NCBI GenBank assembly: GCA_033763315.1
Contig: JANRKS010000031.1
Location: forward strand, 239,015 to 303,014
Length of the DNA stretch: 64,000 nt
From: Deltaproteobacteria bacterium
GTDB lineage: Bacteria; Myxococcota_A; Polyangia; Fen-1088
Reading direction: 5' to 3'
A program made the position numbers and the translations under genes. The notes under the pieces were generated by a model. The model searched no databases, was not told the origin of the DNA, and was given only the letters and a program-made list of their open reading frames with translations. This document shows positions 1 through 64,000 of the stretch, one piece after another; within the stretch, counting starts at the first letter, position 1; each line of letters opens with the position of its first letter.

Positions 1-1341
1 CCGTGCACCCCAGTACGTGCCCAGGCTGGTGCCTGCTTTCAACGCTGCCTCGGCTCCTGCTTGGCCGAGCTCTCGGCACACCACCAATGCCTGGACAAAA
101 CGGTCGATGCGCCGCTCAAGGGACGCCACGCTTGTCCAGTCCGGCAGCCCCTCTTGGGCCTGTCCCACCACGGCCGCGCGCTTGCGTTCAATCAACACGC
201 CGAGCTCGGAAATCATGTCTTTCACGATCGCTTCGTCGTGCCGAGCGAGCACTGATTTAACCCGTGAACGACGAAACCAGTTTTTCTGTGCTTGGGATAT
301 GGGCGAAAGCCAAGCGGCGCCTCGCTGCTTGCCGTCCCCCGTGGTAGCGACCAAGCCGTCACCTGTGTGCCACCCCGCGGCCAGATGAGCCGCCGCCAAC
401 GCCATCAAAGCCAACGGTGTGGCGACGCCCAAATCTCCTTGATTGGTGGCGGGGGTCACCACTTCAACATCCGACTGCAGCTTTGCTGTCATCCGCGGCG
501 CTGAGAAGGCCCAATCATCGCTGCGTAGCCGTTCGCCGTTGAGATCCGAGAGAACCGCCGCAATCATGGGCGTGCCTTCTTTGGTTGCAAGCCCGATGGC
601 CCGCGTGAGGTCTGCGCCCGCGACGCTTGAAGGTTTATCGCCGCCACCCGCTATGCCTGCCCCCATCACTGCCGCCAAGGGCGGGCATTGTTTGGCGAGA
701 GGATTTTGGGGATGTATCAGCACCAGGCAAGCAGCGCCTTCACCCGGCACGAGGCCCCAGGGGCGTGCCTCGGTGGCCAAGCGCCTCGCCTCTACCAAGT
801 GATCCATGGCATCATCACTCACCAACGTGTCGCAAGCCGCGACGATGGCCACGCCGTGTTGAGGGTTAGCTGAAAGAAACGCTTGTGCTTCCACAAGCAT
901 GCCAAGGGCGTTGCTGACGGCATCGTCAACTAGCCTCACGTTCGTCGCGGCCACACCAGGCGCAGCTTCCAACAATATCCCTGTTAAATCAGTGCCCAAT
1001 GTTTCATCGAAGGGAGGCCTGTTGGCAGGAATCCTGAGCCACGCCTTACAGACCTGCGATTCTGAACGAAGAGTGGCGGATCGCTCCACGGCCTCGGTCA
1101 CCGCGGCCCACAAAAACGCACGCAGGCGGCTGTCGTCAGAGCCGTCGTCGGGGAAATACGTGGCGCGGGAAACGCGTGTGCTTGATGGCGTGGGCTCACC
1201 GGTGTCGGGATGAAGGAAGATGCGACTAAGACCCGCACGAACCGCAGCGACCTGCACAGCCAGGGTGCCGCCCACGGCCGAGAGGCTTCCGGCGCCTATG
1301 ATCACGGCCGGTGGCTGATTCGCAGGTGACACGAGGGACAT
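1..1341 (-). CDS. T6SS-associated 3-oxoacyl-ACP-synthase-like (PRK06147-type) protein with C-terminal extension; truncated by window edge
   Basis: Absent from the ORF track (no stop in window). Manual translation from ATG 1341 (MSLVSPANQPPAVIIGAGSLSAVGG...) is open to base 1. Motifs WGLVPGEGAACLVL, SDLNGE, GDLG. Starts just after the vgrG stop. Confidence 0.8.
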   Translation of the reverse strand, partial: MSLVSPANQPPAVIIGAGSLSAVGGTLAVQVAAVRAGLSRIFLHPDTGEPTPSSTRVSRATYFPDDGSDDSRLRAFLWAAVTEAVERSATLRSESQVCKAWLRIPANRPPFDETLGTDLTGILLEAAPGVAATNVRLVDDAVSNALGMLVEAQAFLSANPQHGVAIVAACDTLVSDDAMDHLVEARRLATEARPWGLVPGEGAACLVLIHPQNPLAKQCPPLAAVMGAGIAGGGDKPSSVAGADLTRAIGLATKEGTPMIAAVLSDLNGERLRSDDWAFSAPRMTAKLQSDVEVVTPATNQGDLGVATPLALMALAAAHLAAGWHTGDGLVATTGDGKQRGAAWLSPISQAQKNWFRRSRVKSVLARHDEAIVKDMISELGVLIERKRAAVVGQAQEGLPDWTSVASLERRIDRFVQALVVCRELGQAGAEAALKAGTSLGTYWGAR

Positions 1342-1344
1342 CCG

Positions 1345-3456
1345 CTAGTTCTTGAGAACATTCGGACCTGAAAGAATCAGATCCCCATCCGCTCTCGCCG
1401 TGAGCCCACCCTTAGACTTGATCACGACGTTTTTTCCCTCGATGACGACGTCGCCATCCTTGCTGAGCATGATGCTCGACGAGCCGCACTTGAACAGGAT
1501 GTTTTCCTTGACGACCACTTCAAGCGTCTTGCCGACATTCAAGACCTCTTTGCCCGATACCTTCGACTCGTGATCGCCCGTGAGTTTGAGAACCAAGGGT
1601 CCCGTGACATCACTGTGGTCACCTCCTTCGGTGATGGTGAGCGTGCGTCCCTTGCCGATGGTTTCATCTTGTTTACCGACAACTTCGATCTTTTCGTTCT
1701 TGCCCACCGTGTGATGGTTTTGGCCGTCGATTGTCATCACCGCGTCACCATGAATTTGCACGGTGCGATTGAGGTCAACGGTGAGTACATCATTGCCACC
1801 GTCGCCGTTTTCGCCTTTGAGCACGTGCTCGGTCCGGTCCCCGTAGATCGTTGACTGCTCGTTGCCATCCACGGTTTTGCTACGGTTGTGGCCAACGTTG
1901 AGGGTCTGGTCATGTTTGACGAGAGTCTTATGGTCACGCTCGGCCTGAACGTAGAGCTCTTCGTGGCCCTTGCGGTCCTCGAAACGAATCTCGTTGAAGT
2001 TATCCGCGTGGCCCTTGGGCGAGCTATGCGTCTTGACGCCAGATTGCGTGGCGTTGTCGGGCAGCTTGTAGGGGGGCCGGTTCTTGCCGTTGTAGAGCCG
2101 GCCGACAATGACCGGTCGATCAGGATCGCCATCGAGAAAATCGACGAGCACCTCTTCGCCCACGCGTGGGATCTGAACGGCACCAAAGCCAGCACCGGCC
2201 CATGGTTGCGAAACGCGCACCCAGCAAGACGTGTTGTTCTTCGTCGAATCAGCGTACCGATCCCAATGAAATTGAACCAGCACGCGGCCGAGGCCATCGG
2301 GGTCGGTGTAGATCTCAACACCGGTAGGCCCCGTCACCACGGCACTGTGGGGTCCTTGCATGAGCGGCTTCTTGGCGCGACGTTGCGGCCGGTATTCACG
2401 GTTGGCCGTCATCGCGATGAAGCTTGCGCTAAACAACATCGTGCCGGCCTTTGGGCCGCCGCTTTCGAGGCCGTTTGACTGGATCACATAGTCGGCCCGA
2501 ACTGCGAGAAAGTTTTCGCTTTCCGATACGTCATCGAGCCCACGAACACGAAACGTAGCACCCGGATAAAGACCTCGGGCGTTCGTCTTGAAGTGGATGA
2601 ATTCCCGATCTGCCTGCAGCCGTTCAAGGCTTACGGCAATGGCTTGCCGTCCGTGGGTCTCGTCGGTGTAGCCTCCGGGGTAGTCGAACATCTCAAAGTG
2701 GTCGTTCGCGTGACCCTGCGGATCGTTTGCTCGCGTTGCCAAGGCCACCTGCTGGTACTGGTAGTCGTAATCATTAAGCGCAGCGTTGCCCGGGACCATG
2801 TTGCGGTTGACGTCCCATGAGCTGATGTGTTCTTCGTCCCGACGGCCTCCCGTTGGGGGATAGTACGGAATGGAAGGGTAGTCGGGCGCGGGCTCGAGCT
2901 TCGCCACAGCGTCAGTCAACATGATGCTGTGGTGGCCGCCGCTATGGAGGAAGTGATAGTAGATGCCCTCCTCTTCGAGCAGACGCGACACGAAATTGAA
3001 GTCGGTCTCGCGGTACTGCACCGTGTAAGGCCTGGTTGGGAAACCTCCCAACTTCATCTCGATCGAAACGGGGATGCCCAGGTTTTGCGACACGAGGCCG
3101 AAGATGTCCGGGACGGCTTGGTCCGCGAAGATGCGGCAATCGGAGCGGTACTTCATCAGGCCGAGCCAAGGAACCAAAACCGCACGATAGGAGAAGTATC
3201 GCCCCTGACGCCCCAGACGCTCGAAACGGGTAACGAAGCCGGTGAACTCCCTGTTCTTCAGTGCGGATAGTTCAAGGTTGAGCACCATCTCGGTGCCGAG
3301 AAGCTGCTCGGCCTGGATGTGGCCTTGTTCGCTAAGAAGCTCCAGGGTGTAACGGTAAGGCTGGCTTAGCTCTTCGCGGCCAGAGAAGGCCTGTAAGTGG
3401 AACCTGACGTCCTCGAGCGCGGATTTCACACTGACTTGTCGTTCGTCCAGAAGCAT
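1345..3456 (-). CDS. vgrG: Type VI secretion tip protein VgrG/TssI
   Basis: Motifs GREELSQPY, VQYRETDFNFVSRLLEEEGIYY, CWVRVSQPWAG, PRVGEEVLVDFLDGDPDRP, FNEIRFED and gp5-like repeats. Start moved to ATG 3456 (SD AAGGAG). Confidence 0.96.
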   Translation of the reverse strand: MLLDERQVSVKSALEDVRFHLQAFSGREELSQPYRYTLELLSEQGHIQAEQLLGTEMVLNLELSALKNREFTGFVTRFERLGRQGRYFSYRAVLVPWLGLMKYRSDCRIFADQAVPDIFGLVSQNLGIPVSIEMKLGGFPTRPYTVQYRETDFNFVSRLLEEEGIYYHFLHSGGHHSIMLTDAVAKLEPAPDYPSIPYYPPTGGRRDEEHISSWDVNRNMVPGNAALNDYDYQYQQVALATRANDPQGHANDHFEMFDYPGGYTDETHGRQAIAVSLERLQADREFIHFKTNARGLYPGATFRVRGLDDVSESENFLAVRADYVIQSNGLESGGPKAGTMLFSASFIAMTANREYRPQRRAKKPLMQGPHSAVVTGPTGVEIYTDPDGLGRVLVQFHWDRYADSTKNNTSCWVRVSQPWAGAGFGAVQIPRVGEEVLVDFLDGDPDRPVIVGRLYNGKNRPPYKLPDNATQSGVKTHSSPKGHADNFNEIRFEDRKGHEELYVQAERDHKTLVKHDQTLNVGHNRSKTVDGNEQSTIYGDRTEHVLKGENGDGGNDVLTVDLNRTVQIHGDAVMTIDGQNHHTVGKNEKIEVVGKQDETIGKGRTLTITEGGDHSDVTGPLVLKLTGDHESKVSGKEVLNVGKTLEVVVKENILFKCGSSSIMLSKDGDVVIEGKNVVIKSKGGLTARADGDLILSGPNVLKN

Positions 3457-3653
3457 CAGAGCCCCAATCTCCTTCAAAAACCACCGAGAATCCACGGGCA
3501 ATCGCCCCGCCTTGACCGTTATCGGCTTTGGGGCGGGAGATGTTGCTAGAAAATTGAGAAAGTCACGTCCCACGTTAGGTTTTGCGCAACAATTGGCGGG
3601 CCTGGGCCGATAAAACCACCTGGTATCTTCTCCGTCAGCACACCCCCTCTGCA

Positions 3654-4649
3654 ATGTCCGTCCCCCCATTGATTCTTGAAACCGTCTTCGGCCCGGTGCA
3701 GCTGGTGCGCGGCAGTGCGCCATCAGCGCAGAATATGGTTCCGCTCGCCACCGGCGCCGATGGCATTCAAAGGGCGCTGGAAGACGCGCTGGCTTATGGC
3801 GATTCAATGATCGTCATGGCCCTTGCGCTGGAAGCCGGCATCCTCGACAGCGCCTTCGGTGTCGACGATGCCGAAGTGGTACAGACGTTGATGGTTGCCC
3901 TCGAGGGAGGCCACGTGGTGGCTGTGGCTCCGGGGGGGAACGCGGGCGGGCAAGATCAAGAGGGCGCCGCTGCGTGGTCTGCCTACGACGCATTTGCCGC
4001 GCGCGTGGGAAAGGAGTTTATGGTTGCCCTACGTAAGCACCGTGTGGTGCCGAGCGGCCAGGTTCAAGAGATTCGGCAAGCGGAAGATTACGATGTCGTC
4101 GCAGTGAAAGAGGCTGCCACCATCCTCGTTCGTCAGGCGAAGTCATCAGGAGGAAAGCCTTCACAGGCTGCGGCAGAGGCGTTGGTCAAGCACCTGGTTG
4201 ATATGCACAGCGCCCCGAGCAAACGCGCGAGCTTCATGCTCTTGCGCGCGCCTCCCTCGGTTGCCGAACGTCTCGCTTCGCCTGAAGAGGTGGTGACGCC
4301 GGCAAAGCTCAAGAAGCTCAAAGAGCAAAAAGAAGCCGTTCATGAGATCAAGCTCGAACAGCGCTATCACGACGATTCGCCAGTTGTGGGCGCTGCCTTC
4401 ACGATCGAATTTGAAGACGGCGTCAAGGTAGACGGCGCGCTCGATGCAAAGGGAAAGGCCGTTGTCAAAGGAGTGCCCGATAAGCCAGGGGTCGTAACAT
4501 TTGCCCCGGACACGCGCGCTTACGTACCATCGCCGGTGAAACAAGCGGCGCACTATAAGGGCCGTGTTCCAAGCGACTCGGATTTGGATGAGCAGTTAGC
4601 GGCCGCCTTGCGAGAGGGAGCGCACGAGGGGGAGGCCGCCAATGGCTGA
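3654..4649 (+). CDS. T6SS-associated protein with C-terminal transthyretin-like effector-recruitment domain
   Basis: C-terminal YHDDSPVVGAAFTIEFEDG..DGALDAKGKAVV resembles VgrG/PAAR C-terminal extensions; overlaps the start of the toxin gene. Confidence 0.6.
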   Translation: MSVPPLILETVFGPVQLVRGSAPSAQNMVPLATGADGIQRALEDALAYGDSMIVMALALEAGILDSAFGVDDAEVVQTLMVALEGGHVVAVAPGGNAGGQDQEGAAAWSAYDAFAARVGKEFMVALRKHRVVPSGQVQEIRQAEDYDVVAVKEAATILVRQAKSSGGKPSQAAAEALVKHLVDMHSAPSKRASFMLLRAPPSVAERLASPEEVVTPAKLKKLKEQKEAVHEIKLEQRYHDDSPVVGAAFTIEFEDGVKVDGALDAKGKAVVKGVPDKPGVVTFAPDTRAYVPSPVKQAAHYKGRVPSDSDLDEQLAAALREGAHEGEAANG

Positions 4650-6162
4650 CTCTGAGGCGAAAGAATCCGATAGCGGGACGTGGGCACTCATCAAGAGCGT
4701 GGCGCACGATAGCGGGCAGTGGATCTGGGGAACCGTTGAAGGCCAATTCAACGAGAAGGCCTCCACGAGTCAAATCATCGTCGATGCTGTCATCAGCCTT
4801 ATTCCGTTGGTGGGAGACGTAACCGCTGCCCGCGACCTCATCGCGGTTTCTATCGGTCTGATTGACGACCCCAAAAAGCGTGAAGACAAGATGCAGTGGG
4901 TGATGTTGGTCTTGCTGACCTTCGCACTCATCCCTGTCATAGGCGGTGCGATCAAAGGGGTGGGACGCCTGGCTCTCAAAGCTGTGGAAGAGGCTGCGCA
5001 TTTGGCAAGCGCAAGCGCCCGAACTGCAAAGTTCATGGAGGTGGCCAAGGATATGGTTGCGTTCCTGAACCACGTAGGCAAAGGCTCGGCTGAAAAGTGG
5101 CTATTGAGCTTACGTGTTGCCGAGCATCAAGCGCGAGTAGTGCAAGAGCTGAACAAGTTCTTCGATACGTTTCTAAGTGCCTTGGCGGCGGTCGAAAGAC
5201 GCCTCCACCTTGTAATTCCAGACTCCGTGCTCGCGCGCATTAAGTGGTTGCGGGATGGACTAAAGAAGCTCAAGGAGTTGGTCTCTAAGTACGTGCCCGA
5301 TGCCATCCAGGAGTTAGACCAAAAGCTTCGCGAGATCCAACAATTCGTTCACGAAGGCGGGCAGATCACGAGCCGCGCCGCCAGTCACACTGTTGCTGTC
5401 GGTGCCGAAAACATGTCGCGCGTGGAGCAGGCCCGGCTGGTTCAATCCGTGATGAGCGAAGAGGTATCGTTCACGGGCCACGTGTCGCAGAACTCATCAA
5501 AGGTTGGCGAATTCGATTCTGTATATAAACACGAGGCGGGCTTTCCGGATGTGGCTGGTTACAAAGAGAAGGGGCACGCTCCAAACATCCAAACTTACGG
5601 TGGCAAGATCGTAAACAAGGCGCTCGAACCCGGGGAACAAATCTTTCGTGTTTTTGGCCCTGAGGGTGTCACGCGAGGAAAGCTTGTCCGCGGAAGTATG
5701 CCTGCTGGTAACCGTAGTGTCGCGTTTTGGGGTTATGGGGCGCCTCCTGCAAACGCCAAGGCTTGGCGGTACGGGTCTGCGGTGTTAGACGAGTGGAATC
5801 GAGATGGCTATATCCTGGTCGGCCGCATTGAATCGCCTAATGCGGTGAAAGCGGCCATCGGGAAAATCTCGAAGCAACGAGGCAGGGATCTAAAGAGTCA
5901 GATTCTCACCGGCGGCGACATGCAAGCGATGATTGAATTTTCACCGGATGTGACAGTGGCGCTCAACGACTTAGGCGCTCGTGCCGTGGCATCAGGCAAA
6001 GCCGAAACCTTGTCGATTGGTGGCGTCGTTTGGGAAGTGAAGCCGACAGGTTGGAATGATGTCAACGGTATCCACGGCTATGTTCGGTCGCACCAAGCGG
6101 AAAGCCTCGCTGTTAGCGTTTGCCGACTGAGCGACGACGAACCCACCATGTCTGAGGAGTAG
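4642..6162 (+). CDS. T6SS polymorphic toxin effector (probable Ntox48-like C-terminal domain)
   Basis: N-terminal WIWGTVEGQFNE..QIIVDAVISLIPLVGDVTAARDLIA is typical of T6SS cargo effectors; C-terminal WR..AVLDEWN.DG; followed by an Imm71/72-like gene. Confidence 0.7.
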   Translation: MADSEAKESDSGTWALIKSVAHDSGQWIWGTVEGQFNEKASTSQIIVDAVISLIPLVGDVTAARDLIAVSIGLIDDPKKREDKMQWVMLVLLTFALIPVIGGAIKGVGRLALKAVEEAAHLASASARTAKFMEVAKDMVAFLNHVGKGSAEKWLLSLRVAEHQARVVQELNKFFDTFLSALAAVERRLHLVIPDSVLARIKWLRDGLKKLKELVSKYVPDAIQELDQKLREIQQFVHEGGQITSRAASHTVAVGAENMSRVEQARLVQSVMSEEVSFTGHVSQNSSKVGEFDSVYKHEAGFPDVAGYKEKGHAPNIQTYGGKIVNKALEPGEQIFRVFGPEGVTRGKLVRGSMPAGNRSVAFWGYGAPPANAKAWRYGSAVLDEWNRDGYILVGRIESPNAVKAAIGKISKQRGRDLKSQILTGGDMQAMIEFSPDVTVALNDLGARAVASGKAETLSIGGVVWEVKPTGWNDVNGIHGYVRSHQAESLAVSVCRLSDDEPTMSEE

Positions 6163-6165
6163 AAC

Positions 6166-7047
6166 TTGTCACCAACGATTCCAGATGATGCCGAGAGATA
6201 CCGCATCTTCGCGTACCTAAAACGCGCGAGCTCCTTGACTGCGTGGCGGTACGGCCTTCGTATGTGCACGCAATTCACCCAAGCCTACGAGCGGGTTGCA
6301 AAGAAGGCCGAGGGCAAGACTGTCATGATTTTAGGCCAGCCTTCGGTTCTGCTTCATCCCCAGGAGTTGGGCTTCGCTTTGAGGGGGCAGGCCGCGTTTG
6401 TCGAGGCCGTAAAGAGGCTCGAGCGCGGAGATCGGTTTTGCTTTCGGTATGCAGAGGCTCTCGGCCACTTTTTCGAGGGGTTTCGGGGCTACGATTGTCA
6501 TATGAGCATGGTGCAGGGCCACATGATGGGTCATGCCACGTTTCCCATCGTGGAATCTGAGTTGTATCCAGAATTGGACGAAGCGAGCCAGGGCATAGGA
6601 TATTTTGCGAACGCCCACCGCGTTGTTCTAGAGCCGCAGTACTACGAGCCTGCAGCTGTGGAATCGGCTTCATCGTTGAAGGACGTACCTGAATACATGA
6701 ATCTGCCTGAAAGCGGTGACGTCCCAACGCCAAGCAAGGAGGTGCTGGTACACACGAAGTCTCGGGTGCCGTACCACGGTATCTACGAGCCCGTGAAATT
6801 CGAGATGGTCCGCTCGATGTGGCGGTTGTTTGGCCAAGCGGCCACGAACGAGAACACCGTGTTCGAGAGGCAGGGCTGGTTGAACTATCTTACGGCAGGC
6901 AGCAAAGCGCCTCCGCTAAGGGTGGACATGGGGGATGTTTACACGCACACCACCAACACCGTGTGGCGGCTCATTTGGAAGGACGAACGCTATGTAAATG
7001 GCGTGGTGCCTGAGGAAGAATCCAGCTACGGCTATCCGATCGACTAG
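6166..7047 (+). CDS. Imm71/Imm72-family immunity protein
   Basis: IFAYLKRASSLTAW at the N-terminus; GIYEP, LNYL..GS.AP and WKDERY..G.VPEEE (GxxE and WxDxRY motifs). Confidence 0.8.
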   Translation: MSPTIPDDAERYRIFAYLKRASSLTAWRYGLRMCTQFTQAYERVAKKAEGKTVMILGQPSVLLHPQELGFALRGQAAFVEAVKRLERGDRFCFRYAEALGHFFEGFRGYDCHMSMVQGHMMGHATFPIVESELYPELDEASQGIGYFANAHRVVLEPQYYEPAAVESASSLKDVPEYMNLPESGDVPTPSKEVLVHTKSRVPYHGIYEPVKFEMVRSMWRLFGQAATNENTVFERQGWLNYLTAGSKAPPLRVDMGDVYTHTTNTVWRLIWKDERYVNGVVPEEESSYGYPID

Positions 7048-7053
7048 GGCGAA

Positions 7054-7950
7054 ATGAACGCGCCTGCATACCGACAGTACAAGACCTCAGGCAAGGTCTC
7101 GTGGCGAGCGCCCTTGCTGGTGCTCACAGTGGCGTTGCCTATAAGTGCACTGTGCGCGGGTATCTACGCGCTGGTGGTTCGCTACAACCCCTTCATCTAC
7201 TTCACCGTGCTTGCTTCCCTCGCGTTCGGCGCGTGCGTGGGTCTCGTCGCGCAAATGACCGCCGAGAAGGGCAATTCCCGAAACCGTAGGTTCGACGTGG
7301 CCGCCTCGCTCTGTGCGGCGATCTTTGCTTTGTGGGTTCACTGGCTGGTCTGGATCGCTCTCAGAAGAACGGAGGGCCTGGAAGTCGCCATGCGAATGGC
7401 CACTTCGGGCGTTCACTCGTGGCTAATGTTCTTCGACGATTTGTCCTCCCGCCGGTTGCTCAGCATCACAAGAGGCGGCGCCCGTGGCGCGCTATCGCCC
7501 ACCACGATGGTGATTCTGTGGATCGTGGAAGCTCTCCTGGTATCACTCGCGGCCATGGGGGCCGCCTTCGTTTGCCATGGCAAACAGGCGTTCTCTGAAC
7601 GCACCGGCAAGTGGTCGAAGACGGACGCGCAGGCGGCGCTTTATTTCAACCACGGCAACTTCTCCGATGTGCTTGCCTCAATCAACGAACATGGGCTTGG
7701 GTGGCTTAACGGTCTCCCCCTGGATAGCGATCCCCATCCGCGCGCGGTTGATGGGTGGAATATCTTGAACGTAGAGTGCGTATCTGAGCCCAGCGATCCG
7801 GAGTTCCGATTCGTGACAATCACTGGCGCCACGACGAAGCCGCGGCCGAAAGGTCGGCCGGTGACGCAGCACAAAGCCGACATCTGCACGCTTCTTCACG
7901 CCGAGCCTTCAGCCTACGAATCTTTGGTGGTGCGGCTGACGCAGCAATGA
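7054..7950 (+). CDS. Membrane protein with about 4 TM helices, hypothetical
   Basis: Four hydrophobic segments then a soluble domain; 6 bp after the immunity gene. Confidence 0.7.
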   Translation: MNAPAYRQYKTSGKVSWRAPLLVLTVALPISALCAGIYALVVRYNPFIYFTVLASLAFGACVGLVAQMTAEKGNSRNRRFDVAASLCAAIFALWVHWLVWIALRRTEGLEVAMRMATSGVHSWLMFFDDLSSRRLLSITRGGARGALSPTTMVILWIVEALLVSLAAMGAAFVCHGKQAFSERTGKWSKTDAQAALYFNHGNFSDVLASINEHGLGWLNGLPLDSDPHPRAVDGWNILNVECVSEPSDPEFRFVTITGATTKPRPKGRPVTQHKADICTLLHAEPSAYESLVVRLTQQ

Positions 7951-8106
7951 TGTCTTCGGACATCCATGGACGTCCCCGGGCAGCGACGATGCTTGTCCCT
8001 ATTTGGGCTCACTTCCCAAAAGAGACAGAGGAGTGGGGGGGGCGCCATCTGTGCTGATGGCATTGACGCTGCGCCAGCCGGTTCCTATGGTGGCGCCGTT
8101 ATTACG

Positions 8107-8526
8107 ATGCCGCCAAATGATTCACGGGATGAGCAGAGCGACGGTCTGATCACGATTGTCCCGGGAGTATCCATTGGTCCCATTCGCCTCGGAAGCCTTG
8201 ACGCCGCTTTTCAAGGTCCTAGGGACGCGTGTGGGCATCTTATCGTGCCCGCTGGCCTGAGTGCTCTTGTGAGCCGCGAGGGTGTTCTGGACATTTGGAT
8301 CGACAACCTGCGAACATTGCGAACGCCCGTTTTCATCGAAGGCAAGTTGCTGCCGCGCAATGCATCCTACGATGAACTTTTCGAGGTGTTGGGGCCGTGT
8401 GGAGAGGTCGGTCGCGATGAAAAGGGCACGACGTATAACTGCGTGTATGATCTGTCGTTTCGACTTGTGGTGGCAAGACCAGCGGGAGCTCTCACAATCT
8501 GGGTCAAACGACGTCAAGTGGGCTAA
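8107..8526 (+). CDS. Hypothetical protein, possible orphan immunity protein
   Basis: ITIVPGVSIGPIRLG N-terminal motif; start codon uncertain. Confidence 0.5.
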   Translation: MPPNDSRDEQSDGLITIVPGVSIGPIRLGSLDAAFQGPRDACGHLIVPAGLSALVSREGVLDIWIDNLRTLRTPVFIEGKLLPRNASYDELFEVLGPCGEVGRDEKGTTYNCVYDLSFRLVVARPAGALTIWVKRRQVG

Positions 8527-8539
8527 GCCGTCTTTGCGG

Positions 8540-9541
8540 CTACTGAGCCGTATGTACGCGGTTACCGCCGCCGGCCTTTGCTAATTCTAATGCAAATTCC
8601 GCGAAGGCTTTGAGGCCGCCCAAGGTCGACTGATGTCCCGGGATGGCGGCAACGCCTGCACTGAGGGTCATCTTCCATCTTGCGTTGCCAAGCCGAAACG
8701 GCTGATCCGCCACTTCGGCTCTTATTCTCTCCGCAAATTTTAGTGCGTCCTGTCGGGAGGTTTGCCGGTAGAGAACGGCGAAGCGGTTCTGTCCGAGATG
8801 GCACAGCAAATCTTGCTTCCGTACGGCGTTTCGAATGCGGCGGGCCAATTCTTTGGCCAACACGAGCGAGTCCTCGGCAGTGGGCGGCTTGTCGATGTCG
8901 GCTACGACGTATGCCAAAGGCAGATCGTATCTGGCATGGAAGGCAAGTTCGCACAGTGCCCGCACGTCAAAATCGCTCGGTGCCATGGTGTTGGTCACCG
9001 GATCGCGCGGGCCGATCGTAGTCATACGCCCGCGATAAACATCGTCAGCCATCGGATCGTCGATGTAGCGAAACACGGCACCGTTGCCCAAGTTGATTAG
9101 ATCGTCGTTACTCAACTTGACTGGCAGACCAATGAGGTGGTGATTGAGAAGCGTGCCGTTCTTCGATCCTAAATCCTCGATAAACCATTCACCCCGTTGC
9201 CAGAAAATTTGGGCATGACGACGAGACACACCCCGATGGTTGATAGGCAATGTAGGTTGCTGGTCGCGGCCGAGGACGAATTGTGCTTCGTCGATTCGCA
9301 CTAGATCCCCGTGACCTTCTCCCTCCAAGCGCAGAAGATGCGGAGCGGACGCCCTTCTCGAATCCGTTCCGTCCCCTGCAGCAGCCCTAGGTGCGAGCTC
9401 GACCACCTTCCGAGGCGCCGGTGTATCGCCGGGAGTCTCGCCATCGCCCTGCATTGCGGGCAGCGCGACATGAACCTCGGCTTTGAAGCTTAGCGCCTGA
9501 GACATTGCTTCTTTCCCGTGAAACGCGCTTGCGCATCCCAT
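8540..9541 (-). CDS. FHA domain plus degenerate GGDEF domain protein
   Basis: FHA motifs LGR, VSRRHA, DLGSKNGT; GGDEF fold with GQNRF at the active site and RKQD I-site. Confidence 0.88.
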   Translation of the reverse strand: MGCASAFHGKEAMSQALSFKAEVHVALPAMQGDGETPGDTPAPRKVVELAPRAAAGDGTDSRRASAPHLLRLEGEGHGDLVRIDEAQFVLGRDQQPTLPINHRGVSRRHAQIFWQRGEWFIEDLGSKNGTLLNHHLIGLPVKLSNDDLINLGNGAVFRYIDDPMADDVYRGRMTTIGPRDPVTNTMAPSDFDVRALCELAFHARYDLPLAYVVADIDKPPTAEDSLVLAKELARRIRNAVRKQDLLCHLGQNRFAVLYRQTSRQDALKFAERIRAEVADQPFRLGNARWKMTLSAGVAAIPGHQSTLGGLKAFAEFALELAKAGGGNRVHTAQ

Positions 9542-9676
9542 GACACTTCTTCTTTATGCAGGTTCATGAAGCTATTATCGGCCTCGGTCTTCGAGAAGTT
9601 GTTGAGAAAATATTGAATGTGCGGGCTCAGCCCTGTGTTCGTGGAAAACCATGCACTTTTACCCCTTCAAGCCTGC

Positions 9677-10027
9677 TCAACAATGCTCAACCTCACGTGG
9701 GACACGCTGCCCGCGACACGCTGTCCGTTCTTGCTGTACAAGTGCCTCATGAGGGCATCGCGACAAAGCGCAGGTATTGCCCTCATACGCAAGGCAAGTC
9801 GCTACGGCATGGGTTAGGAGGTGCAACGGTACATCGATCATCAGGACGGTTCCCGTTTCCTCAACGCGAAGGCAAGGTAGACCGGAGTTCATCAATGCGC
9901 GAGCCGCACCGTTCAGTTTGTCGACCGGGAAGGCGAAGCTGAATCGAGCGATGGCTCGCTGTGCGGCTCGCTTTACGATGTCGTCGGCAAGACAGTCAGG
10001 GGCGCGCGAACGGTCGTCGATTTGCAT
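9677..10027 (-). CDS. Hypothetical protein
   Basis: 116-aa ORF between the co-oriented HDOD and FHA genes. Confidence 0.4.
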   Translation of the reverse strand: MQIDDRSRAPDCLADDIVKRAAQRAIARFSFAFPVDKLNGAARALMNSGLPCLRVEETGTVLMIDVPLHLLTHAVATCLAYEGNTCALSRCPHEALVQQERTACRGQRVPREVEHC

Positions 10028-10038
10028 TGGTCGCCACC

Positions 10039-10956
10039 TTATCCGTTCTCGATCAGCTGGCGCGCCTGTTCGGCCAACGAGTCCATGTTCGGTGCCTCAC
10101 ACCCTTCGACATTAAACAGCCCAGCCGCTTCTGTGATGCCGATCTCGGCACGCGCGAGCGCTGCCTTTAGCGGATCTGCATTTCGGAACCCAGCACCGTG
10201 ACCGTTGTTCTTCAACGTCTGTGCCGATCCACCTTCGATCCAGGCATCGGCGAGGACGCCGGCAATGGCCGAGAGGCGTCCCAAGCGAGCGATGGCGTCG
10301 TCGCCCCCGTCTGTTCGCCCGTGGCTCAACGCCACCGCACGGACTAAGTCGTCGGGAAAGTTCCACCGCTGCAGCAACCACGCGCCAATCTCGCAGTGGT
10401 CGACGCCCATGCGTTCCTGCTCCACGGTGGCAAGGGCCGCATGATTAGTACCGGTCTCGAGGACAAGGACTTCGTACACCTCGCCGAGCACCGTCATGAA
10501 CGCCAGACTTCCAATGTCTTGCAGAAGCGCCGCTAAGGCCGCTTCCTCGCCAGGTAGCCCCGTCCATCGGTCGAGCGCGGTTAACTCTCGTGCGAAGACG
10601 CTGGCCAAAACGCTTCGGCGCCAGAACGAGCGGTAGGCCGTGCCCTTGCCTTTGGCGAAGGCCACAAGAGCAAAGGACAGCACGACGTTTCGCACCTGCC
10701 GCGGGCCGAGCATGGTCACGGCCTGCGAGACCGTTCGCGCAGGCTGCCGTAGGGCGAATGCCGCCGAGTTCGCGTAGCGGAGGACCTTTGCCGCCATGGC
10801 CGGATCGTCGGCGACGACGCGGGCGACGTCGACGACTTCGGGCAACGCGCCGTCTTTCCAAAACGCGACAATCCTTTGAGCTACGGCTGGAAGGGTGGGC
10901 AGGGCCGGATCTTGTTCGAGCCGGAATCGTATGGCGTGCGGCAGTGTCGGCGTCAT
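10039..10956 (-). CDS. HDOD domain protein
   Basis: LPTLPAVA, DPAMAAKVLRYANSAAF, AVTMLG, FWRRS, ALLQDIG, DHCEIGAWLLQRWNFP. Confidence 0.93.
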   Translation of the reverse strand: MTPTLPHAIRFRLEQDPALPTLPAVAQRIVAFWKDGALPEVVDVARVVADDPAMAAKVLRYANSAAFALRQPARTVSQAVTMLGPRQVRNVVLSFALVAFAKGKGTAYRSFWRRSVLASVFARELTALDRWTGLPGEEAALAALLQDIGSLAFMTVLGEVYEVLVLETGTNHAALATVEQERMGVDHCEIGAWLLQRWNFPDDLVRAVALSHGRTDGGDDAIARLGRLSAIAGVLADAWIEGGSAQTLKNNGHGAGFRNADPLKAALARAEIGITEAAGLFNVEGCEAPNMDSLAEQARQLIENG

Positions 10957-11280
10957 CGGGCACGCCTTGGCGTCTTGCCGGTCTCCATTTGGCCGCCCAG
11001 GGCGAGCGCCGCTCCCCAGGGGCCCGTAGCCCACGGCGCTCGCCCTTTGCTGCAAGAGAAGGCGCCACCAGTCGATGCGAGCCGCCCACCACGAAAGCTG
11101 CGCTTACGTGGCTCGGGTCGCGAACTGCCTCTTTGTGTATTGTGGAGCATGCCCGCTGTCATCTCCTGCGTATAGGTCAACGTATATCACGCGTTGCTCA
11201 GAATAACAGCCAGTTTGTATGGTGCCTATACTACTACGTTCTCGTGGGGGAAGGCCGAACCGGAAAAGGTGCCTGGCTAC

Positions 11281-11649
11281 ATGCACAGGCGCCGGGACAA
11301 AGACTTAGGACGCAAAATTGGGGATGCGATTGCCAAGGGGCGACGCGATCTGGGCTGGACGCAAGAGCGTCTGGCCGAGGCGCTGGATATCTCTGTTGTG
11401 CATGCCGGTCTGCTCGAGCGCGGTCAACGGCTCCCATCAATCCCGACGCTCATTTCAATGGCCCAGGTGCTGGGGCTGTCCCTCGATAGCTTGTTTTTGC
11501 AGAAGCGCCAAGGCGGGGCCAAGTCGGTGGACGAAGTAAGCCGATTGGTAAACGCTCTCAATACCGAGATGCGGCCGATGGTTATCGCGTTTTTACGCGC
11601 AGGCGCGGCGTCGGCGCGGCCAAAGGCTACCGGGCGCAGGCGCTCGTAG
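11281..11649 (+). CDS. XRE-family HTH transcriptional regulator
   Basis: RRDLGWTQERLAEALDIS...LERGQRLPSIPTL. Confidence 0.88.
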   Translation: MHRRRDKDLGRKIGDAIAKGRRDLGWTQERLAEALDISVVHAGLLERGQRLPSIPTLISMAQVLGLSLDSLFLQKRQGGAKSVDEVSRLVNALNTEMRPMVIAFLRAGAASARPKATGRRRS

Positions 11650-12304
11650 CCGCAGTGGCGGAAGGTGCGTCCCCGCGGGAATTCCGTCGCTGCGCTGCCA
11701 AGTTGAGGACGAGGTGGTCGTGCCACAGGCAGTTTAGTGTTTTGGCAGCGGCAGCTTTGGTCGCAACGCCGCGAGTTTGCGGCGAAAACGTAAATCATGA
11801 GCCCCTAAAAAGTAGCCACAGGCACGTCGCCGTGGCACACGCAGCCGTGGCGGCACGGTCGAAAATCAAGACGTGCGCCCGCCTCGCAATATCGCGATCT
11901 TGCGCTGCAGGTGCGGGGTATGCCGGCTAACAGCAATCGATACCCTCCAACAACCGTGCCTGAGGCAGCACGGGTTTGCCGTGGCATAAAAGCTTGCGTC
12001 GTAAGTCCGCGAACAGGCGCGAAACGAAGCATTCTCAAATCCCTGCCGCACTCGCTTTTACCAGCTCAGTCCTCGGTTTTGGTCGAGGCGTCGAGGCTTT
12101 TCGGTCTTTGCTACGCTCTTGCAGGGCCAAGGGACTGGTGCCACACAGAAACGCGCTACCACTTCTCACTCTGAGGTGGGCCGTACACGTCCTGTGGCGC
12201 AGCACCACCCGTGGGCGACGATGACAAGCGCCCCCTGGGGGCCGATAATCTGCCCCCTTTGCTCCCTTCAGAAACTCCGACACTTGACTTGAGCGGCGCA
12301 CGGT

Positions 12305-12344
12305 CGTTGACGCTAAATTCCAGTTGCGTTGACGACAATTCGTC
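12305..12344. promoter_or_regulatory. Tandem CGTTGACG..AATTC boxes, candidate operator/promoter
   Basis: cgttgacgctaaattc (12305) and cgttgacgacaattc (12327) are 22 bp apart, upstream of the XRE gene at 12419; each contains TTGACG. Confidence 0.4.
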
Positions 12345-12418
12345 GCGACTCGGGCGGCTACGCCTCTTCCCGGAACAAAAGTTTCTAAGGCAGTGGGGTC
12401 ACGTTAAACTCGCGATTT

Positions 12419-13315
12419 GTGGACCAACCTACGCAAAATTTCGGATCACGCCTCAAGGACGCGCGCCGAGCCGCAGGGCTTACTCGAGCGGAGCTGGCCG
12501 AACGAGTGGGGCTATCACTCGACTACCTTCGTTATTTCGAGAACGGAGGTGCCATCAGTTGGCCCACCGCTGAAATTATCGGCCAAGCCCTGGGCATGCA
12601 ATCAGGAGCGCTCATGGTCGAGTCCGTCGAACACATGCGCAAGAAGGCATTGCGGCCCGAGGAGTTACCACACCTTGCCTGGAACGAGTCCAAGCTTGTT
12701 GAAGAGTTTGCGGCCATGGGGCTCAACATCCATCCGGCGCACTGGACACTCAAGGTCAGGTTCCGGGGCGGCACGGTCGAATACTTGGACATATCGGCGG
12801 TGGACGTCGAGCGCTTTTGGCGTGCGTTCCGAGGCGACCATGATGACCAGATGTTTTTCGGTTTCGATTCTGTGGGCAGGACAAGAGCGATCAACTTGGC
12901 ATCGATCGTCTATGCGCATGTGCTGTTCGATGGGCCCGGGGGCTCTCTGCTATCGGAGGATGACGCATGCCAAATCAAGGTGCTGTTTGTGGATTCGGCA
13001 GAGAAAGCTACCTTCGGGTCGGAGCCGGACGAGCCCACCGACTACGAAAACGATCCGGACGCTTCGCTGCCGAATCTCGCCTCGTTTTTGGACGACTTGG
13101 AAAACTGCCCACATGCTGGGATGATCAGTGGTTTCGACGATGAGGATGGAGAGCGTGTCGAATTCCAACTGGAACAAGTCTGCATGATCGAAGTTTCCCA
13201 ATACCTGCTGTGGGGGTACGACGATGACGATCACGACGAAGACATGGGCGAAGAAAGCCGCGAGATCGACGAGGCGCCTCGCAAGGAACGCCTAGGCCCG
13301 CGACTTGTGAAGTGA
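12419..13315 (+). CDS. XRE HTH protein with acidic C-terminal domain (repressor-like)
   Basis: FGSRLKDARRAAGLTRAELAERVGLS...FENG. Confidence 0.8.
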   Translation: MDQPTQNFGSRLKDARRAAGLTRAELAERVGLSLDYLRYFENGGAISWPTAEIIGQALGMQSGALMVESVEHMRKKALRPEELPHLAWNESKLVEEFAAMGLNIHPAHWTLKVRFRGGTVEYLDISAVDVERFWRAFRGDHDDQMFFGFDSVGRTRAINLASIVYAHVLFDGPGGSLLSEDDACQIKVLFVDSAEKATFGSEPDEPTDYENDPDASLPNLASFLDDLENCPHAGMISGFDDEDGERVEFQLEQVCMIEVSQYLLWGYDDDDHDEDMGEESREIDEAPRKERLGPRLVK

Positions 13316-13768
13316 GCGCCGAGCGCTGAATTTTACGGCTCGGTCTCCGCGCACGTGGCAGAGGTGGGCGCCTTGAACGAGGCCAATTCGATCACGCCTC
13401 ACACACGGTCACGTTGGCCGTTTCGCAACGCACGTTTTGGCCACCCGCCCGACATTGCGACGAGATGAACAGGCGCAAACCTTCACGCACCCTCAAACAC
13501 TGAGTCTTTGGTGGCAAGCGTCTGAGCTCCCGACGTTCGGTGCCGCGACGATTTCGCGAGCTTGCGCGCCAAATGGGCGACCTCGCGGCTAACAGTAACC
13601 AACATCGCCCCATCACCTGCTGACGGCGGCGGAGGTGCTACCGCGGCCAAGCGGCTCGGTTCTGTGGGTGCGCGATATTCAGGCGTGTTGTTTTTCCGCT
13701 TCTGCATTTTTCGCCAGGTTGATGTCCCCAAAACGCTCCCAAAAAGGGCTTAACAGGAGGGGAGGACG

Positions 13769-13993
13769 TTGCGGATGGTGGAGGAAGAATGGGAAGTCGA
13801 TGCAAGCACCTCGTCGTCGGGCCTCGTCCCGGGCGTGGCGGAGGGCCGAAAGGCTGTAGCGGCCATCTTGGCGCGAGGCGTTTTGCGGGTTTTGGCGAAA
13901 CGCCGTTTGGTCGCAGAGACGACTTGCTTGTCGCCGCCAAGCAAGCCTTGCTTGGACACGGTTAACACTGGAGAGGAGCCCACAAGTGTCTGA
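13769..13993 (+). CDS. Small protein of the DUF2924/recombinase module
   Basis: SD GGAGG; RKAVAAILARGVLRV helix; overlaps the DUF2924 start. Confidence 0.55.
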   Translation: MRMVEEEWEVDASTSSSGLVPGVAEGRKAVAAILARGVLRVLAKRRLVAETTCLSPPSKPCLDTVNTGEEPTSV

Positions 13994-14474
13994 GTCAATG
14001 CTTAACGAAATCAGGGTTTTGTCGAAGATGTCGGTCGCCGACCTGCGCCTTCGGCATGTCGAACTATTCGGCGAGGAATCACGCAGCCGCAACCGAGACT
14101 ACCTCTGGAAACGCATTGCCTGGCGTATTCAAGAAGTCGCCGAAGGCGGCCTCGACGAGCGAGTGAAAGCAAAAGCCAGGGAACTGGCGCGCGACCCTGA
14201 TTTGCGGGTCACGCAGCCTCGCCCATTGAGGGGAGTAACGGTGGTCGACACGACCAAGGGCACCAACCTCAAAGACGAGCGACTACCGGAGCCTGGCACG
14301 ACTTTGCAGCGAGAGTTTCGCGGCCGTACGTACTCGGTAGCTGTACTGCCGGACGGCTTCGAATACGAAGGCGAGCGCTTCAAGTCATTATCTGCCGTTG
14401 CGCGCATGATTACCGGGACCCGCTGGAACGGCCTCGCGTTCTTCGGAATCGCCGGTGCCAAGGAGCCTGCCTAA
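13986..14474 (+). CDS. DUF2924 domain protein
   Basis: RIAWRIQE..EGGL, PGTTLQREFRG, FEYEGERFKSLSAVARMITGTRWNGLAFFG. Confidence 0.92.
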   Translation: MSESMLNEIRVLSKMSVADLRLRHVELFGEESRSRNRDYLWKRIAWRIQEVAEGGLDERVKAKARELARDPDLRVTQPRPLRGVTVVDTTKGTNLKDERLPEPGTTLQREFRGRTYSVAVLPDGFEYEGERFKSLSAVARMITGTRWNGLAFFGIAGAKEPA

Positions 14475-16075
14475 TGGCATCGAAGGCTTTAGTCACAACG
14501 CCCGCGCGGCGTGTGTGCGCCATTTACACGCGCAAGTCCACTGAGGAGGGACTCGACCAAGAATTCAATACGCTCGACGCCCAGCGCGAAGCGGGCGAGG
14601 CGTACGTACAAAGCCAAAGGACTGAAGGTTGGGAAGTCTCCCCGACTCGCTACGACGATGGCGGTTATACGGGCGCCAACACGGACCGCCCAGCGCTACA
14701 AAGGCTACTAGCCGACATCCAGCGCGGAATGGTGGATGTAGTTGTGGTCTACAAGATCGACCGGCTTTCACGCAGCTTGCTCGATTTCGCGAAGCTCATA
14801 GAGGTGTTCGACAAGAACAAGGTCTCATTGGTGGCCGTCACGCAGCAGTTCAACACGTCGACCTCGCTTGGGCGCCTGGTGCTCAACATCCTGCTGTCCT
14901 TCGCTCAATTCGAGCGTGAAATGATAGCTGAACGCACCCGCGATAAGATGCGTGCGGCCCGACGTAAGGGCAAGTGGATAGGCGGCACGATGCCGTTCGG
15001 TTACGACGTCAAAGACAAGAAGCTCGTCATCAACGACGAAGAGACGCAGAAGGTTAAAGCGCTCTTCGACATGTATCTTGAGCATCATTCGGTCCTGAAG
15101 CTCGTCGAGCACGCCAATGGCCTTGGTTGGCGCGCGAAGAGCTGGACGACGAAAAAAGGCATCGAGCATCACGGAGGGACCTGGACAAAAAGCATGATGG
15201 GGCGGCTACTTCGTAACCCGCTTTATATGGGCAAGGTCTCGATCGACGGCGAACTCTTCGACGGCGAGCACGAGGCAATCGTCGACGAAACGAAGTTCAC
15301 GCGGGTGGCGGCGCAGCTCGACGCTGGCCGCAATGGCAGGGACGTGGTGGCCAGGAACCTGCACGGGTTTATGCTGCGGGGCTTGGTTCGCTGCGTAACC
15401 TGCAAAAGCGCCATGATTTCATCGACCGGGCGCTCGAAGGGCAAGGACTATCGCTATTACACGTGCCTCTCCGTCAGGCAAAAGGGCACGGGCGCTTGCT
15501 CGGTGAGAAGCGTGCCTGCCCAAGCGCTCGAGGATTTCGTTGTCGAACGCATACGCGATGTCGCCAAGGCTCCCTCGCTCATCACTGAGACGGTTGCTGC
15601 GGTCGCGGCTGAACGGATGGCCGCGCTGCCTGCGCTGTCTACGGAGCGCAAGCACCTTGAACATGAACGAGCCACCGTTCGGACAGAGGCGCGCAGCCTC
15701 GTCAGCCGACTCGCCAAGGCTGAAGTCAGCGCAGCGACATCGATTACGGAGCGGCTCGCGGAACTCGACCTAAGAACGGCGCAAATCGATGCACGCATTG
15801 CCGAAGTCGTAAGCCAGATTGCAGCTGCCCACGAAGGTGAGATTGCGCCCGAGACCATCGAGCAAGCGTTGAGCGCCTTTGATGAGGTTTGGGATGCACT
15901 TACCGTAAACGAGCGCGGCCGAGTCATTCGCCTCGTTGCCGAACGCATCGACTTCGACGGAATGGCGGGCACCTTATCGATCGCATATTCGCCGACGGGG
16001 CTCGCGCTCTTGCACGAGGAATCGAACAAACCCACCCACACGGGCAAACGTGGCCGTAAGGAGAAAGCAGCATGA
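14474..16075 (+). CDS. Large serine recombinase (resolvase, recombinase and Zn-ribbon domains)
   Basis: CAIYTRKS catalytic Ser, YDDGGYTG..DRPAL, YKIDRLSRS, FAQFEREMIAER, CxxC...YYTC..C. Confidence 0.96.
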   Translation: MASKALVTTPARRVCAIYTRKSTEEGLDQEFNTLDAQREAGEAYVQSQRTEGWEVSPTRYDDGGYTGANTDRPALQRLLADIQRGMVDVVVVYKIDRLSRSLLDFAKLIEVFDKNKVSLVAVTQQFNTSTSLGRLVLNILLSFAQFEREMIAERTRDKMRAARRKGKWIGGTMPFGYDVKDKKLVINDEETQKVKALFDMYLEHHSVLKLVEHANGLGWRAKSWTTKKGIEHHGGTWTKSMMGRLLRNPLYMGKVSIDGELFDGEHEAIVDETKFTRVAAQLDAGRNGRDVVARNLHGFMLRGLVRCVTCKSAMISSTGRSKGKDYRYYTCLSVRQKGTGACSVRSVPAQALEDFVVERIRDVAKAPSLITETVAAVAAERMAALPALSTERKHLEHERATVRTEARSLVSRLAKAEVSAATSITERLAELDLRTAQIDARIAEVVSQIAAAHEGEIAPETIEQALSAFDEVWDALTVNERGRVIRLVAERIDFDGMAGTLSIAYSPTGLALLHEESNKPTHTGKRGRKEKAA

Positions 16076-16572
16076 GCGCAATTCCCGCCAAGATTACCTA
16101 CAACTTTCGCCGCAGCCGCGCGCTGAGCAACACAGGCATCGAACTCGTGAATGTCGACGGGGTCAATGAGGACGAAATACGGGAAGGCTCACTCAACACT
16201 TCGTCCATCGCACCCGCAGCACAACCTGCAGGCAAGGTGCCTCGGATAACGCGGATGCTTGCGCTCGCGCACAAGTTCGAGGCCATGCTCAAGAGGGGGG
16301 AAGTAGAGTCTCTGGCTGACGTCGCGCGGGCCGGTCGCGTGACGCGAGCTCGGCTATCGCAGATCATGGATCTGGTTCTCCTCGCGCCCGACATTCAGGA
16401 GCAGATCATGGGTTTTGAGCGCGTGATGGCCGGCCGCGATCCAGTGACGATGCGTGACGTGCAAGCGCTGGTTCGGTTACCCTACTGGCCAGAGCAGCGT
16501 ACCGCGTGGCGCAGGATCCTAGACTGGCGAAGCGCAAAGGCGCCGTTGTTGGCAAGAAAGGCCGGTGGTTGA
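16072..16572 (+). CDS. Recombinase-associated HTH protein
   Basis: RMLALAH...G.VESLADVAR...TRARLSQIMDL..LAPDIQE, a family typically found next to DUF2924-LSR modules. Confidence 0.8.
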   Translation: MSAIPAKITYNFRRSRALSNTGIELVNVDGVNEDEIREGSLNTSSIAPAAQPAGKVPRITRMLALAHKFEAMLKRGEVESLADVARAGRVTRARLSQIMDLVLLAPDIQEQIMGFERVMAGRDPVTMRDVQALVRLPYWPEQRTAWRRILDWRSAKAPLLARKAGG

Positions 16573-16707
16573 CCTCCGTCGGCCGTTCACGCCAAGGCGC
16601 GATACGCATCGCAGCGCATGCCCATAGCAGTGAAAGCGCTTTGGCCCTTGAAGGCAGCGATTCTAGAAGGCATCGTCCTTGCGGGTGCTCCCCCTAAGGA
16701 TTTGCCT

Positions 16708-16732
16708 GGCCCCTCTTTAACTGAGAGGGGCC
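16708..16732. terminator. Hairpin between convergent genes
   Basis: GGCCCCTCT-ttaactg-AGAGGGGCC perfect 9-bp stem; no clear U-tract. Confidence 0.35.
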
Positions 16733-16776
16733 GGGCCCCCAACTCGCCGCTCTTGCTGCTCCATCTGCACGTGTAA

Positions 16777-17463
16777 TCACGAGTCAGAAAGAGTCTGGGG
16801 ATCTTGATCGTCAGCGTCTAAATCAGGCACCGCAATGGCGGGTGGGCTTGTCCTCGGATCGCGTGGCGCGCCCTCCTTTTCGGCGGAACGCAGCGCTCGC
16901 TTTGCAATGGCAATCAAGATGGGAATGGACGCGGTCATAAGAGACGCCGTAGCGGGCTCACCCACAGAATCTCCCGCTAGGGCGGTACCCACGAGTTTAC
17001 CGAAGATACCGCGGCGCTTGACGTAAGCCGTGGCCCACCGTTGGGCGATCGCCAATTCGATCTGGTCGGGTTTCATGCTCCGCCGCCGCTGCCATGACAA
17101 GAGCCGCGCTCGGCGTGCAATGAGCTTGCGAAAGAAGGCGCGGAAGACTTTACGCCGTAGCGGCCCTGTGGCCGCCTTTAAGCCCCGCGCCGCGTATTTG
17201 GTAGTGGAAGCCGTCAAAGCCAAAGGATGCGCCCGTAGCGCCACACGCGACGCCCTCGATGCGAGAGCGCGGGACCCGCGCTTGGCCCTTTTTATGACAT
17301 TGAGGGCTCCTGCCACTTCCGCAGGACACAGATCGCAATGCTTAGCCGCCCTTTGCAGCGGAACCCCCTGAGCTAGGGCCGTGGAGAAGCCTTTGAGGTG
17401 GGCCCGATAGGCGTAAGGCGCCCCTATAAGCAAGTCGAAAAGGCGATCGTCACTCTTCGCCAT
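16777..17463 (-). CDS. Highly basic hypothetical protein, possible virion core protein
   Basis: SD AAGGAG before ATG 17463; Arg/Lys/Ala-rich. Confidence 0.7.
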   Translation of the reverse strand: MAKSDDRLFDLLIGAPYAYRAHLKGFSTALAQGVPLQRAAKHCDLCPAEVAGALNVIKRAKRGSRALASRASRVALRAHPLALTASTTKYAARGLKAATGPLRRKVFRAFFRKLIARRARLLSWQRRRSMKPDQIELAIAQRWATAYVKRRGIFGKLVGTALAGDSVGEPATASLMTASIPILIAIAKRALRSAEKEGAPRDPRTSPPAIAVPDLDADDQDPQTLSDS

Positions 17464-18133
17464 CGTTCGCTCCTTGCAAAGCGTCTGCTGGCTTCCCATC
17501 CTCGGCGTGTTGCCCATTCCCAGCCTGTTCAGGTTTGGCTTGCTGGACAGGTGCGGAAACCGGCGCAGGGTTCTTGCGAGGCTGCACAGGCCGGAACTTG
17601 CCGGTTGCCGGATCGAGCACCTGGCCGAATTCGAGCGAATCGACGCGGCCTTCCTCGAAACGGGCGTCGAGCGCACTACAAAGAGCTGGCATCAAGTCGT
17701 CGACTTGACGAACCTGGCGGCCGAGTACCGTCGCAAGCTGACCAAGCACACGCGGCGGCACAAGGAGGCTGCGGCGCATCTCGTCGTATTCGGCGCGCAA
17801 TTGCCAGATTGTGCGCGGCGACTTCTTGGTCGTCATGACGACCTTGGGCAAACTCTTCTTTGCCTCGAAAAGAGCGAATACGGTGGCGGCGGTTTCGTCA
17901 TCCGGATCGCCATTTGCACTGGAGCGCTCGGTAAGACCAGCTCTTTGCAAGAGTACCGCGCGCACTTCGTCGGACCTATACTGCCAAACGCGGCTGCTCG
18001 TGCGCGTGGGGTGAAGTTGGTGGCCGTCCATCATGGCCACTTCCTCATCCGAGACGCCGAGAAGGCTCGCGACTTGCGCTCTCGCGAGCCGTCCTTTGGC
18101 CCCGTGGTCTGTTGACTTCGCCGTTTTATTCAT
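17450..18133 (-). CDS. MerR/excisionase-like HTH DNA-binding protein
   Basis: LARAQVASLLGVS...LHP....VWQYRSDEV; SD GGAGGAG. Confidence 0.7.
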   Translation of the reverse strand: MNKTAKSTDHGAKGRLARAQVASLLGVSDEEVAMMDGHQLHPTRTSSRVWQYRSDEVRAVLLQRAGLTERSSANGDPDDETAATVFALFEAKKSLPKVVMTTKKSPRTIWQLRAEYDEMRRSLLVPPRVLGQLATVLGRQVRQVDDLMPALCSALDARFEEGRVDSLEFGQVLDPATGKFRPVQPRKNPAPVSAPVQQAKPEQAGNGQHAEDGKPADALQGANDGEE

Positions 18134-18222
18134 CTTGCTCCCTCCCCCTTAAACAACCGTGACATGAAACGACTGCGTTCAGCTCTCGATCGAATATGAG
18201 CACGTGGATGAAAGAGACAAGT

Positions 18223-18765
18223 CAAATCCCGGGAGGATTTGCAGCGAGGCATTTGGCCCTTCGGCCGTGAGTAAATGAAGCGGCAACACAAGCACACGCA
18301 AGCCGGACGAAAACCAGCAACGTGCCGATTGTTGCTTTCGCGATTGCGCCGAAGACGCCTAAGGGACCGATATGACGGCATAGCGGTGCGGCAATTTCGC
18401 GGTCACAACGTGCCTTTTCTTCAGCACGTGCGGATGCATCGACACGCACCACCAAACACGGAGCCCGTCGCTTTCGTGACAGCGGCGTCGTCCGCGCCGT
18501 TTGGCGGACTTGCGAGCCATTAGGCGGCGACCGTGGGTGAGCAATATCGCTGCGTTTACTGCACGCGCTCGGTCGTTGCACGTACAGCATGTGGCAGCAG
18601 CAAGTCCGCGAAAACACGTCGGGGCATTCGGGCACTCATCGAAAATGGCGTTCTGTAATCCGCGTCTTGCCGGAAAAACTCGCCGCCACGCTGGCAAGAC
18701 TCTTTCGGGCCCCGACACTTTGTGAGCAATCGCTGCTGCAGGCGGCAATGCTTGCCTCGGGTCGC
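18223..18765 (+). ncRNA. Candidate large structured non-coding element, copy 1
   Basis: Diverged direct repeat of 18828-19369; conserved stems with one compensatory change and G-U pairs favouring the + strand. Confidence 0.55.
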
Positions 18766-18827
18766 AGGCAAAAGCGCTTAAGACCATTGAGTGTGGCTAC
18801 TCGAAATCATCCATCGTAATGACTCAA

Positions 18828-19369
18828 CAGATCCGGGGGATTTGCAGCGATGGGTTGGGCCCCAGCTGCCTTCGAGTGAACCAAAAGCGCAGACACGAGC
18901 ACAAGCAAACGGGCCAAAAGCCAGCAACGTGCTGATTCTGGCCGTCGTTGTTTCGCCATAGCCGGCTAAACCGCCGATATGACGGCATAGTGACGCGGCA
19001 ATTGCAGATCACGAGGTGCCTTTTTATCTGCAGGTGCAGACACATCGACGACCAGCACAAACAACAAGCACAACGATTTCGTCATCGCACCGACTGTCGC
19101 CTCGTTTGGCGGACTTAGAAGCGGTTTGGTCGCTTCGTTCGGCGAGCATTGTTGGTCTCTTGACTGCACACGCTTGGTTGTTGCACGTGCCGCACGCGGC
19201 GGCAGCAAGTCCGCGAAAAGACGTCGAGGCATTCGGGCACTTATCGAAAAATGCGTTTCCGTGACGGGCGTTTTGCCAAAGACGTCGGGGCCACGCTGGC
19301 AAAACTGTTCGGGACCGAGCGCTTTGTGGGCTGTTTCCGCCGCAGGTACAAATTCTCGCCTCGGGTGGC
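18828..19369 (+). ncRNA. Candidate large structured non-coding element, copy 2
   Basis: Offset of about 605 bp from copy 1; shared blocks GGATTTGCAGCGA, CCAGCAACGTGC, CCGATATGACGGCATAG, GTTTGGCGGACTT, GCAGCAAGTCCGCGAAAA, GGCATTCGGGCACT, GCCACGCTGGCAA, GCCTCGGGT. Confidence 0.55.
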
Positions 19370-19628
19370 CACCATAAACGCTGCAGACGAATGACTGGGG
19401 ATGAGCAAGAGCGTCTCCCGCAATAGCTCGACGGGGTGTCCATCTATCTATATGCGAGGGGGGTCGAACATCGCGGAGGGCCGGCGGGAGGTTCATCGAG
19501 AATCGTCGACCATTGTCACCGATCGTTGGCGTCGCGGAAGGCGCTTGCAAAAGCTCCCGGGTTCGGCTCGACAGAACTTGATTGACGGTCCACACCTAAA
19601 TCATGGGCAAGGGGGATGGGAGGTCAAC

Positions 19629-20921
19629 ATGGCAGCGAATGCAAGAGAGAGAATCGATTCGTGGGTAGGGCAGCTCTTGGCGAACACACCACAAGCTGAG
19701 GGCGTCGCGATAGTGCTGGTTCACGCGGCAGTCGACCAAACGCAAAGGGTCGTCAAATCCTGGCGCCTAGAGGATGCCGTCACGAACCTCGAGGCATTGG
19801 TCACAGAGATTGACGAAGTTGCCGAGGGGGACGCAGAGGGATTGGGGGGCCGGCAGCGTTACCTCCTTAAGGCGCAAGTGCGTGGCAAAGACATTGGCAG
19901 CATGGCTGTGCGCTACGAGTTGCGTAACGACGGCGGCACGGCGGCGGTAGATAGCGAGCCTGCCACCACGGCAGGCAGCATGGCGCTTTTGCAGCGGCAT
20001 GCCGAAGGAGCGATGCGGATGATGGTGCAAAGCTTTGGCGGCGTCATCGAATCCTACAAAGAGCAAGTCAACGCGCAAAAGGCACTGATCGCGGAGTTCC
20101 AAAAGCAGGCAGCCGATAACTTCCGGCTGCAAGAAGAGCTGGCCTCACGCAAGCTCGAACAAGACCTGCTGCTGCAAGAGCGTCAGACGCAGCTGCAACT
20201 GAGCGCCGCCAAAGAGGCGAACGAGATTCAAAAGAGCCAACTTCTTTGGGGTCACGGCCTAACGACACTTATGAAAATGGCGCCGTCGTTCTTGTATTAC
20301 GTTTCGGGTGGCAAGGCTGGTACCCGTCCCGAGGAGTTACTCGACGCAAAGGCGACACCAACGCCCGTAAGTGATCAAATTTCTGACGAGCAAGAGCGGC
20401 AACTGTTCGGCAACGCTACGGAAGACACCATCGCTGCGTGGAAAGCCGAGCTTGCTCCCGCGCAAGTCGAGTACCTCATGGCACGGCTCGCCGATTACCG
20501 CGCACGCAATCCTGCCGTCGTTTCGTCAAACGGCGACCCGAGCGTTGCCCCCACGCATGCACCACTCCGTAAAGCGGATACCGCGCTCGCCCAGTTTGCG
20601 ACCCATCTTTACGAAACGCTCGCCCGCCATAGGCACGTACTGCAACCGTTGGCGATGGCACTCATGGCTCGACAAAATTTCGCGAGCCTGTCCGAGGACG
20701 ATGCGCGTCTACTTGGAAAGGTTGCAGCCGACGCTGGAATCGACGGTGTGGCCGAAAGCCAAGGGGGCGAGCGACTATGGATGGCGCTGCTATCCCAAGA
20801 GCTGATGTCGCTTGCTCCCATCGTGACCGGGCTCAACGCCGGAAAGACTTGGTCGGGACTCCCCCAAGGGGACAAGCTGCTGCTCTTGAAGATGGCACAG
20901 CAGGTGGGACAATTGGGCTAG
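19629..20921 (+). CDS. Coiled-coil hypothetical protein
   Basis: SD GGGAGGT; 430 aa with a Gln/Glu/Leu-rich central helix. Confidence 0.8.
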   Translation: MAANARERIDSWVGQLLANTPQAEGVAIVLVHAAVDQTQRVVKSWRLEDAVTNLEALVTEIDEVAEGDAEGLGGRQRYLLKAQVRGKDIGSMAVRYELRNDGGTAAVDSEPATTAGSMALLQRHAEGAMRMMVQSFGGVIESYKEQVNAQKALIAEFQKQAADNFRLQEELASRKLEQDLLLQERQTQLQLSAAKEANEIQKSQLLWGHGLTTLMKMAPSFLYYVSGGKAGTRPEELLDAKATPTPVSDQISDEQERQLFGNATEDTIAAWKAELAPAQVEYLMARLADYRARNPAVVSSNGDPSVAPTHAPLRKADTALAQFATHLYETLARHRHVLQPLAMALMARQNFASLSEDDARLLGKVAADAGIDGVAESQGGERLWMALLSQELMSLAPIVTGLNAGKTWSGLPQGDKLLLLKMAQQVGQLG

Positions 20922-21207
20922 GTTTGGTGCGCAAGCCCAAGTGTCAATGAAACGTAAAAGATGACTCGTGACAGCTAGAAAATAGACTGTTAGAGTAAAT
21001 GTCAGAACACTGGCTCTTGTCAAAAGTGCAGCGGTGGGCCAGGCCCGAGTCGGGATGTCGCATGCGCGGTGCGTTGTGGTGGAGACGGGGCGGCCGAAAC
21101 TGGGCGGTTAGCGCGGGTTCACATTCACGAATGGGTGCTGGCCCGCTTGGTCTGCAGATTGCTTTACGGCCAGTTCATGGGAAAGCGGCGCCTGGAGGAC
21201 AAGACGG

Positions 21208-21408
21208 ATGGTCAATGAGCTGCGATGCAAAGGTTGCAAGACGTTGCTTGGGACCGACGACGATGAAGGTCTCGTCATCCGCCGCGGCGGCATGCAGGCA
21301 ACGGTGCCTCACGCAGAGACGGCATCGATTGTCTGTTACAAGTGCGGACGACTCAACTCAATGATCTTGGCGGCGGGGCGGGCGTCTGCGAACGACGCAG
21401 ACAAATAG
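21208..21408 (+). CDS. Com-like zinc-finger protein
   Basis: ELRCKGCKTLLG...CYKCGRLN; SD GGAGG. Confidence 0.75.
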   Translation: MVNELRCKGCKTLLGTDDDEGLVIRRGGMQATVPHAETASIVCYKCGRLNSMILAAGRASANDADK

Positions 21409-21542
21409 ACTACCGTCGAAGGCTTGAAATATTTTTGACCTAACCGACTGTTTGGATCGTTCAAACGTACGAAGAGCGCATTTGACGCCAAAACCTACGC
21501 GGCCCTCGTGAGCGCATGACGCCGGCCCGATGGAGGGGCCCT

Positions 21543-22760
21543 ATGTGTAAACGTTGGAAGGCGATGGAATGCGCGTTCGAGCGCAGTGTTGCTGGTGCGG
21601 CGGCTCAGAGTTGGAAGTCGCTCGTAGACGCAGAGCCCGAATTGCTCGGCTACGAAGATGGCAAAGCGCTTCTCAATCATCTTCATGGGCAGATGGGATC
21701 GGATGCGGAGCGAGATAGAATCTTGTCTGCGCTCGTGCAGGCGTCGCGGGTGCGTAGTCCGAGTGGGCATCTTGCGCGCGATCTGATCTGGCTTGCACTA
21801 TGGCCTGGGTTGACGGCACTGCGGCGCCGTCTTGCAGGTTGGGGCGCGGAAGACGAAGATGAGCTTTCCGCTCAAATAGCAATGACGTTCACCGAGGTGC
21901 TCGCGCGCCTTGCGCCGACGACGTCGACGAAGGTCGCGGCGACCTTACTTTGGAACACGCGCAAATACGTCTCACGGCTTTTGCACGAAAGCGTGGTCGC
22001 GCGTGGAACCGAAGTCAGCGTCACCACCGAAAAGATAATGAGTGCCTCGGACACAGCTGGCTGTGACTGGACGGAGTTCATCTCAGATCTCGTCGCCCAG
22101 GCGGGCCCTGATGCCGAACTCGTCTTGGCTTGCGTCGTCGAGGGACTCACTGTGCGCGAGGCGGCGACACGTTGCCAGTTGCCGGCCGAAGCCATCAAGA
22201 AGCGTATGCAGCGAGTGATGCGGCGGTTGCGCGCGAACGTTTCTGCGAATTTTGCGCAGTCTGATGTCCCTTTTTCCGCAGAAAAAGAGCTTATAGGAGG
22301 TGAAAGACGCAAACGCTTGGGGCCTGACCAACGGGAAGAAGTTGGCGAGCGAGCCCGCGCAGCGCAACCGGAGGCAAGGCATGTGCTCGAAAAGCAAATG
22401 GCTCCCGTCGACAAAGCTCAAGCTCGAAAGACGCGCCCGGCATTACACACGCGTCGTCGGATACGAAGCCACCTTCGCCACCTGCGGCGCCTGGGAGGTG
22501 CATGCAGAGCGCTTAGAAAAACCAAGGACGCAGACGCCATGAAGACGATGACATTACCCGTGGCGGTGTTGGTGGCGCCCGCCAACGAGCGAAGTTTGTC
22601 GGGCGCCGAGAAGGTGGTGGCCTATTGCGATGTGTGTCGGCGTTGGGGCGAGCGAGGCAGCCTTCACGTTTGCGGCGAGAACTGGAGCGAACACCTGCTC
22701 TCCGTTTTGGCCATCACAGGACAAAGCACAGCAGCACCCACCACGAGGAGGCCCCAATGA
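21543..22760 (+). CDS. Phage-type sigma-70 region 4/ECF-like protein; the 3' part may be a separate gene from ATG 22539
   Basis: LVLACVVEGLTVREAATRCQLPAEAIKKRMQR HTH; the long C-terminal extension looks unrelated. Confidence 0.65.
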   Translation: MCKRWKAMECAFERSVAGAAAQSWKSLVDAEPELLGYEDGKALLNHLHGQMGSDAERDRILSALVQASRVRSPSGHLARDLIWLALWPGLTALRRRLAGWGAEDEDELSAQIAMTFTEVLARLAPTTSTKVAATLLWNTRKYVSRLLHESVVARGTEVSVTTEKIMSASDTAGCDWTEFISDLVAQAGPDAELVLACVVEGLTVREAATRCQLPAEAIKKRMQRVMRRLRANVSANFAQSDVPFSAEKELIGGERRKRLGPDQREEVGERARAAQPEARHVLEKQMAPVDKAQARKTRPALHTRRRIRSHLRHLRRLGGACRALRKTKDADAMKTMTLPVAVLVAPANERSLSGAEKVVAYCDVCRRWGERGSLHVCGENWSEHLLSVLAITGQSTAAPTTRRPQ

Positions 22761-23128
22761 AGATTCACATCGCCGCTCGCCGCGTTCTGTTGCCGAAGGC
22801 TAGCGCCGTCGCCGAACACCTCGAAGCCGCTGGGCATCGGGTGGTGTCACGCTGGCTTCGTGGTCCTGCCAAGCGCGCGACGCTAGCGGAGCAAGCCATG
22901 GGGGACATGACGGACATCGCGGTCGCCGACTGTCTGGTGCTGATCGGGGAAAAGGCCGACGAGGAAACGGGAGCGCAGCGAGATTGTGAGCGTTACGTGG
23001 AGTTTGGGTACGCGCTCAAGTCAGGAAAACGCCTTTGTGTCTTTGGTCCCCTCGAGACCGCGTTCGGGCACTTAGAGCACGTACAACAATATCGCTCGAT
23101 CCGGGAGCTTCTCGATGGGTTGCGCTAA
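22757..23128 (+). CDS. Nucleoside 2-deoxyribosyltransferase-like protein
   Basis: KIHIAA..LEAAGHRVVSRW..DMTDIAVAD..VEFGYA..GK; SD GAGGAG. Confidence 0.7.
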   Translation: MKIHIAARRVLLPKASAVAEHLEAAGHRVVSRWLRGPAKRATLAEQAMGDMTDIAVADCLVLIGEKADEETGAQRDCERYVEFGYALKSGKRLCVFGPLETAFGHLEHVQQYRSIRELLDGLR

Positions 23129-23432
23129 TCGAAAGGGCGCCTTGCCCGACGCCGCTCAAGCGCTGCTTGCCGAGCACGAGGCGAAGCTCGAGGCTTTGGC
23201 AAAGTTATACGTGGGTAAAGTCGAGGCCGTACGGGCGGCGCGGGAAAAGGCCATCGCCACGATTCGCTCGAAGGCGAGTCAAGCGCTCATCGAGCTCGTC
23301 GCGGATTTCGAGAAAGAGCGTTCGATCATGCTGGTGAAGTGTGCGCTCGCATGTGAGGGCGCCCGGGGCGAGCCCGATGCCGCCGCCGCAGACGGGGTTC
23401 CACGCCGTCAACGCAGAACTGGAGCCAACTGA
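23115..23432 (+). CDS. Helical hypothetical protein
   Basis: Overlaps the upstream gene; coiled-coil-like. Confidence 0.55.
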   Translation: MGCANRKGALPDAAQALLAEHEAKLEALAKLYVGKVEAVRAAREKAIATIRSKASQALIELVADFEKERSIMLVKCALACEGARGEPDAAAADGVPRRQRRTGAN

Positions 23433-23746
23433 TGCTCCCTGCAAGTGCTCTTAATGAGCCGTGCAGAAGTCGTGTAACCAAAGGGCATGGCTTCGACATA
23501 TGGGCTCAGTATTTCGCCGACCCACGTCTCGGCGCCACCAGCGCACTTCATTTGGCAGCGATGGCAGTGGACTTACCGACGCACCGTGGGCATGAGCATA
23601 GGGCTCGACGTCTCTTGCTCGTTGAAGGTGTCATCGCGGGACCACGAGGGCGAACGAAGTTTGTCGCCGCCAGGCTCTTTGCAAAAGAGCGCGGAGCGCG
23701 CGCTCGAAACGACCAGTTTTCAAACGTAGGAGAGGAGGCGATGCAC

Positions 23747-24118
23747 ATGACCGATAAGGAGTTGTCCGAATTTGGCGGCAAGCTTTATGAAGCCGTGTTG
23801 TTCACGCCGCTTCCAGCCGCCACGGTCTTCAGCTTGGCGCTCGCCGTTCGGCAAGCCATTCCGTGGGCGCACCTACCGCAGCATCTAAAGTTCGCGGTGT
23901 TCAAGATTGCCGCCAGTTGCACAGGCGAAGTGGTGGCCGATGCGCCGTCGCACGCGGCGAGCGACGCTGCGCCAGAGAGTCACACAAGTTCAGGCGCCGT
24001 GGTGGACCACGTGCCGCTCCGCGACGATGTGGATGTCGAGCCAAGCGTCAGCGCCGAACAAGTTGGCGCCTCGCTGCCTGGCACATCAGCAGGAGATGGC
24101 GAAGCGTCAGCGGCCTAA
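23747..24118 (+). CDS. Hypothetical protein
   Basis: SD AGGAGG; alternative ATG at 23741. Confidence 0.65.
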   Translation: MTDKELSEFGGKLYEAVLFTPLPAATVFSLALAVRQAIPWAHLPQHLKFAVFKIAASCTGEVVADAPSHAASDAAPESHTSSGAVVDHVPLRDDVDVEPSVSAEQVGASLPGTSAGDGEASAA

Positions 24119-24171
24119 GGCCGCGAGGGGTTGGAAAAGTTCGTTTCACGCCTTGGGAAGGGGATAAAGAC

Positions 24172-24702
24172 ATGGCACTCGATTCATTGACACGGACACC
24201 GTCAGGAGGGCTCGAACAAAGCCGCCGCGCGCCTTCGGTGCTCGAACGCTTGGCAGCGGGGCAAAACCGGTTCTTGCGGCTAAGCGGGCGACCGTCGGGA
24301 ACAGGGCAAAACAACGAGGGGCTGATGCACAGGCTCAAAGCCGCCGGCATCGCGCAAGCCGAATCGGGCGCCGTGTCGCTCGCGCTTGGGTATCTCGCCG
24401 CGCGCTCCCCAGAACACTTGCGTGTGGGGCCGCTGCCGCTTGAGTTCCTGATGGGTGTGGGCAGCCACGCGGTAGCGCTCATCGCCTCGCCCGAGGCCGC
24501 TGTCCATCTGCACTCGGTAGGCACAGGGGCCATCGATTCCTTTTTGAATTCGCTTGGCCGAGGCTTTGGCCGGCGGGCTCGTAAGGCGGCCGGGCTACCG
24601 CCGCCAGCAGAAACATTCTTGGCTGGCGACGACGGTGCCGAGACATCGGGGGGCGGCGCGCTTTCGGACGAAGAGCTCGCAAGTCTTGCAAGGCGAATCT
24701 GA
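24172..24702 (+). CDS. Gly/Ala-rich putative virion membrane protein
   Basis: Weakly hydrophobic helices, acidic tail; directly upstream of the capsid candidate. Confidence 0.65.
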   Translation: MALDSLTRTPSGGLEQSRRAPSVLERLAAGQNRFLRLSGRPSGTGQNNEGLMHRLKAAGIAQAESGAVSLALGYLAARSPEHLRVGPLPLEFLMGVGSHAVALIASPEAAVHLHSVGTGAIDSFLNSLGRGFGRRARKAAGLPPPAETFLAGDDGAETSGGGALSDEELASLARRI

Positions 24703-24798
24703 CGAATTTTGTGAAATGCCCGCGCAGCGCGCGGCATAGAGCAGCGCGGTCGAGGGTCGAAGGGTTTGTGGAATTTCAATTGTGGGGAGGACACGCAA

Positions 24799-25473
24799 AT
24801 GCACACGGACATCATGGGTGACGATTTTCTCGGCGACGACTTGGGCGACGATTTGGAGGGCGAAGAGCTCGGCGAAGACGAACTCGGCGACGACATCATG
24901 GGTGACGACATCATGGGCGATGAACTCGTCGGCGTAGACGACATCCTTGGTGACGACATCATGGGCGACTACTTGGTGGGTGCTCAAGCGGCGCGACGCC
25001 GAAGACTTCGCCAGGCACGGCCAGCCGTTTCAGCCGCCGCGGCGGCGAATGCGAAGAAGGCTCTCATGCGCAAGGCGATTTTGGCCAAGCGCTTGCGAAA
25101 CGCGGCCATCGTCCACAAGCGTGGTCCAAGCAAAAGCCGTGTGCAGCCACTCGGCTTTAGCCGCGAGGCGATTGCGCCTGGTGATACGACCGAAATTACG
25201 GCACGGCCACAGGTGCTGTTTCGTGGCCGCCGTTTGCTGGTGGGGTCGACGATCGCGGGCAGTTTCACCATTGAAGACATCAAGGTGGGCCGCAACAGCC
25301 AATTCGTAGGCACGGGCCCGCAACCGGCGGAAGCGTTCCGCGACACGGCAACTGGCGACAATATCTCGCTCGATACGTGCAAGCCTGGCGTCGACATCAG
25401 CATCACGGTCCGCAACATCACGGGTGCGGCGGCGGACTTTCGCGCGACACTGTTCGGCGACGTGGTCGAGTAG
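24799..25473 (+). CDS. Candidate single-jelly-roll major capsid protein with acidic repeat propeptide and basic linker
   Basis: SD GGAGGA; C-terminal ~112 aa of alternating beta-strands (QPLGF..TEITARPQVLFRGRRLLV..FTIEDIKVG..ISITVRN..FRATLFG). The fold is inferred. Confidence 0.6.
   Translation: MHTDIMGDDFLGDDLGDDLEGEELGEDELGDDIMGDDIMGDELVGVDDILGDDIMGDYLVGAQAARRRRLRQARPAVSAAAAANAKKALMRKAILAKRLRNAAIVHKRGPSKSRVQPLGFSREAIAPGDTTEITARPQVLFRGRRLLVGSTIAGSFTIEDIKVGRNSQFVGTGPQPAEAFRDTATGDNISLDTCKPGVDISITVRNITGAAADFRATLFGDVVE
24808..24981 (+). repeat. 12 tandem Gly-terminated acidic peptide units (DDIMG-like; 12-18 bp)
   Basis: DIMG DDFLG DDLG DDLEG EELG EDELG DDIMG DDIMG DELVG VDDILG DDIMG DYLVG; gacatcatggg occurs four times. 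Confidence 0.92.
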
Positions 25474-25712
25474 GGCGAGCAGCCGAGAAGCGATTTCAAA
25501 CGGGCGGCGGGTAGGGGAGGGAAGAACGCGCGCGCGTTCACAAGAAGAGCCGCGCAGTGGACGCGGCCATCAGCTGCGACGGCGGCTGCAAGGGGGGAGA
25601 GGGCGGCGGCGTGGAGTGTCGAGGCAGTGGCGGCGGGAGAAGCGGGGCCCGAGGCGTCGATAGCCGAAGCATGGCGAAGGCGCCTCGGGCCAGGCGGGAA
25701 GAAGGTGCACCG

Positions 25713-26198
25713 ATGATGCAACCAGTGGTCTTCAAGGTTCAGTTGTTTAAAGACGCAGACGATCGGCCTCGCTCGCAGGAAGCGCTGCTGTGGATGCTCG
25801 AAGCGCTTTGTAAGATCAACGACGGCCATCTCGCCGAGCGGCCTTACCCACCGCTTTACGAATCGGGTGTGCGGTACCAACGGGAACTCGGCACCGAAGA
25901 GTGGCTCGACATTCCGTCAATCATTCAAGCGGGGTGGGGCGACTGCGAAGATTTGGCGTGTTGGCGTGTCGCGGAACTCCGCCGGCAGGGGCAGCACGCG
26001 GGACCTTATGTGCGGTACCGAAGCCTCGACGGCGTTTTTCATTACCACGCGCTCGTCATGCGCTATCGGCGTGTGCTTCGACCCGGTCCTAGGGGTCGCT
26101 TGGTGGAAAGCTTCGTGCCCGACCATATCGAAGATCCGTCGAAGAAATTGGGCATGGGCTCGGCCGCCGATGCCATCCAAAGGGAGCTCGAATCGTGA
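25713..26198 (+). CDS. Transglutaminase-like cysteine protease
   Basis: GDCEDLACWR (Cys), YHALV (His), EDPS (Asp) triad order. Confidence 0.8.
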   Translation: MMQPVVFKVQLFKDADDRPRSQEALLWMLEALCKINDGHLAERPYPPLYESGVRYQRELGTEEWLDIPSIIQAGWGDCEDLACWRVAELRRQGQHAGPYVRYRSLDGVFHYHALVMRYRRVLRPGPRGRLVESFVPDHIEDPSKKLGMGSAADAIQRELES

Positions 26199-26911
26199 TT
26201 CTCTTTGCCGGCATCGCCCTTGCCATCGTGCTCTTGGCCCTTTTTCGCAAAGGCGCGAGCAACGAGGAGATTGTCTCGAGGCTTAGCAAGCAAACAGATC
26301 CGCGCGTCGTCGCCATTGCGGCGAAGCTCTTGTCGGAGCGGGGCATGAGACTCACGGCCGAGGTGCTCGAAGCGCGCGCAAAGCGACTGGCTGCGGGCAA
26401 CAATGCGGTAAGCGGTGATGAAGGTGCATCGACACTGCGCTCGCCGTTTTTGGCGGCGTCAGATGGAGCGTGGACCAATTTTGTGCGGCTACTGGTGCAA
26501 AGCGATCCGCACGCAAGGTCTTCGCGAGGAAGGCTCGGTCGTTTCGATATTCATCTACGCCGGCTCGAAGAAATCGGGTGGGTGACTGGGGTTCGCTTCA
26601 ACGAAGAAGGGGTGGCACAGGCCAAGTGGGTGCCACCCATGAGCGAAGAGCGCTTCCTAGCCGATGCATGGGCGCAATACCGGGCGCTCGTAGCGACGCT
26701 CAAGCTTTGTCGCCGTCAACTCGTGGGTTGTGGCGTCGACGCGGCCACGGGAGCGCCGGTCAAGGATTCAGGGCCCACATTGTCGGGTGTCTTGGCGGTG
26801 GCCCATCGATTGGGGGCGGAGGGCGCAGTCAAGTGGCTGCGCTCGCCGCTCGAGCGGGCTCGGCAGCCGGTGGCAACGGCGCTGTTTAGGAGCGCGAACG
26901 GACTTTTCTAG
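26195..26911 (+). CDS. N-terminally anchored protein with lysozyme-like domain
   Basis: N-terminal TM; GRLGRF..L..IG, FLAD..AQ, TLSGVLAVAHRLG..G..KWL. Confidence 0.55.
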   Translation: MILFAGIALAIVLLALFRKGASNEEIVSRLSKQTDPRVVAIAAKLLSERGMRLTAEVLEARAKRLAAGNNAVSGDEGASTLRSPFLAASDGAWTNFVRLLVQSDPHARSSRGRLGRFDIHLRRLEEIGWVTGVRFNEEGVAQAKWVPPMSEERFLADAWAQYRALVATLKLCRRQLVGCGVDAATGAPVKDSGPTLSGVLAVAHRLGAEGAVKWLRSPLERARQPVATALFRSANGLF

Positions 26912-26922
26912 GAGGACGCACG

Positions 26923-28254
26923 ATGCACATCCAAGGCGACATAAAGATTTGGTCTGACGGACACAAAGTGTGCGCTCGACTCGAGGCCGATGGCCCCGAG
27001 GGTCCCATCGTCATTCAAGCCTCTGCACCGATAGGTCCCGTGAGACGCAAAATGGCCCGCGTGTTCGCTCGCCAAGGCGTCACTGTGTCGGGCGCGGACC
27101 CCGCGTTTGCCGCCAAGGTGCAACAAGTGGCGAGGCGCAAAGCGCTCAAGCGTCTACAGCGCATGGCCCCGGGAGCGTTTCGCAAAGGCGGGCTCGGTCC
27201 CTACCTTGCGCAACAAGAGCTGCTCAAGCGCAAGAAGCGTCGACGCGCGTTGGCTGGGGCCGGGCGACCGGTGGGGGCAAAGCCCGTGGGACCACTGCCA
27301 GCCAAGAAGACTCGACCCGCCCCGCAAAACTGGCGCGCACGAATGCGCGCGACGGCACGTGGGCCGGCCGGAGGGCCGCGCGCTCTTTTGCCTGCGACAC
27401 CGAAGAAGGTGGCTGCGCTCATGGCGCCTTCGTCGCTGCTCGTGCGCCCGTCAATACCGCGGCCCATACCGTCGCGCAGCCCTGGAGGTGGACGTGGTGG
27501 CGGTAGTGCCCACGGCTCATCGTCGGATAGGCCTGGGGCCGCTGCGCGTGAAGAGGACGGACTCGATGCGGCAAGCGAAGCCAGGGACGAACAAAGTCAA
27601 GCGCCGACCGGGCAAGATGAGGAATACGCCGAAGGTGAAGCCGATGCTGGACAAGACGCTGGGGACGGCGGCGAAGGTGACGAAGCCGACGCCGAAGATG
27701 AAGAAAGCGAAGGCTCCGATGAAGGTGCGGAGCAAGAAGGCGAAAGCGACGGCGTAAGCGGTTACGGTTTTCGCGGCAGGCGTCAACGCTTCGATGAGCG
27801 ACGCCAATTGCAGGCCCGGCGCAACATCGCGATCAAACGACTACGCGCAGCCATGAGGCTCTTGTTGGCGGCGTACCACGATCCAGATGCACGCCAGCGC
27901 ATCGTCGATATCGCAGCCATGGCTGGCGAAGGACATCCCGGCGCGAAGAAGAGCTTCAAGGCTTTGGCGGTGGCTCACAAGCTGCACAAGAAGGCACAGG
28001 TCCGATCGGCCACTAAGGCGCTCGCGCCGCGACGACCCGTTTACGGCAAAGCTTTAGCTACAAGCAAGGCCAAGCCGCAAAACAAGGCTCTCATAGCCAC
28101 GATAACGAAGGCGACTGCGTCGCGAGCATCATCCACGACGAACGCAAAACCAAAAGCGCTCACGGCACCATCGCCACCCTTTACACCGGGTACGCCCGCG
28201 GACGCCGTGAGGTGGTGGGACATCCTGGCGGCTTGGCGACGCGGCATGGGTTGA
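26923..28254 (+). CDS. Low-complexity basic/acidic/basic protein, candidate core or scaffold protein
   Basis: SD GGAGGA; Arg/Lys-rich blocks flank an Asp/Glu block of about 70 aa. Confidence 0.75.
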   Translation: MHIQGDIKIWSDGHKVCARLEADGPEGPIVIQASAPIGPVRRKMARVFARQGVTVSGADPAFAAKVQQVARRKALKRLQRMAPGAFRKGGLGPYLAQQELLKRKKRRRALAGAGRPVGAKPVGPLPAKKTRPAPQNWRARMRATARGPAGGPRALLPATPKKVAALMAPSSLLVRPSIPRPIPSRSPGGGRGGGSAHGSSSDRPGAAAREEDGLDAASEARDEQSQAPTGQDEEYAEGEADAGQDAGDGGEGDEADAEDEESEGSDEGAEQEGESDGVSGYGFRGRRQRFDERRQLQARRNIAIKRLRAAMRLLLAAYHDPDARQRIVDIAAMAGEGHPGAKKSFKALAVAHKLHKKAQVRSATKALAPRRPVYGKALATSKAKPQNKALIATITKATASRASSTTNAKPKALTAPSPPFTPGTPADAVRWWDILAAWRRGMG

Positions 28255-28323
28255 GGACGCGACAAGAGGCGATTCGGCGCAACGTTAAGACCACAAAAAG
28301 GCAACGGCATTACGGGGAGGCAG

Positions 28324-28614
28324 ATGATGGCAAAGCTCGACGAAGTGGAACAAACGGCGATCGATTTCATCAGGGGTGCAGGCCGCTATGGCGTGTATCT
28401 GACGCACTTGGGGCTCGAGGTCGCCGGTGTGGCCGATTGGCTCGAGAACCAAGTTCCACGACTGCGACGCGCATTTGGCCTCATCGCCACGGTGGCCACG
28501 ACGGAATGCGTTCGGGCAGCCGAAGAGTTTCGTGACGTCCATGGCGGGCCGAGTCGCCCACCGAGGGACGAAGAACACCGCCGCAATCACAACGCGTCCG
28601 CCCGGGAAATGTAG
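28324..28614 (+). CDS. Hypothetical protein
   Basis: SD GGAGG; lies within the operon. Confidence 0.55.
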   Translation: MMAKLDEVEQTAIDFIRGAGRYGVYLTHLGLEVAGVADWLENQVPRLRRAFGLIATVATTECVRAAEEFRDVHGGPSRPPRDEEHRRNHNASAREM

Positions 28615-28636
28615 CGACGTTGCCGAGGAGACGACC

Positions 28637-29362
28637 ATGGCAGTGAACGGCACCACGAACTCGCCTTACGAGCCTATCTTCGCCAAGTATGCGGGCGCGA
28701 TTCCGCAGGCGTATTTGCGAACGCTCGCCTACAAGGAAAGCAGCTTCAAAGCTGACGTGGTTCATCCGCAAAGCAATGCCACAGGGCTCTTTCAGATCAC
28801 TAGCATCTGTCTGCAGGGTTTCAACAAGGCCAAGGGTACGGCGTTGAAGCTCGCGCAGCTAAAGGATCCGAATCTCAACACGATTGTGGCTGTCTATCAT
28901 CTCGGCCATGTCATAGGCGTGTACGCCCAAGTCCGATCGCTAAAGCCCGATTGGACGAGCCGCCGTTGGCTCGAACTCCTTACGCTCGGTTGGAATGCGG
29001 GCCACAACGCCATCATCGGCCTTGCAAAACAAATGGAAGCGTCAGGCCTACCGCCCGAGCGCATCACCGTCGATTCCGCAAGCCAGCTCGCGCGAGCGAC
29101 AGGCAAGGGCAAATACGTCGCCGAACCAGATCGCGTGGCTTGGTCGAAAAGCGTGGCAACCATGTTTTTGGGCGGTGGAATCATCCCCACGGGCAAGTCG
29201 CGACTGCGGCAACTGGCGTCGATGTTGCCGGCTCTGCCGGCGGCCAAAGGCGGCGGCATTGCGGTCGCTTTCGCGCTCGCAGCCGCTGGTGCCGCACTGA
29301 TTTTGAAGAAGAAGGAGGCAAGCGATGACTTCACGGGAAGAGCAGCTTATGCCCGCACCTGA
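28637..29362 (+). CDS. Lytic transglycosylase (SLT) with C-terminal membrane anchor
   Basis: AYKESSF, ATGLFQI, LKDP..N, WNAG; hydrophobic tail followed by KKK. Confidence 0.88.
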   Translation: MAVNGTTNSPYEPIFAKYAGAIPQAYLRTLAYKESSFKADVVHPQSNATGLFQITSICLQGFNKAKGTALKLAQLKDPNLNTIVAVYHLGHVIGVYAQVRSLKPDWTSRRWLELLTLGWNAGHNAIIGLAKQMEASGLPPERITVDSASQLARATGKGKYVAEPDRVAWSKSVATMFLGGGIIPTGKSRLRQLASMLPALPAAKGGGIAVAFALAAAGAALILKKKEASDDFTGRAAYART

Positions 29363-30398
29363 TGTAACGGCGGCGCCCGAAACCGTTGCCGGCGCCGACG
29401 GCGCGGCGCCCGCCAAGGCGCTGCTAAGGCGCATCGATGCCAGCATCGATGCATTTGGCCAGGCGGTTCGCAGAAGCACCGTAGAAAAAAGGCTTCGCAA
29501 AGATTGGCAGGACTTTGCTCGGCAATGGCGAGCGTTCTTGCTCGAGGAGAAAAGCCATCCGTCGACGACCGGAATGCGTGAAGCCTCTCGCTTTGCCTCA
29601 GAACTTGTCGACTGGAAGAAGCGCTTTACAGCGGCCCTTCGACATCCGGAGCGCGACGGAATGGAAGGAGCGCCTGTCTCGCCATCGCCATCGCCATCGA
29701 AATCTATATCCTCCGAGACCCCCACGGTCACGCCCGGCTCGATTCGCTACGAGTGGCAGGCGAGTAAAAAAGAAGTTGACGACGTCGACCGCGACATCAT
29801 GCCTAGCGACGTGAGTGACACGTTCAAGCAGGCGTGGCGACGCTACGCGGGCCATTGGCAGCAAGCCTTCGAGCGCTGCACCGCCAATCAACGCCTCTCG
29901 CCAGCTGCGAGTTGGCGGCTGGCTCGCGCCTACCGCCATCGCACTCGAGCGTGGGCGCAAGCGTTCGGGCGTGAGTGCTCGGGAAATCATGCGAGCTCCG
30001 AGCTAGGCGCACTCATCGTCACCCCGGGCGCGATGCTCGACGAACTCAACACCGTCAACAATGGCGTCAAGCAACTGGACGCCGACATCAGCGCGAGCAA
30101 GGTGCGGGAGGCTTTCAAAAAAGCGTGGGCCGACTTCACGGTCGAGTGGAAGAAGTTCTACGACAGCAAGCAAGGCTTCTTTAGCCGCACGTGGGGCTCA
30201 ACGATGGAGAAGACCATCGAATACCGCAAGCGCGTGGATGAGTGGCGCGCGGCTTTCAACCGCGAAGGCGGCCTCACGACCGGGCCCACGCTCAATGTCC
30301 CCGAGCCGAAGGGTGCAACAGGAGGCTCTTGGAGGTGGTGGGCCGTAGGCGGCTTGCTGGCAGGGGGCGCCTATATCGGTGTCAAGGTGCTGCGATGA
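29325..30398 (+). CDS. Protein with three Trp-rich helical repeats and C-terminal TM anchor
   Basis: WQDFARQWRAF / WRRYAGHWQQA / WADFTVEWKKF repeats; WWAVGGLLAGGAYIGVKVLR tail. Confidence 0.75.
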   Translation: MTSREEQLMPAPDVTAAPETVAGADGAAPAKALLRRIDASIDAFGQAVRRSTVEKRLRKDWQDFARQWRAFLLEEKSHPSTTGMREASRFASELVDWKKRFTAALRHPERDGMEGAPVSPSPSPSKSISSETPTVTPGSIRYEWQASKKEVDDVDRDIMPSDVSDTFKQAWRRYAGHWQQAFERCTANQRLSPAASWRLARAYRHRTRAWAQAFGRECSGNHASSELGALIVTPGAMLDELNTVNNGVKQLDADISASKVREAFKKAWADFTVEWKKFYDSKQGFFSRTWGSTMEKTIEYRKRVDEWRAAFNREGGLTTGPTLNVPEPKGATGGSWRWWAVGGLLAGGAYIGVKVLR

Positions 30399-30440
30399 GG
30401 GCGGGGCTTATGGCGCTGACGACAGCGCGGGAGGGTGGCA

Positions 30441-30653
30441 ATGGACAAGGTGGACAAGCTTGCCTACGAGATAGAGGCGATGGTCGATCGCAACAGCATG
30501 GCGCGCGTGCTCGATTTACTCGCCATCATGTGCGCCATGAAGGCCGACCACATTCATTCGAATTGGGGCGATCGGAATCTCGCGAAAGCCTGGACGCAAC
30601 TTGCGGAAAAAGTCGCGAAGGCGTGTGCATTCGCGGAACAACAGCAGCTCTAA
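30441..30653 (+). CDS. Small hypothetical protein
   Basis: SD GGAGG; lies within the operon. Confidence 0.6.
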   Translation: MDKVDKLAYEIEAMVDRNSMARVLDLLAIMCAMKADHIHSNWGDRNLAKAWTQLAEKVAKACAFAEQQQL

Positions 30654-30690
30654 GCTACCGGCAACCAGACGCACGGGCAAGGAGCAAGCG

Positions 30691-31428
30691 ATGAAAGTCG
30701 GCAAGGATGGCTGGTTGCAAGCCGAGCCGGGCGGCGCCAAAGTCGTAAAGCTTCCCACGGTACGCCTAGTGAAGCTTTCAGTGCCCGCACCCATCGCGCT
30801 CGTATGGCATGCAACGGGTGGCGTGGGTGGTCCGCGGTTCGCTGAAGGATTGGCCCGTCGAATTCAAACCTACAAGCGCGGTATAGACCGTCCTGCGTCC
30901 TGGCACATCGTCATCGCCGCGGATACGGGTGACGTCTTCCAAAGCGCGCCTTTGAGCATAGGCACGTGGCACGTAGGACGCCCCGGCACCATCGATGGGG
31001 TTCATCACCCGTACATCAATCGCGTCACCCTCGGCGTCGAGCTCGAAAACGCCGGCAGCCTCATCAAAGTCGGCGATGCGTTTTACGCTTATCCATATTG
31101 GCTCAATCGCGAAAAGCGGCTTCCGCATCCCGGGTGTCGTCTGCCCAAAGAGCGCGTCCGTTACCACGAAGGTCGTGCTTACGATCGGTTCAGCGATGCG
31201 CAAGCCGACACTGCACGCGAGCTCGTCGCTGCGCTTTCAGAGCATTTTGGCTGGCAGCCCAACGCTTTTGGTTACGCGCACGCCGACTTCGGGGCGCCAG
31301 AGAAGACCGACCCGGGACCCTTATGGATGAAGGCTCGCTTGCCTTCGGTCCTTTGCAACGTCTTTACGGGTGACGGGCCCACGGTCGTCACGGGACCACC
31401 GGTGTTTGACGAAAGGCCCTCTTCATGA
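30691..31428 (+). CDS. N-acetylmuramoyl-L-alanine amidase (Amidase_2), endolysin
   Basis: LVWHATG, ASWH, WHVG, N..TLGVELEN, HAD...KTDPG. Confidence 0.9.
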   Translation: MKVGKDGWLQAEPGGAKVVKLPTVRLVKLSVPAPIALVWHATGGVGGPRFAEGLARRIQTYKRGIDRPASWHIVIAADTGDVFQSAPLSIGTWHVGRPGTIDGVHHPYINRVTLGVELENAGSLIKVGDAFYAYPYWLNREKRLPHPGCRLPKERVRYHEGRAYDRFSDAQADTARELVAALSEHFGWQPNAFGYAHADFGAPEKTDPGPLWMKARLPSVLCNVFTGDGPTVVTGPPVFDERPSS

Positions 31429-31907
31429 GCCCAGATGACATGAGCACGTGCGCGACACAGACTTTGCTGCCGACACTCGCCGCAGCGGTAACTTGGGCCG
31501 CTACACACGCAGGGAGGTCCCTCCGACACAAGCGTCACGCGGCCGAGGTCGCCAACGCGATTGTGCGGCTCGACCATGTCGTGAACGCAGTCGTGCGCGA
31601 ACTCGAGCAGCGCGCGGCGGGGGTGTTGCGGCAAGTGACGAAAGACGCGCGTCTTAGCGACATGGTCAAGGACATGCTTCGTAAGGCTGCTCTTTTAAAA
31701 ACCAAGCAACTGCTCGGCGAGAGGCAACTCGCTCAACTGGCGAAGGTCGTCGGTTCCAAAACCGCCGGCATCGACGAGTTTATCATCACGCGCATCGAAG
31801 CCGCCGTGCATGGCTTGGCTCAGGCCAGACGCCTGCAACAGGCGCGCAGCCGAGCCGCTGCGGCTTCACAGACCGCGTTCCCGAAACTTGCAACGAAAGG
31901 GAGATGA
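31425..31907 (+). CDS. Holin-like membrane protein, paralog of 34542-35012
   Basis: N-terminal hydrophobic helix; RLD..V..VVRE..Q and IEAAVH shared with the paralog; overlaps the amidase stop. Confidence 0.6.
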   Translation: MSPDDMSTCATQTLLPTLAAAVTWAATHAGRSLRHKRHAAEVANAIVRLDHVVNAVVRELEQRAAGVLRQVTKDARLSDMVKDMLRKAALLKTKQLLGERQLAQLAKVVGSKTAGIDEFIITRIEAAVHGLAQARRLQQARSRAAAASQTAFPKLATKGR

Positions 31908-31908
31908 C

Positions 31909-32979
31909 ATGCCAAATACCTTCATTACACTCGATGTGCCTAACGTCGCCAATGGCGCGGGCGTGCCGACGCTCGTCGGAGGCACGGGGCATCCCAAAAG
32001 CTTTGTGCTCACCGGTGCTCTTACGGGCCGCTATATCGTCGAAGGCAGCAACGACGGGGGGACGACCTGGGACATCCTCAAAGATGATAACGATGGAACC
32101 GAAGCGCTGTTTACTTCGCAGAATGCCGGCACCAAAAGCGTCGACTGTATCGTCGAACGTGTGCGCGTCCGTGTGGCGCGGGCATTGCCGACGTCCACGC
32201 CACCTTCGGTAACGATGGGCGCCCCGCCTGCGCTGGGCTTCAACTTCTTTGGCAGGTTGGATGTCCCCGACGCCGCCGGCACGGGCGCAGTGCTCGATTT
32301 GGGCCTCAATGTCGGCCCGCTCAAGACGTTCGTATTGCGCGGCATGGTACCTGAGCGAGCGCGCTTTACGATTCAGGCGTCGATGGATGGGGCGCGTTTC
32401 GATGAAGCGATGCTGTTTACTTCAGATCAGCAAGGCGCACGTTCCGTGCACGTCATGTGCCGTTATCTTCGCGTGCAACGCACGGGTGGCTCAGGCCCGG
32501 CTCCCGCCATCAGCGTGGGCTGCGAGCCCGTCTTCGAGCCTGCTGGCAGTGAAAGCGGCGGCATTGCGCCATCAGGCCCATACGTCTCGTTTGGCGACGA
32601 GTCCGTCAAATCCACGACAGGCATCTATGACGAAGAAGTCATCGAAGAGTTTTTGGCACCTCCTACGAGTGTAACGGGTGCAGCCGAAAAAGTGGTGGCG
32701 TGGTTTTCGGGGTTGGGGCGCAAAGGCAGCCCCGAGGGTGGAGCCGTGACGTTTCGGTTGCGCATGGGAGGAACGCCTGGTGTGGCCGACGGCGAAGTCT
32801 TGGCGACGGCGCAAGTCTCAACGTTAGAGCGATCGCCCTGCGTGGCGAGAAGCGAACCCTTCGTTCGCTCGGCACCCACGCTCATCAAGGTGACCGGTCG
32901 GGGAAATGGCGAAGCGGCAGCGGTGCTTGGCGGTCTCGTCGTCTCCATCGAGCCCGCACCTGGGCCGAGCGGGACGTGA
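31909..32979 (+). CDS. Beta-rich three-domain protein, candidate spike/vertex protein
   Basis: Two tandem domains (LDVP..K[ST]FVL.G..S[NM]DG..SV..RV) plus a C-terminal domain shared with 33036-33626. Confidence 0.65.
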   Translation: MPNTFITLDVPNVANGAGVPTLVGGTGHPKSFVLTGALTGRYIVEGSNDGGTTWDILKDDNDGTEALFTSQNAGTKSVDCIVERVRVRVARALPTSTPPSVTMGAPPALGFNFFGRLDVPDAAGTGAVLDLGLNVGPLKTFVLRGMVPERARFTIQASMDGARFDEAMLFTSDQQGARSVHVMCRYLRVQRTGGSGPAPAISVGCEPVFEPAGSESGGIAPSGPYVSFGDESVKSTTGIYDEEVIEEFLAPPTSVTGAAEKVVAWFSGLGRKGSPEGGAVTFRLRMGGTPGVADGEVLATAQVSTLERSPCVARSEPFVRSAPTLIKVTGRGNGEAAAVLGGLVVSIEPAPGPSGT

Positions 32980-33035
32980 CGTGACGAGATGAATTTCTTG
33001 TGACTGGGCTGGAAAACAAAAGGGGAGGAGCGGAC

Positions 33036-33626
33036 ATGGCAAAAGACATCGCACAACGGGAACTCGATCAAGCAGGCTTTCGCATCGGCAACCTCGGCAA
33101 TCCAATCGCCGCAGGAGACGCCACCAAGACCGACAACCAATCTGTGCCGAAGGCAAACGCTGGCAACGGCTCCGCGGGCACGAGCTTCTTGGCAGCAGCG
33201 GCAGATCACGTGCATCCAGCGGGAGGCGACGCGGGAGGCGCAGATGGCTGCGGCTTCATCGACGTGTCGGACCCGAGTTGCCAAGCGGTCAAAGGGAAGA
33301 CCGAGGAGATTGTGGCTGAGTTCAACGTGGATTTTGGCGGCCTCAAGTCGCCGCAGATGTTGGTGAGCTTTTGCGCCATCGCGAAAGCCGCTGGCGGCAC
33401 CGCGACTTTGAAAGTGAGACTCGGAGGCACTGTGGGCCTGCCGGACGGCAACGTCATCGCCACGGCAACGACCAACGGCGGCACGTTTTCGCCCGTACAG
33501 GGCCAACAGCCCGCGGACAACCCAGGGCAGCCGTCGCTCGTGAAGATCACCGCGGTCACGGATTCAGACGGTGGTGAAGCGTTCCTATATGGCAAGACAG
33601 TAGAGTTTAGAAAGGCGGCCGCGTAG
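33036..33626 (+). CDS. Fibre/spike-like protein
   Basis: LD..G.RIGNLG.P...DAT neck-like motif, ADHVH fibre motif, beta C-domain. Confidence 0.65.
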   Translation: MAKDIAQRELDQAGFRIGNLGNPIAAGDATKTDNQSVPKANAGNGSAGTSFLAAAADHVHPAGGDAGGADGCGFIDVSDPSCQAVKGKTEEIVAEFNVDFGGLKSPQMLVSFCAIAKAAGGTATLKVRLGGTVGLPDGNVIATATTNGGTFSPVQGQQPADNPGQPSLVKITAVTDSDGGEAFLYGKTVEFRKAAA

Positions 33627-33628
33627 TC

Positions 33629-34123
33629 ATGTCCGTACGCGACGTCTTACGAAAGCCGCTCGATGCCGGCGGTCACGTGCTCGGCAATCTCGGTACACCC
33701 GAGACGTCCCGAGATGCAACGTTCACGGACTTGGCTAGTAAACCCAAACCGGTTGCACTTGAGCCTGCACCGGGAACGAGCTTGCTTGCGGCGCCAGCCG
33801 ACCACGTGCATTCGAGCCCCACGCCCATGCGCATCCCCGTGGCGGGTTTTGGCATCGTGGGTCCTGGGGCGCGGGTGACGCTCGCCACGTTCAAGCGCCT
33901 CGATGGGGAGTTGTTCATGCCGGGTGGCTTCGCATTTATCCGGGACGACATCGACGGGGTCACTTGGGAGAACGAAGTCGATGGCGGCACGAACATCTCC
34001 ACCTATCACGAACGCACCGCCACCCCGAACGAGCTGCGTTTTCGGCTTCACAACGCGAGCAACAAGTCGTTGACGGTCGAATACGCGACAGTGGGCTTAT
34101 CGCTGCCCCGGCAAAACGCGTGA
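33629..34123 (+). CDS. Fibre/spike-like protein, N-terminal paralog of 33036-33626
   Basis: LDAGGHVLGNLGTP...DAT and ADHVH motifs; different C-domain. Confidence 0.65.
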   Translation: MSVRDVLRKPLDAGGHVLGNLGTPETSRDATFTDLASKPKPVALEPAPGTSLLAAPADHVHSSPTPMRIPVAGFGIVGPGARVTLATFKRLDGELFMPGGFAFIRDDIDGVTWENEVDGGTNISTYHERTATPNELRFRLHNASNKSLTVEYATVGLSLPRQNA

Positions 34124-34177
34124 AAAAATACACGGCCACGAAGGCCGGGTGTGAACAGCCAAGAAGGAGAGCGCAAC

Positions 34178-34453
34178 ATGGTCACAACGGCAATCATCTG
34201 CCCGCAATGTCAACGCGTCCTGGCCTTGGGTGCAAGGCTTCCTGCCACGTGTTTTGGCGCGATTGCACCCGCAGAGCGCGAACGGCTCAGTGGCGCCGCT
34301 CTCGAGGCTGATGAGCGTAGCCACAAGATGTGCGTGCAAATCGATGTGCAGGTTCCGGATGAACTCAACGCCGAGCAGATGCTGGCAGAAGTGACACGTA
34401 TCTACGCTGACCAGATTGCCGCCCTGGGTGCACTTGCATTGGGGCAGCTCTAG
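34178..34453 (+). CDS. Small CxxC protein
   Basis: SD AAGGAG; ICPQCQ. Confidence 0.55.
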   Translation: MVTTAIICPQCQRVLALGARLPATCFGAIAPAERERLSGAALEADERSHKMCVQIDVQVPDELNAEQMLAEVTRIYADQIAALGALALGQL

Positions 34454-34541
34454 AAGGAGGGCAACGGCGAACAGAAACGAAAAGCACGTGGAGAGTCAAA
34501 GGTGGCAAGCGGGGTTTCGAGTAACGAAGGGGTAGGGAACG

Positions 34542-35012
34542 ATGCAAACCGAAGACATTGCGTTGGGTGTGGTCAAGGTGCTTTCGCCAATCGTGTTGGC
34601 GGCCGTGACGTGGGTGACAGCGAAGCTCGGTCAATGGATCAATGCGCGGGTCAAAAACGAATACCTGCGCGGCGTGCTGGCGCGCCTCGATGACACGGTC
34701 TTGTCCGTCGTCCGCGAGGTGCATCAAGTGACCGTGGATGCCCTCAAGGCGTCGACCGTGGATGGCAAGCTGACGCCGGGCGCCCGTGATGCAGTCAAAG
34801 CCGCAGCTATCGGCGCTATAAAATCGCACATTGGCACGAAGGGCCTCTTGGAGTTGGCGCGGGTCCTTGGCATCGATGCCTCCGGCGTAGAACGCCTCAT
34901 AGGCACCAAAATCGAGGCCGCTGTGCATGACATCAAGTCCGAGCGACGCGTGCTCAATGGCGTCAATCACGCTGCGCCAGCACTGGCAGACCTGCCAAAT
35001 TTTCAGGGTTGA
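34542..35012 (+). CDS. Holin-like membrane protein, short (0-frame) product
   Basis: N-terminal TM then amphipathic helices; ends just after a slippery site. Confidence 0.7.
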   Translation: MQTEDIALGVVKVLSPIVLAAVTWVTAKLGQWINARVKNEYLRGVLARLDDTVLSVVREVHQVTVDALKASTVDGKLTPGARDAVKAAAIGAIKSHIGTKGLLELARVLGIDASGVERLIGTKIEAAVHDIKSERRVLNGVNHAAPALADLPNFQG

Positions 35013-35043
35013 GGGAGGCCTTGAACGGCGCCGCTTCCCTCAA
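34997..35043 (+). other. -1 programmed ribosomal frameshift signal
   Basis: In-frame A_AAT_TTT (34997-35003), 5-nt spacer, 11-bp stem TTGAGGGAGGC/GCTTCCCTCAA (35009-35019/35033-35043). Confidence 0.75.
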
Positions 35044-35248
35044 GCCTGGCACGGGGCGCATCGATTTGACGGCATTCGCGACACTCGATCGGATGGGAGC
35101 GGCGCTCGATTACCAGCAGCGCTTGGCGCGAACGTCGGTCTCGACGTTCGCCCAAGCCTGGGCGGGTTTGTCCAAACTCGACGCAGGTAGCGGTGGTGGT
35201 TGGAGAGCGGATGGCGGTGTGAACGCAGGTTTGCGCTGGTCGTTTTGA
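35003..35248 (+). CDS. -1 frame extension: beta-strand domain ending in an OMP-type beta-signal
   Basis: Open from the slippery site; ends GGVNAGLRWSF. Confidence 0.65.
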   Translation, partial: SGLREALNGAASLKPGTGRIDLTAFATLDRMGAALDYQQRLARTSVSTFAQAWAGLSKLDAGSGGGWRADGGVNAGLRWSF

Positions 35249-35260
35249 ACGGAGGCAGGG

Positions 35261-35530
35261 ATGCGAGGAGAGAGTCATAGCGACGTCGAGTACGTAGTCG
35301 ATTGCCGAGGCACCCAGCGCATCTATGGCACCTTCGACGAAGCGCTATCCGCTGCCTTCGGTGTCGCGGTGTCCTCTGGGCGCGCTCAGCTCGATGTGTT
35401 GATCTACAGCGAAGAAGGTGCCGAGGTGTTTGGGGGCGATTCGGCCGTCGACGAATACAACGAAGATCCGGAAGCGTCCGTCTTTAGACGCTTCGAGATC
35501 AAAGTCAACGACAGGGGGAGGGTGCCTTAG
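35261..35530 (+). CDS. Small acidic hypothetical protein
   Basis: SD GGAGG; lies within the operon. Confidence 0.65.
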   Translation: MRGESHSDVEYVVDCRGTQRIYGTFDEALSAAFGVAVSSGRAQLDVLIYSEEGAEVFGGDSAVDEYNEDPEASVFRRFEIKVNDRGRVP

Positions 35531-35600
35531 GCGTAAGCGTCAATAGCTTTATGTGGCTTGTGGTTGGTTTGGCTTTTGGTGGACGGGGCAGGAGGAAAAA

Positions 35601-36455
35601 ATGAACGGTACCGAAAAGGTTGTGGCGAAGGGGCGGTTGGATAAAAAGCGTTTCGTGAGCGATGGGCCCTTGCTCGATTCAGAAGTGGCAGACGTCATAG
35701 ACGGCCAGCGGCGCTGGGCCTTGGCGGAAGGTGAAGCGGTCAGCGTTTTGCGCGCGTTGCCAGCGGCATCAATCGATGCCGTAATAACGGATCCACCTTA
35801 TTCGAGTGGCGGCTCGCAATCAGCGGGACGCACGGTTCAACCGCCGAGCAAGAAGTACGGGCTCAGCAACGGAGATGGCCACAAGCGCCCTGATTTTCAC
35901 GGCGACAACCGCGATCAACGATCGTTTCTTCGTTGGTGCTCGTTGTGGTTGTCCGAGTGCTTGCGTGCTTCGGCTTCTGGCGCTCCCGTCGTCGTGTTTA
36001 CGGATTGGCGGCAGTTGCCGACCGTGACGGATGCACTTCAGATAGCGGGATGGGTGTGGCGAGGCATCGCGGTTTGGGACAAGACTGAAGGCGCGCGGCC
36101 ACAGATGGGGCGCTTTCGTTCGCAGTGCGAATATATGGTGTGGGGCACGAATGGGCCTTCAGATAGGGCTATCGACAATGCCGTCGGTGTTCTGCCGGGA
36201 TGCTTTCGGCATTTCGTCAAGAAGGTCGATCGGTTCCATGTGACTGGCAAACCGACGCCGCTGATGGAGGACGTGGTCAAGATTTGCCGGCCCAAAGGCG
36301 TGGTGCTCGATCCTTTTGCTGGCAGCGGCACCACACTCGTCGCGGCCTTGGCTCAAGGCCGTCGGGCGATCGGATGCGAGTTGTCAGACGAATATGCCGA
36401 GATCGCTCGTGGCCGTTGCTCAAGCGCTGCCGCGGCGACTTCGACAAAGGTGTAA
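35601..36455 (+). CDS. Orphan N6A/N4C DNA methyltransferase (beta class)
   Basis: ITDPPY, H.TGKP, VLDPFAGSGTT. Confidence 0.93.
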   Translation: MNGTEKVVAKGRLDKKRFVSDGPLLDSEVADVIDGQRRWALAEGEAVSVLRALPAASIDAVITDPPYSSGGSQSAGRTVQPPSKKYGLSNGDGHKRPDFHGDNRDQRSFLRWCSLWLSECLRASASGAPVVVFTDWRQLPTVTDALQIAGWVWRGIAVWDKTEGARPQMGRFRSQCEYMVWGTNGPSDRAIDNAVGVLPGCFRHFVKKVDRFHVTGKPTPLMEDVVKICRPKGVVLDPFAGSGTTLVAALAQGRRAIGCELSDEYAEIARGRCSSAAAATSTKV

Positions 36456-36457
36456 GC

Positions 36458-37255
36458 ATGGGTCGCCCAACGCGTGTCGAAGGAATCTTTGCGGACGAAG
36501 AGCTGCCCATCGTTCATCCCGATAGAACGATTGGCGATAGCGCCGAACTCGTGCCCGGCAATGCTCCGGGAGATCGAGGACCGGTCAAGGAGATCCTTCG
36601 CACGCGTGGCGGTGACGCCCGCGCTCAGCTTCTCACGGTCACCGTCGTAGGCTCTGGTGTATACGAATCAGATCTGCGAGGAGCATCGCTTGCGCCTCGT
36701 GGGCCTCTCGTGGGCCTCATCGAATGGGGGGTGGGGGGAGCCAAATCGAAGGCGGAGTTCGACATCCCGTTGGGCGGTGTCGTGTTTTCGGTCGTCGCGA
36801 GCTACGTGCATATCGCGGCTCGTTATGACGGGCTTGTGCTCGTCAACGGCTTGCAACTGGATCCGGTTGCAGTCGGAGGCGCCACGCCAGGCCCTAAACA
36901 ACGCGTGGGAGCCATGGTCGGGTACGGCTCCTATGGCGCGACAGGGAAGCTTACGCGAACGATTCGCGTGCCCAGTCTTACAGCCGAGACCGCCGAAGGC
37001 CTCAACATCAGCGATAGGGTCCGTATTCCGCCCTTTGCGCGGCGAATGTCGGTGCTGGGGCTGCAACTTGATCTCACGAGCTACCGCATTCGCTTCGGTA
37101 CGTTTAGAGATCCGCACGACGGCGATGTGCTGGTGCCGCTTGGGCAACCGCCGCAAGCCATCGAGCTGCCCGGGGACGGAACCTTCGTCGAAGTTGAGAA
37201 CCTCGGCCCGACGGTGCTCAGAAATCCCACGTTCGTCTTTGAACTGAAGGTGTGA
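36458..37255 (+). CDS. Beta-rich protein, candidate minor capsid/penton
   Basis: Alternating beta-strand pattern throughout (QLLTVTVV, GLIEWGVGG..AEFDI, SVVASYVHIAARY). Confidence 0.55.
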   Translation: MGRPTRVEGIFADEELPIVHPDRTIGDSAELVPGNAPGDRGPVKEILRTRGGDARAQLLTVTVVGSGVYESDLRGASLAPRGPLVGLIEWGVGGAKSKAEFDIPLGGVVFSVVASYVHIAARYDGLVLVNGLQLDPVAVGGATPGPKQRVGAMVGYGSYGATGKLTRTIRVPSLTAETAEGLNISDRVRIPPFARRMSVLGLQLDLTSYRIRFGTFRDPHDGDVLVPLGQPPQAIELPGDGTFVEVENLGPTVLRNPTFVFELKV

Positions 37256-37270
37256 AAGGGGAGGGGAGCT

Positions 37271-37471
37271 ATGACGGACACAAATCTCTTGCTAGTCGAG
37301 GAAGTGGCTTCCATCTGCCGCACGAGCCCAAGCACCGTGCGCTTTTGGATCAAGACCGGCAGACTGAAAAGCGTTCGTCCCGGACACCGCCTACTCGTGG
37401 CTGCGGCGGAATTGCACAGATTTCTCGGCTTCCGGGCGGGTCGGAAGAAGCGTCTGAACAAGAGTCGCTGA
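37271..37471 (+). CDS. Excisionase-like HTH_17 protein
   Basis: LLLVEEVASICRTSPSTVRFWIKTGRLKSVRPG. Confidence 0.85.
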   Translation: MTDTNLLLVEEVASICRTSPSTVRFWIKTGRLKSVRPGHRLLVAAAELHRFLGFRAGRKKRLNKSR

Positions 37472-37482
37472 AACGGACTTTC

Positions 37483-39342
37483 ATGAATCGTGGGTGGCCA
37501 TACGACGTCGATGATGGGGCGCCGCTGACCGTGGCACCGGGGCCCGACGACGGGGCAATCGACGCGGGCTATGCCATACGCGATGGCTGCACGGTTCGGA
37601 TCGACGTCGACCGCAATGGCGATGAACGCGTCGATGTACTGGCCACTTTTGTGGCCCGCATCGAAGAGGAAATTACCATTGACGATGGCGTCGACACCTC
37701 ACGTATCTTTCGCATCTCCTGTCGTCTCAAAGACGGCACAAGGGTCAAAGACGCTCTCGTGCCCGCGTTGGAATTTGAGGGCTTGTCGTGGGTACTTCGC
37801 AACTGGGGTTTGCGCGCGTTGGTGTTTTCGGGGGGAGGGCGGCGCGACCACTTGCGCACGGCCATCCAGTTGATGTCTTGCACCGCCGGACGGCGAACCG
37901 TCTACACGCACACCGGATGGCGGCAAGAAGGCGACGAATGGATCTACCTCTATCAGGGCGGCGCGGTGGGCATCGAAGGCGTCGAAGTGCGCCTAGATGG
38001 GGCGTTCGAGCGTTTTGCGTTGCCCGCACAGACATTGGAGGTTGAACGCGCAATTGCCGCCTCGTTGAGCTTGCTCGATTGTGGCCCCTCGGAAGTGACC
38101 GTGCCGCTTTTGGCAGCCACGTACGCCGCGCCGTTGTCGTTCATTCTGAATCCAGACTTCGCGGTTTGGGTCGTGGGGCTCACTGGGAGCCTCAAGAGTG
38201 AGCTTGCTTCGTTGGCTCAAAGGCATTTTGGACCGTTTACGCGTAAGACCCTGCCGGGGAGCTGGTCATCGACGTCCAACTCCCTCGAATCTCTGCTTTC
38301 GGTGACGAAGGACATGTTGGCAGTCATCGACGATTTTGCCCCTCAAGCGGACGGGCAGACACAGCGTGAGCAGACCAAACGCGCCGAAGTCATCCTTCGC
38401 AACGTCGGCAACCATGCCGGGCGCGGGCGCCTCAAGCCCGATCTGACTCAACGGCCGGTGCGCCCACCGCGAGCACTTGTCTTGTGTACGGGCGAAGATC
38501 ATCCGCCAACTCCCTCCATCGTAGCTCGGCTTGTGCTCGTGCAGGTGGATAGAACAAAGCTCGATTTTGCGGCTGTGTCGCGGACGCAAGCCGAAGGCGA
38601 GCGTCTCCCCCACGCCATGCGTGCTTACGTTGAATGGCTGCGCCCGCGCATTGTCGCGCTTAAAGAATCGCTCCCGCGTGAACTTGCTGAGCTGATGACC
38701 ACGACGTTTTCATCCGCCACGCTTGGCGGCCACATGCGGGCCCCGAGCGGTCTTGCCACGTTGTATCTGGGACTGCGCACGTTTGCCGAGTTTGCTGTCG
38801 ACAATGGGGTGCTCGAAGGAATGCAGGCTCTAAAGCTCCTTGAGGAGGCGAAGGTGGCACTTATCGCCATCGGCAAACGGCAAGCCGCCCTCGGCGACCC
38901 TGAGGGCACCTCGAATGCTCGAACTGATGCCCACACCGAGTCGCCGAGCCAAAGGTTTATTACGGCTCTTCGGGAACTGTTGGCGGCTGGGCGCGTGTGG
39001 CTTGGGTCGAGCGAAGGCTTGCATGCCTGCGGACCGTCGACCGCTTTCGTCGGTTGGTGCAAGGGCGAGGTCGTTCATTTTTTGCCAGAGCCCGCCCATC
39101 GGGCCGTGACTTCGTATCTGCGTGAATGCCGCCGTCCGTTGGTGCTTTCGTGTTCAAAGCTGGTGGAACTGCTCGTGGCTGAAGGCTTGGTGCTCGACTC
39201 GGACACGGCTCACGGTTTTCTCCAGCAAGTAAATGCCGAACGACGCGTCCTCGTGTTGCCGGCCAAGTTGATCTTGCCTGAGAAGGGGGGGGCAAAACCG
39301 CGGCTGTCGATCGTCGCTTCGCCTCAAAGGTTACCGCGATAG
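37483..39342 (+). CDS. DUF927-like replication helicase/ATPase
   Basis: YTHTGW, Walker A GLTGSLKS, SWSST.N.LE, Walker B AVIDD, GRGR, TGE. Confidence 0.8.
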   Translation: MNRGWPYDVDDGAPLTVAPGPDDGAIDAGYAIRDGCTVRIDVDRNGDERVDVLATFVARIEEEITIDDGVDTSRIFRISCRLKDGTRVKDALVPALEFEGLSWVLRNWGLRALVFSGGGRRDHLRTAIQLMSCTAGRRTVYTHTGWRQEGDEWIYLYQGGAVGIEGVEVRLDGAFERFALPAQTLEVERAIAASLSLLDCGPSEVTVPLLAATYAAPLSFILNPDFAVWVVGLTGSLKSELASLAQRHFGPFTRKTLPGSWSSTSNSLESLLSVTKDMLAVIDDFAPQADGQTQREQTKRAEVILRNVGNHAGRGRLKPDLTQRPVRPPRALVLCTGEDHPPTPSIVARLVLVQVDRTKLDFAAVSRTQAEGERLPHAMRAYVEWLRPRIVALKESLPRELAELMTTTFSSATLGGHMRAPSGLATLYLGLRTFAEFAVDNGVLEGMQALKLLEEAKVALIAIGKRQAALGDPEGTSNARTDAHTESPSQRFITALRELLAAGRVWLGSSEGLHACGPSTAFVGWCKGEVVHFLPEPAHRAVTSYLRECRRPLVLSCSKLVELLVAEGLVLDSDTAHGFLQQVNAERRVLVLPAKLILPEKGGAKPRLSIVASPQRLPR

Positions 39343-39431
39343 CCGACACACATTCCACGAAGTTCTCGGCACCTTCTGGCGGTGCAGAAGCGAAAACACG
39401 ACGGTGAATCCACAAAGAAAAGGAAGGCACC

Positions 39432-39767
39432 ATGGTAGGACGTAGAAACGCTGAGCCACCTGATCTGCAGTTTCAAATAAGGCTGAGTTCAACGATGGCT
39501 GGATCCGTTCGGATGCAGTTCGTACCAAGGCCACCGCTACGATCGTTTTACGGGGTCGAGCGTAAACTGGCCGCTGTGATTTATACCTTGGCCGCTGAGT
39601 TCGAAAGAAGGTCCGAGAGACTCAATGCCAACTGGGTCGTTGTCGCTGAGCCGAGCAGCAACCAGCTGGTAATTGAGCTCGTGGATGGCGATCGATTCGA
39701 GTTGGCGCTGCAATTCGTTCAACAAACGTTCGGCGACTTCGCGATCGACCATCTGATCGAGACGTAG
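39432..39767 (+). CDS. Hypothetical protein, paralog of 40229-40555
   Basis: T.AGSVR..FVP.PP.R.F.G..R.LA..IY shared. Confidence 0.7.
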   Translation: MVGRRNAEPPDLQFQIRLSSTMAGSVRMQFVPRPPLRSFYGVERKLAAVIYTLAAEFERRSERLNANWVVVAEPSSNQLVIELVDGDRFELALQFVQQTFGDFAIDHLIET

Positions 39768-39875
39768 GGAGCGACTGGACTGGACCTCAGCCGCCGCGAA
39801 CAAGGCGGACCGTCGAAGAGGTCCCATGGCTCAATTCGAGTAGGACCAAAGACCAATCACAACGGAGGGGCGCAT

Positions 39876-40157
39876 ATGAGAGTGAAGGAATTGATCGAGA
39901 TTTTGGAGGATCAAGATCCTAATGCCGAGGTCCTGACCATTTCACAGAAAAGCTGGCCTTTTGAATATGAAGTAGCCGGAGTGACGGCGAGGCGAGAGGT
40001 CAGACGTGCAGAACGCGAAGAAAATGGCGAGGAAGATGACAATGATGCTGCTGACGCAGAGGAGGATCGGAGAGAGCGGACGGCGCCTACCGACGTATTG
40101 ATCGTTGAAGGTAAGCAGCTGCGTTATGGCTCGAAGGCTGCGTGGCGGGTGGTTTGA
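39876..40157 (+). CDS. Small acidic phage-type protein
   Basis: MRVKELIE.LE..DP.AEV...WPFEY...EG.QLRYG; SD GGAGG. Confidence 0.75.
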   Translation: MRVKELIEILEDQDPNAEVLTISQKSWPFEYEVAGVTARREVRRAEREENGEEDDNDAADAEEDRRERTAPTDVLIVEGKQLRYGSKAAWRVV

Positions 40158-40228
40158 TGCACGACGACCCCTAGCCGCACCTTACCTGGGCGAAAAGAGG
40201 GCCGCTTGAACACAAGAAGGAGGCGTTC

Positions 40229-40555
40229 ATGTCGAATAGAAGGAAGGAATGGCGTGAGTTCGTTGTGGTTGTAGGAAGGACGGAAGCCGGTAGCGTTCGC
40301 CTTAAATTCGTGCCTAAGCCACCGCAGCGAGCATTCGATGGGAACTACCGGCAACTTGCCATCGCCATCTACAAGGTCGCCATCGCATGTGAGCAGCTAT
40401 GTCACGACGTCGATCTCAATTTCGTGATTTCCCCAGAGACGTTCAACAATAGGCTGGATATCGAGGCAAGCGGCAGGGTCAGCGATGCGTTGGCGCAGGA
40501 GTTTGTGGAAAAGGCAATGTTGCGCGCGGGCCTCGAAAACGTCGTCATCGAATAG
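40229..40555 (+). CDS. Hypothetical protein, paralog of 39432-39767
   Basis: SD AGGAGG; shared motif with the paralog. Confidence 0.7.
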   Translation: MSNRRKEWREFVVVVGRTEAGSVRLKFVPKPPQRAFDGNYRQLAIAIYKVAIACEQLCHDVDLNFVISPETFNNRLDIEASGRVSDALAQEFVEKAMLRAGLENVVIE

Positions 40556-40773
40556 GAAATTGCGGCGTGATCCCCCGTTCGGATTCGCCCTGATGGTGCC
40601 ACCCTGCGCCGTGACACGCAAAGCGCGGGAACGCTGGGGCCTTTGGGGCAAACAGTGGCGAAAGAGCGCTTTGTTTGTCTTCCGACTGGACTGTTCAGAG
40701 AAGTGGAGCGACGAATCGTCCAAGGGCGATGGGCGAGGGGAAGGCGAAGTCAGCACCACAACGGAGAACATCC

Positions 40774-41475
40774 ATGTCGAAGAAGAAGTCTGAAACGAAG
40801 AAGCCAAAGATCGTTGCGACGATAAAAACCAAGGTGACCAGCAAGGCCGAATCCAAGCGGCCAACACAGGAGGCTTCGTCCGCCAGACCCAAAGTGGTTG
40901 CAGAAGCCGAGAGCCCTGCGGCCGCCCTTCCGCAATCTTCCTTGGAACTGGTGAAGCCCGCGAGCAATTTCACTGCACCGCTGCCGGTTTGGGACGCAAC
41001 GGCAATGCCGGCACTCGCCCCTGAGAGCGAAGCGTCTGTGGCAAAATCCGATCACGGTGGCGACAGGAAACGTGGCATACCGCGAACGGCAGATCCGCGC
41101 CTTCCACAAGTCCCCACGACTCTGGTGCGCCACGACCGCCACGGGGTGGTCCTGTGCGAATGCAGCGTGGGGCCAGACGGAATTTTCTATAAGGGCCAAC
41201 AGTACGGGTCGCTATCGGGAGCTGCCAGCGCGGCGTCGAAGGATCTAGGTCTAAACCCCGTGGTCAACGGCTATGTATTCTTTGGCCTAGAGAAGCCCGC
41301 CCGCGAGCGCACCAGTGACGTGGAGCGGCTTAAGCGGCTCGGTCAACGATACGAAGAACTATTTGGCGCCATGCTGATGGCGCGTGCGCCAGAGGCAGCG
41401 GGAGATAGCATCAAGGAGGAGATCAAGGCACACAAGGAGCGCCTGCAGAAGATTCTCGCACTGGCGGCGGCGTAG
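40774..41475 (+). CDS. Lys-rich protein with DUF2924-like C-terminal domain
   Basis: DPRLP..TTLVR..DGIFYKGQQYGSLSGAA..VNGYVFFGL aligns with the C-half of 13986-14474. Confidence 0.75.
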   Translation: MSKKKSETKKPKIVATIKTKVTSKAESKRPTQEASSARPKVVAEAESPAAALPQSSLELVKPASNFTAPLPVWDATAMPALAPESEASVAKSDHGGDRKRGIPRTADPRLPQVPTTLVRHDRHGVVLCECSVGPDGIFYKGQQYGSLSGAASAASKDLGLNPVVNGYVFFGLEKPARERTSDVERLKRLGQRYEELFGAMLMARAPEAAGDSIKEEIKAHKERLQKILALAAA

Positions 41476-41547
41476 TGGTCGTGCGTTGAGCCGATACTCT
41501 GATCCAAAGAAGGAACGCAGAAATCTGGGCCGCGGCCCCTGCGCTGC

Positions 41548-41920
41548 CTACGACGGATCCGCGGCTGCCGCAGGTTCCAACAACGCTCGTGCGGCGCGAT
41601 CGCCGTGGGGTGGTCCAGTGGGAATACTCGGTGGGCCCTGCAGGGATTTTCTATAATGGCCGCAAGTTCCAGTCGCTTTCGGGGTCGGCCAGTGCAGCGT
41701 CCAAAGACCTGGGTCTCAACCCGGTGGTCAATGGCTACGTATTTTTTCAACTGGCCAAACCCGCACGTGCGAAGCTCGGTGACGTCGAACGTCAAAGGCG
41801 CATAGGTAGTCGATACGAGGAGCAGCTTGGCGCCATGCGTATGGCACGCGCGGGCGAAGAGCCGGACATGGCATAGGCGGAGGAGATAGAAGCGCACACG
41901 CAACGCCACCGAAAGAGTTT
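41548..41920 (+). pseudogene. Degenerate tandem copy of the DUF2924-like domain
   Basis: Homologous to 41085-41450; no good start; TAG at 41874-41876 with homology continuing (EEIEAH vs EEIKAH). Confidence 0.65.
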
Positions 41921-42315
41921 TTCGGTGAACGCGGAGTAGGGGCCATCCGGTAGGGGCCAGCCGGTCAACTCGCAATCATCGGGTCGGCTGGCGACGGAGG
42001 CATCTGCGGCGTTCGCTCGTGGTGATGGTGTATGGCCACTCTGAATGGCAATCGAAAACGGCGCTTCAATGAATTTTCGGGCGTGCCGAAAGCTTTGCGG
42101 CCACCTTTTTGAGGGCAAGTACATCAAGCGCGCTCGCTCAAGACCGCCTCCGTGATCGCGAAAAGATTCGACAGCCGGTGCGGAGACGCCCGTGTCGAGC
42201 TCAGGGCCGCGCAGAGGGGGGCACCGCGTACCAGCGCGCCGCGACGTTACCCAAAGCCGAGGGGGCCCCGGTGCGGGCCGGAGGACCATTGGGCTCGACC
42301 AAATCTCCGTTGCTG

Positions 42316-43272
42316 TCAGGCGAGCAGCGATCCCACGAGATACGCACGGCTTACGAGCCCACTCGCGCCGGTATCTACAAACTGCAGCACCCGGTCACGG
42401 ATGGGGCCGGCCAATCGTTTGCTAACATCGATTGATAGAAGCCTCGCTCGTGCGGCCTGGGCACGGCAGCCCCCTCGACGAAGCGCGAATCCAACGCGTT
42501 CAGCGTCCTGGATATTTAAAGAAAAAATGCTCTGAAGAATTGCCCAAAGCTGTTCATGGTAGAGCATCCTGCCCTGTGTTGACGACAAAAATGGTTCCAG
42601 ACATGCGGGACAATGCGGTTCCACCGATTCTTCCCGCTGGCCCGCGTTTTTGATCGACAGCGCTCTTGTTGAACCATCTTCATCGCGCGGTGAAACCTTA
42701 GAGGCACCCGGAATCGGGTCTATGAATGCCTTTGAAGGAAGGAGCAGAATGTTCGGGACCCTAAATCGCCGAGCAATGCCTTTTATTGAGAGATGTTCGC
42801 CGCAATCCAAGGGAAATGCCCCCCACGCTCTTGCGCCAGGCTCGTCAAGTTCAACGAAGATACCAAGGTCAAAGCGTGCGAGAACTTCGGCGGCCACATT
42901 CATGCCGTGGGGTGCGAGCGATAAAGCAACGGATGGAGCAGTAATGGCGCCGCATAGGAATGGTTCGAAATAGAGACTCTCCTCGACTGGGTCAATGCGC
43001 GAGAGACCAAGCGCGAACATCACGAGCGATCCGTTGATTTTGCCCGGAAGAACCGAGTAAGCGAATTTCTTCCGTTGCGATATATCGAGCACTCGCTTGG
43101 CAGCAAGAACGAACGGTGCAAGACCGCTCGCCTCGACTACACACAGCTCCGCTTCAGCTCGGTCAAAATATGGTGCTCGTGAGGGCCGAAGTTGCCGGGT
43201 GCCGACGTAGGAGTTCAACGCTCGGAAAACCCTGGCCCGAAGCGTTTGGTTGTAGTCTTGGGGCATCGCCAT
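42316..43272 (-). CDS. Truncated, catalytically degenerate DNA polymerase III alpha (DnaE)-like protein
   Basis: GSLVMFALGLSRIDP...LYFEPFL and LEPFLSSTQGRMLYHEQL match DnaE palm/finger motifs; PDIDxD is replaced by PSVALS. Confidence 0.72.
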   Translation of the reverse strand: MAMPQDYNQTLRARVFRALNSYVGTRQLRPSRAPYFDRAEAELCVVEASGLAPFVLAAKRVLDISQRKKFAYSVLPGKINGSLVMFALGLSRIDPVEESLYFEPFLCGAITAPSVALSLAPHGMNVAAEVLARFDLGIFVELDEPGARAWGAFPLDCGEHLSIKGIARRFRVPNILLLPSKAFIDPIPGASKVSPRDEDGSTRALSIKNAGQREESVEPHCPACLEPFLSSTQGRMLYHEQLWAILQSIFSLNIQDAERVGFALRRGGCRAQAARARLLSIDVSKRLAGPIRDRVLQFVDTGASGLVSRAYLVGSLLA

Positions 43273-44175
43273 TTATTTGCCGCGATTGAGCGTTGATTGT
43301 CCGGCCCTTGGCACTTCTGCGAGGATGAGGTTGCCCTTGTCGTTGAACGTGTAAAGCAGAACAGAAAGAGACAGATCGAACCCACCAATCTTGGCGGTGC
43401 CCATCTGCGAAAGCACGGACTGGCACGCTTCCGAACTGCAGGTGCCGTTCTTTTCGACGACGGCGGTTGCTTCCAAAGAAGAGGGCGGGGTGCCTTTTGC
43501 GTAGCCGTAGAGCTTCCAAAGCGCTTCGCTACGTGCTTCGACGATGCCTACGCAGTACGCGATCGCTTGTTCAAGTGTCTTGCGGACATCCACCCTACCA
43601 GGCTTCTTCAGTTCAAGAACGCGAAGCACCGAACCACGTCCCGTGCCACGGCGAGCAAGAATATCGACATGTCCGGTATTGTTACCACCACGAGGTGATG
43701 CTGGATTAGGAAATTGAATGCGAAGGCCTGCATGGGGATACTTCACTGCCGCATGTCTTCTGAGCGGATGCCCGGGAGCCCGATCTTCTTCGAGCATCGT
43801 AAGCAAGGCCGCCTCAACATTCTTCTCGGCCAAAGGGATTTTTCTATCCGAGTGCGACCGGATGAGTGCCAGTACGGCGTTGCTATTCCAATTTTCATCT
43901 TTTAGTTCGCCACCTGTGAACTTCGGAACGCCGCTCTTGAACGTCACGGTGCCAACCACGGCCCCTTTTACCCGCACGCTGATCTTGTTCGTGGCACTTA
44001 TGCTGACGTAGAAGCTCGCATGAAACTGATTCCTTGAACGCATGCTTTTCTTAAGCAGCATGATGGTGTCGGTCTCGCCGCTAACCAGCGCCTCGGCTCT
44101 TTGCCGCTCCCTCTCAACAGTGACGGAGTTAAGCAGTTTCGCTTGAACATCACGAACACATTCGTTGGCAGTCAT
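43273..44175 (-). CDS. PD-(D/E)XK nuclease-like protein
   Basis: AEKNVE..HVDILA..VLELK..QAIAY; SD AAGGA. Confidence 0.72.
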   Translation of the reverse strand: MTANECVRDVQAKLLNSVTVERERQRAEALVSGETDTIMLLKKSMRSRNQFHASFYVSISATNKISVRVKGAVVGTVTFKSGVPKFTGGELKDENWNSNAVLALIRSHSDRKIPLAEKNVEAALLTMLEEDRAPGHPLRRHAAVKYPHAGLRIQFPNPASPRGGNNTGHVDILARRGTGRGSVLRVLELKKPGRVDVRKTLEQAIAYCVGIVEARSEALWKLYGYAKGTPPSSLEATAVVEKNGTCSSEACQSVLSQMGTAKIGGFDLSLSVLLYTFNDKGNLILAEVPRAGQSTLNRGK

Positions 44176-44270
44176 TGTGAAGATTCCTTTGTGCATTCGG
44201 AGGAAGCGGCCTGACCAATGTATCACCTCCTGAAAGTTGGATGAGCTGGTTCCGCCGGTTGACTGGGCTT

Positions 44271-45056
44271 TTACGCCGCCACCAAAAATTGGGGACGAAC
44301 GGACCGAATCAAAGGCACCATGGTAGCGGCACCGGCGGATATCTCGGTGCCCCATGCTTTCTCCGGTACCACTTTTGCGGTATGCGCGGACATTGCTACC
44401 TCCCATTCGCCATGGGTTGAAAAGGACTCGCGTGTTCCGTTCTTCATTTCATCGGCGCCGACAACGCCCAGAAAGACGAGCACGACGGGAACGCCAAGAC
44501 TTGCAAGCTTCCAGGCCAAGGCAAACCGGTTGGCGACTTGATAGTGGTGGTCGCGGTCAAGGTTCCATCCAGGCAGACGGTCGTTGAGATCCGCGTTTGC
44601 CTTGCGAATGGCTTCGCCAATGGATTCGTGGTTGCCTGAATGGCTGTTGGAGTCGAATCTCTTTCCACCCGAATCTAGTTCTTGTGTATGGGCTTTGGCT
44701 TCGACGAGAAGCAATCCTGCTTTGCCTCCTATTTGACATGAGGACGCTATGTCCCAGGTTGGCAGACGCGCGGTCGGTGCGGGCCTCGCTAACCATGACT
44801 CGGTCAGTCGCTCTGCTACTACCTCACTAACGAAGCCAGGGCTGCGGCCGATCTGTGCTTCTCCAGTATGCAAAAATCCCCGCGGCATGATCAAGGCGTC
44901 ACTTGGCACACGTGCGAGGCCACCGACCAAGGAGTCGAGGCGAGACGCAACCTGCTCAGCGGAGCCATTGGTGAAAGATAGGCAGAAAAGTCTGCTTCCC
45001 TTAAGATCACGTGGTTCTAGGTTGAGCGACGAACTCGGCGAGCGGTCAGGGATCAT
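44271..45056 (-). CDS. PD-(D/E)XK nuclease-like protein
   Basis: PTWDIA...LLLVEAKAH..E, HYQVANR. Confidence 0.68.
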   Translation of the reverse strand: MIPDRSPSSSLNLEPRDLKGSRLFCLSFTNGSAEQVASRLDSLVGGLARVPSDALIMPRGFLHTGEAQIGRSPGFVSEVVAERLTESWLARPAPTARLPTWDIASSCQIGGKAGLLLVEAKAHTQELDSGGKRFDSNSHSGNHESIGEAIRKANADLNDRLPGWNLDRDHHYQVANRFALAWKLASLGVPVVLVFLGVVGADEMKNGTRESFSTHGEWEVAMSAHTAKVVPEKAWGTEISAGAATMVPLIRSVRPQFLVAA

Positions 45057-45205
45057 CGGTGTGCCCACTTTCCGCAGTTGGAGCACTTGGCTTCGGTTTC
45101 GCCTTTGGGAACCAAAATACCCTGTCCGCACCCAGGGCAAGGAACCTGGGTAGGAGTTTCTGTTCCGGGTTTGACTTGGTGTACTTGGCTGCGATGATTT
45201 GTCAT
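45053..45205 (-). CDS. Small Zn-ribbon protein
   Basis: CPGC...CSNC; ATGA overlap with the next gene; start uncertain. Confidence 0.55.
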   Translation of the reverse strand: MTNHRSQVHQVKPGTETPTQVPCPGCGQGILVPKGETEAKCSNCGKWAHR

Positions 45206-45316
45206 GGCTCTTGAATACAAGGGCAACTCCGTAGACTTTGAAACCTTCTGTATGTCCATGAAATCATGTGTATATTTCAAGGCCTCTTGAGTCACTTGAA
45301 AAATAGGCGGCCGTAG

Positions 45317-45766
45317 ATGATCTTGTCCAGCCGCAAAGGTTCGGTGACCTTTTCGGCAGCCGACGAGGCACGCCTTCGGGCATGGCGTGGGAAGTCAGAC
45401 CGGTCGATACCGTCGCCCCTAATGAACGACTTGGCCAACCGGGCTCGCGCAGTTCTGTTGCTTGCTGGCGCACATTCCGATCGCCGTTTGAGCGCCGTAG
45501 CCGCAAAGGTGCAGCTAAGTGCCGCGACCGTTATGCGCTTGCGGGATCGCGTGATTGCTCGAGGGGTTGAAGCGCTGGCAGAGGGCTTGTCTCACGCCCG
45601 CCGCATCGACCGGCGGGTAAGGGCCAACCTCAAGATTGAGCGTGCAGAGGCTATCGCTCGAGGGCGACGAGATGGTTCAACCACGCGTGAATTGGCGGCG
45701 AAGTTCCATGTTAGCCAAGCGACCGCCGGACGCTGGATTCGCGAAGGCGCCCATCCCAAGCGGTGA
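45317..45766 (+). CDS. Double-HTH protein resembling the IS630 N-terminal DNA-binding region, no DDE domain
   Basis: RARAVLLLA..VAAKVQLSAATV.R.R...GVEAL; G.TTRELAAKFHVSQATAGRW. Confidence 0.6.
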   Translation: MILSSRKGSVTFSAADEARLRAWRGKSDRSIPSPLMNDLANRARAVLLLAGAHSDRRLSAVAAKVQLSAATVMRLRDRVIARGVEALAEGLSHARRIDRRVRANLKIERAEAIARGRRDGSTTRELAAKFHVSQATAGRWIREGAHPKR

Positions 45767-45893
45767 TTGGCAGGGGGGGGCCGCTGTCATTGGCGCATGC
45801 CCTTTAGGGGCGCACTACGGGGCTCGGTCTACCTTTCGTCAAGACCATTTCTGCTTGTCGTGAATGTCATAGGCCTGCGACAATGCAGGCGTC

Positions 45894-48800
45894 ATGGCCA
45901 CCAGCCTCCTTCGCTTCACGCCCACAGCCCTCAGTGGCTTCTTCGAGTGCCACCGTAAAACGTGGCTCGATATGTCCGTTGCCCGCGGTGAACGTGACAT
46001 GCCCGGGCAAAGTGAGATTGAACGACGGCTTTTGGAGATTCGTGGCGCTGCGCACGAAGCTTTCGTGCTTGAGCAATTCAAGACACGGAAGTTAAACGTT
46101 ATCGAAATTGGGCGTGCAGCACCGACGACCGAAGGTCGCAAGCAGCAAGCATTAGAAACCCTTGCTGCGATGTCATCTGGCGCCGATGTCATTTACCAAG
46201 GCCTGATCGAGGTCGACAATTGGGTTGGTTACCCTGATTTTCTGCTCAAGACTCAAGGCCATAGCCACTTTGGAAATTACTCCTACGAGGTGTTGGACGC
46301 CAAGTTGGCGAAGGCCACGAAGGCCCAAGCAATCATCCAGCTCTGCGTCTACACCGAGCACCTTGGCAACGTGCAGGGCGCCCTGCCCGAATATTTCTGG
46401 ATCGCTCCGGGCGGTCTTGAGCCAAGTCCCGTGCGCTATCGCTTCGCTGACTACGCCGCCTACTACCGTAGGGCGCGTGCTGCGTTTGAAGCGTTCGTCC
46501 AGCGTGACGATCAAGACGAGCCCTATCCCGAGCCAGTCGAACATTGTGACGTATGTAAATGGTGGTCCTCGTGCGAGAAGCGAAGGCGAGACGACGACCA
46601 CCTTTCGCTGGTCGCAAACATCACGCGGCGGCAGCGTGAGCGGTTCATAGACCACGGGGTGACGAAGTTGGCGACGTTGGGTGCGCTCGACGCCACAGTA
46701 AAGGTGCGCGGCATAGAGCCTGCGCCTTTGGCGCGAGCAAGGGAGCAGGCCCGAATACAGGCGCAAGGGAGGCAGGAGGGCGGGGTCATATACGAGCTTT
46801 TGACCAATGCAGATCCGGGCAGCGGGCTTGAGCGGCTACCCAAGCCAACGCCCGGAGACGTCTTCTTGGATTTGGAAGGCGACGCCTTCGCCTTTGGCCA
46901 CGGACTCAACTACCTGTTTGGCATCGTGCAACTTGGTGACCCTCCCACGGACTTCGTTGAGCGTACGCATGCACACCCCCCGCGTTATGTGAAGTATTGG
47001 GCCACGAATCCGCAAGAGGAGAAGGCTGCCTTCGAAGCCGTGATCAAACGCATCAAGCAATGGCGTGATGATTTTCCAGACATGCATGTTTTTCACTTTG
47101 GCCACCGCGAGGCGGATGCGCTGAAAACCCTGGCATGTCGCTATGCCACGTGTGAGAAGCAGGTTGACGAACTTCTTCGTGACCAGGTTCTGGTTGATCT
47201 GCACGCCGTGACCAAGAAGGCCATTCGCGCTTCGGTCGAGGGTTACACGCTAAAGCAGCTGGAAGTTCTGTTCGGATTCGAGCGCAAGACGCCCAAGCGT
47301 TTGGCTGCAGAAGCCATGCAGCTGTTCGGCTGGTGGCTTGAGGTGAGGGCAGAAGAGCCGAAGCTTGACGAGTTCCGCGCGACGATTGAGCGGTACAACG
47401 AAGACGACTGCATGGCGACGTGGCATCTGCGCAACTGGCTTGAGGCTCGTCGCCCTGAACTATCAGCTTTACTCAACAGGGATCTTGCACGGCCTTCGTT
47501 CGAGAAAAGGCCTGCTACGGAAGCGGCGAAAGAGAGACAGGCGGCAGTTGCCCACCTTGAACAGTCTCTTCGTGCAGGCGTGTCCACTGATGCGCCCCTT
47601 GGCAGTGCCAGATCCGCCAAGCGCCTGTTGGCGGATCTGCTTTCATGGCATTGGCGCGAACAAAAATCGGCACATTGGGAACACTACTCTGCGAAGGATG
47701 TTCAGCCCAGCGATCGAGCCGAAAACCGCTTAGTTCTCTCAGGCTTGTCATACGAAGGCGTTGTGGGTGAGATTAAGCAGTCGTTGATTCACCGATACAG
47801 GTTTCCGTCGGACCAGGATCACGTCATTCGCCGGTACCCCGGCGCTATCGATCCGGACACTAATAAATCTGCCAACGTGGTTGCGATCGGACCGGATTTC
47901 GTCGACATCAGCAGATGGAAGAAATTGATCGAGCCACACCCAACGGCTCTGATACCTGGGAAGCCGAAATACAACGAGGATCGGGAAGGACGTCTACGTT
48001 CGTTGGCTGATTCGATCATTCGCTTCGGGCTCGACGAAGCTAAACCCTTCCCAGCCAGCCGAGCCTTACTTTTGGGGTTGCCCCCGGACGTTGGGCAGGA
48101 GCCGGGCGCTCCGTTGCTCCCAGAAGACGCCGACACGGTTGACGGTATTACCGATTTGATGCTGCGTCTCAAGCAGGGCGTACTGGCAGTTCAAGGTCCC
48201 CCTGGTTCTGGCAAAACGTACCGGGCCGCGCGCGCTATCAAGGCGTTGCTTACGGGAAGAAAAGTGGGCGTCACTGCTAACAGCCACTCAGTGGTCAAGA
48301 AGCTGCTGCAGGAAGTGGTTGTGGAATGTCGTAAAGATGGTGTCCAGGTAGGTGCTCATCATTTGGAAAAAGACGAGAAGGGTGAAAGCGAAGATTTTTT
48401 CGTCATCGCCAAGGACTACCCCGGGGTGGAGAAAGGTCTGGCCGGCGGGACGATAAATCTGGTTGGCGGAACATCGTTCGCATGGTCTCGGCCCTCGTTC
48501 GAGAACATCGTTGATGTGCTGGTGGTCGACGAGGCGGGGCAGATGTCATTGGCAAATGCGTTGGCGGTTGCTGCTGCGGCGCCCGCGTTGCTGCTCGTAG
48601 GAGACCCTGCTCAGCTTGATCAGCCTCAAAAGGGTGTCCATCCGAACGGTGCGGACGTATCAGCGCTTGAGCACTGGTTGGGAGACGCTGCCACCATGCC
48701 CGCCGACCGCGGTGTCCTCCTGCGTGAAACGCGGAGGCTTCACCCCGAGATCACGCGGTTTACGTCCGAGGTTTTCTACGAAGGCAAGCTTACGTCGATG

Positions 48801-49355
48801 CCGGCTTTGCTTCAGCGACGAATTGATGGTGCCGGAATGTTCCAAGGTGCTGGCCTACGCGTGGCGTTGGTTGAGCATCGAGGAAACACGAGCCGTGCCG
48901 ACGAAGAGGTCGCTGCGATCAAGGTGATGATCGAAGGGCTCCTTGCCAGCGGCGCCACCCAAGTGGATGACATGGGCGTTCAAGGCAATGTTCGCGCCAA
49001 GGATTTAATGGTGATTGCGCCGTACAATTCCCAAGTGGCGGCTTTGAAGGAGGCGCTGCCGGACGGTGTAGCGATCGGCACGGTCGACAAATTTCAGGGC
49101 CAAGAGGCGGCCATTGTCTTTTATTCGATGACTACATCAAGCGGGCAAGAAGCTCCGAGAGGGCTCGAGTTTTTGTTCAGCATGAACAGGTTGAACGTTG
49201 CAACGTCGAGGGCAAAAACGTTGGTGGTGGTGGTGGCCAGTGCGGCGCTGCTTTATGTTCGATGTCGCACGCCGCGACAGATGAAGTTGGTCAATGCCTT
49301 GTGCCGGTATGCCGAGATGGCCGGAGAGATCTACGCTCCATCGCCACCCAGTTGA
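45894..49355 (+). CDS. TM0106-family RecB-like nuclease / RNase H-like / UPF1-like SF1 helicase
   Basis: GYPDFL..DAK..QLCVY, C..C.W...C, FLDLEG, QGPPGSGKT, VDEAGQ, TVDKFQGQE, NRLNVATSRAK. Confidence 0.92.
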   Translation: MATSLLRFTPTALSGFFECHRKTWLDMSVARGERDMPGQSEIERRLLEIRGAAHEAFVLEQFKTRKLNVIEIGRAAPTTEGRKQQALETLAAMSSGADVIYQGLIEVDNWVGYPDFLLKTQGHSHFGNYSYEVLDAKLAKATKAQAIIQLCVYTEHLGNVQGALPEYFWIAPGGLEPSPVRYRFADYAAYYRRARAAFEAFVQRDDQDEPYPEPVEHCDVCKWWSSCEKRRRDDDHLSLVANITRRQRERFIDHGVTKLATLGALDATVKVRGIEPAPLARAREQARIQAQGRQEGGVIYELLTNADPGSGLERLPKPTPGDVFLDLEGDAFAFGHGLNYLFGIVQLGDPPTDFVERTHAHPPRYVKYWATNPQEEKAAFEAVIKRIKQWRDDFPDMHVFHFGHREADALKTLACRYATCEKQVDELLRDQVLVDLHAVTKKAIRASVEGYTLKQLEVLFGFERKTPKRLAAEAMQLFGWWLEVRAEEPKLDEFRATIERYNEDDCMATWHLRNWLEARRPELSALLNRDLARPSFEKRPATEAAKERQAAVAHLEQSLRAGVSTDAPLGSARSAKRLLADLLSWHWREQKSAHWEHYSAKDVQPSDRAENRLVLSGLSYEGVVGEIKQSLIHRYRFPSDQDHVIRRYPGAIDPDTNKSANVVAIGPDFVDISRWKKLIEPHPTALIPGKPKYNEDREGRLRSLADSIIRFGLDEAKPFPASRALLLGLPPDVGQEPGAPLLPEDADTVDGITDLMLRLKQGVLAVQGPPGSGKTYRAARAIKALLTGRKVGVTANSHSVVKKLLQEVVVECRKDGVQVGAHHLEKDEKGESEDFFVIAKDYPGVEKGLAGGTINLVGGTSFAWSRPSFENIVDVLVVDEAGQMSLANALAVAAAAPALLLVGDPAQLDQPQKGVHPNGADVSALEHWLGDAATMPADRGVLLRETRRLHPEITRFTSEVFYEGKLTSMPALLQRRIDGAGMFQGAGLRVALVEHRGNTSRADEEVAAIKVMIEGLLASGATQVDDMGVQGNVRAKDLMVIAPYNSQVAALKEALPDGVAIGTVDKFQGQEAAIVFYSMTTSSGQEAPRGLEFLFSMNRLNVATSRAKTLVVVVASAALLYVRCRTPRQMKLVNALCRYAEMAGEIYAPSPPS

Positions 49356-49703
49356 TTGGCGGTGAACAAACGACTCTTTCGACCACCGCCGTGAAAGCTC
49401 CGGCATTTGCCTGCGCTTCGAAATGTCCTTTGGCGCAGCGCGCAAGACCGAGAGTTTCTTTGCGGCGCCGGCGAATTTCACCCGGACGTCCGTCAATCCT
49501 TTATGATGCGGGCCGGCCACCATGTACATGCCGCGAAATATTGGGACCTGCGACTTGCGAAGCGCCCCCTGCCCAACCGACCGCGTAACATCAGCGACCG
49601 CTCGAAGCCGCACTTGCTGGCTGGATGTTTTCCATACTCGCCCGACTGTGCTAGGTCGCGCGGTACGTGGTGGATGTTTTCAGAGACCCGGGGAAGCCTG
49701 GAA

Positions 49704-52283
49704 GTGATCGAGTCCCTTTTCGCGCGCGTCGGCTTCTCGCCGAACGAGAACCAGCGCCACGCTATCGAGCACCTCGACGGCCCTTTGTTCTTGGTAGCGG
49801 GCCCGGGTTCGGGCAAGACCCGCGTCTTGCTATGGCGCGTGGTGAACATGGTCGTCTTCCACGGCGTCGCGCCACAGTCGATCTTCCTCAGTACCTTTAC
49901 CGAAAAGGCGGCGAAGCAGCTCCAGGATGGCCTCGTGTCGCTACTTGGCCTCGCCAGTGAACAGACCGGAAAACCGTACGACCTCTCGGGCATGTACGTC
50001 GGGACGGTGCACTCCCTGTGCCACCGTCTGCTTCAAGACCGCACGTTGGTCGCTGCCCGAGAGCGCTTCGCATCACCAGCCGTGCTCGACGAGTTGGACC
50101 AGTACTTCACGCTGACGCAGGGCTCGTTCTGGACGGAGGCTATTAAACACATCGGCTTCGACGGCGAGGTACCAGCGTTCCGAGAAACCTTGAGCGCGCA
50201 GTTCGACCCGCCTGCGTCGGCTAGCCGCCACAAGGCGGTGATGAACCTCCAGTCCCTGTTCAACCGGCTCTCGGAAGAAGACCTCGACCCAAAGGAGATC
50301 CTCGAGAAGGCGCCGGCCGAAAACGCGCAGCTTTTTCACCTCTACCAGCTTTATCGCGATCGACTGGGCAAGAACCGTGTCGACCTTTCGCTCCTTCAGC
50401 GCGCGGCATACCGTTCGCTCCTCGCGAGCGATGCCACTATGCACCGGTTCAAGCACGTCATCGTTGACGAGTACCAGGACACGAACACGATACAAGAACG
50501 CATTTTCTTCCGACTCGGGGGTGGCTCGAAGAACGTCTGCGTCGTCGGCGACGATGACCAGGCACTCTATCGGTTCCGTGGTGCCACGGTAGAGAACTTC
50601 GTCGAGTTCCCGAAACGCTGTGCAGGGTCGCTAGGCGTCGCGCCGCGCAGGATCGAGCTGGGCATCAATTACCGGTCAAGGCGTGGCATCGTCCAGGCAT
50701 ACACTTCGTTTATCACACAACACGACTGGTCTCGTCCCGGCGGGGGCCAGTTCCGCCTGAATGATAAGGGTGTGCGGGCCCAGAGCACTGACGATGGCAC
50801 CTCGGTGGTGGCCAGTGCTCCGGGCAAGCCCGTCGACCTCGTCGATGAGATTGCAACCTTATGCCGCCGGCTGGTCGATGAGAAGGTCGTGGCCGATCCG
50901 AATCAGATCGCATTTCTGTTTCCAACTCTCAAGAGCACAATCGTCGAGCCCTTCGAGGAGGCACTCGGCCGGGTAGGTCTCCGCGTCTATGCTCCGCGCG
51001 CCAAGCGTTTCCTTGAGGCTGACGAGCCAACCCTCATCATCGGACTTTTTACCCGCGTTCTCGGAAAGCCACCACGTAACGAGGCGTTTGACCGGGGCGA
51101 GTACGGAGAGTTCCACTCCTGGCTCGACAGCGCGGCCACTGTGGCCGACTTACTGATGGCGAGCGACCCGACGTTGCGCGACTTCGTTTCCGAGCGAGTC
51201 GCGGAGCTGAACGCTATCAAGCGGGATTTCAGTGCGCTGAAGGCGGTCCTCGATCAAGCGGGATGGAGCGAGGACGAGCTCTACAACCCGGACACCCACA
51301 AGCGACCGTTACTCAACGCGGCGGCACTATCGGGCGACGCTCGGCGCGCGCTCGGTGGGGCGGGCTTGGAGAAACTCTTCAGGGATCGCATCGAGAACGA
51401 CAACCCGCTCAATCTTCGCAACGTCATCAGCCGTGCGACGACTGCCGACTGGGGGATACTGGATCTCTTCTACCGGTTTCTTGGCTTCCAACGATTCCGA
51501 GAGATGATCGACCTTGCCGATGGTGGCACCGACGAGGCGCCCGTGTGTAATCTTGGGCTAACGAGCCAACTACTCGCGCGATACGTCGACACGTTCCCGC
51601 CGCTAATCACCGGTCAGGGCCTCGCGACGGAAATGCTCCAGCGGGGCTTCTTCCAAGCCTTCCTTTTTGCGCTCTTCCGCATGGGTGAAGGCGAGTACGA
51701 AGACGCCGAAGATCCGTTCCCTCGCGGGCGCATCCCGTTCCTCACCATCCATCAGAGCAAGGGGCTCGAGTTCCCAGTCGTCGTCCTTGGCAGCGCGCGA
51801 ACCAACCGCCGCACGCGCAGGGTCGAGGAGCTAGTGCGCCCCTTCTTGTCGTCCGGTGGTGAGCCGCTCGACCGCATGCCAGGGTTCGACGCGATGCGAA
51901 TGTTCTACGTGGCGCTTTCGCGCGCGCAGAACCTGCTCGTTCTTGCGCACCCGAAGGGACAGGGCCAGAAGGTCGACGCCGAGTTCCACGATTTGATGCG
52001 CACCGCTGCGCCCATCGCCGGCTTCGACGTGCGTTCCGTGCCGAAGGCGAAGCAGGAGCCCAACGCCGCCGTCCGCCGATTCAGCTACACCAGCGACTAC
52101 CTGGCCTACCAGCGGTGCCCGCGCCAGTACATGCTCTTTGAGCGCTACGGCTTCGCGGCCAGCCGCACGCAGACAATGTTTTTTGGCAGTTTGGTGCATG
52201 CCACGATCGAAGATCTGCACCACCGGATGATTGCGGCGCGCAAGGCGAAGAAAGCGACGCAACAGGCGGGAGGTACGACGTGA
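49704..52283 (+). CDS. UvrD/PcrA-like SF1 helicase ending in the first segment of a PD-(D/E)XK domain
   Basis: AGPGSGKT, VDEYQD, VGDDDQALYRFRGA, NYRS, TIHQSKGLEF, FYVALSRA; tail FSYTS..Y.RCPRQY..FGSLVH. Confidence 0.93.
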   Translation: MIESLFARVGFSPNENQRHAIEHLDGPLFLVAGPGSGKTRVLLWRVVNMVVFHGVAPQSIFLSTFTEKAAKQLQDGLVSLLGLASEQTGKPYDLSGMYVGTVHSLCHRLLQDRTLVAARERFASPAVLDELDQYFTLTQGSFWTEAIKHIGFDGEVPAFRETLSAQFDPPASASRHKAVMNLQSLFNRLSEEDLDPKEILEKAPAENAQLFHLYQLYRDRLGKNRVDLSLLQRAAYRSLLASDATMHRFKHVIVDEYQDTNTIQERIFFRLGGGSKNVCVVGDDDQALYRFRGATVENFVEFPKRCAGSLGVAPRRIELGINYRSRRGIVQAYTSFITQHDWSRPGGGQFRLNDKGVRAQSTDDGTSVVASAPGKPVDLVDEIATLCRRLVDEKVVADPNQIAFLFPTLKSTIVEPFEEALGRVGLRVYAPRAKRFLEADEPTLIIGLFTRVLGKPPRNEAFDRGEYGEFHSWLDSAATVADLLMASDPTLRDFVSERVAELNAIKRDFSALKAVLDQAGWSEDELYNPDTHKRPLLNAAALSGDARRALGGAGLEKLFRDRIENDNPLNLRNVISRATTADWGILDLFYRFLGFQRFREMIDLADGGTDEAPVCNLGLTSQLLARYVDTFPPLITGQGLATEMLQRGFFQAFLFALFRMGEGEYEDAEDPFPRGRIPFLTIHQSKGLEFPVVVLGSARTNRRTRRVEELVRPFLSSGGEPLDRMPGFDAMRMFYVALSRAQNLLVLAHPKGQGQKVDAEFHDLMRTAAPIAGFDVRSVPKAKQEPNAAVRRFSYTSDYLAYQRCPRQYMLFERYGFAASRTQTMFFGSLVHATIEDLHHRMIAARKAKKATQQAGGTT

Positions 52284-53146
52284 GTTGGGAGACGCCGCTT
52301 TCCGATGACGAACGTTTCCTCATGGACGCTTTCGAAGCAAACTTCGAGCGACTGCGGGAGGACGCGGGCAGATCGCTGGCGCCGTTCACCAAGGCGTCGG
52401 CGCGCCAACAGGTGCTGCTCTATTACCGGCGCCTTCGCGAGTTGGCAGCGCAGGTCGACGAGACGGAAGTGCGCCTTGTGCTTCCCGAACAGACGAGCCC
52501 TGCCGGCCGACAGTACACCATCGAGGGTGTGGTCGACATCGTCGAGGACGGAATCTCGACGGTCATGTACGACTTGAAGACCTATCTCGATGCTGACGCC
52601 GCGCGGGATCAGGTTGAGCCGCACTACCGCCAACTTAACGTCTACGCGCACATCTGGAAGGGGCTGCGCGGCAGGCACCTCGATAAAGTGGCCGTTATTG
52701 CTACTCGGCCCACTCGTCCTCTTAACCGCGCGCTGCGCGCTGGCGATCCCGCCAAGATCGAAGCCGCAATCGAAGCGTGGAACCCGGTGCTCGAGGTGCC
52801 CGTGGATGGGGACGTTGTCGCAGAGGTGATAGAGAGCTTCGGGCACGTCGTAGACCTCATTGAGGACCGCAAGTTCACCCCGCCCAGCCTCGAAGTGCTC
52901 AAGGCACCCTCACGTCCGGACGGCAAGGTGCCCTTCGCCCAGGACGTGTGCCTGAATTGCGACGCGCGCTTCGGCTGCGCCTCGTACCGTCAACTCATTC
53001 GCGCGCAGTCGCCCGGCCGAGCGGACCAGGCTCTGCGCGAAGCAAGCGCCGACTTCGGCGGCGACGCAGAGAAGCAAGACTGGCGCGACAGCGGTGTGAT
53101 CGCGACAGCGCGCATTGACGTGGAAGATGAGGAAACGAGCGCATGA
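52280..53146 (+). CDS. PD-(D/E)XK nuclease, C-terminal part of an AddB/Cas4-like domain
   Basis: TEV.L..EGVVD..YDLKT..QLNVYA..CLNCDARFGC; GTGA overlap with SD GGAGG. Confidence 0.85.
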   Translation: MSWETPLSDDERFLMDAFEANFERLREDAGRSLAPFTKASARQQVLLYYRRLRELAAQVDETEVRLVLPEQTSPAGRQYTIEGVVDIVEDGISTVMYDLKTYLDADAARDQVEPHYRQLNVYAHIWKGLRGRHLDKVAVIATRPTRPLNRALRAGDPAKIEAAIEAWNPVLEVPVDGDVVAEVIESFGHVVDLIEDRKFTPPSLEVLKAPSRPDGKVPFAQDVCLNCDARFGCASYRQLIRAQSPGRADQALREASADFGGDAEKQDWRDSGVIATARIDVEDEETSA

Positions 53147-55008
53147 AACCTGAGAAGATCGAACGTCGTCCGAGCAGCGAAGAACGCATCGAGGTGCTCC
53201 GAGACCTGTTTCCCGAGGTGTTGACGGACGGCCGGGTGAACGTCGATCGCCTTCGTGAGCTTCTGGAAGGCGACGCAAGTGATGCTTCTGACACAGATTA
53301 CTATGGCCTTCGTTGGCCCGGCAAGCTTCAGGCCAGGAGGCTCGCCAATCAAGCGTCGCACGTGACCTTGCGCCCCGTTCCAAAGGCAGGAATCGCCGAG
53401 GACGCCACCGGAAATATGGTTATTGTTGGTGACAACTTGCAGGTGCTGTTGACCCTGCAGAAAAGTTACGCCAACTCCATCAAGCTCATTTACATTGACC
53501 CTCCGTACAACACGGGGAGCGACTTCATCTACAAGGACACGTTTGCTGTCGATGAGGAACTCTACTTGCAGGAAACCCGACAGGCCGACCTACAGGGGCG
53601 CCTCGTGTCAAATCCGCAAACGGGCGGTCGCTTTCACTCGAGCTGGCTGAACTTCATGTATCCGCGCCTAGCTGTCGCGCGGTCTCTGTTGTCGGATACT
53701 GGATCACTTTGGATCTCGATTGATGACAAGGAGCGCAGCAACCTCTGTGCGATCTGCGATGAGATTTTTGGCGAAGAAAACCGCGTAGCGACCTTTGTCT
53801 GGGAGAAACGGACAACTCGAGAGAACCGGAAGGTATTCTCAGTCAATCACGACTACGTCGTCTGCTACGCCCGAAATAAAGAGCAGTTTCAGACGGAGCG
53901 CCGAATGCTCCCGCTTAGCGAGGATGTCCTTGGCCGCTACGAAAACCCTGACAACGATCCAAGAGGTGATTGGCAATCCGTCTCACTAAACGCGCAGGCT
54001 GGCCATGCGACGAAAGACCAATTCTACGAGCTGACGCTTCCCAGCGGTCGAAAAGTTAGCGCGCCCCCAGGCCGTTGTTGGGTCGTAACGAAACGGAGGA
54101 TGGAGGAGCTAATCGTGGACAACCGCGTATGGTTTGGTGCGAAAGGCGACAATACTCCCCGAAGGAAGGCGTTTCTTTCGGAGGCCCGTGAGGGCTTGAC
54201 CCCGCACACCCTCTGGACGGCTGAGGAAGTGGGAACGAACGACTCTGCCAAGAAGGCGTTGATGAACCTTTTCGGTGGTATAGAAGCCTTCGACACGCCG
54301 AAACCCGTCGAGCTAATCCGACGTATTGTGCAGATCGCAACAAATAAGGATGAGGGAGACATCGTCCTGGATTTTTTCGCGGGATCTGGGACCACAGGAC
54401 ACAGTGTCTGGGTTGAAAACCAGGCACAAAATTCCAATAGGCGCTTCATACTCGTGCAGCTCGATGCACCCGTCGATGAGAAGTCAGCCAGTGGCAAGGC
54501 TGTCCTCGATGCCGGGCTAGATACGATCGACAAGATCACGTGCGAGCGCCTGCGCCGCGTCTCGAAGGCGATGAAGTCTGAGGGTGTAGAGGGCGATTTT
54601 GGATTCCGGGTTTTCAAGGAAGACTCGCCCGCGCTTGCGCGCCCGCTGCACCTCGCCGCCGAGCAGCTCGAAAAGGGTCAGCTGGCGATGTTCAGGGAGA
54701 AGTTGGCGCACGTGCAGCCGGGCGACCTTTTCACCGAGGTGCTGCTTCTCCTCGGCTTCCCGCTCGATACCCACCGCGAGCAAGTACCCCAGGATTCGGC
54801 GAACACTCTGTGGCGCTTCGAACACTCGCGTGTGCTGCAGCCGCTTCTACTCTGCCTCGACCCGAAGATCGACGACGATCTCCTCGATGCGCTCCGGGAC
54901 AAGAAGAATCATATCTTCGTCTGCCGCGACGAGGCTCTCACGGATGTGGCTAAGGCTCGGTTCTACGACGCGCTAAAGGTAGCCGACGCCACCTTCAAGG
55001 TCCTCTGA
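53143..55008 (+). CDS. mod: Type III restriction-modification methyltransferase
   Basis: YGLRWPGK, GDNL, IYIDPPYNTG, HSSWLNFMYPRL, TPKP, LDFFAGSGTT. Confidence 0.95.
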   Translation: MKPEKIERRPSSEERIEVLRDLFPEVLTDGRVNVDRLRELLEGDASDASDTDYYGLRWPGKLQARRLANQASHVTLRPVPKAGIAEDATGNMVIVGDNLQVLLTLQKSYANSIKLIYIDPPYNTGSDFIYKDTFAVDEELYLQETRQADLQGRLVSNPQTGGRFHSSWLNFMYPRLAVARSLLSDTGSLWISIDDKERSNLCAICDEIFGEENRVATFVWEKRTTRENRKVFSVNHDYVVCYARNKEQFQTERRMLPLSEDVLGRYENPDNDPRGDWQSVSLNAQAGHATKDQFYELTLPSGRKVSAPPGRCWVVTKRRMEELIVDNRVWFGAKGDNTPRRKAFLSEAREGLTPHTLWTAEEVGTNDSAKKALMNLFGGIEAFDTPKPVELIRRIVQIATNKDEGDIVLDFFAGSGTTGHSVWVENQAQNSNRRFILVQLDAPVDEKSASGKAVLDAGLDTIDKITCERLRRVSKAMKSEGVEGDFGFRVFKEDSPALARPLHLAAEQLEKGQLAMFREKLAHVQPGDLFTEVLLLLGFPLDTHREQVPQDSANTLWRFEHSRVLQPLLLCLDPKIDDDLLDALRDKKNHIFVCRDEALTDVAKARFYDALKVADATFKVL

Positions 55009-55020
55009 GGCGACTGGAGC

Positions 55021-64000: not shown

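Follow-up and report, generated by a model that had tools for sequence, protein, structure and literature searches.

The control regions of temperate phages and integrative elements have operators at both of their divergent promoters, and these can be bridged by the regulator, as in OL/OR looping of phage lambda. DNA binding at multiple sites is known from the MerR-like protein BldC and from excisionases. In hin/hix and fimS, an invertible promoter segment is flanked by inverted repeats. ROOL and GOLLD RNAs have a dense conserved structure. They are described as large ornate RNAs that are often found in prophages (10.1101/2024.12.08.627333, PMC5737381).

The tandem repeat described here was found in the window (the whole 64-kb stretch of DNA that was analysed). 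It lies between the gene for a small DNA-binding protein and the main operon of an integrated element, and next to each gene are short motifs that are inverted relative to each other; in these respects it is similar to the phage and integrative-element control regions. It differs from these control regions in the length of the non-coding gap (0.85-1.5 kb, compared to approximately 0.1-0.3 kb), in that most of this gap is an accessory insert missing from relatives, and in that the motif, a putative binding site, matches no known operator. The neighbouring protein, left227, has a predicted BldC/Xis-like winged helix, which is a point of similarity to the BldC and excisionase systems. The insert is tentatively described as an old tandem duplication of lineage-restricted non-coding DNA in the divergent control region of an integrated serine-recombinase element. 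An earlier sequence-only reading had proposed a large structured phage RNA or a folded single-stranded DNA (ssDNA) signal, but the two-copy repeat resembles a drifting regulatory spacer in which a few sites are conserved more than it resembles a large folded RNA.

The element and its divergent control region

The integrated mobile element is marked by a large serine recombinase gene (14474-16075, + strand). Its product has the Pfam domains Resolvase (E-value: 2e-39), Recombinase and Zn_ribbon_recom and matches the integrase family phrog_95 (E-value: 9e-117). A DUF2924 gene (13986-14474; E-value: 1e-43) is located just upstream, and the element family otherwise carries mostly unknown genes. The label "phage", given in the sequence-only reading, is unproven: no capsid, portal or terminase families were found in the element, blastn against a phage collection gave no match, and single-protein and alignment-based scans of viral contigs identified no relatives.

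The intergenic gap is 1,495 nt, between a leftward MerR/Xis-like gene and the rightward operon. The leftward gene, left227 (17450-18133, - strand), encodes a 227-aa protein that has no Pfam or PDB sequence match and for which an N-terminal MerR/excisionase-type winged helix is predicted. Its AlphaFold model has a mean pLDDT of 69 and a pTM of 0.32, with residues 15-67 at 75-90. In Foldseek this model matches BldC (49 columns, TM-score 0.75-0.79 on the target, rmsd 1.5-1.7 Å, 31-33% identity) as well as Pukovnik Xis and RacA, with E-values for the fold matches of only 0.06-0.2. This short match with weak E-values hints that the modelled N-terminus may resemble DNA-bound winged helices. The 5' region of left227 (left core, 18134-18227) is outside the repeat and is not duplicated; the 94 nt matching it are highly conserved between two metagenome relatives, L019 and L020.

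The first gene of the rightward operon, right430 (19629-20921, + strand), has an in-frame ATG at 19629 preceded by GGGAGG, and database protein P0001 consists of the same 430 residues. It belongs to no known family (no Pfam or PHROG match) and has 20 relatives in the protein set at 31-60% identity. The DNA upstream (right core, 19433-19628) is present once, and L019 and L020 can be aligned to its final ~100 nt (blastn: 66-70% identity over 79-99 nt, E-value: 3e-9), and ATCATGGGCA is exact in the window, L019 and L020.

Between the two cores are two head-to-tail non-coding units of 605 nt each on the + strand (MAFFT alignment), copy 1 at 18223-18827 and copy 2 at 18828-19432, that are approximately 70-75% alike. 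The collinear, diverged copies approximately 605 bp apart that had been noticed between divergent genes were thus recovered: direct-repeat families D1-D6 have start-to-start spacings of 603-607 nt with 74-82% identity in ungapped stretches, and self-blastn aligns 602 nt at 70.3% identity (E-value: 3e-94). Overall divergence between the copies is ~26-30%; alignment columns 401-460 are 85-90% alike. The unit limits are slightly wider than the 18223-19369 first noted. GC content is 0.57 in the repeat and 0.58-0.62 in the surroundings. The genome itself (7.6 Mb, 40 contigs) has only these two tandem copies. Related contigs from other soil samples, 89-97% alike, span the junction between the copies (X1, 18760-18961; X2, 18794-18942), and the tandem form is therefore not an assembly artefact. 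Copy 2 is also covered by X1 (19016-19386) and X4 (18910-19340). No RNA runs with the repeat sequence are listed among public sequencing runs.

Relatives and divergence of the insert

The gene order is kept among relatives: recombinase, g16072, g16777 and left227, then the gap, then right430 and a sigma-like gene. The repeat is thus located between a divergently transcribed regulator and operon whose synteny is kept, that of left227 in 13 loci. Members of the element family are found in 13 of 88 further genomes from the order. L019 and L020 have gaps of 848 and 845 nt with one insert copy each. In ten more distant loci (L021 and L023-L031) the gap is ~200-310 nt and contains no insert; this gap-length count leaves out L032-L036, in whose 1.5-kb flanks left227 has no match. 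Of the 14 syntenic loci, 10 do not have the insert. L022 has a gap of 1,822 nt that holds a 414-aa ORF, with a + strand zinc-ribbon-repeat gene in the slot of the insert, so the slot can hold expressed cargo. The site between the two divergent promoters of the family accepts either a non-coding insert or this zinc-ribbon-repeat gene.

The repeat is conserved outside its own genome, as it is carried by L019, L020 and the contigs from other samples. A DNA search of 60 relatives' genomes gave a single 34-nt match (E-value: 2.6e-4). In a phylum sample, a single-protein query gave one weak match (E-value: 5e-5) in 400 other genomes, a query that undercounts according to the profile search. A model built from sequence only on the best-conserved 172 columns scored 17.8-21.8 bits outside the known copies in 89 genomes, which was treated as noise. 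The insert is similar to a MITE in that it is a discrete unit of ~650-700 nt with terminal inverted repeats that is present or absent among relatives. It differs in having only two tandem copies in a 7.6-Mb genome and none above noise in 88 genomes of the order. Repeated insertion of a MITE-like unit was rejected, with no dispersed copies in the same genome, nothing above 22 bits in the 88 others and no target duplication recognised by eye.

For most of its length, the insert has accumulated changes about as fast as synonymous sites. The inserts of L019 and L020 have an identity of 0.66-0.71, compared to 0.54-0.64 at four-fold sites of the flanking genes. Between the window and these relatives, insert identity is 0.40, compared to 0.35-0.50 at four-fold sites that are near saturation (0.28-0.34 expected from composition). 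The conservation profiles of the two pairs are uncorrelated (Spearman 0.13).

Coding potential and folding

The repeat had been considered non-coding, and all results agree with this. Mismatches between copies 1 and 2 have no codon-position bias, and non-synonymous changes greatly exceed synonymous changes in all six frames, both between the copies and between L019 and L020. The copies are separated by 1- and 2-nt indels, and 1-nt indels also separate L019 from L020. No ORF with a ribosome site recurs at a matching position. Among ten ORF translations searched against Pfam, nine have no match at E≤1 and the single match is at chance level (E-value: 0.31; 11.3 bits compared to a cut-off of 27), so that no credible family was identified. 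A 142-aa ORF has no relative in a set of 5.8 billion proteins. A protein-coding gene or recent pseudogene was rejected on these tests of frames, indels and homologues, every one of which was negative.

The sequence-only reading had also proposed a large structured RNA on the basis of covariation between the two copies. Searches with Rfam 15 (4,227 models, including ROOL, GOLLD, OLE, group II intron domains and riboswitches) gave no match at E≤1 in window positions 17000-21000 and nothing at the gathering score in the whole 64-kb window. The L019 and L020 contigs gave one sub-threshold snaR-A match only, within a coding region. The structure itself is not supported. Compared to shuffled sequences, the RNA minimum free energies (MFE) of the two copies give z-scores of +0.30 and +0.64 when the + strand is folded, and of -1.67 and -1.02 for the - strand. 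The alternative proposal, a folded ssDNA origin or packaging signal, fares no better, as ssDNA folding energies equal those of shuffles (z-scores +0.25 and +0.23). When the homologues are added, the RNAalifold consensus of four sequences (copy 1, copy 2, L019 and L020; 611 columns) is -37.4 (+) and -39.7 (-) kcal/mol. These energies are within column shuffles (z-scores -1.25 and -1.50), a comparison with low power at four sequences. The best among 26 local windows have z-scores of -2.2 and -2.7. Pairwise consensus z-scores are -1.36/-1.68 and -2.53/-1.02, the value of -2.53 belonging to L019/L020 on the + strand.

The four pairings on which the covariation was based (18223/18235, 18322/18376, 18504/18602 and 18664/18692) are present as complementary sequences, but they pair no better than shuffled partners (85.2% of cells paired compared to 84.3%; 152 of 500 shuffles reach or exceed the observed value), and two of the four break in the relatives. 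These two, the hairpin 18223/18235 and the long-range helix 18504/18602, have two to four pairs fewer in L019 and L020, and these losses are uncompensated. In the hairpin GTCTTGCCG/TGGCAAGAC (18664-18700, + strand; copy 2: 19270-19305), only the outer five pairs are kept in 4/4 sequences, with two both-sided changes, and this hairpin is part of the MFE fold in copy 1 only. Contig X4 has a T>G change at 19271 in the copy-2 hairpin, with no partner change among the changes listed. Contig X1 has a C>G change at 19114, in the 5' arm of the long-range helix, and none at 19209 among the changes listed; this site was not counted.

The repeat unit shares with ROOL and GOLLD a length of ~600 nt, its non-coding nature and its location in a mobile element. 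It differs from both in having no Rfam match, no excess folding energy and no supported covariation, and in drifting at about the synonymous rate. The locus is a clean case of two-copy "covariation" that dissolves once orthologues join the comparison. We infer that the element acts as DNA and not as a large folded RNA; a DNA-level role, which the sequence-only reading had left open, is now the reading favoured by the evidence.

Conserved sites and the inverted bracket

Cross-lineage conservation consists of four short islands, an inner inverted 12-mer pair and a 19-20-nt inverted bracket, with 8- and 9-mers common to all four sequences at matching places. The left arm of the bracket, CCCGGGAGGATTTGCAGCG (18228-18246, + strand), includes the first hairpin of the sequence-only reading and the TTGCAGCG island, an 8-mer whose position is the same in copy 1, copy 2, L019 and L020. 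A second copy of this arm at the start of copy 2 (18832-18849, + strand) is one base shorter and, taken alone, does not give the best inverted match to the right flank. The right arm, CGCTTGCAAAAGCTCCCGGG (19542-19561, + strand), is outside the repeat units, 68-87 nt before the start of right430; the two arms thus adjoin the upstream regions of both genes. The left arm matches the reverse complement of the right at 17 of 19 positions with one gap. The bracket is found in 3/3 insert-bearing loci, at 3105-3124/3782-3801 in L019 and 3337-3356/4006-4025 in L020 (20 nt and 80% complementary in each). Against shuffles it is modest alone: the score is reached in 8/500 for the window and in 45/500 and 47/500 for L019 and L020, which are mutually 79% identical and not independent. 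The possibility that the left arm is homologous to the CC[AC][CT]GGGA words repeated in the short-gap loci L024-L031 was rejected, as the local alignments are within shuffles in 10/10 loci.

Both arms show the same lineage-specific change, reading CGGGAG in the window and CGGCG[AG] in L019 and L020. This concerted change fits an RNA or ssDNA stem and a pair of recombination sites equally, and the co-evolving bracket is a candidate operator, recombination site or RNA stem.

The second island (18367-18383, + strand; second copy 18974-18990) is a 17-mer identical in both copies, with a cross-lineage identity of 0.62 in alignment columns 161-180. Matches to this 17-mer in 12 viral-contig loci (L005-L016) are limited to the 17 bases and were dismissed as chance. 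The inner inverted pair consists in copy 1 of a left half at 18500-18513 (+ strand; copy 2: 19105-19116), which corresponds to GCGGACTT of the sequence-only reading, and a right half at 18600-18613 (+ strand; copy 2: 19207-19218), to which the 14 nt of the left half are 93% complementary. All four occurrences of the exact 12-mer AAGTCCGC[CG]AAA in the 64-kb window are within the repeat. The left half is degenerate in L019 (three mismatches) and L020 (two mismatches), whereas CAAGTCCGC of the right half is invariant in 4/4 sequences. The halves therefore evolve independently, and separate binding sites fit better than a helix.

An insert with overall divergence near that of four-fold sites, missing from 10 of 14 syntenic loci, with no conservation profile common to the two pairs and with no structure signal, ORF or family match could be a functionless remnant, that is, decayed cargo (a dead gene or fossil insertion) with leftover or chance islands and a duplication produced by neutral slippage. 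Such an origin is unlikely. CAAGTCCGC and TTGCAGCG are exact across lineages whose four-fold sites are nearly saturated, and despite ~26-30% divergence both copies keep exact 12-mers, the identical 17-mer and a stretch that is 85-90% alike. In addition, the tandem form is present in other samples, and translations of the long open frames match nothing.

The conserved sites are tentatively interpreted as candidate protein-binding sites within cis-acting spacer DNA. The model suggested by these sequence comparisons is as follows. The element's own regulator, for which the neighbouring winged-helix protein left227 is the obvious candidate, would bind at the bracket arms and at the inner pair. The ~600 nt between sites would be mostly filler that sets their spacing or, alternatively, lets a protein hold the two promoters together in a loop. 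With the duplication, the locus would have gained a second spacer as well as a third outer site. If this is the case, an uncharacterised mobile element has here a control region that is ordinary except for its unusual length. The retention of ~600 nt of filler, twice, in a compact mobile element remains unexplained by the spacer reading. Double-stranded binding sites also do not explain a strand asymmetry of the insert: + strand A-runs of at least 4 number 5, 5, 5 and 6 in the four sequences, compared to 1.1-1.6 expected, and T-runs of at least 4 number 1, 2, 1 and 3, so that A exceeds T in all four.

This + strand enrichment would be accommodated if the insert were transcribed on the + strand, either as a non-coding RNA gene in the cargo slot or as a long leader of the rightward operon, weakly structured inside and with arms that pair (for example as a processing stem). 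Read as RNA, the arms can form 16-17 of 19-20 pairs (counted by hand), and their matching changes at three adjacent positions become compensatory. The outer five pairs of the 18664/18692 hairpin are kept and its G-U pairs fit the + strand only, the L019/L020 pairwise consensus reaches its z-score of -2.53 on that strand, and the same slot in L022 has a + strand protein gene. Transcription of this kind is nonetheless somewhat doubtful, given that neither strand has a thermodynamic or consensus-structure signal, two of the proposed helices break uncompensated and divergence is near the synonymous rate over most of the length. The left arm is also only 94 nt from the start of the leftward gene, so a + strand promoter would need to sit in the upstream region of that gene. 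On the + strand, scans recognised no sigma-70-like promoter and no terminator-like site, and no promoters or terminators are conserved across the window, L019 and L020. All sites recognised are on the - strand, namely one promoter-like and four terminator-like sites in the window and four terminator-like sites in L020; L019 is free of both types. The promoter-like site at 19627-19600 (- strand) was rejected, the hexamer spacings in the relatives being ~15-20 nt as counted by eye. A sigma-54-type spacing around TTGCA showed no fit by eye.

The bracket is also similar to hin/hix and fimS, with an imperfect inverted repeat of ~20 nt around a non-coding segment of a few hundred nt, near regulated genes and with recombinase genes close to the insert. 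If its arms were recombination sites, the segment (650 nt, or 1.3 kb here) could be inverted and redirect an internal promoter between the regulator gene and the operon. The inverted repeats are of typical length and flank non-coding DNA exactly between the divergent genes; recombinase genes are 2-4 kb away; both arms change together between lineages, as sites for one recombinase would; and the segment, like that of known switches, is for the most part free of constraint. Inversion is still very unlikely. Only one orientation is seen in the window, L019, L020 and contig X3 (18006-18267, across the left arm), and contigs of four runs, which drop minority forms, contain no strand-changing joint. 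The recombinase is a large integrase-type enzyme and not a small Hin/Gin-type invertase, no gene for such a small invertase was recognised and no promoter was recognised inside the segment.

A broader proposal, considered unlikely as a whole, is that the insert is a cargo module of an undescribed family of soil-bacterial integrative elements that acts through its bracket and was doubled in the lineage of the window. The module would be either a + strand RNA domain closed by the co-varying stem (a new lineage-restricted non-coding RNA or processed leader) or a switch serving the regulator gene on one side and the main operon on the other, flipped by a recombinase or looped by a regulator.

The A-tracts approximately 31 bp apart that had been noticed in copy 1 are present at 18611, 18642 and 18674. 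With a spacing of 31-32 nt, three are phased in copy 1 and two in copy 2. Together with the inverted repeats and a location in the gap between a mobile element's divergent genes, they recall a replication origin, transfer origin or packaging site that functions by folded ssDNA or iterons. This role is very improbable: the tracts are not kept as runs of at least 4 in L019 and L020, ssDNA folding energy equals that of shuffles, no short direct-repeat family was found within one unit and GC content is 0.57 against 0.58-0.62 around it. An essential origin is further disfavoured because most relatives of the element are without the insert. Among shorter words, GGAYTTGC, which was defined after looking at the sites, has five of its seven window matches inside the repeat.

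A doubled non-coding insert between divergent genes

Most of the 1,495-nt gap between the divergent left gene (17450-18133, - strand, start preceded by GGAGG) and right gene (starting at ATG 19629, + strand, preceded by GGGAGG; the identical database protein has 430 residues) consists of two head-to-tail repeat units, placed from alignments at 18223-18827 (copy 1) and 18828-19432 (copy 2). A repeat search found six direct-repeat families in register, 603-607 nt apart, with ungapped stretches that are 74-82% identical, and a self-blastn comparison returned a 602-nt match (70.3% identity, E-value: 3e-94). In other soil samples, contigs with 89-97% similarity span the junction between the units (X1 at 18760-18961, X2 at 18794-18942), so the tandem form is no assembly artefact. 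These results and the alignments confirm the sequence-only reading of a tandem pair of diverged copies between divergent genes. The 7.6-Mb genome from which the window comes yielded no further copy.

To the extent that sequence allows a judgement, the units are non-coding, as the same reading had held. Mismatches between copies 1 and 2 are spread evenly over the three codon positions. Non-synonymous differences far exceed synonymous ones in all six frames, both between the copies and between the orthologous inserts of two relatives' loci, L019 and L020, and 1-nt indels separate the members of each pair. No ribosome-site-bearing ORF turns up again at the corresponding position. Ten ORF translations gave no credible Pfam match (the sole match, at an E-value of 0.31, scores 11.3 bits where the cut-off is 27, a chance-level value), and a search of 5.8 billion proteins found no relative of the longest ORF.

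A large protein set contains 20 relatives of the right gene and three of the left gene. A right-gene profile search of metagenome and genome collections gave four loci, and within the window's taxonomic order, 13 of 88 other genomes gave matches. Gene order around the gap is kept among relatives. The gap measures 848 nt in L019 and 845 nt in L020 (contigs 79% alike overall, gaps 70.6% alike), and each holds one copy of the insert, whose distance to the left gene equals that of copy 1. It is about 200-310 nt in ten loci (L021 and L023-L031); five loci (L032-L036), with no left-gene match within their flanks, are left out of this comparison. The single copy in L019 and L020 and the short gaps elsewhere therefore indicate an accessory insert of one sub-lineage, doubled in that of the window. 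Since the insert is missing from most relatives, an origin or packaging site is the worst fit of all readings and is highly improbable. In L022 (a Kofleriaceae MAG), the gap is 1,822 nt and the slot between the left- and right-gene homologues is occupied by a 414-aa ORF (3536-4780, + strand) with about five zinc-ribbon-like W-W-R-C ... C-P-F-C units. The slot thus takes differing cargo.

Tests for a folded RNA or single-stranded DNA

The repeat unit belongs to no Rfam family; the region and the relatives' contigs matched no model at E ≤ 1, and the window as a whole matched none at gathering score. The proposal of a large structured non-coding RNA or folded ssDNA with covariation is unsupported, with folding, consensus and helix tests at shuffle level. 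Single-sequence RNA folding is no better than that of shuffled sequences (z = +0.30, +0.64, -1.67 and -1.02), nor is ssDNA folding of the units (z = +0.25 and +0.23). The RNAalifold consensus of four sequences (copies 1 and 2, L019 and L020; 611 columns) has energies of -37.4 kcal/mol (+ strand) and -39.7 kcal/mol (- strand), within the range of column shuffles (z = -1.25 and -1.50, respectively). The best of 26 local windows reach z = -2.2 and -2.7, and pairwise consensus folds give -1.36/-1.68 for copy 1/copy 2 and -2.53/-1.02 for L019/L020.

Four helices had been put forward as conserved pairings (18223/18235, 18322/18376, 18504/18602 and 18664/18692). On the four-sequence alignment, 85.2% of their cells are paired versus 84.3% with shuffled partners (a value attained in 152 of 500 shuffles), and four pairs change on both sides versus 2.2 expected, a count reached in 47 of 500 shuffles. 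In L019 and L020, two to four pairs are lost, uncompensated, from hairpin 18223/18235 and from long-range helix 18504/18602, and the GTGCCG/CGGCAT pairing is a hardly variable GC-rich tetramer. Just the outer five pairs of hairpin 18664/18692 persist, with two both-sided changes, and this hairpin is the MFE fold only in copy 1. The covariation apparent between the copies does not carry over to the orthologues. Because the consensus tests have the low power of four sequences, two of them close, this outcome is an absence of support for a structured RNA and not proof of its absence. ROOL and GOLLD RNAs (10.1101/2024.12.08.627333, PMC5737381) have size and setting in common with the repeat, but their structural conservation is wholly missing from it.

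On the - strand at 18305-18330, and at the matching places in copy 2, L019 and L020, all four sequences have a small 5-bp hairpin (CAGCA-CGT-TGCTG type) with a T-run after it. A terminator scan flagged it in L020 alone (3451-3433), and with so weak a stem it is not classed as a terminator.

Conserved sites and a putative control region

Between L019 and L020, insert identity is 0.66-0.71 and that of four-fold degenerate sites in the flanking genes 0.54-0.64; between the window and these loci, the values are 0.40 and 0.35-0.50, respectively, the second being near base-composition expectation. The conservation profiles of the two pairs are uncorrelated (Spearman 0.13). Most of the insert therefore drifts almost freely. 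This is not the pattern of a large ornate RNA or of a gene. The rate agrees with decayed cargo devoid of function, an unlikely reading with which the exact conserved islands disagree. Four islands show cross-lineage identity of 0.6-0.7: the left edge of the insert (TTGCAGCG), a block around 18367-18383 in which a 17-mer is identical between the copies, and the left (TTTGGC, 18500) and right (CAAGTCCGC.AAA, 18601) halves of an inner inverted pair. The four exact matches to the 12-mer AAGTCCGC[CG]AAA in the 64-kb window all lie inside copies 1 and 2. In L019 and L020, the right half of the inner pair is intact and the left half decayed.

The insert is enclosed by an inverted bracket with arms of 19-20 nt, at 18228-18246 (again at 18832-18849) and 19542-19561 in the window, 3105-3124 and 3782-3801 in L019, and 3337-3356 and 4006-4025 in L020. 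Its score is reached by 8, 45 and 47 of 500 shuffles, respectively, and so is only modestly above chance when taken alone. In the window both arms carry CGGGAG; those of L019 and L020 carry CGGCG[AG], so the arms change in concert.

It is tentatively proposed that the insert is cis-acting DNA: within the element's control circuit, the bracket arms and inner pair would be candidate protein-binding sites, and the remainder spacer. The independent decay of one inner-pair half favours separate sites over a helix. The concerted change of the bracket arms suits equally well a stem by which a + strand leader or ncRNA would be closed, a rather doubtful reading, or recombination sites of an invertible segment, a very unlikely one. 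Several points count against cis-acting DNA or do not follow from it. Enrichment of A-runs is confined to the + strand (5, 5, 5 and 6 versus 1.1-1.6 expected; T-runs number 1, 2, 1 and 3). The unifying word GGAYTTGC, with five of its seven window matches inside the repeat, was picked post hoc, and the reading does not account for the retention of about 600 nt of filler, in duplicate. The left-gene product (227 aa) matches no sequence family; its modelled N-terminal 50 residues superpose on the DNA-bound MerR-type winged helices of BldC, mycobacteriophage Xis and RacA (TM 0.75-0.79 on target, rmsd about 1.5 Å), a weak hint with E-values of just 0.06-0.2. Divergent-promoter control regions appear closest in working, the insert being possibly an extended version. 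If so, it would be a new case of an ordinary kind, unusually long. The co-evolving bracket is the single lead that merits bench work.

By eye, the short gaps of L024-L031 (about 200-235 nt; e.g., L027:2232-2453) show two to three head-to-tail CC[AC][CT]GGGA-type words; no relatedness between the bracket arms and the repeated words of these insert-free relatives was demonstrated. Also visible by eye in these gaps is an inverted repeat, its arms set about 17 nt apart and varying from lineage to lineage in matched fashion (AGTGGACA/TGTCCACT, CCCAGGAC/GTCCTGGG and AGTACAC/GTGTACT).

The host element and its surroundings

The repeat lies in an integrated mobile element. Upstream genes (13986-16075) encode a DUF2924 protein and a large serine recombinase; a literature search confined to this pairing found no related description. 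Downstream genes encode a sigma-region-4-like protein, an SLT transglycosylase (28427-29362), an amidase/endolysin-like protein (30601-31428, E-value: 5e-7), a weak holin-like match (31425-31907), methylases and many family-less proteins; nearly all rightward genes in 19629-35000 lack a Pfam or PHROG family. The label "phage" given earlier is unproven because the ORFs scanned yielded no capsid, portal or terminase family, and the phage and viral-contig collections no relatives. The element could be a very divergent virus or of another type.

The listed ORF 16777-17676 (- strand) overlaps the left gene by 227 nt. Homology to relatives covers it only from about residue 53-69 onward; the true start therefore probably lies downstream of the listed GTG.

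Outside the element, the immunity domains Imm71 and Imm72 occur together in a protein (6166-7047, + strand) encoded near a VgrG-type spike protein (1345-3807, - strand), and the region 1345-7047 is predicted to be a type VI secretion effector/immunity neighbourhood. The cluster at 45894-58563 encodes an RNase-H-like and SF1 helicase protein (1,153 aa), a UvrD-like helicase with a PD-(D/E)XK tail (958 aa), an N6/N4 DNA methylase (621 aa) and a phrog_11902 protein (1,180 aa), and looks like a defence island.

What the first reader, a model, noticed from the sequence alone, without database searches (positions are those of the whole stretch)
24799..26198. Capsid candidate with 12 acidic Gly-ended repeats next to a transglutaminase-like protease: a maturation system
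Seen: the N-terminal 61 aa are tandem DDIMG/EELG/DYLVG units, followed by an Arg/Lys-rich arm and the beta domain. The next gene has a Cys-His-Asp triad. Known: adenovirus and poxvirus Cys proteases cut virion precursors at Gly-containing motifs. Inference: the acidic propeptide masks the basic DNA-binding arm or acts as a scaffold, and is removed by cleavage after hydrophobic-x-Gly.
Basis: partly seen in the sequence, partly recalled or inferred. Interest (0 to 1): 0.78.

Follow-up and report, generated by a model that had tools for sequence, protein, structure and literature searches.

The report
Acidic-repeat structural protein beside a cysteine enzyme
Two neighbouring genes in an unclassified prophage-like element of a myxobacterium encode a beta-sandwich protein with charge-matched acidic-repeat and arginine-rich segments and a small cysteine enzyme that probably trims it; both families are common in metagenomes but undescribed.

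Summary
Gene A (24799-25473, 224 aa) starts with 12 Gly-ended acidic units (24 D/E, 0 K/R in 61 aa). A 51-aa arm follows (16 K/R, 0 D/E), then a confidently modelled 112-aa beta-sandwich. Gene B (25713-26198, 161 aa) has an invariant Cys78-His112-Asp141 triad. 16 of 26 aligned family members match the Pfam transglutaminase core.

A-then-B adjacency holds in 4 of 4 loci, including a plasmid of a cultured Sandaracinus strain. The A profile finds 4565 clusters at 50% identity, with no Pfam, PHROGs, NCBIfam or GenBank-phage match.

Across 126 non-redundant members, acidic and basic residue counts in the N-terminal extension co-vary (Spearman 0.90). Where the basic stretch follows the last Gly closely, the junction reads hydrophobic-hydrophobic-Gly-Ala then Arg-rich.

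The surrounding roughly 29-kb element has a serine recombinase, lysis genes and a primase-helicase. It has no terminase, portal, HK97 capsid protein or Walker-A ATPase.

Best reading (about 0.4): A is a virion structural precursor whose acidic pro-region balances its DNA-binding arm, and B is a transglutaminase-fold cysteine protease that removes it. Cleavage, the capsid role and virion formation are all unproven. Cross-linking, cell-wall hydrolysis and a different capsid protein (36458-37255) remain open.

The parts
24172..24702 (+). Upstream conserved gene P (176 aa, hydrophobic segments), first gene of the conserved block
   Evidence: Homologues align from residue 104 of ORF 23863-24702: 74% identity in L001 and 42% in L002, directly upstream of A. 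No Pfam, PHROGs or NCBIfam match.
24784..24791 (+). Shine-Dalgarno-like GGGGAGGA, 8 nt before the ATG of A
   Evidence: Read from the sequence.
24799..25473 (+). Gene A: 224-aa structural-protein candidate (stop codon included)
24799..24981 (+). A residues 1-61: 12 acidic Gly-ended units, the putative pro-region
   Evidence: 12 units, 24 D/E, 0 K/R; 0 of 200000 shuffles reach the spacing. pLDDT below 50. Unit number varies from 0 to 15 among homologues.
24982..25134 (+). A residues 62-112: Arg/Lys-rich arm, modelled as helices 63-72 and 74-101
   Evidence: 16 K/R, 0 D/E. Helices. Junction consensus is hydrophobic-hydrophobic-G-A then R-R-R.
25135..25470 (+). A residues 113-224: beta-sandwich (jelly-roll-like) domain
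   Evidence: pLDDT about 86-96 in most blocks, one block at 73. Weak Foldseek matches to jelly-roll proteins, including viral capsid proteins. This is the conserved core of the family.
25713..26198 (+). Gene B: 161-aa transglutaminase-like Cys-His-Asp enzyme (stop codon included)
25944..25946 (+). Cys78 codon (TGC) in the GWGDCEDLACWR motif
   Evidence: Invariant in 26 of 26. It is the intein insertion point in homologues.
26046..26048 (+). His112 codon (CAC)
   Evidence: Invariant in 26 of 26; sequence.
26133..26135 (+). Asp141 codon (GAT) in the EDPS motif
   Evidence: Invariant in 26 of 26; sequence.
26195..26911 (+). 238-aa protein with an N-terminal transmembrane helix
   Evidence: Hydrophobic window at residue 1. 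Homologue in L001 at 41% identity; none found in L002.
26923..28254 (+). 443-aa protein with basic, acidic and basic segments and a conserved N-terminal domain
   Evidence: Conserved in L001 and L002. No family match.
28427..29362 (+). SLT lytic transglycosylase with a C-terminal hydrophobic segment
   Evidence: PF01464, E 2.3e-11. Hydrophobic window at residue 274.
30601..31428 (+). N-acetylmuramoyl-L-alanine amidase (endolysin-like)
   Evidence: PF01510, E 7e-14. PHROGs endolysin families.
31909..32979 (+). 356-aa protein with two similar internal segments and a C-terminal part shared with the 33000-33626 product; possible spike
   Evidence: Cross-hits between paralogues; sequence. No phage-database match. 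The function is inferred.
36458..37255 (+). 265-aa conserved protein of unknown fold; alternative capsid candidate
   Evidence: 32% identity over 177 aa to a pSa001 gene inside the A-B module, E 3e-17. No PDB, PHROGs or phage match. Not related to A at profile level.
14474..16075 (+). Large serine recombinase, the likely integrase of the element
   Evidence: Resolvase, Recombinase and Zn_ribbon_recom domains. phrog_95 integrase, E 9e-117.
37252..39342 (+). 696-aa protein with a weak DUF927 match, a candidate primase-helicase
   Evidence: PF06048, E 3.2e-4, below the Pfam cut-off. The replication function is an inference.

Best explanation
A and B are a linked pair within the structural and lysis block of an unclassified, probably tailless, temperate element of Myxococcota. 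It spans about 12.4-41.5 kb of the window.

A is a virion structural protein, either a capsid or a nucleocapsid subunit. It has a jelly-roll-like beta domain and an Arg/Lys-rich arm that binds or condenses the DNA. It is made as a precursor whose N-terminal acidic, Gly-punctuated repeats neutralise that arm, acting as an intramolecular mask or DNA mimic. This would keep the protein soluble and off nucleic acid until assembly.

B is a minimal transglutaminase-fold cysteine protease (Cys78-His112-Asp141). It then cuts at the hydrophobic-hydrophobic-Gly(-Ala) junction, and possibly at the internal repeats as well, chopping the pro-region into short peptides and freeing the arm.

Shown here: the anatomy, the triad, the gene linkage, the charge co-variation and the junction motif. 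Inferred: the virion role, DNA binding, proteolysis and the cleavage site.
For: 1. Anatomy of A. 12 units, -24 charge, then +16 charge, then a confidently modelled beta domain.

2. The architecture is family-wide.
- Of 197 full-length members, 148 have a strongly basic stretch. In 146 of those 148 the preceding region is net negative, with a median charge of -17. In 118 of 148 the last Gly lies 1-5 residues before the first K/R.
- In 66 of 144 50%-identity representatives the junction reads [D/E][D/Y/A][L/I][V/L/I/M]-G-A-R-R-R, with Ala after the Gly in 35 of the 66.

3. Charge matching. Over 126 representatives, acidic and basic residue counts of the N-terminal extension correlate with Spearman 0.90. 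After removing length the correlation is r 0.83. The net charge is held slightly negative, median -3, and is negative in 104 of 126.

4. B is a Cys-His-Asp enzyme.
- The triad is invariant in 26 of 26 sequences.
- 16 of 26 aligned family members hit PF01841 Transglut_core, best E 3.2e-6.
- The model has pLDDT 91.4.
- Its weak Foldseek neighbours include the LapG proteases, a Cytophaga cysteine protease, PeiP/PeiW, TgpA and vasohibins.

5. Linkage.
- A is followed by B in the window, L001, L002 and Sandaracinus plasmid pSa001. In pSa001, A is 34% and B 40% identical to the window's proteins.
- 13 A hits and B hits share the same longest-contig length, which is a proxy only.

6. Fused forms. In P0263, P0265 and P0291 the Gly repeats, the GA junction and the Arg arm sit internally, behind a 200-250-aa N-terminal part. 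That is what a cleavable linker would look like.

7. B matters to its elements. 12 of 98 longer homologues carry inteins. In the 8 sequences printed, the intein sits exactly at GWGD|C.

8. Context.
- The element has a recombinase, SLT, amidase, holin-like genes and a weak DUF927 match.
- It has no terminase, portal or HK97 capsid protein and no Walker A motif in any element ORF other than two unconvincing hits.
- The nearest ESM Atlas clusters to A are 80-95% labelled viral.

9. Precedent. Transglutaminase-like C96 proteases remove lasso-peptide leaders, and papain-type C39 proteases cut after GG, GA or GS (PMC10885120, passages read).
Against: - No experiment and no computation here shows cleavage.
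- The window's own B matches no Pfam model, even at E 10.
- Both fold searches are weak. A and B each have 0 PDB hits at E <= 0.001, and TM-scores are below 0.5.
- The transglutaminase-like fold also houses cross-linking enzymes and cell-wall isopeptidases such as PeiP and PeiW.
- The junction motif is not universal. 49 of 197 members lack a strongly basic stretch by my criterion, and only 66 of 144 representatives have it within 6 residues of the last Gly.
- Charge co-variation fits a permanent, uncleaved charge balance equally well. The representatives are also not phylogenetically independent.
- Some homologues have 2-4 tandem beta domains, and some of these have a transmembrane N-terminus and no acidic region. 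The domain is therefore not tied to one role.
- A second conserved protein (36458-37255) could be the real capsid protein.
- The virus nature of the element is itself inferred, since no hallmark virion gene was recognised.
- In pSa001 the block lies on a plasmid with no integrase listed within 20 kb, although that gene table is incomplete.
Confidence: 0.4

Rival explanations
1. B is a true transglutaminase. It cross-links A, or other particle proteins, through Gln-Lys isopeptide bonds, hardening the shell much as the HK97 chainmail or the Bacillus spore-coat enzyme Tgl does. The acidic repeats are then a scaffold or charge balance that is not removed by B.
For: B has the same Cys-His-Asp core as transglutaminases, and a bacterial TGase (4xz7) and TglA are among its weak Foldseek neighbours. 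Two of the nine invariant columns of A are glutamines, Q138 and Q168, and K162 is invariant among the 17 closest homologues. B is more conserved than A between loci, at 77-82% against 58-78%.
Against: This reading gives no explanation for the conserved Gly-Ala junction or for the fused forms. As I recall from Makarova, Aravind and Koonin 1999, not read here, most bacterial transglutaminase-like proteins are thought to be proteases. The invariant Gln residues may simply be structural.
Confidence: 0.12
2. B is a cell-envelope hydrolase of the entry or lysis machinery, such as a peptidoglycan or pseudomurein-type endo-isopeptidase, or it acts on a substrate other than A. On this reading A's acidic region stays attached and is displaced from the arm by DNA or by partner subunits.
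For: The phage-type isopeptidases PeiP and PeiW share the fold. The block always carries several wall enzymes: SLT and an amidase in the window, and a peptidoglycan-binding protein, an M23 endopeptidase and an LRAT/NlpC-like protein in pSa001. Charge matching alone does not require cleavage.
Against: None of the 28 longer B homologues scanned carries a cell-wall-binding domain. B shows no hydrophobic N-terminal segment. B sits next to A rather than next to the lysis genes in 4 of 4 loci.
Confidence: 0.2
3. The block does not build a virus particle. It could be a secreted, surface or predation-related apparatus of myxobacteria, with A as an exported beta-sandwich protein and B as its processing enzyme. 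Alternatively A is only a minor, core or spike protein, and the capsid is made by another gene such as 36458-37255.
For: No recognised virion hallmark gene and no packaging ATPase was found. A-domain homologues with transmembrane anchors and 3-4 tandem copies look like surface proteins. By structure, the ESM Atlas neighbours beyond the first three are Ig-like or cell-wall-anchored proteins, at TM 0.34-0.42. One copy of the block lies on a plasmid. The conserved 265-aa protein was not modelled.
Against: The element has an integrase, an amidase and holin-like lysis set and a candidate replication gene, all in one orientation. The nearest ESM Atlas clusters to A are 80-95% labelled viral. A has no signal peptide, and an Arg-rich arm next to a jelly-roll domain is typical of capsid proteins, which is established knowledge. 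No PADLOC defence model matches.
Confidence: 0.2

Closest known systems
Cysteine-protease maturation of virion precursors in adenovirus (adenain), poxvirus I7L, ASFV pS273R and the virophage mavirus
   Same: A viral cysteine protease trims structural and core precursors at Gly-containing sites. Basic DNA-condensing proteins such as adenovirus pVII are made with a pro-segment. This is established knowledge; of the mavirus paper PMC6048507 I saw only the search listing and the start of the abstract.
   Different: As I recall it, those proteases belong to another clan in which the catalytic His precedes the Cys. B has the order Cys, His, Asp and a transglutaminase-like core. Their hosts are eukaryotes and their capsid proteins are double jelly-rolls. 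None has an acidic Gly-repeat pro-region that is charge-matched to the arm.
Leader-peptide proteases of RiPP pathways: transglutaminase-like C96 (McjB, lasso B2) and papain-type C39 double-glycine peptidases
   Same: Small papain or transglutaminase-fold cysteine proteases remove an N-terminal leader. C39 enzymes cut after GG, GA or GS, with hydrophobic residues upstream (PMC10885120, passages read; 10.1101/2022.04.06.487251, start of the abstract seen in the search listing). The A junction is hydrophobic-hydrophobic-G-A.
   Different: The substrate here is a 224-aa folded protein rather than a peptide. There is no transporter and no recognition-element partner. In A the hydrophobic positions -7 and -12 of C39 leaders are not matched. 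No sequence match of B to these families was found.
BTLCP / LapG (Peptidase C93), a calcium-dependent periplasmic transglutaminase-like protease
   Same: The GDCED motif around the catalytic Cys aligns with that of LapG (4u65_E). LapG entries are among the best structural neighbours. One longer homologue has a sub-threshold PF06035 hit.
   Different: The matches are weak: E 0.5 by sequence and E 0.05-0.24 by fold. B has no export signal. As I recall, LapG cuts a giant adhesin at a di-alanine site, not a phage-like protein.
Single jelly-roll capsid proteins: tailless membrane-containing viruses (P23-77 VP16/VP17, HCIV-1), Sulfolobus SPV1 VP4, and small RNA/ssDNA viruses with Arg-rich N-terminal arms such as CCMV
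   Same: An 8-stranded beta-sandwich is preceded by a basic arm. Foldseek lists CCMV (E 8.9e-3), HCIV-1 6h9c_K (E 2e-2) and SPV1 VP4 (E 4.5e-3). Like P23-77, the element carries an amidase and a transglycosylase.
   Different: There is no profile similarity to VP16 (probability 1.2%) or VP17 (0.1%). There is no second capsid-protein paralogue and no packaging ATPase. All TM-scores are below 0.5. Non-viral jelly-rolls such as Ena pili, the furin P domain and nucleoplasmin-like domains score equally well.

Membership tests
Transglutaminase-like superfamily (Pfam PF01841; papain-like Cys-His-Asp enzymes) | Catalytic Cys, His and Asp in that order, with the Cys at the start of a helix | tested here: met
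   Cys78, His112 and Asp141 are invariant in 26 of 26 sequences. Cys78 is the first residue of helix 78-91 in the model.
Transglutaminase-like superfamily (Pfam PF01841; papain-like Cys-His-Asp enzymes) | Match to the family profile | tested here: inconclusive
   The window's B has no hit even at E 10. 16 of 26 aligned family members hit PF01841 at E <= 1, best 3.2e-6. 2 of the 120 listed hits carry PF01841 in the precomputed table.
Transglutaminase-like superfamily (Pfam PF01841; papain-like Cys-His-Asp enzymes) | Fold similar to solved members | tested here: inconclusive
   Foldseek against the PDB gives 0 hits at E <= 0.001. LapG, 3isr, PeiP/PeiW, TgpA, vasohibin, TglA and TGase 4xz7 appear at E 0.05-0.84 and TM 0.24-0.37.
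BTLCP / LapG (Peptidase C93, PF06035) | Profile match and periplasmic location | tested here: not met
   Only 1 of 28 longer homologues matches, at E 0.0052 and 17 bits against a cut-off of 27. The PDB profile hit to LapG has E 0.5. B has no hydrophobic N-terminal segment.
Adenain / poxvirus I7L / ASFV pS273R type virion proteases (clan CE) | Catalytic His before the Cys in the sequence (recalled definition) | tested here: not met
   B has the order Cys78, His112, Asp141. No Pfam match to those families.
Single jelly-roll capsid proteins of tailless membrane viruses (P23-77 type) | Sequence-profile similarity to VP16 or VP17 | tested here: not met
   hhalign probability is 1.2% for VP16 and 0.1% for VP17.
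Single jelly-roll capsid proteins of tailless membrane viruses (P23-77 type) | Gene block of packaging ATPase plus two capsid-protein genes | tested here: not met
   No credible Walker A motif in the element. A has no paralogue in the window, L001 or L002.
Viral jelly-roll capsid fold in general | Eight-stranded jelly-roll closest to capsid proteins, and assembly into a shell | tested here: inconclusive
   Capsid proteins appear among the weak hits (CCMV, HCIV-1, SPV1 VP4, CRESS viruses), but so do Ena pili, the furin P domain and nucleoplasmin-like domains. All TM-scores are below 0.5. Assembly cannot be tested with these tools.
Tailed phages (Caudoviricetes) | Terminase large subunit, portal and HK97-fold capsid protein | tested here: not met
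   None was found by Pfam or PHROGs among the ORFs of at least 150 aa that I picked from 12.4-41.5 kb; shorter ORFs there were not scanned. None was found by NCBIfam for the 17 unknown proteins scanned.
Double-glycine leader / C39 peptidase system | GG, GA or GS at the end of the leader, hydrophobic residues at -4, -7 and -12, and a C39 domain | tested here: not met
   A GA junction is present (35 of 66) and Leu is at -4 if the cut follows Ala62. Position -7 is Gly, and no C39 domain is present. This is a resemblance in working only.

The most novel reading that the evidence does not exclude
A and B mark a large, undescribed lineage of tailless temperate dsDNA viruses of bacteria, seen here in Myxococcota and as 4565 clusters in metagenomes. 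Its shell or nucleocapsid would be built from a single jelly-roll protein with an Arg-rich arm. The DNA would be taken up by charge condensation rather than by a packaging ATPase. Maturation would be driven by a transglutaminase-fold cysteine protease that removes a charge-matched, Gly-punctuated acidic pro-region. None of these three features is known for any cultured bacteriophage.
Probability: 0.25. Interest if true: 0.88.

Novelty: new variant of a known kind. Interest (0 to 1): 0.62.

Why it matters
If the reading is right, this adds a fourth kind of maturation protease to bacterial viruses. As I recall, the known prohead proteases are serine enzymes. It would also add a new way of handling a DNA-binding arm, through a built-in, charge-matched acidic mask.

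More broadly, two protein families that are abundant in metagenomes (4565 and at least 1000 clusters) have no entry in Pfam, PHROGs or NCBIfam and no match in 50,697 phage records. They may be the handle for recognising a whole group of prophage-like elements that current virus finders label only by default.

A cultured carrier exists, Sandaracinus amylolyticus MSr10575 with plasmid pSa001, so the question can be tested at the bench. If the reading is wrong, the charge co-variation and the intein at the catalytic Cys still mark both families as functional and worth naming.

Tried and rejected
- Complex prediction of A (alignment A4) with B (alignment A3): no verdict, score 0.00 against a mark of 0.32, and controls were not run. 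This is neither for nor against binding.
- Pfam, PHROGs, NCBIfam and PADLOC on A, B and their neighbours gave nothing for A or B.
- PHROGs on 143 distant A homologues: 142 had no family. One had an E 1.7e-4 hit to an unknown-function family over its repeat region.
- tblastn against 50,697 phage records found no match for A, B, two distant A homologues (P0262, P0207), the 265-aa protein or the spike-like protein.
- Profile searches of PDB sequences gave nothing significant for A; the best hits were E 2.4 and 3.3 and were compositional. The 265-aa protein gave nothing either.
- Names for 10 A-family clusters: none beyond 'hypothetical protein'.
- The ESM Atlas search for the 506-aa protein was uninformative.
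- I tested whether the 443-aa charged protein carries a second A-like junction (GYGF-RGRR). It is not conserved in L001 or L002, so I dropped the idea.
- I tested whether the 265-aa protein is a tandem version of the A domain. hhalign probability was 0.1%, so I rejected it.
- A terminator or structured RNA between A and B: no plus-strand terminator-like site, and the fold z-score was -1.72, which is unremarkable.
- GC3 was tried as a guide to gene calling and did not discriminate at 60% GC.
- Six literature searches found no paper describing this protein pair or element type. The myxobacterial virus preprint 10.64898/2026.09.14.751636 reports only tailed phages in the passages I read. The pSa001 preprint does not mention phage genes in the passages I read.
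It was repeated with the 17 closest sequences.
Full report
**What is there**

The finding spans two genes on the plus strand.

Gene A runs from the ATG at 24799, with GGGGAGGA 8 nt upstream, to the stop at 25473. Its 224-aa product has three parts.
- Residues 1-61 are exactly 12 units of 4-7 residues, each ending in Gly. They contain 24 Asp/Glu and no Lys/Arg.
- Residues 62-112 contain 16 Lys/Arg and no Asp/Glu.
- Residues 113-224 are near neutral.

None of 200000 shuffles of the first 61 residues reached the observed regularity of Gly spacing. At the DNA level the repeats are old and diverged: period 15, 5.2 copies, 71% matches.

AlphaFold2, run with 34 homologues, gives no confident structure for residues 1-64 (pLDDT below 50). 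It models helices at 63-72 and 74-101. From residue 113 it models a beta-sandwich, with pLDDT about 86-96 in most 10-residue blocks and one block at 73.

Gene B most likely starts at the ATG at 25713, not the GTG at 25557, because all homologues align from MMQP. It encodes 161 aa.

**The two families**

A word-indexed search found 75 relatives of A. All are unnamed or 'hypothetical', and one comes from a Kofleriaceae MAG. A profile of 39 of them, run against 1.84 billion cluster representatives, found 4565 proteins at E <= 0.001, 2597 at E <= 1e-10 and 449 at E <= 1e-30. Most are 160-250 aa long.

No family library knows these proteins.
- A itself has no Pfam, PHROGs or NCBIfam hit.
- 142 of 143 distant homologues have no PHROGs family.
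- A and two distant homologues have no tblastn match in 50,697 GenBank phage records.
- A profile search of PDB sequences gives nothing significant.
- The three nearest ESM Atlas clusters score 0.95, are unnamed, and are labelled 80-95% viral, which is a default-type Uroviricota label.

B has at least 1000 relatives. In an alignment of 26 of them, G76, D77, C78, E79, D80, W84, R85, H112, D141, P142 and S143 are invariant. The window's own B matches no Pfam model, but 16 of the 26 aligned sequences match PF01841 Transglut_core, best E 3.2e-6.

The B model is confident, with pLDDT 91.4 and pTM 0.85. Foldseek against the PDB gives no hit at E <= 0.001. The weak list contains LapG, a Cytophaga cysteine protease, the pseudomurein isopeptidases PeiP and PeiW, TgpA, vasohibins, TglA and a bacterial transglutaminase. 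A profile search of PDB sequences aligns GDCED of B with GDCEDYA of LapG at E 0.5.

B is therefore a minimal, diverged member of the transglutaminase-like Cys-His-Asp enzymes. Which reaction it catalyses is not settled by these data.

**Linkage**

A is followed by B in all four loci I could read.
- The window.
- A Kofleriaceae MAG contig, L001, where A is 78% and B 82% identical to the window's proteins.
- A Myxococcales MAG contig, L002, where A is 58% and B 77% identical.
- Plasmid pSa001 of the cultured Sandaracinus amylolyticus MSr10575, where A is 34% and B 40% identical.

In pSa001 the A-like protein keeps the same layout, with acidic Gly units followed by VLAASVGA-ARRRR. There B is duplicated, and the first copy lacks the Cys. 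As a rough proxy, 13 A hits and B hits in the two search tables share the same longest-contig length. A and B are single-copy in the window, L001 and L002.

Three family-wide analyses bear on the mechanism.

1. The architecture is general. Of 197 full-length members, 148 have a strongly basic stretch. The region before it is net negative in 146 of those 148, with a median charge of -17. Hydrophobic-hydrophobic-Gly units number 0-15, with a median of 5. The last Gly lies 1-5 residues before the first Lys/Arg in 118 of 148.

2. There is a junction motif. In the 66 of 144 non-redundant representatives where the basic stretch follows the last Gly within 6 residues, the consensus is [D/E]-[D/Y/A]-[L/I]-[V/L/I/M]-G-A-R-R-R. 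Ala follows the Gly in 35 of the 66. Inside the acidic region the residue after the Gly is Asp in 144 and Ala in 88 of 360 units.

3. The acidic and basic parts co-vary. Over 126 representatives with one beta domain, the D/E count and the K/R count of the N-terminal extension correlate with Spearman 0.90. After removing length the correlation is r 0.83. The extension's net charge is held slightly negative, with a median of -3, and is negative in 104 of 126.

The third result is the strongest new evidence for the idea that the acidic region offsets the arm. By itself it does not show that the region is cut off, and the representatives are not phylogenetically independent.

Other observations fit the mechanism.
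- Fused forms (P0263, P0265, P0291) place the Gly repeats, the GA junction and the Arg arm internally, behind a 200-250-aa N-terminal part, as a cleavable linker would be placed.
- Among 98 longer B homologues, 12 carry intein domains. In the 8 sequences I printed, the intein begins right after GWGD, so the catalytic Cys is the first residue after it. Inteins typically sit in active sites of indispensable enzymes of mobile elements, which is established knowledge.
- None of the 28 longer homologues scanned has a cell-wall-binding domain.

**Is A a capsid protein?**

This remains open. Foldseek finds no PDB hit at E <= 0.001. The weak hits mix viral jelly-rolls with non-viral ones. The viral ones are CCMV at 8.9e-3 and HCIV-1 6h9c_K at 2e-2. 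The non-viral ones are Ena pili at 2.6e-3, the furin P domain and nucleoplasmin-like domains.

Against predicted viral structures, 4 hits pass E 0.001 but all are unnamed. SPV1 VP4, CRESS-virus and plant-virus coat proteins follow at 2e-3 to 5e-3. Profile comparison with the two capsid proteins of Thermus phage P23-77 is negative, at 1.2% and 0.1% probability.

Some homologues have 2-4 tandem beta domains, and some of these have a transmembrane N-terminus instead of the acidic region.

A further conserved gene, 36458-37255 (265 aa), is shared with the pSa001 block at 32% identity over 177 aa, E 3e-17. It has no match anywhere else I looked. It may be the true capsid protein.

**The surroundings**

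The window is bacterial chromosome. It carries a VgrG gene, immunity-protein domains, and FHA-GGDEF and HDOD genes up to about 11 kb, and a cluster of helicase, methylase and restriction genes from 45.9 kb.

Between about 12.4 and 41.5 kb lies an element that reads mostly on one strand. In order, it encodes:
- an HTH regulator, a DUF2924 protein and a large serine recombinase;
- a sigma-70-like protein;
- P, A and B;
- a membrane protein and a 443-aa charged protein;
- an SLT transglycosylase with a hydrophobic tail;
- a 357-aa protein with a C-terminal hydrophobic tail;
- an amidase and two holin-like paralogues;
- three proteins that share N- or C-terminal parts, which may be spikes (an inference);
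- a DNA methylase, the 265-aa protein and a 696-aa protein with a weak DUF927 match.

The block from P to the second holin-like gene is syntenic in L001 and L002, apart from the 26195-26911 gene, which has no match in L002. In L002, host metabolic genes run up to about 7.6 kb, and the element starts with an HTH gene followed by P, A and B.

No terminase, portal, HK97 capsid protein or tail gene was recognised among the ORFs of at least 150 aa that I scanned. No credible Walker A motif exists in any frame of the element. No PADLOC defence model matches.

The simplest reading is a temperate, tailless virus-like element of a kind not yet described. That reading is itself an inference.

**Mechanism and rivals**

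My best explanation, at confidence about 0.4, is as follows. A is made as a precursor in which the acidic Gly-punctuated region neutralises the Arg/Lys arm. B is a transglutaminase-fold cysteine protease that cuts at the hydrophobic-hydrophobic-Gly(-Ala) junction, and perhaps at the internal units. This frees the arm to bind the element's DNA during assembly.

Precedents for the chemistry exist.
- Transglutaminase-like C96 proteases remove lasso-peptide leaders, and papain-type C39 proteases cut after GG, GA or GS (PMC10885120, passages read).
- The classification paper PMC10318531 lists BTLCP and vasohibin papers among its transglutaminase-like references, and the adenovirus and vaccinia I7L proteases elsewhere in its reference list (passages read).

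The rivals are these.
- B cross-links A; two of the nine invariant columns of A are Gln.
- B is a wall hydrolase or has another substrate, as PeiP and PeiW do, and several wall enzymes are always nearby.
- The block does not make a virion, or A is a minor protein.

**What stayed unchecked**

I therefore could not test A-B co-occurrence across the families, nor see what else the 'viral' contigs encode.

My note that the N-termini of the 33000 and 33629 products resemble tail-fibre N-termini is a recollection. No tool result supports it.

**Verdict**

The pair is a new variant of a known kind of system, a virion precursor with a cognate cysteine protease. It sits in two large protein families that no library names.

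Noticed in passing
Homologues of B (P0360, P0367, P0371, P0376, P0377, P0382, P0392, P0399 and others): 12 of 98 longer B homologues carry intein or LAGLIDADG domains. In the 8 sequences printed, the intein starts right after GWGD, so the catalytic Cys is the first residue after the intein.
   Followed up: partly
Homologues of A (P0196, P0204, P0226, P0251, P0334; P0197, P0211, P0221, P0304): Some family members have 2, 3 or 4 tandem copies of the beta domain. The two-domain forms start directly at the domain. Several 3-4-domain forms have a transmembrane-like N-terminus instead of the acidic and basic extension.
   Followed up: partly
window 36458-37255 (+); L004 22945-23622: A 265-aa protein of unknown fold is conserved between the window's element and the pSa001 block, at 32% identity over 177 aa. 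It lies between the methylase and the primase-helicase candidate in the window, but inside the A-B module in pSa001. It is a possible capsid protein.
   Followed up: partly
L004 (Sandaracinus amylolyticus plasmid pSa001) 17280-26963: A cultured strain carries a diverged copy of the block. The order is a wHTH regulator, a 177-aa protein, A-like, B-like, a peptidoglycan-binding protein, three unknowns, an M23 endopeptidase, a coiled-coil protein, an LRAT/NlpC-like protein and one further unknown. B-like here is a tandem duplicate whose first copy lacks the Cys.
   Followed up: partly
window 31425-31907 and 34542-35012 (+): Two paralogous roughly 160-aa genes both match the holin family phrog_36209, at E 5e-5 and 3e-4. 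They bracket the three spike-like genes.
   Followed up: no
window 31909-32979, 33000-33626, 33629-34123 (+): These three adjacent proteins share modules. The C-terminal part of the first resembles that of the second, and the N-terminal roughly 60 aa of the second and third are alike (cross-hits; sequences). The first also has two similar internal segments.
   Followed up: no
window 13986-14474 and 40675-41475 (+); L001 448-1110: A DUF2924 gene sits at each end of the element, but only the left one has a serine recombinase beside it. In L001 the homologue of the right-end gene lies just upstream of the homologue of 16777-17676. The element order therefore looks circularly permuted between the two genomes.
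   Followed up: no
window 42316-45140 (-): There are three consecutive minus-strand ORFs. The last, 42316-43272, has weak DNA polymerase III alpha matches (E 1.6e-6). It starts directly after the stop codon of 43273-44406, in the same frame. This could be a gene interrupted by an in-frame stop or two abutting genes.
   Followed up: no
window 1-7047: A VgrG-type spike gene (Phage_GPD, Gp5 trimerisation and OB domains; 1345-3807, minus strand) lies next to a protein with Imm71 and Imm72 immunity domains (6166-7047).
   Followed up: no
window 45894-63748 (+): This is a run of nucleic-acid enzymes typical of a defence island. It includes an RNase H-like plus SF1 helicase (1153 aa), a UvrD-like helicase with a PD-(D/E)XK nuclease, an N6/N4 methylase, and a 1180-aa ResIII helicase-endonuclease with an S24 peptidase-like end. 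DUF5131, GMT-wHTH and NucS-like proteins follow. It was not scanned against PADLOC.
   Followed up: no
window 26923-28254 (+): The 443-aa protein has a conserved 60-aa N-terminal domain, then a basic stretch, a roughly 90-aa acidic stretch and a basic helical part, and ends in RWWDILAAWRRGMG. It is conserved in L001 and L002. It may be a DNA-condensing or internal protein.
   Followed up: partly
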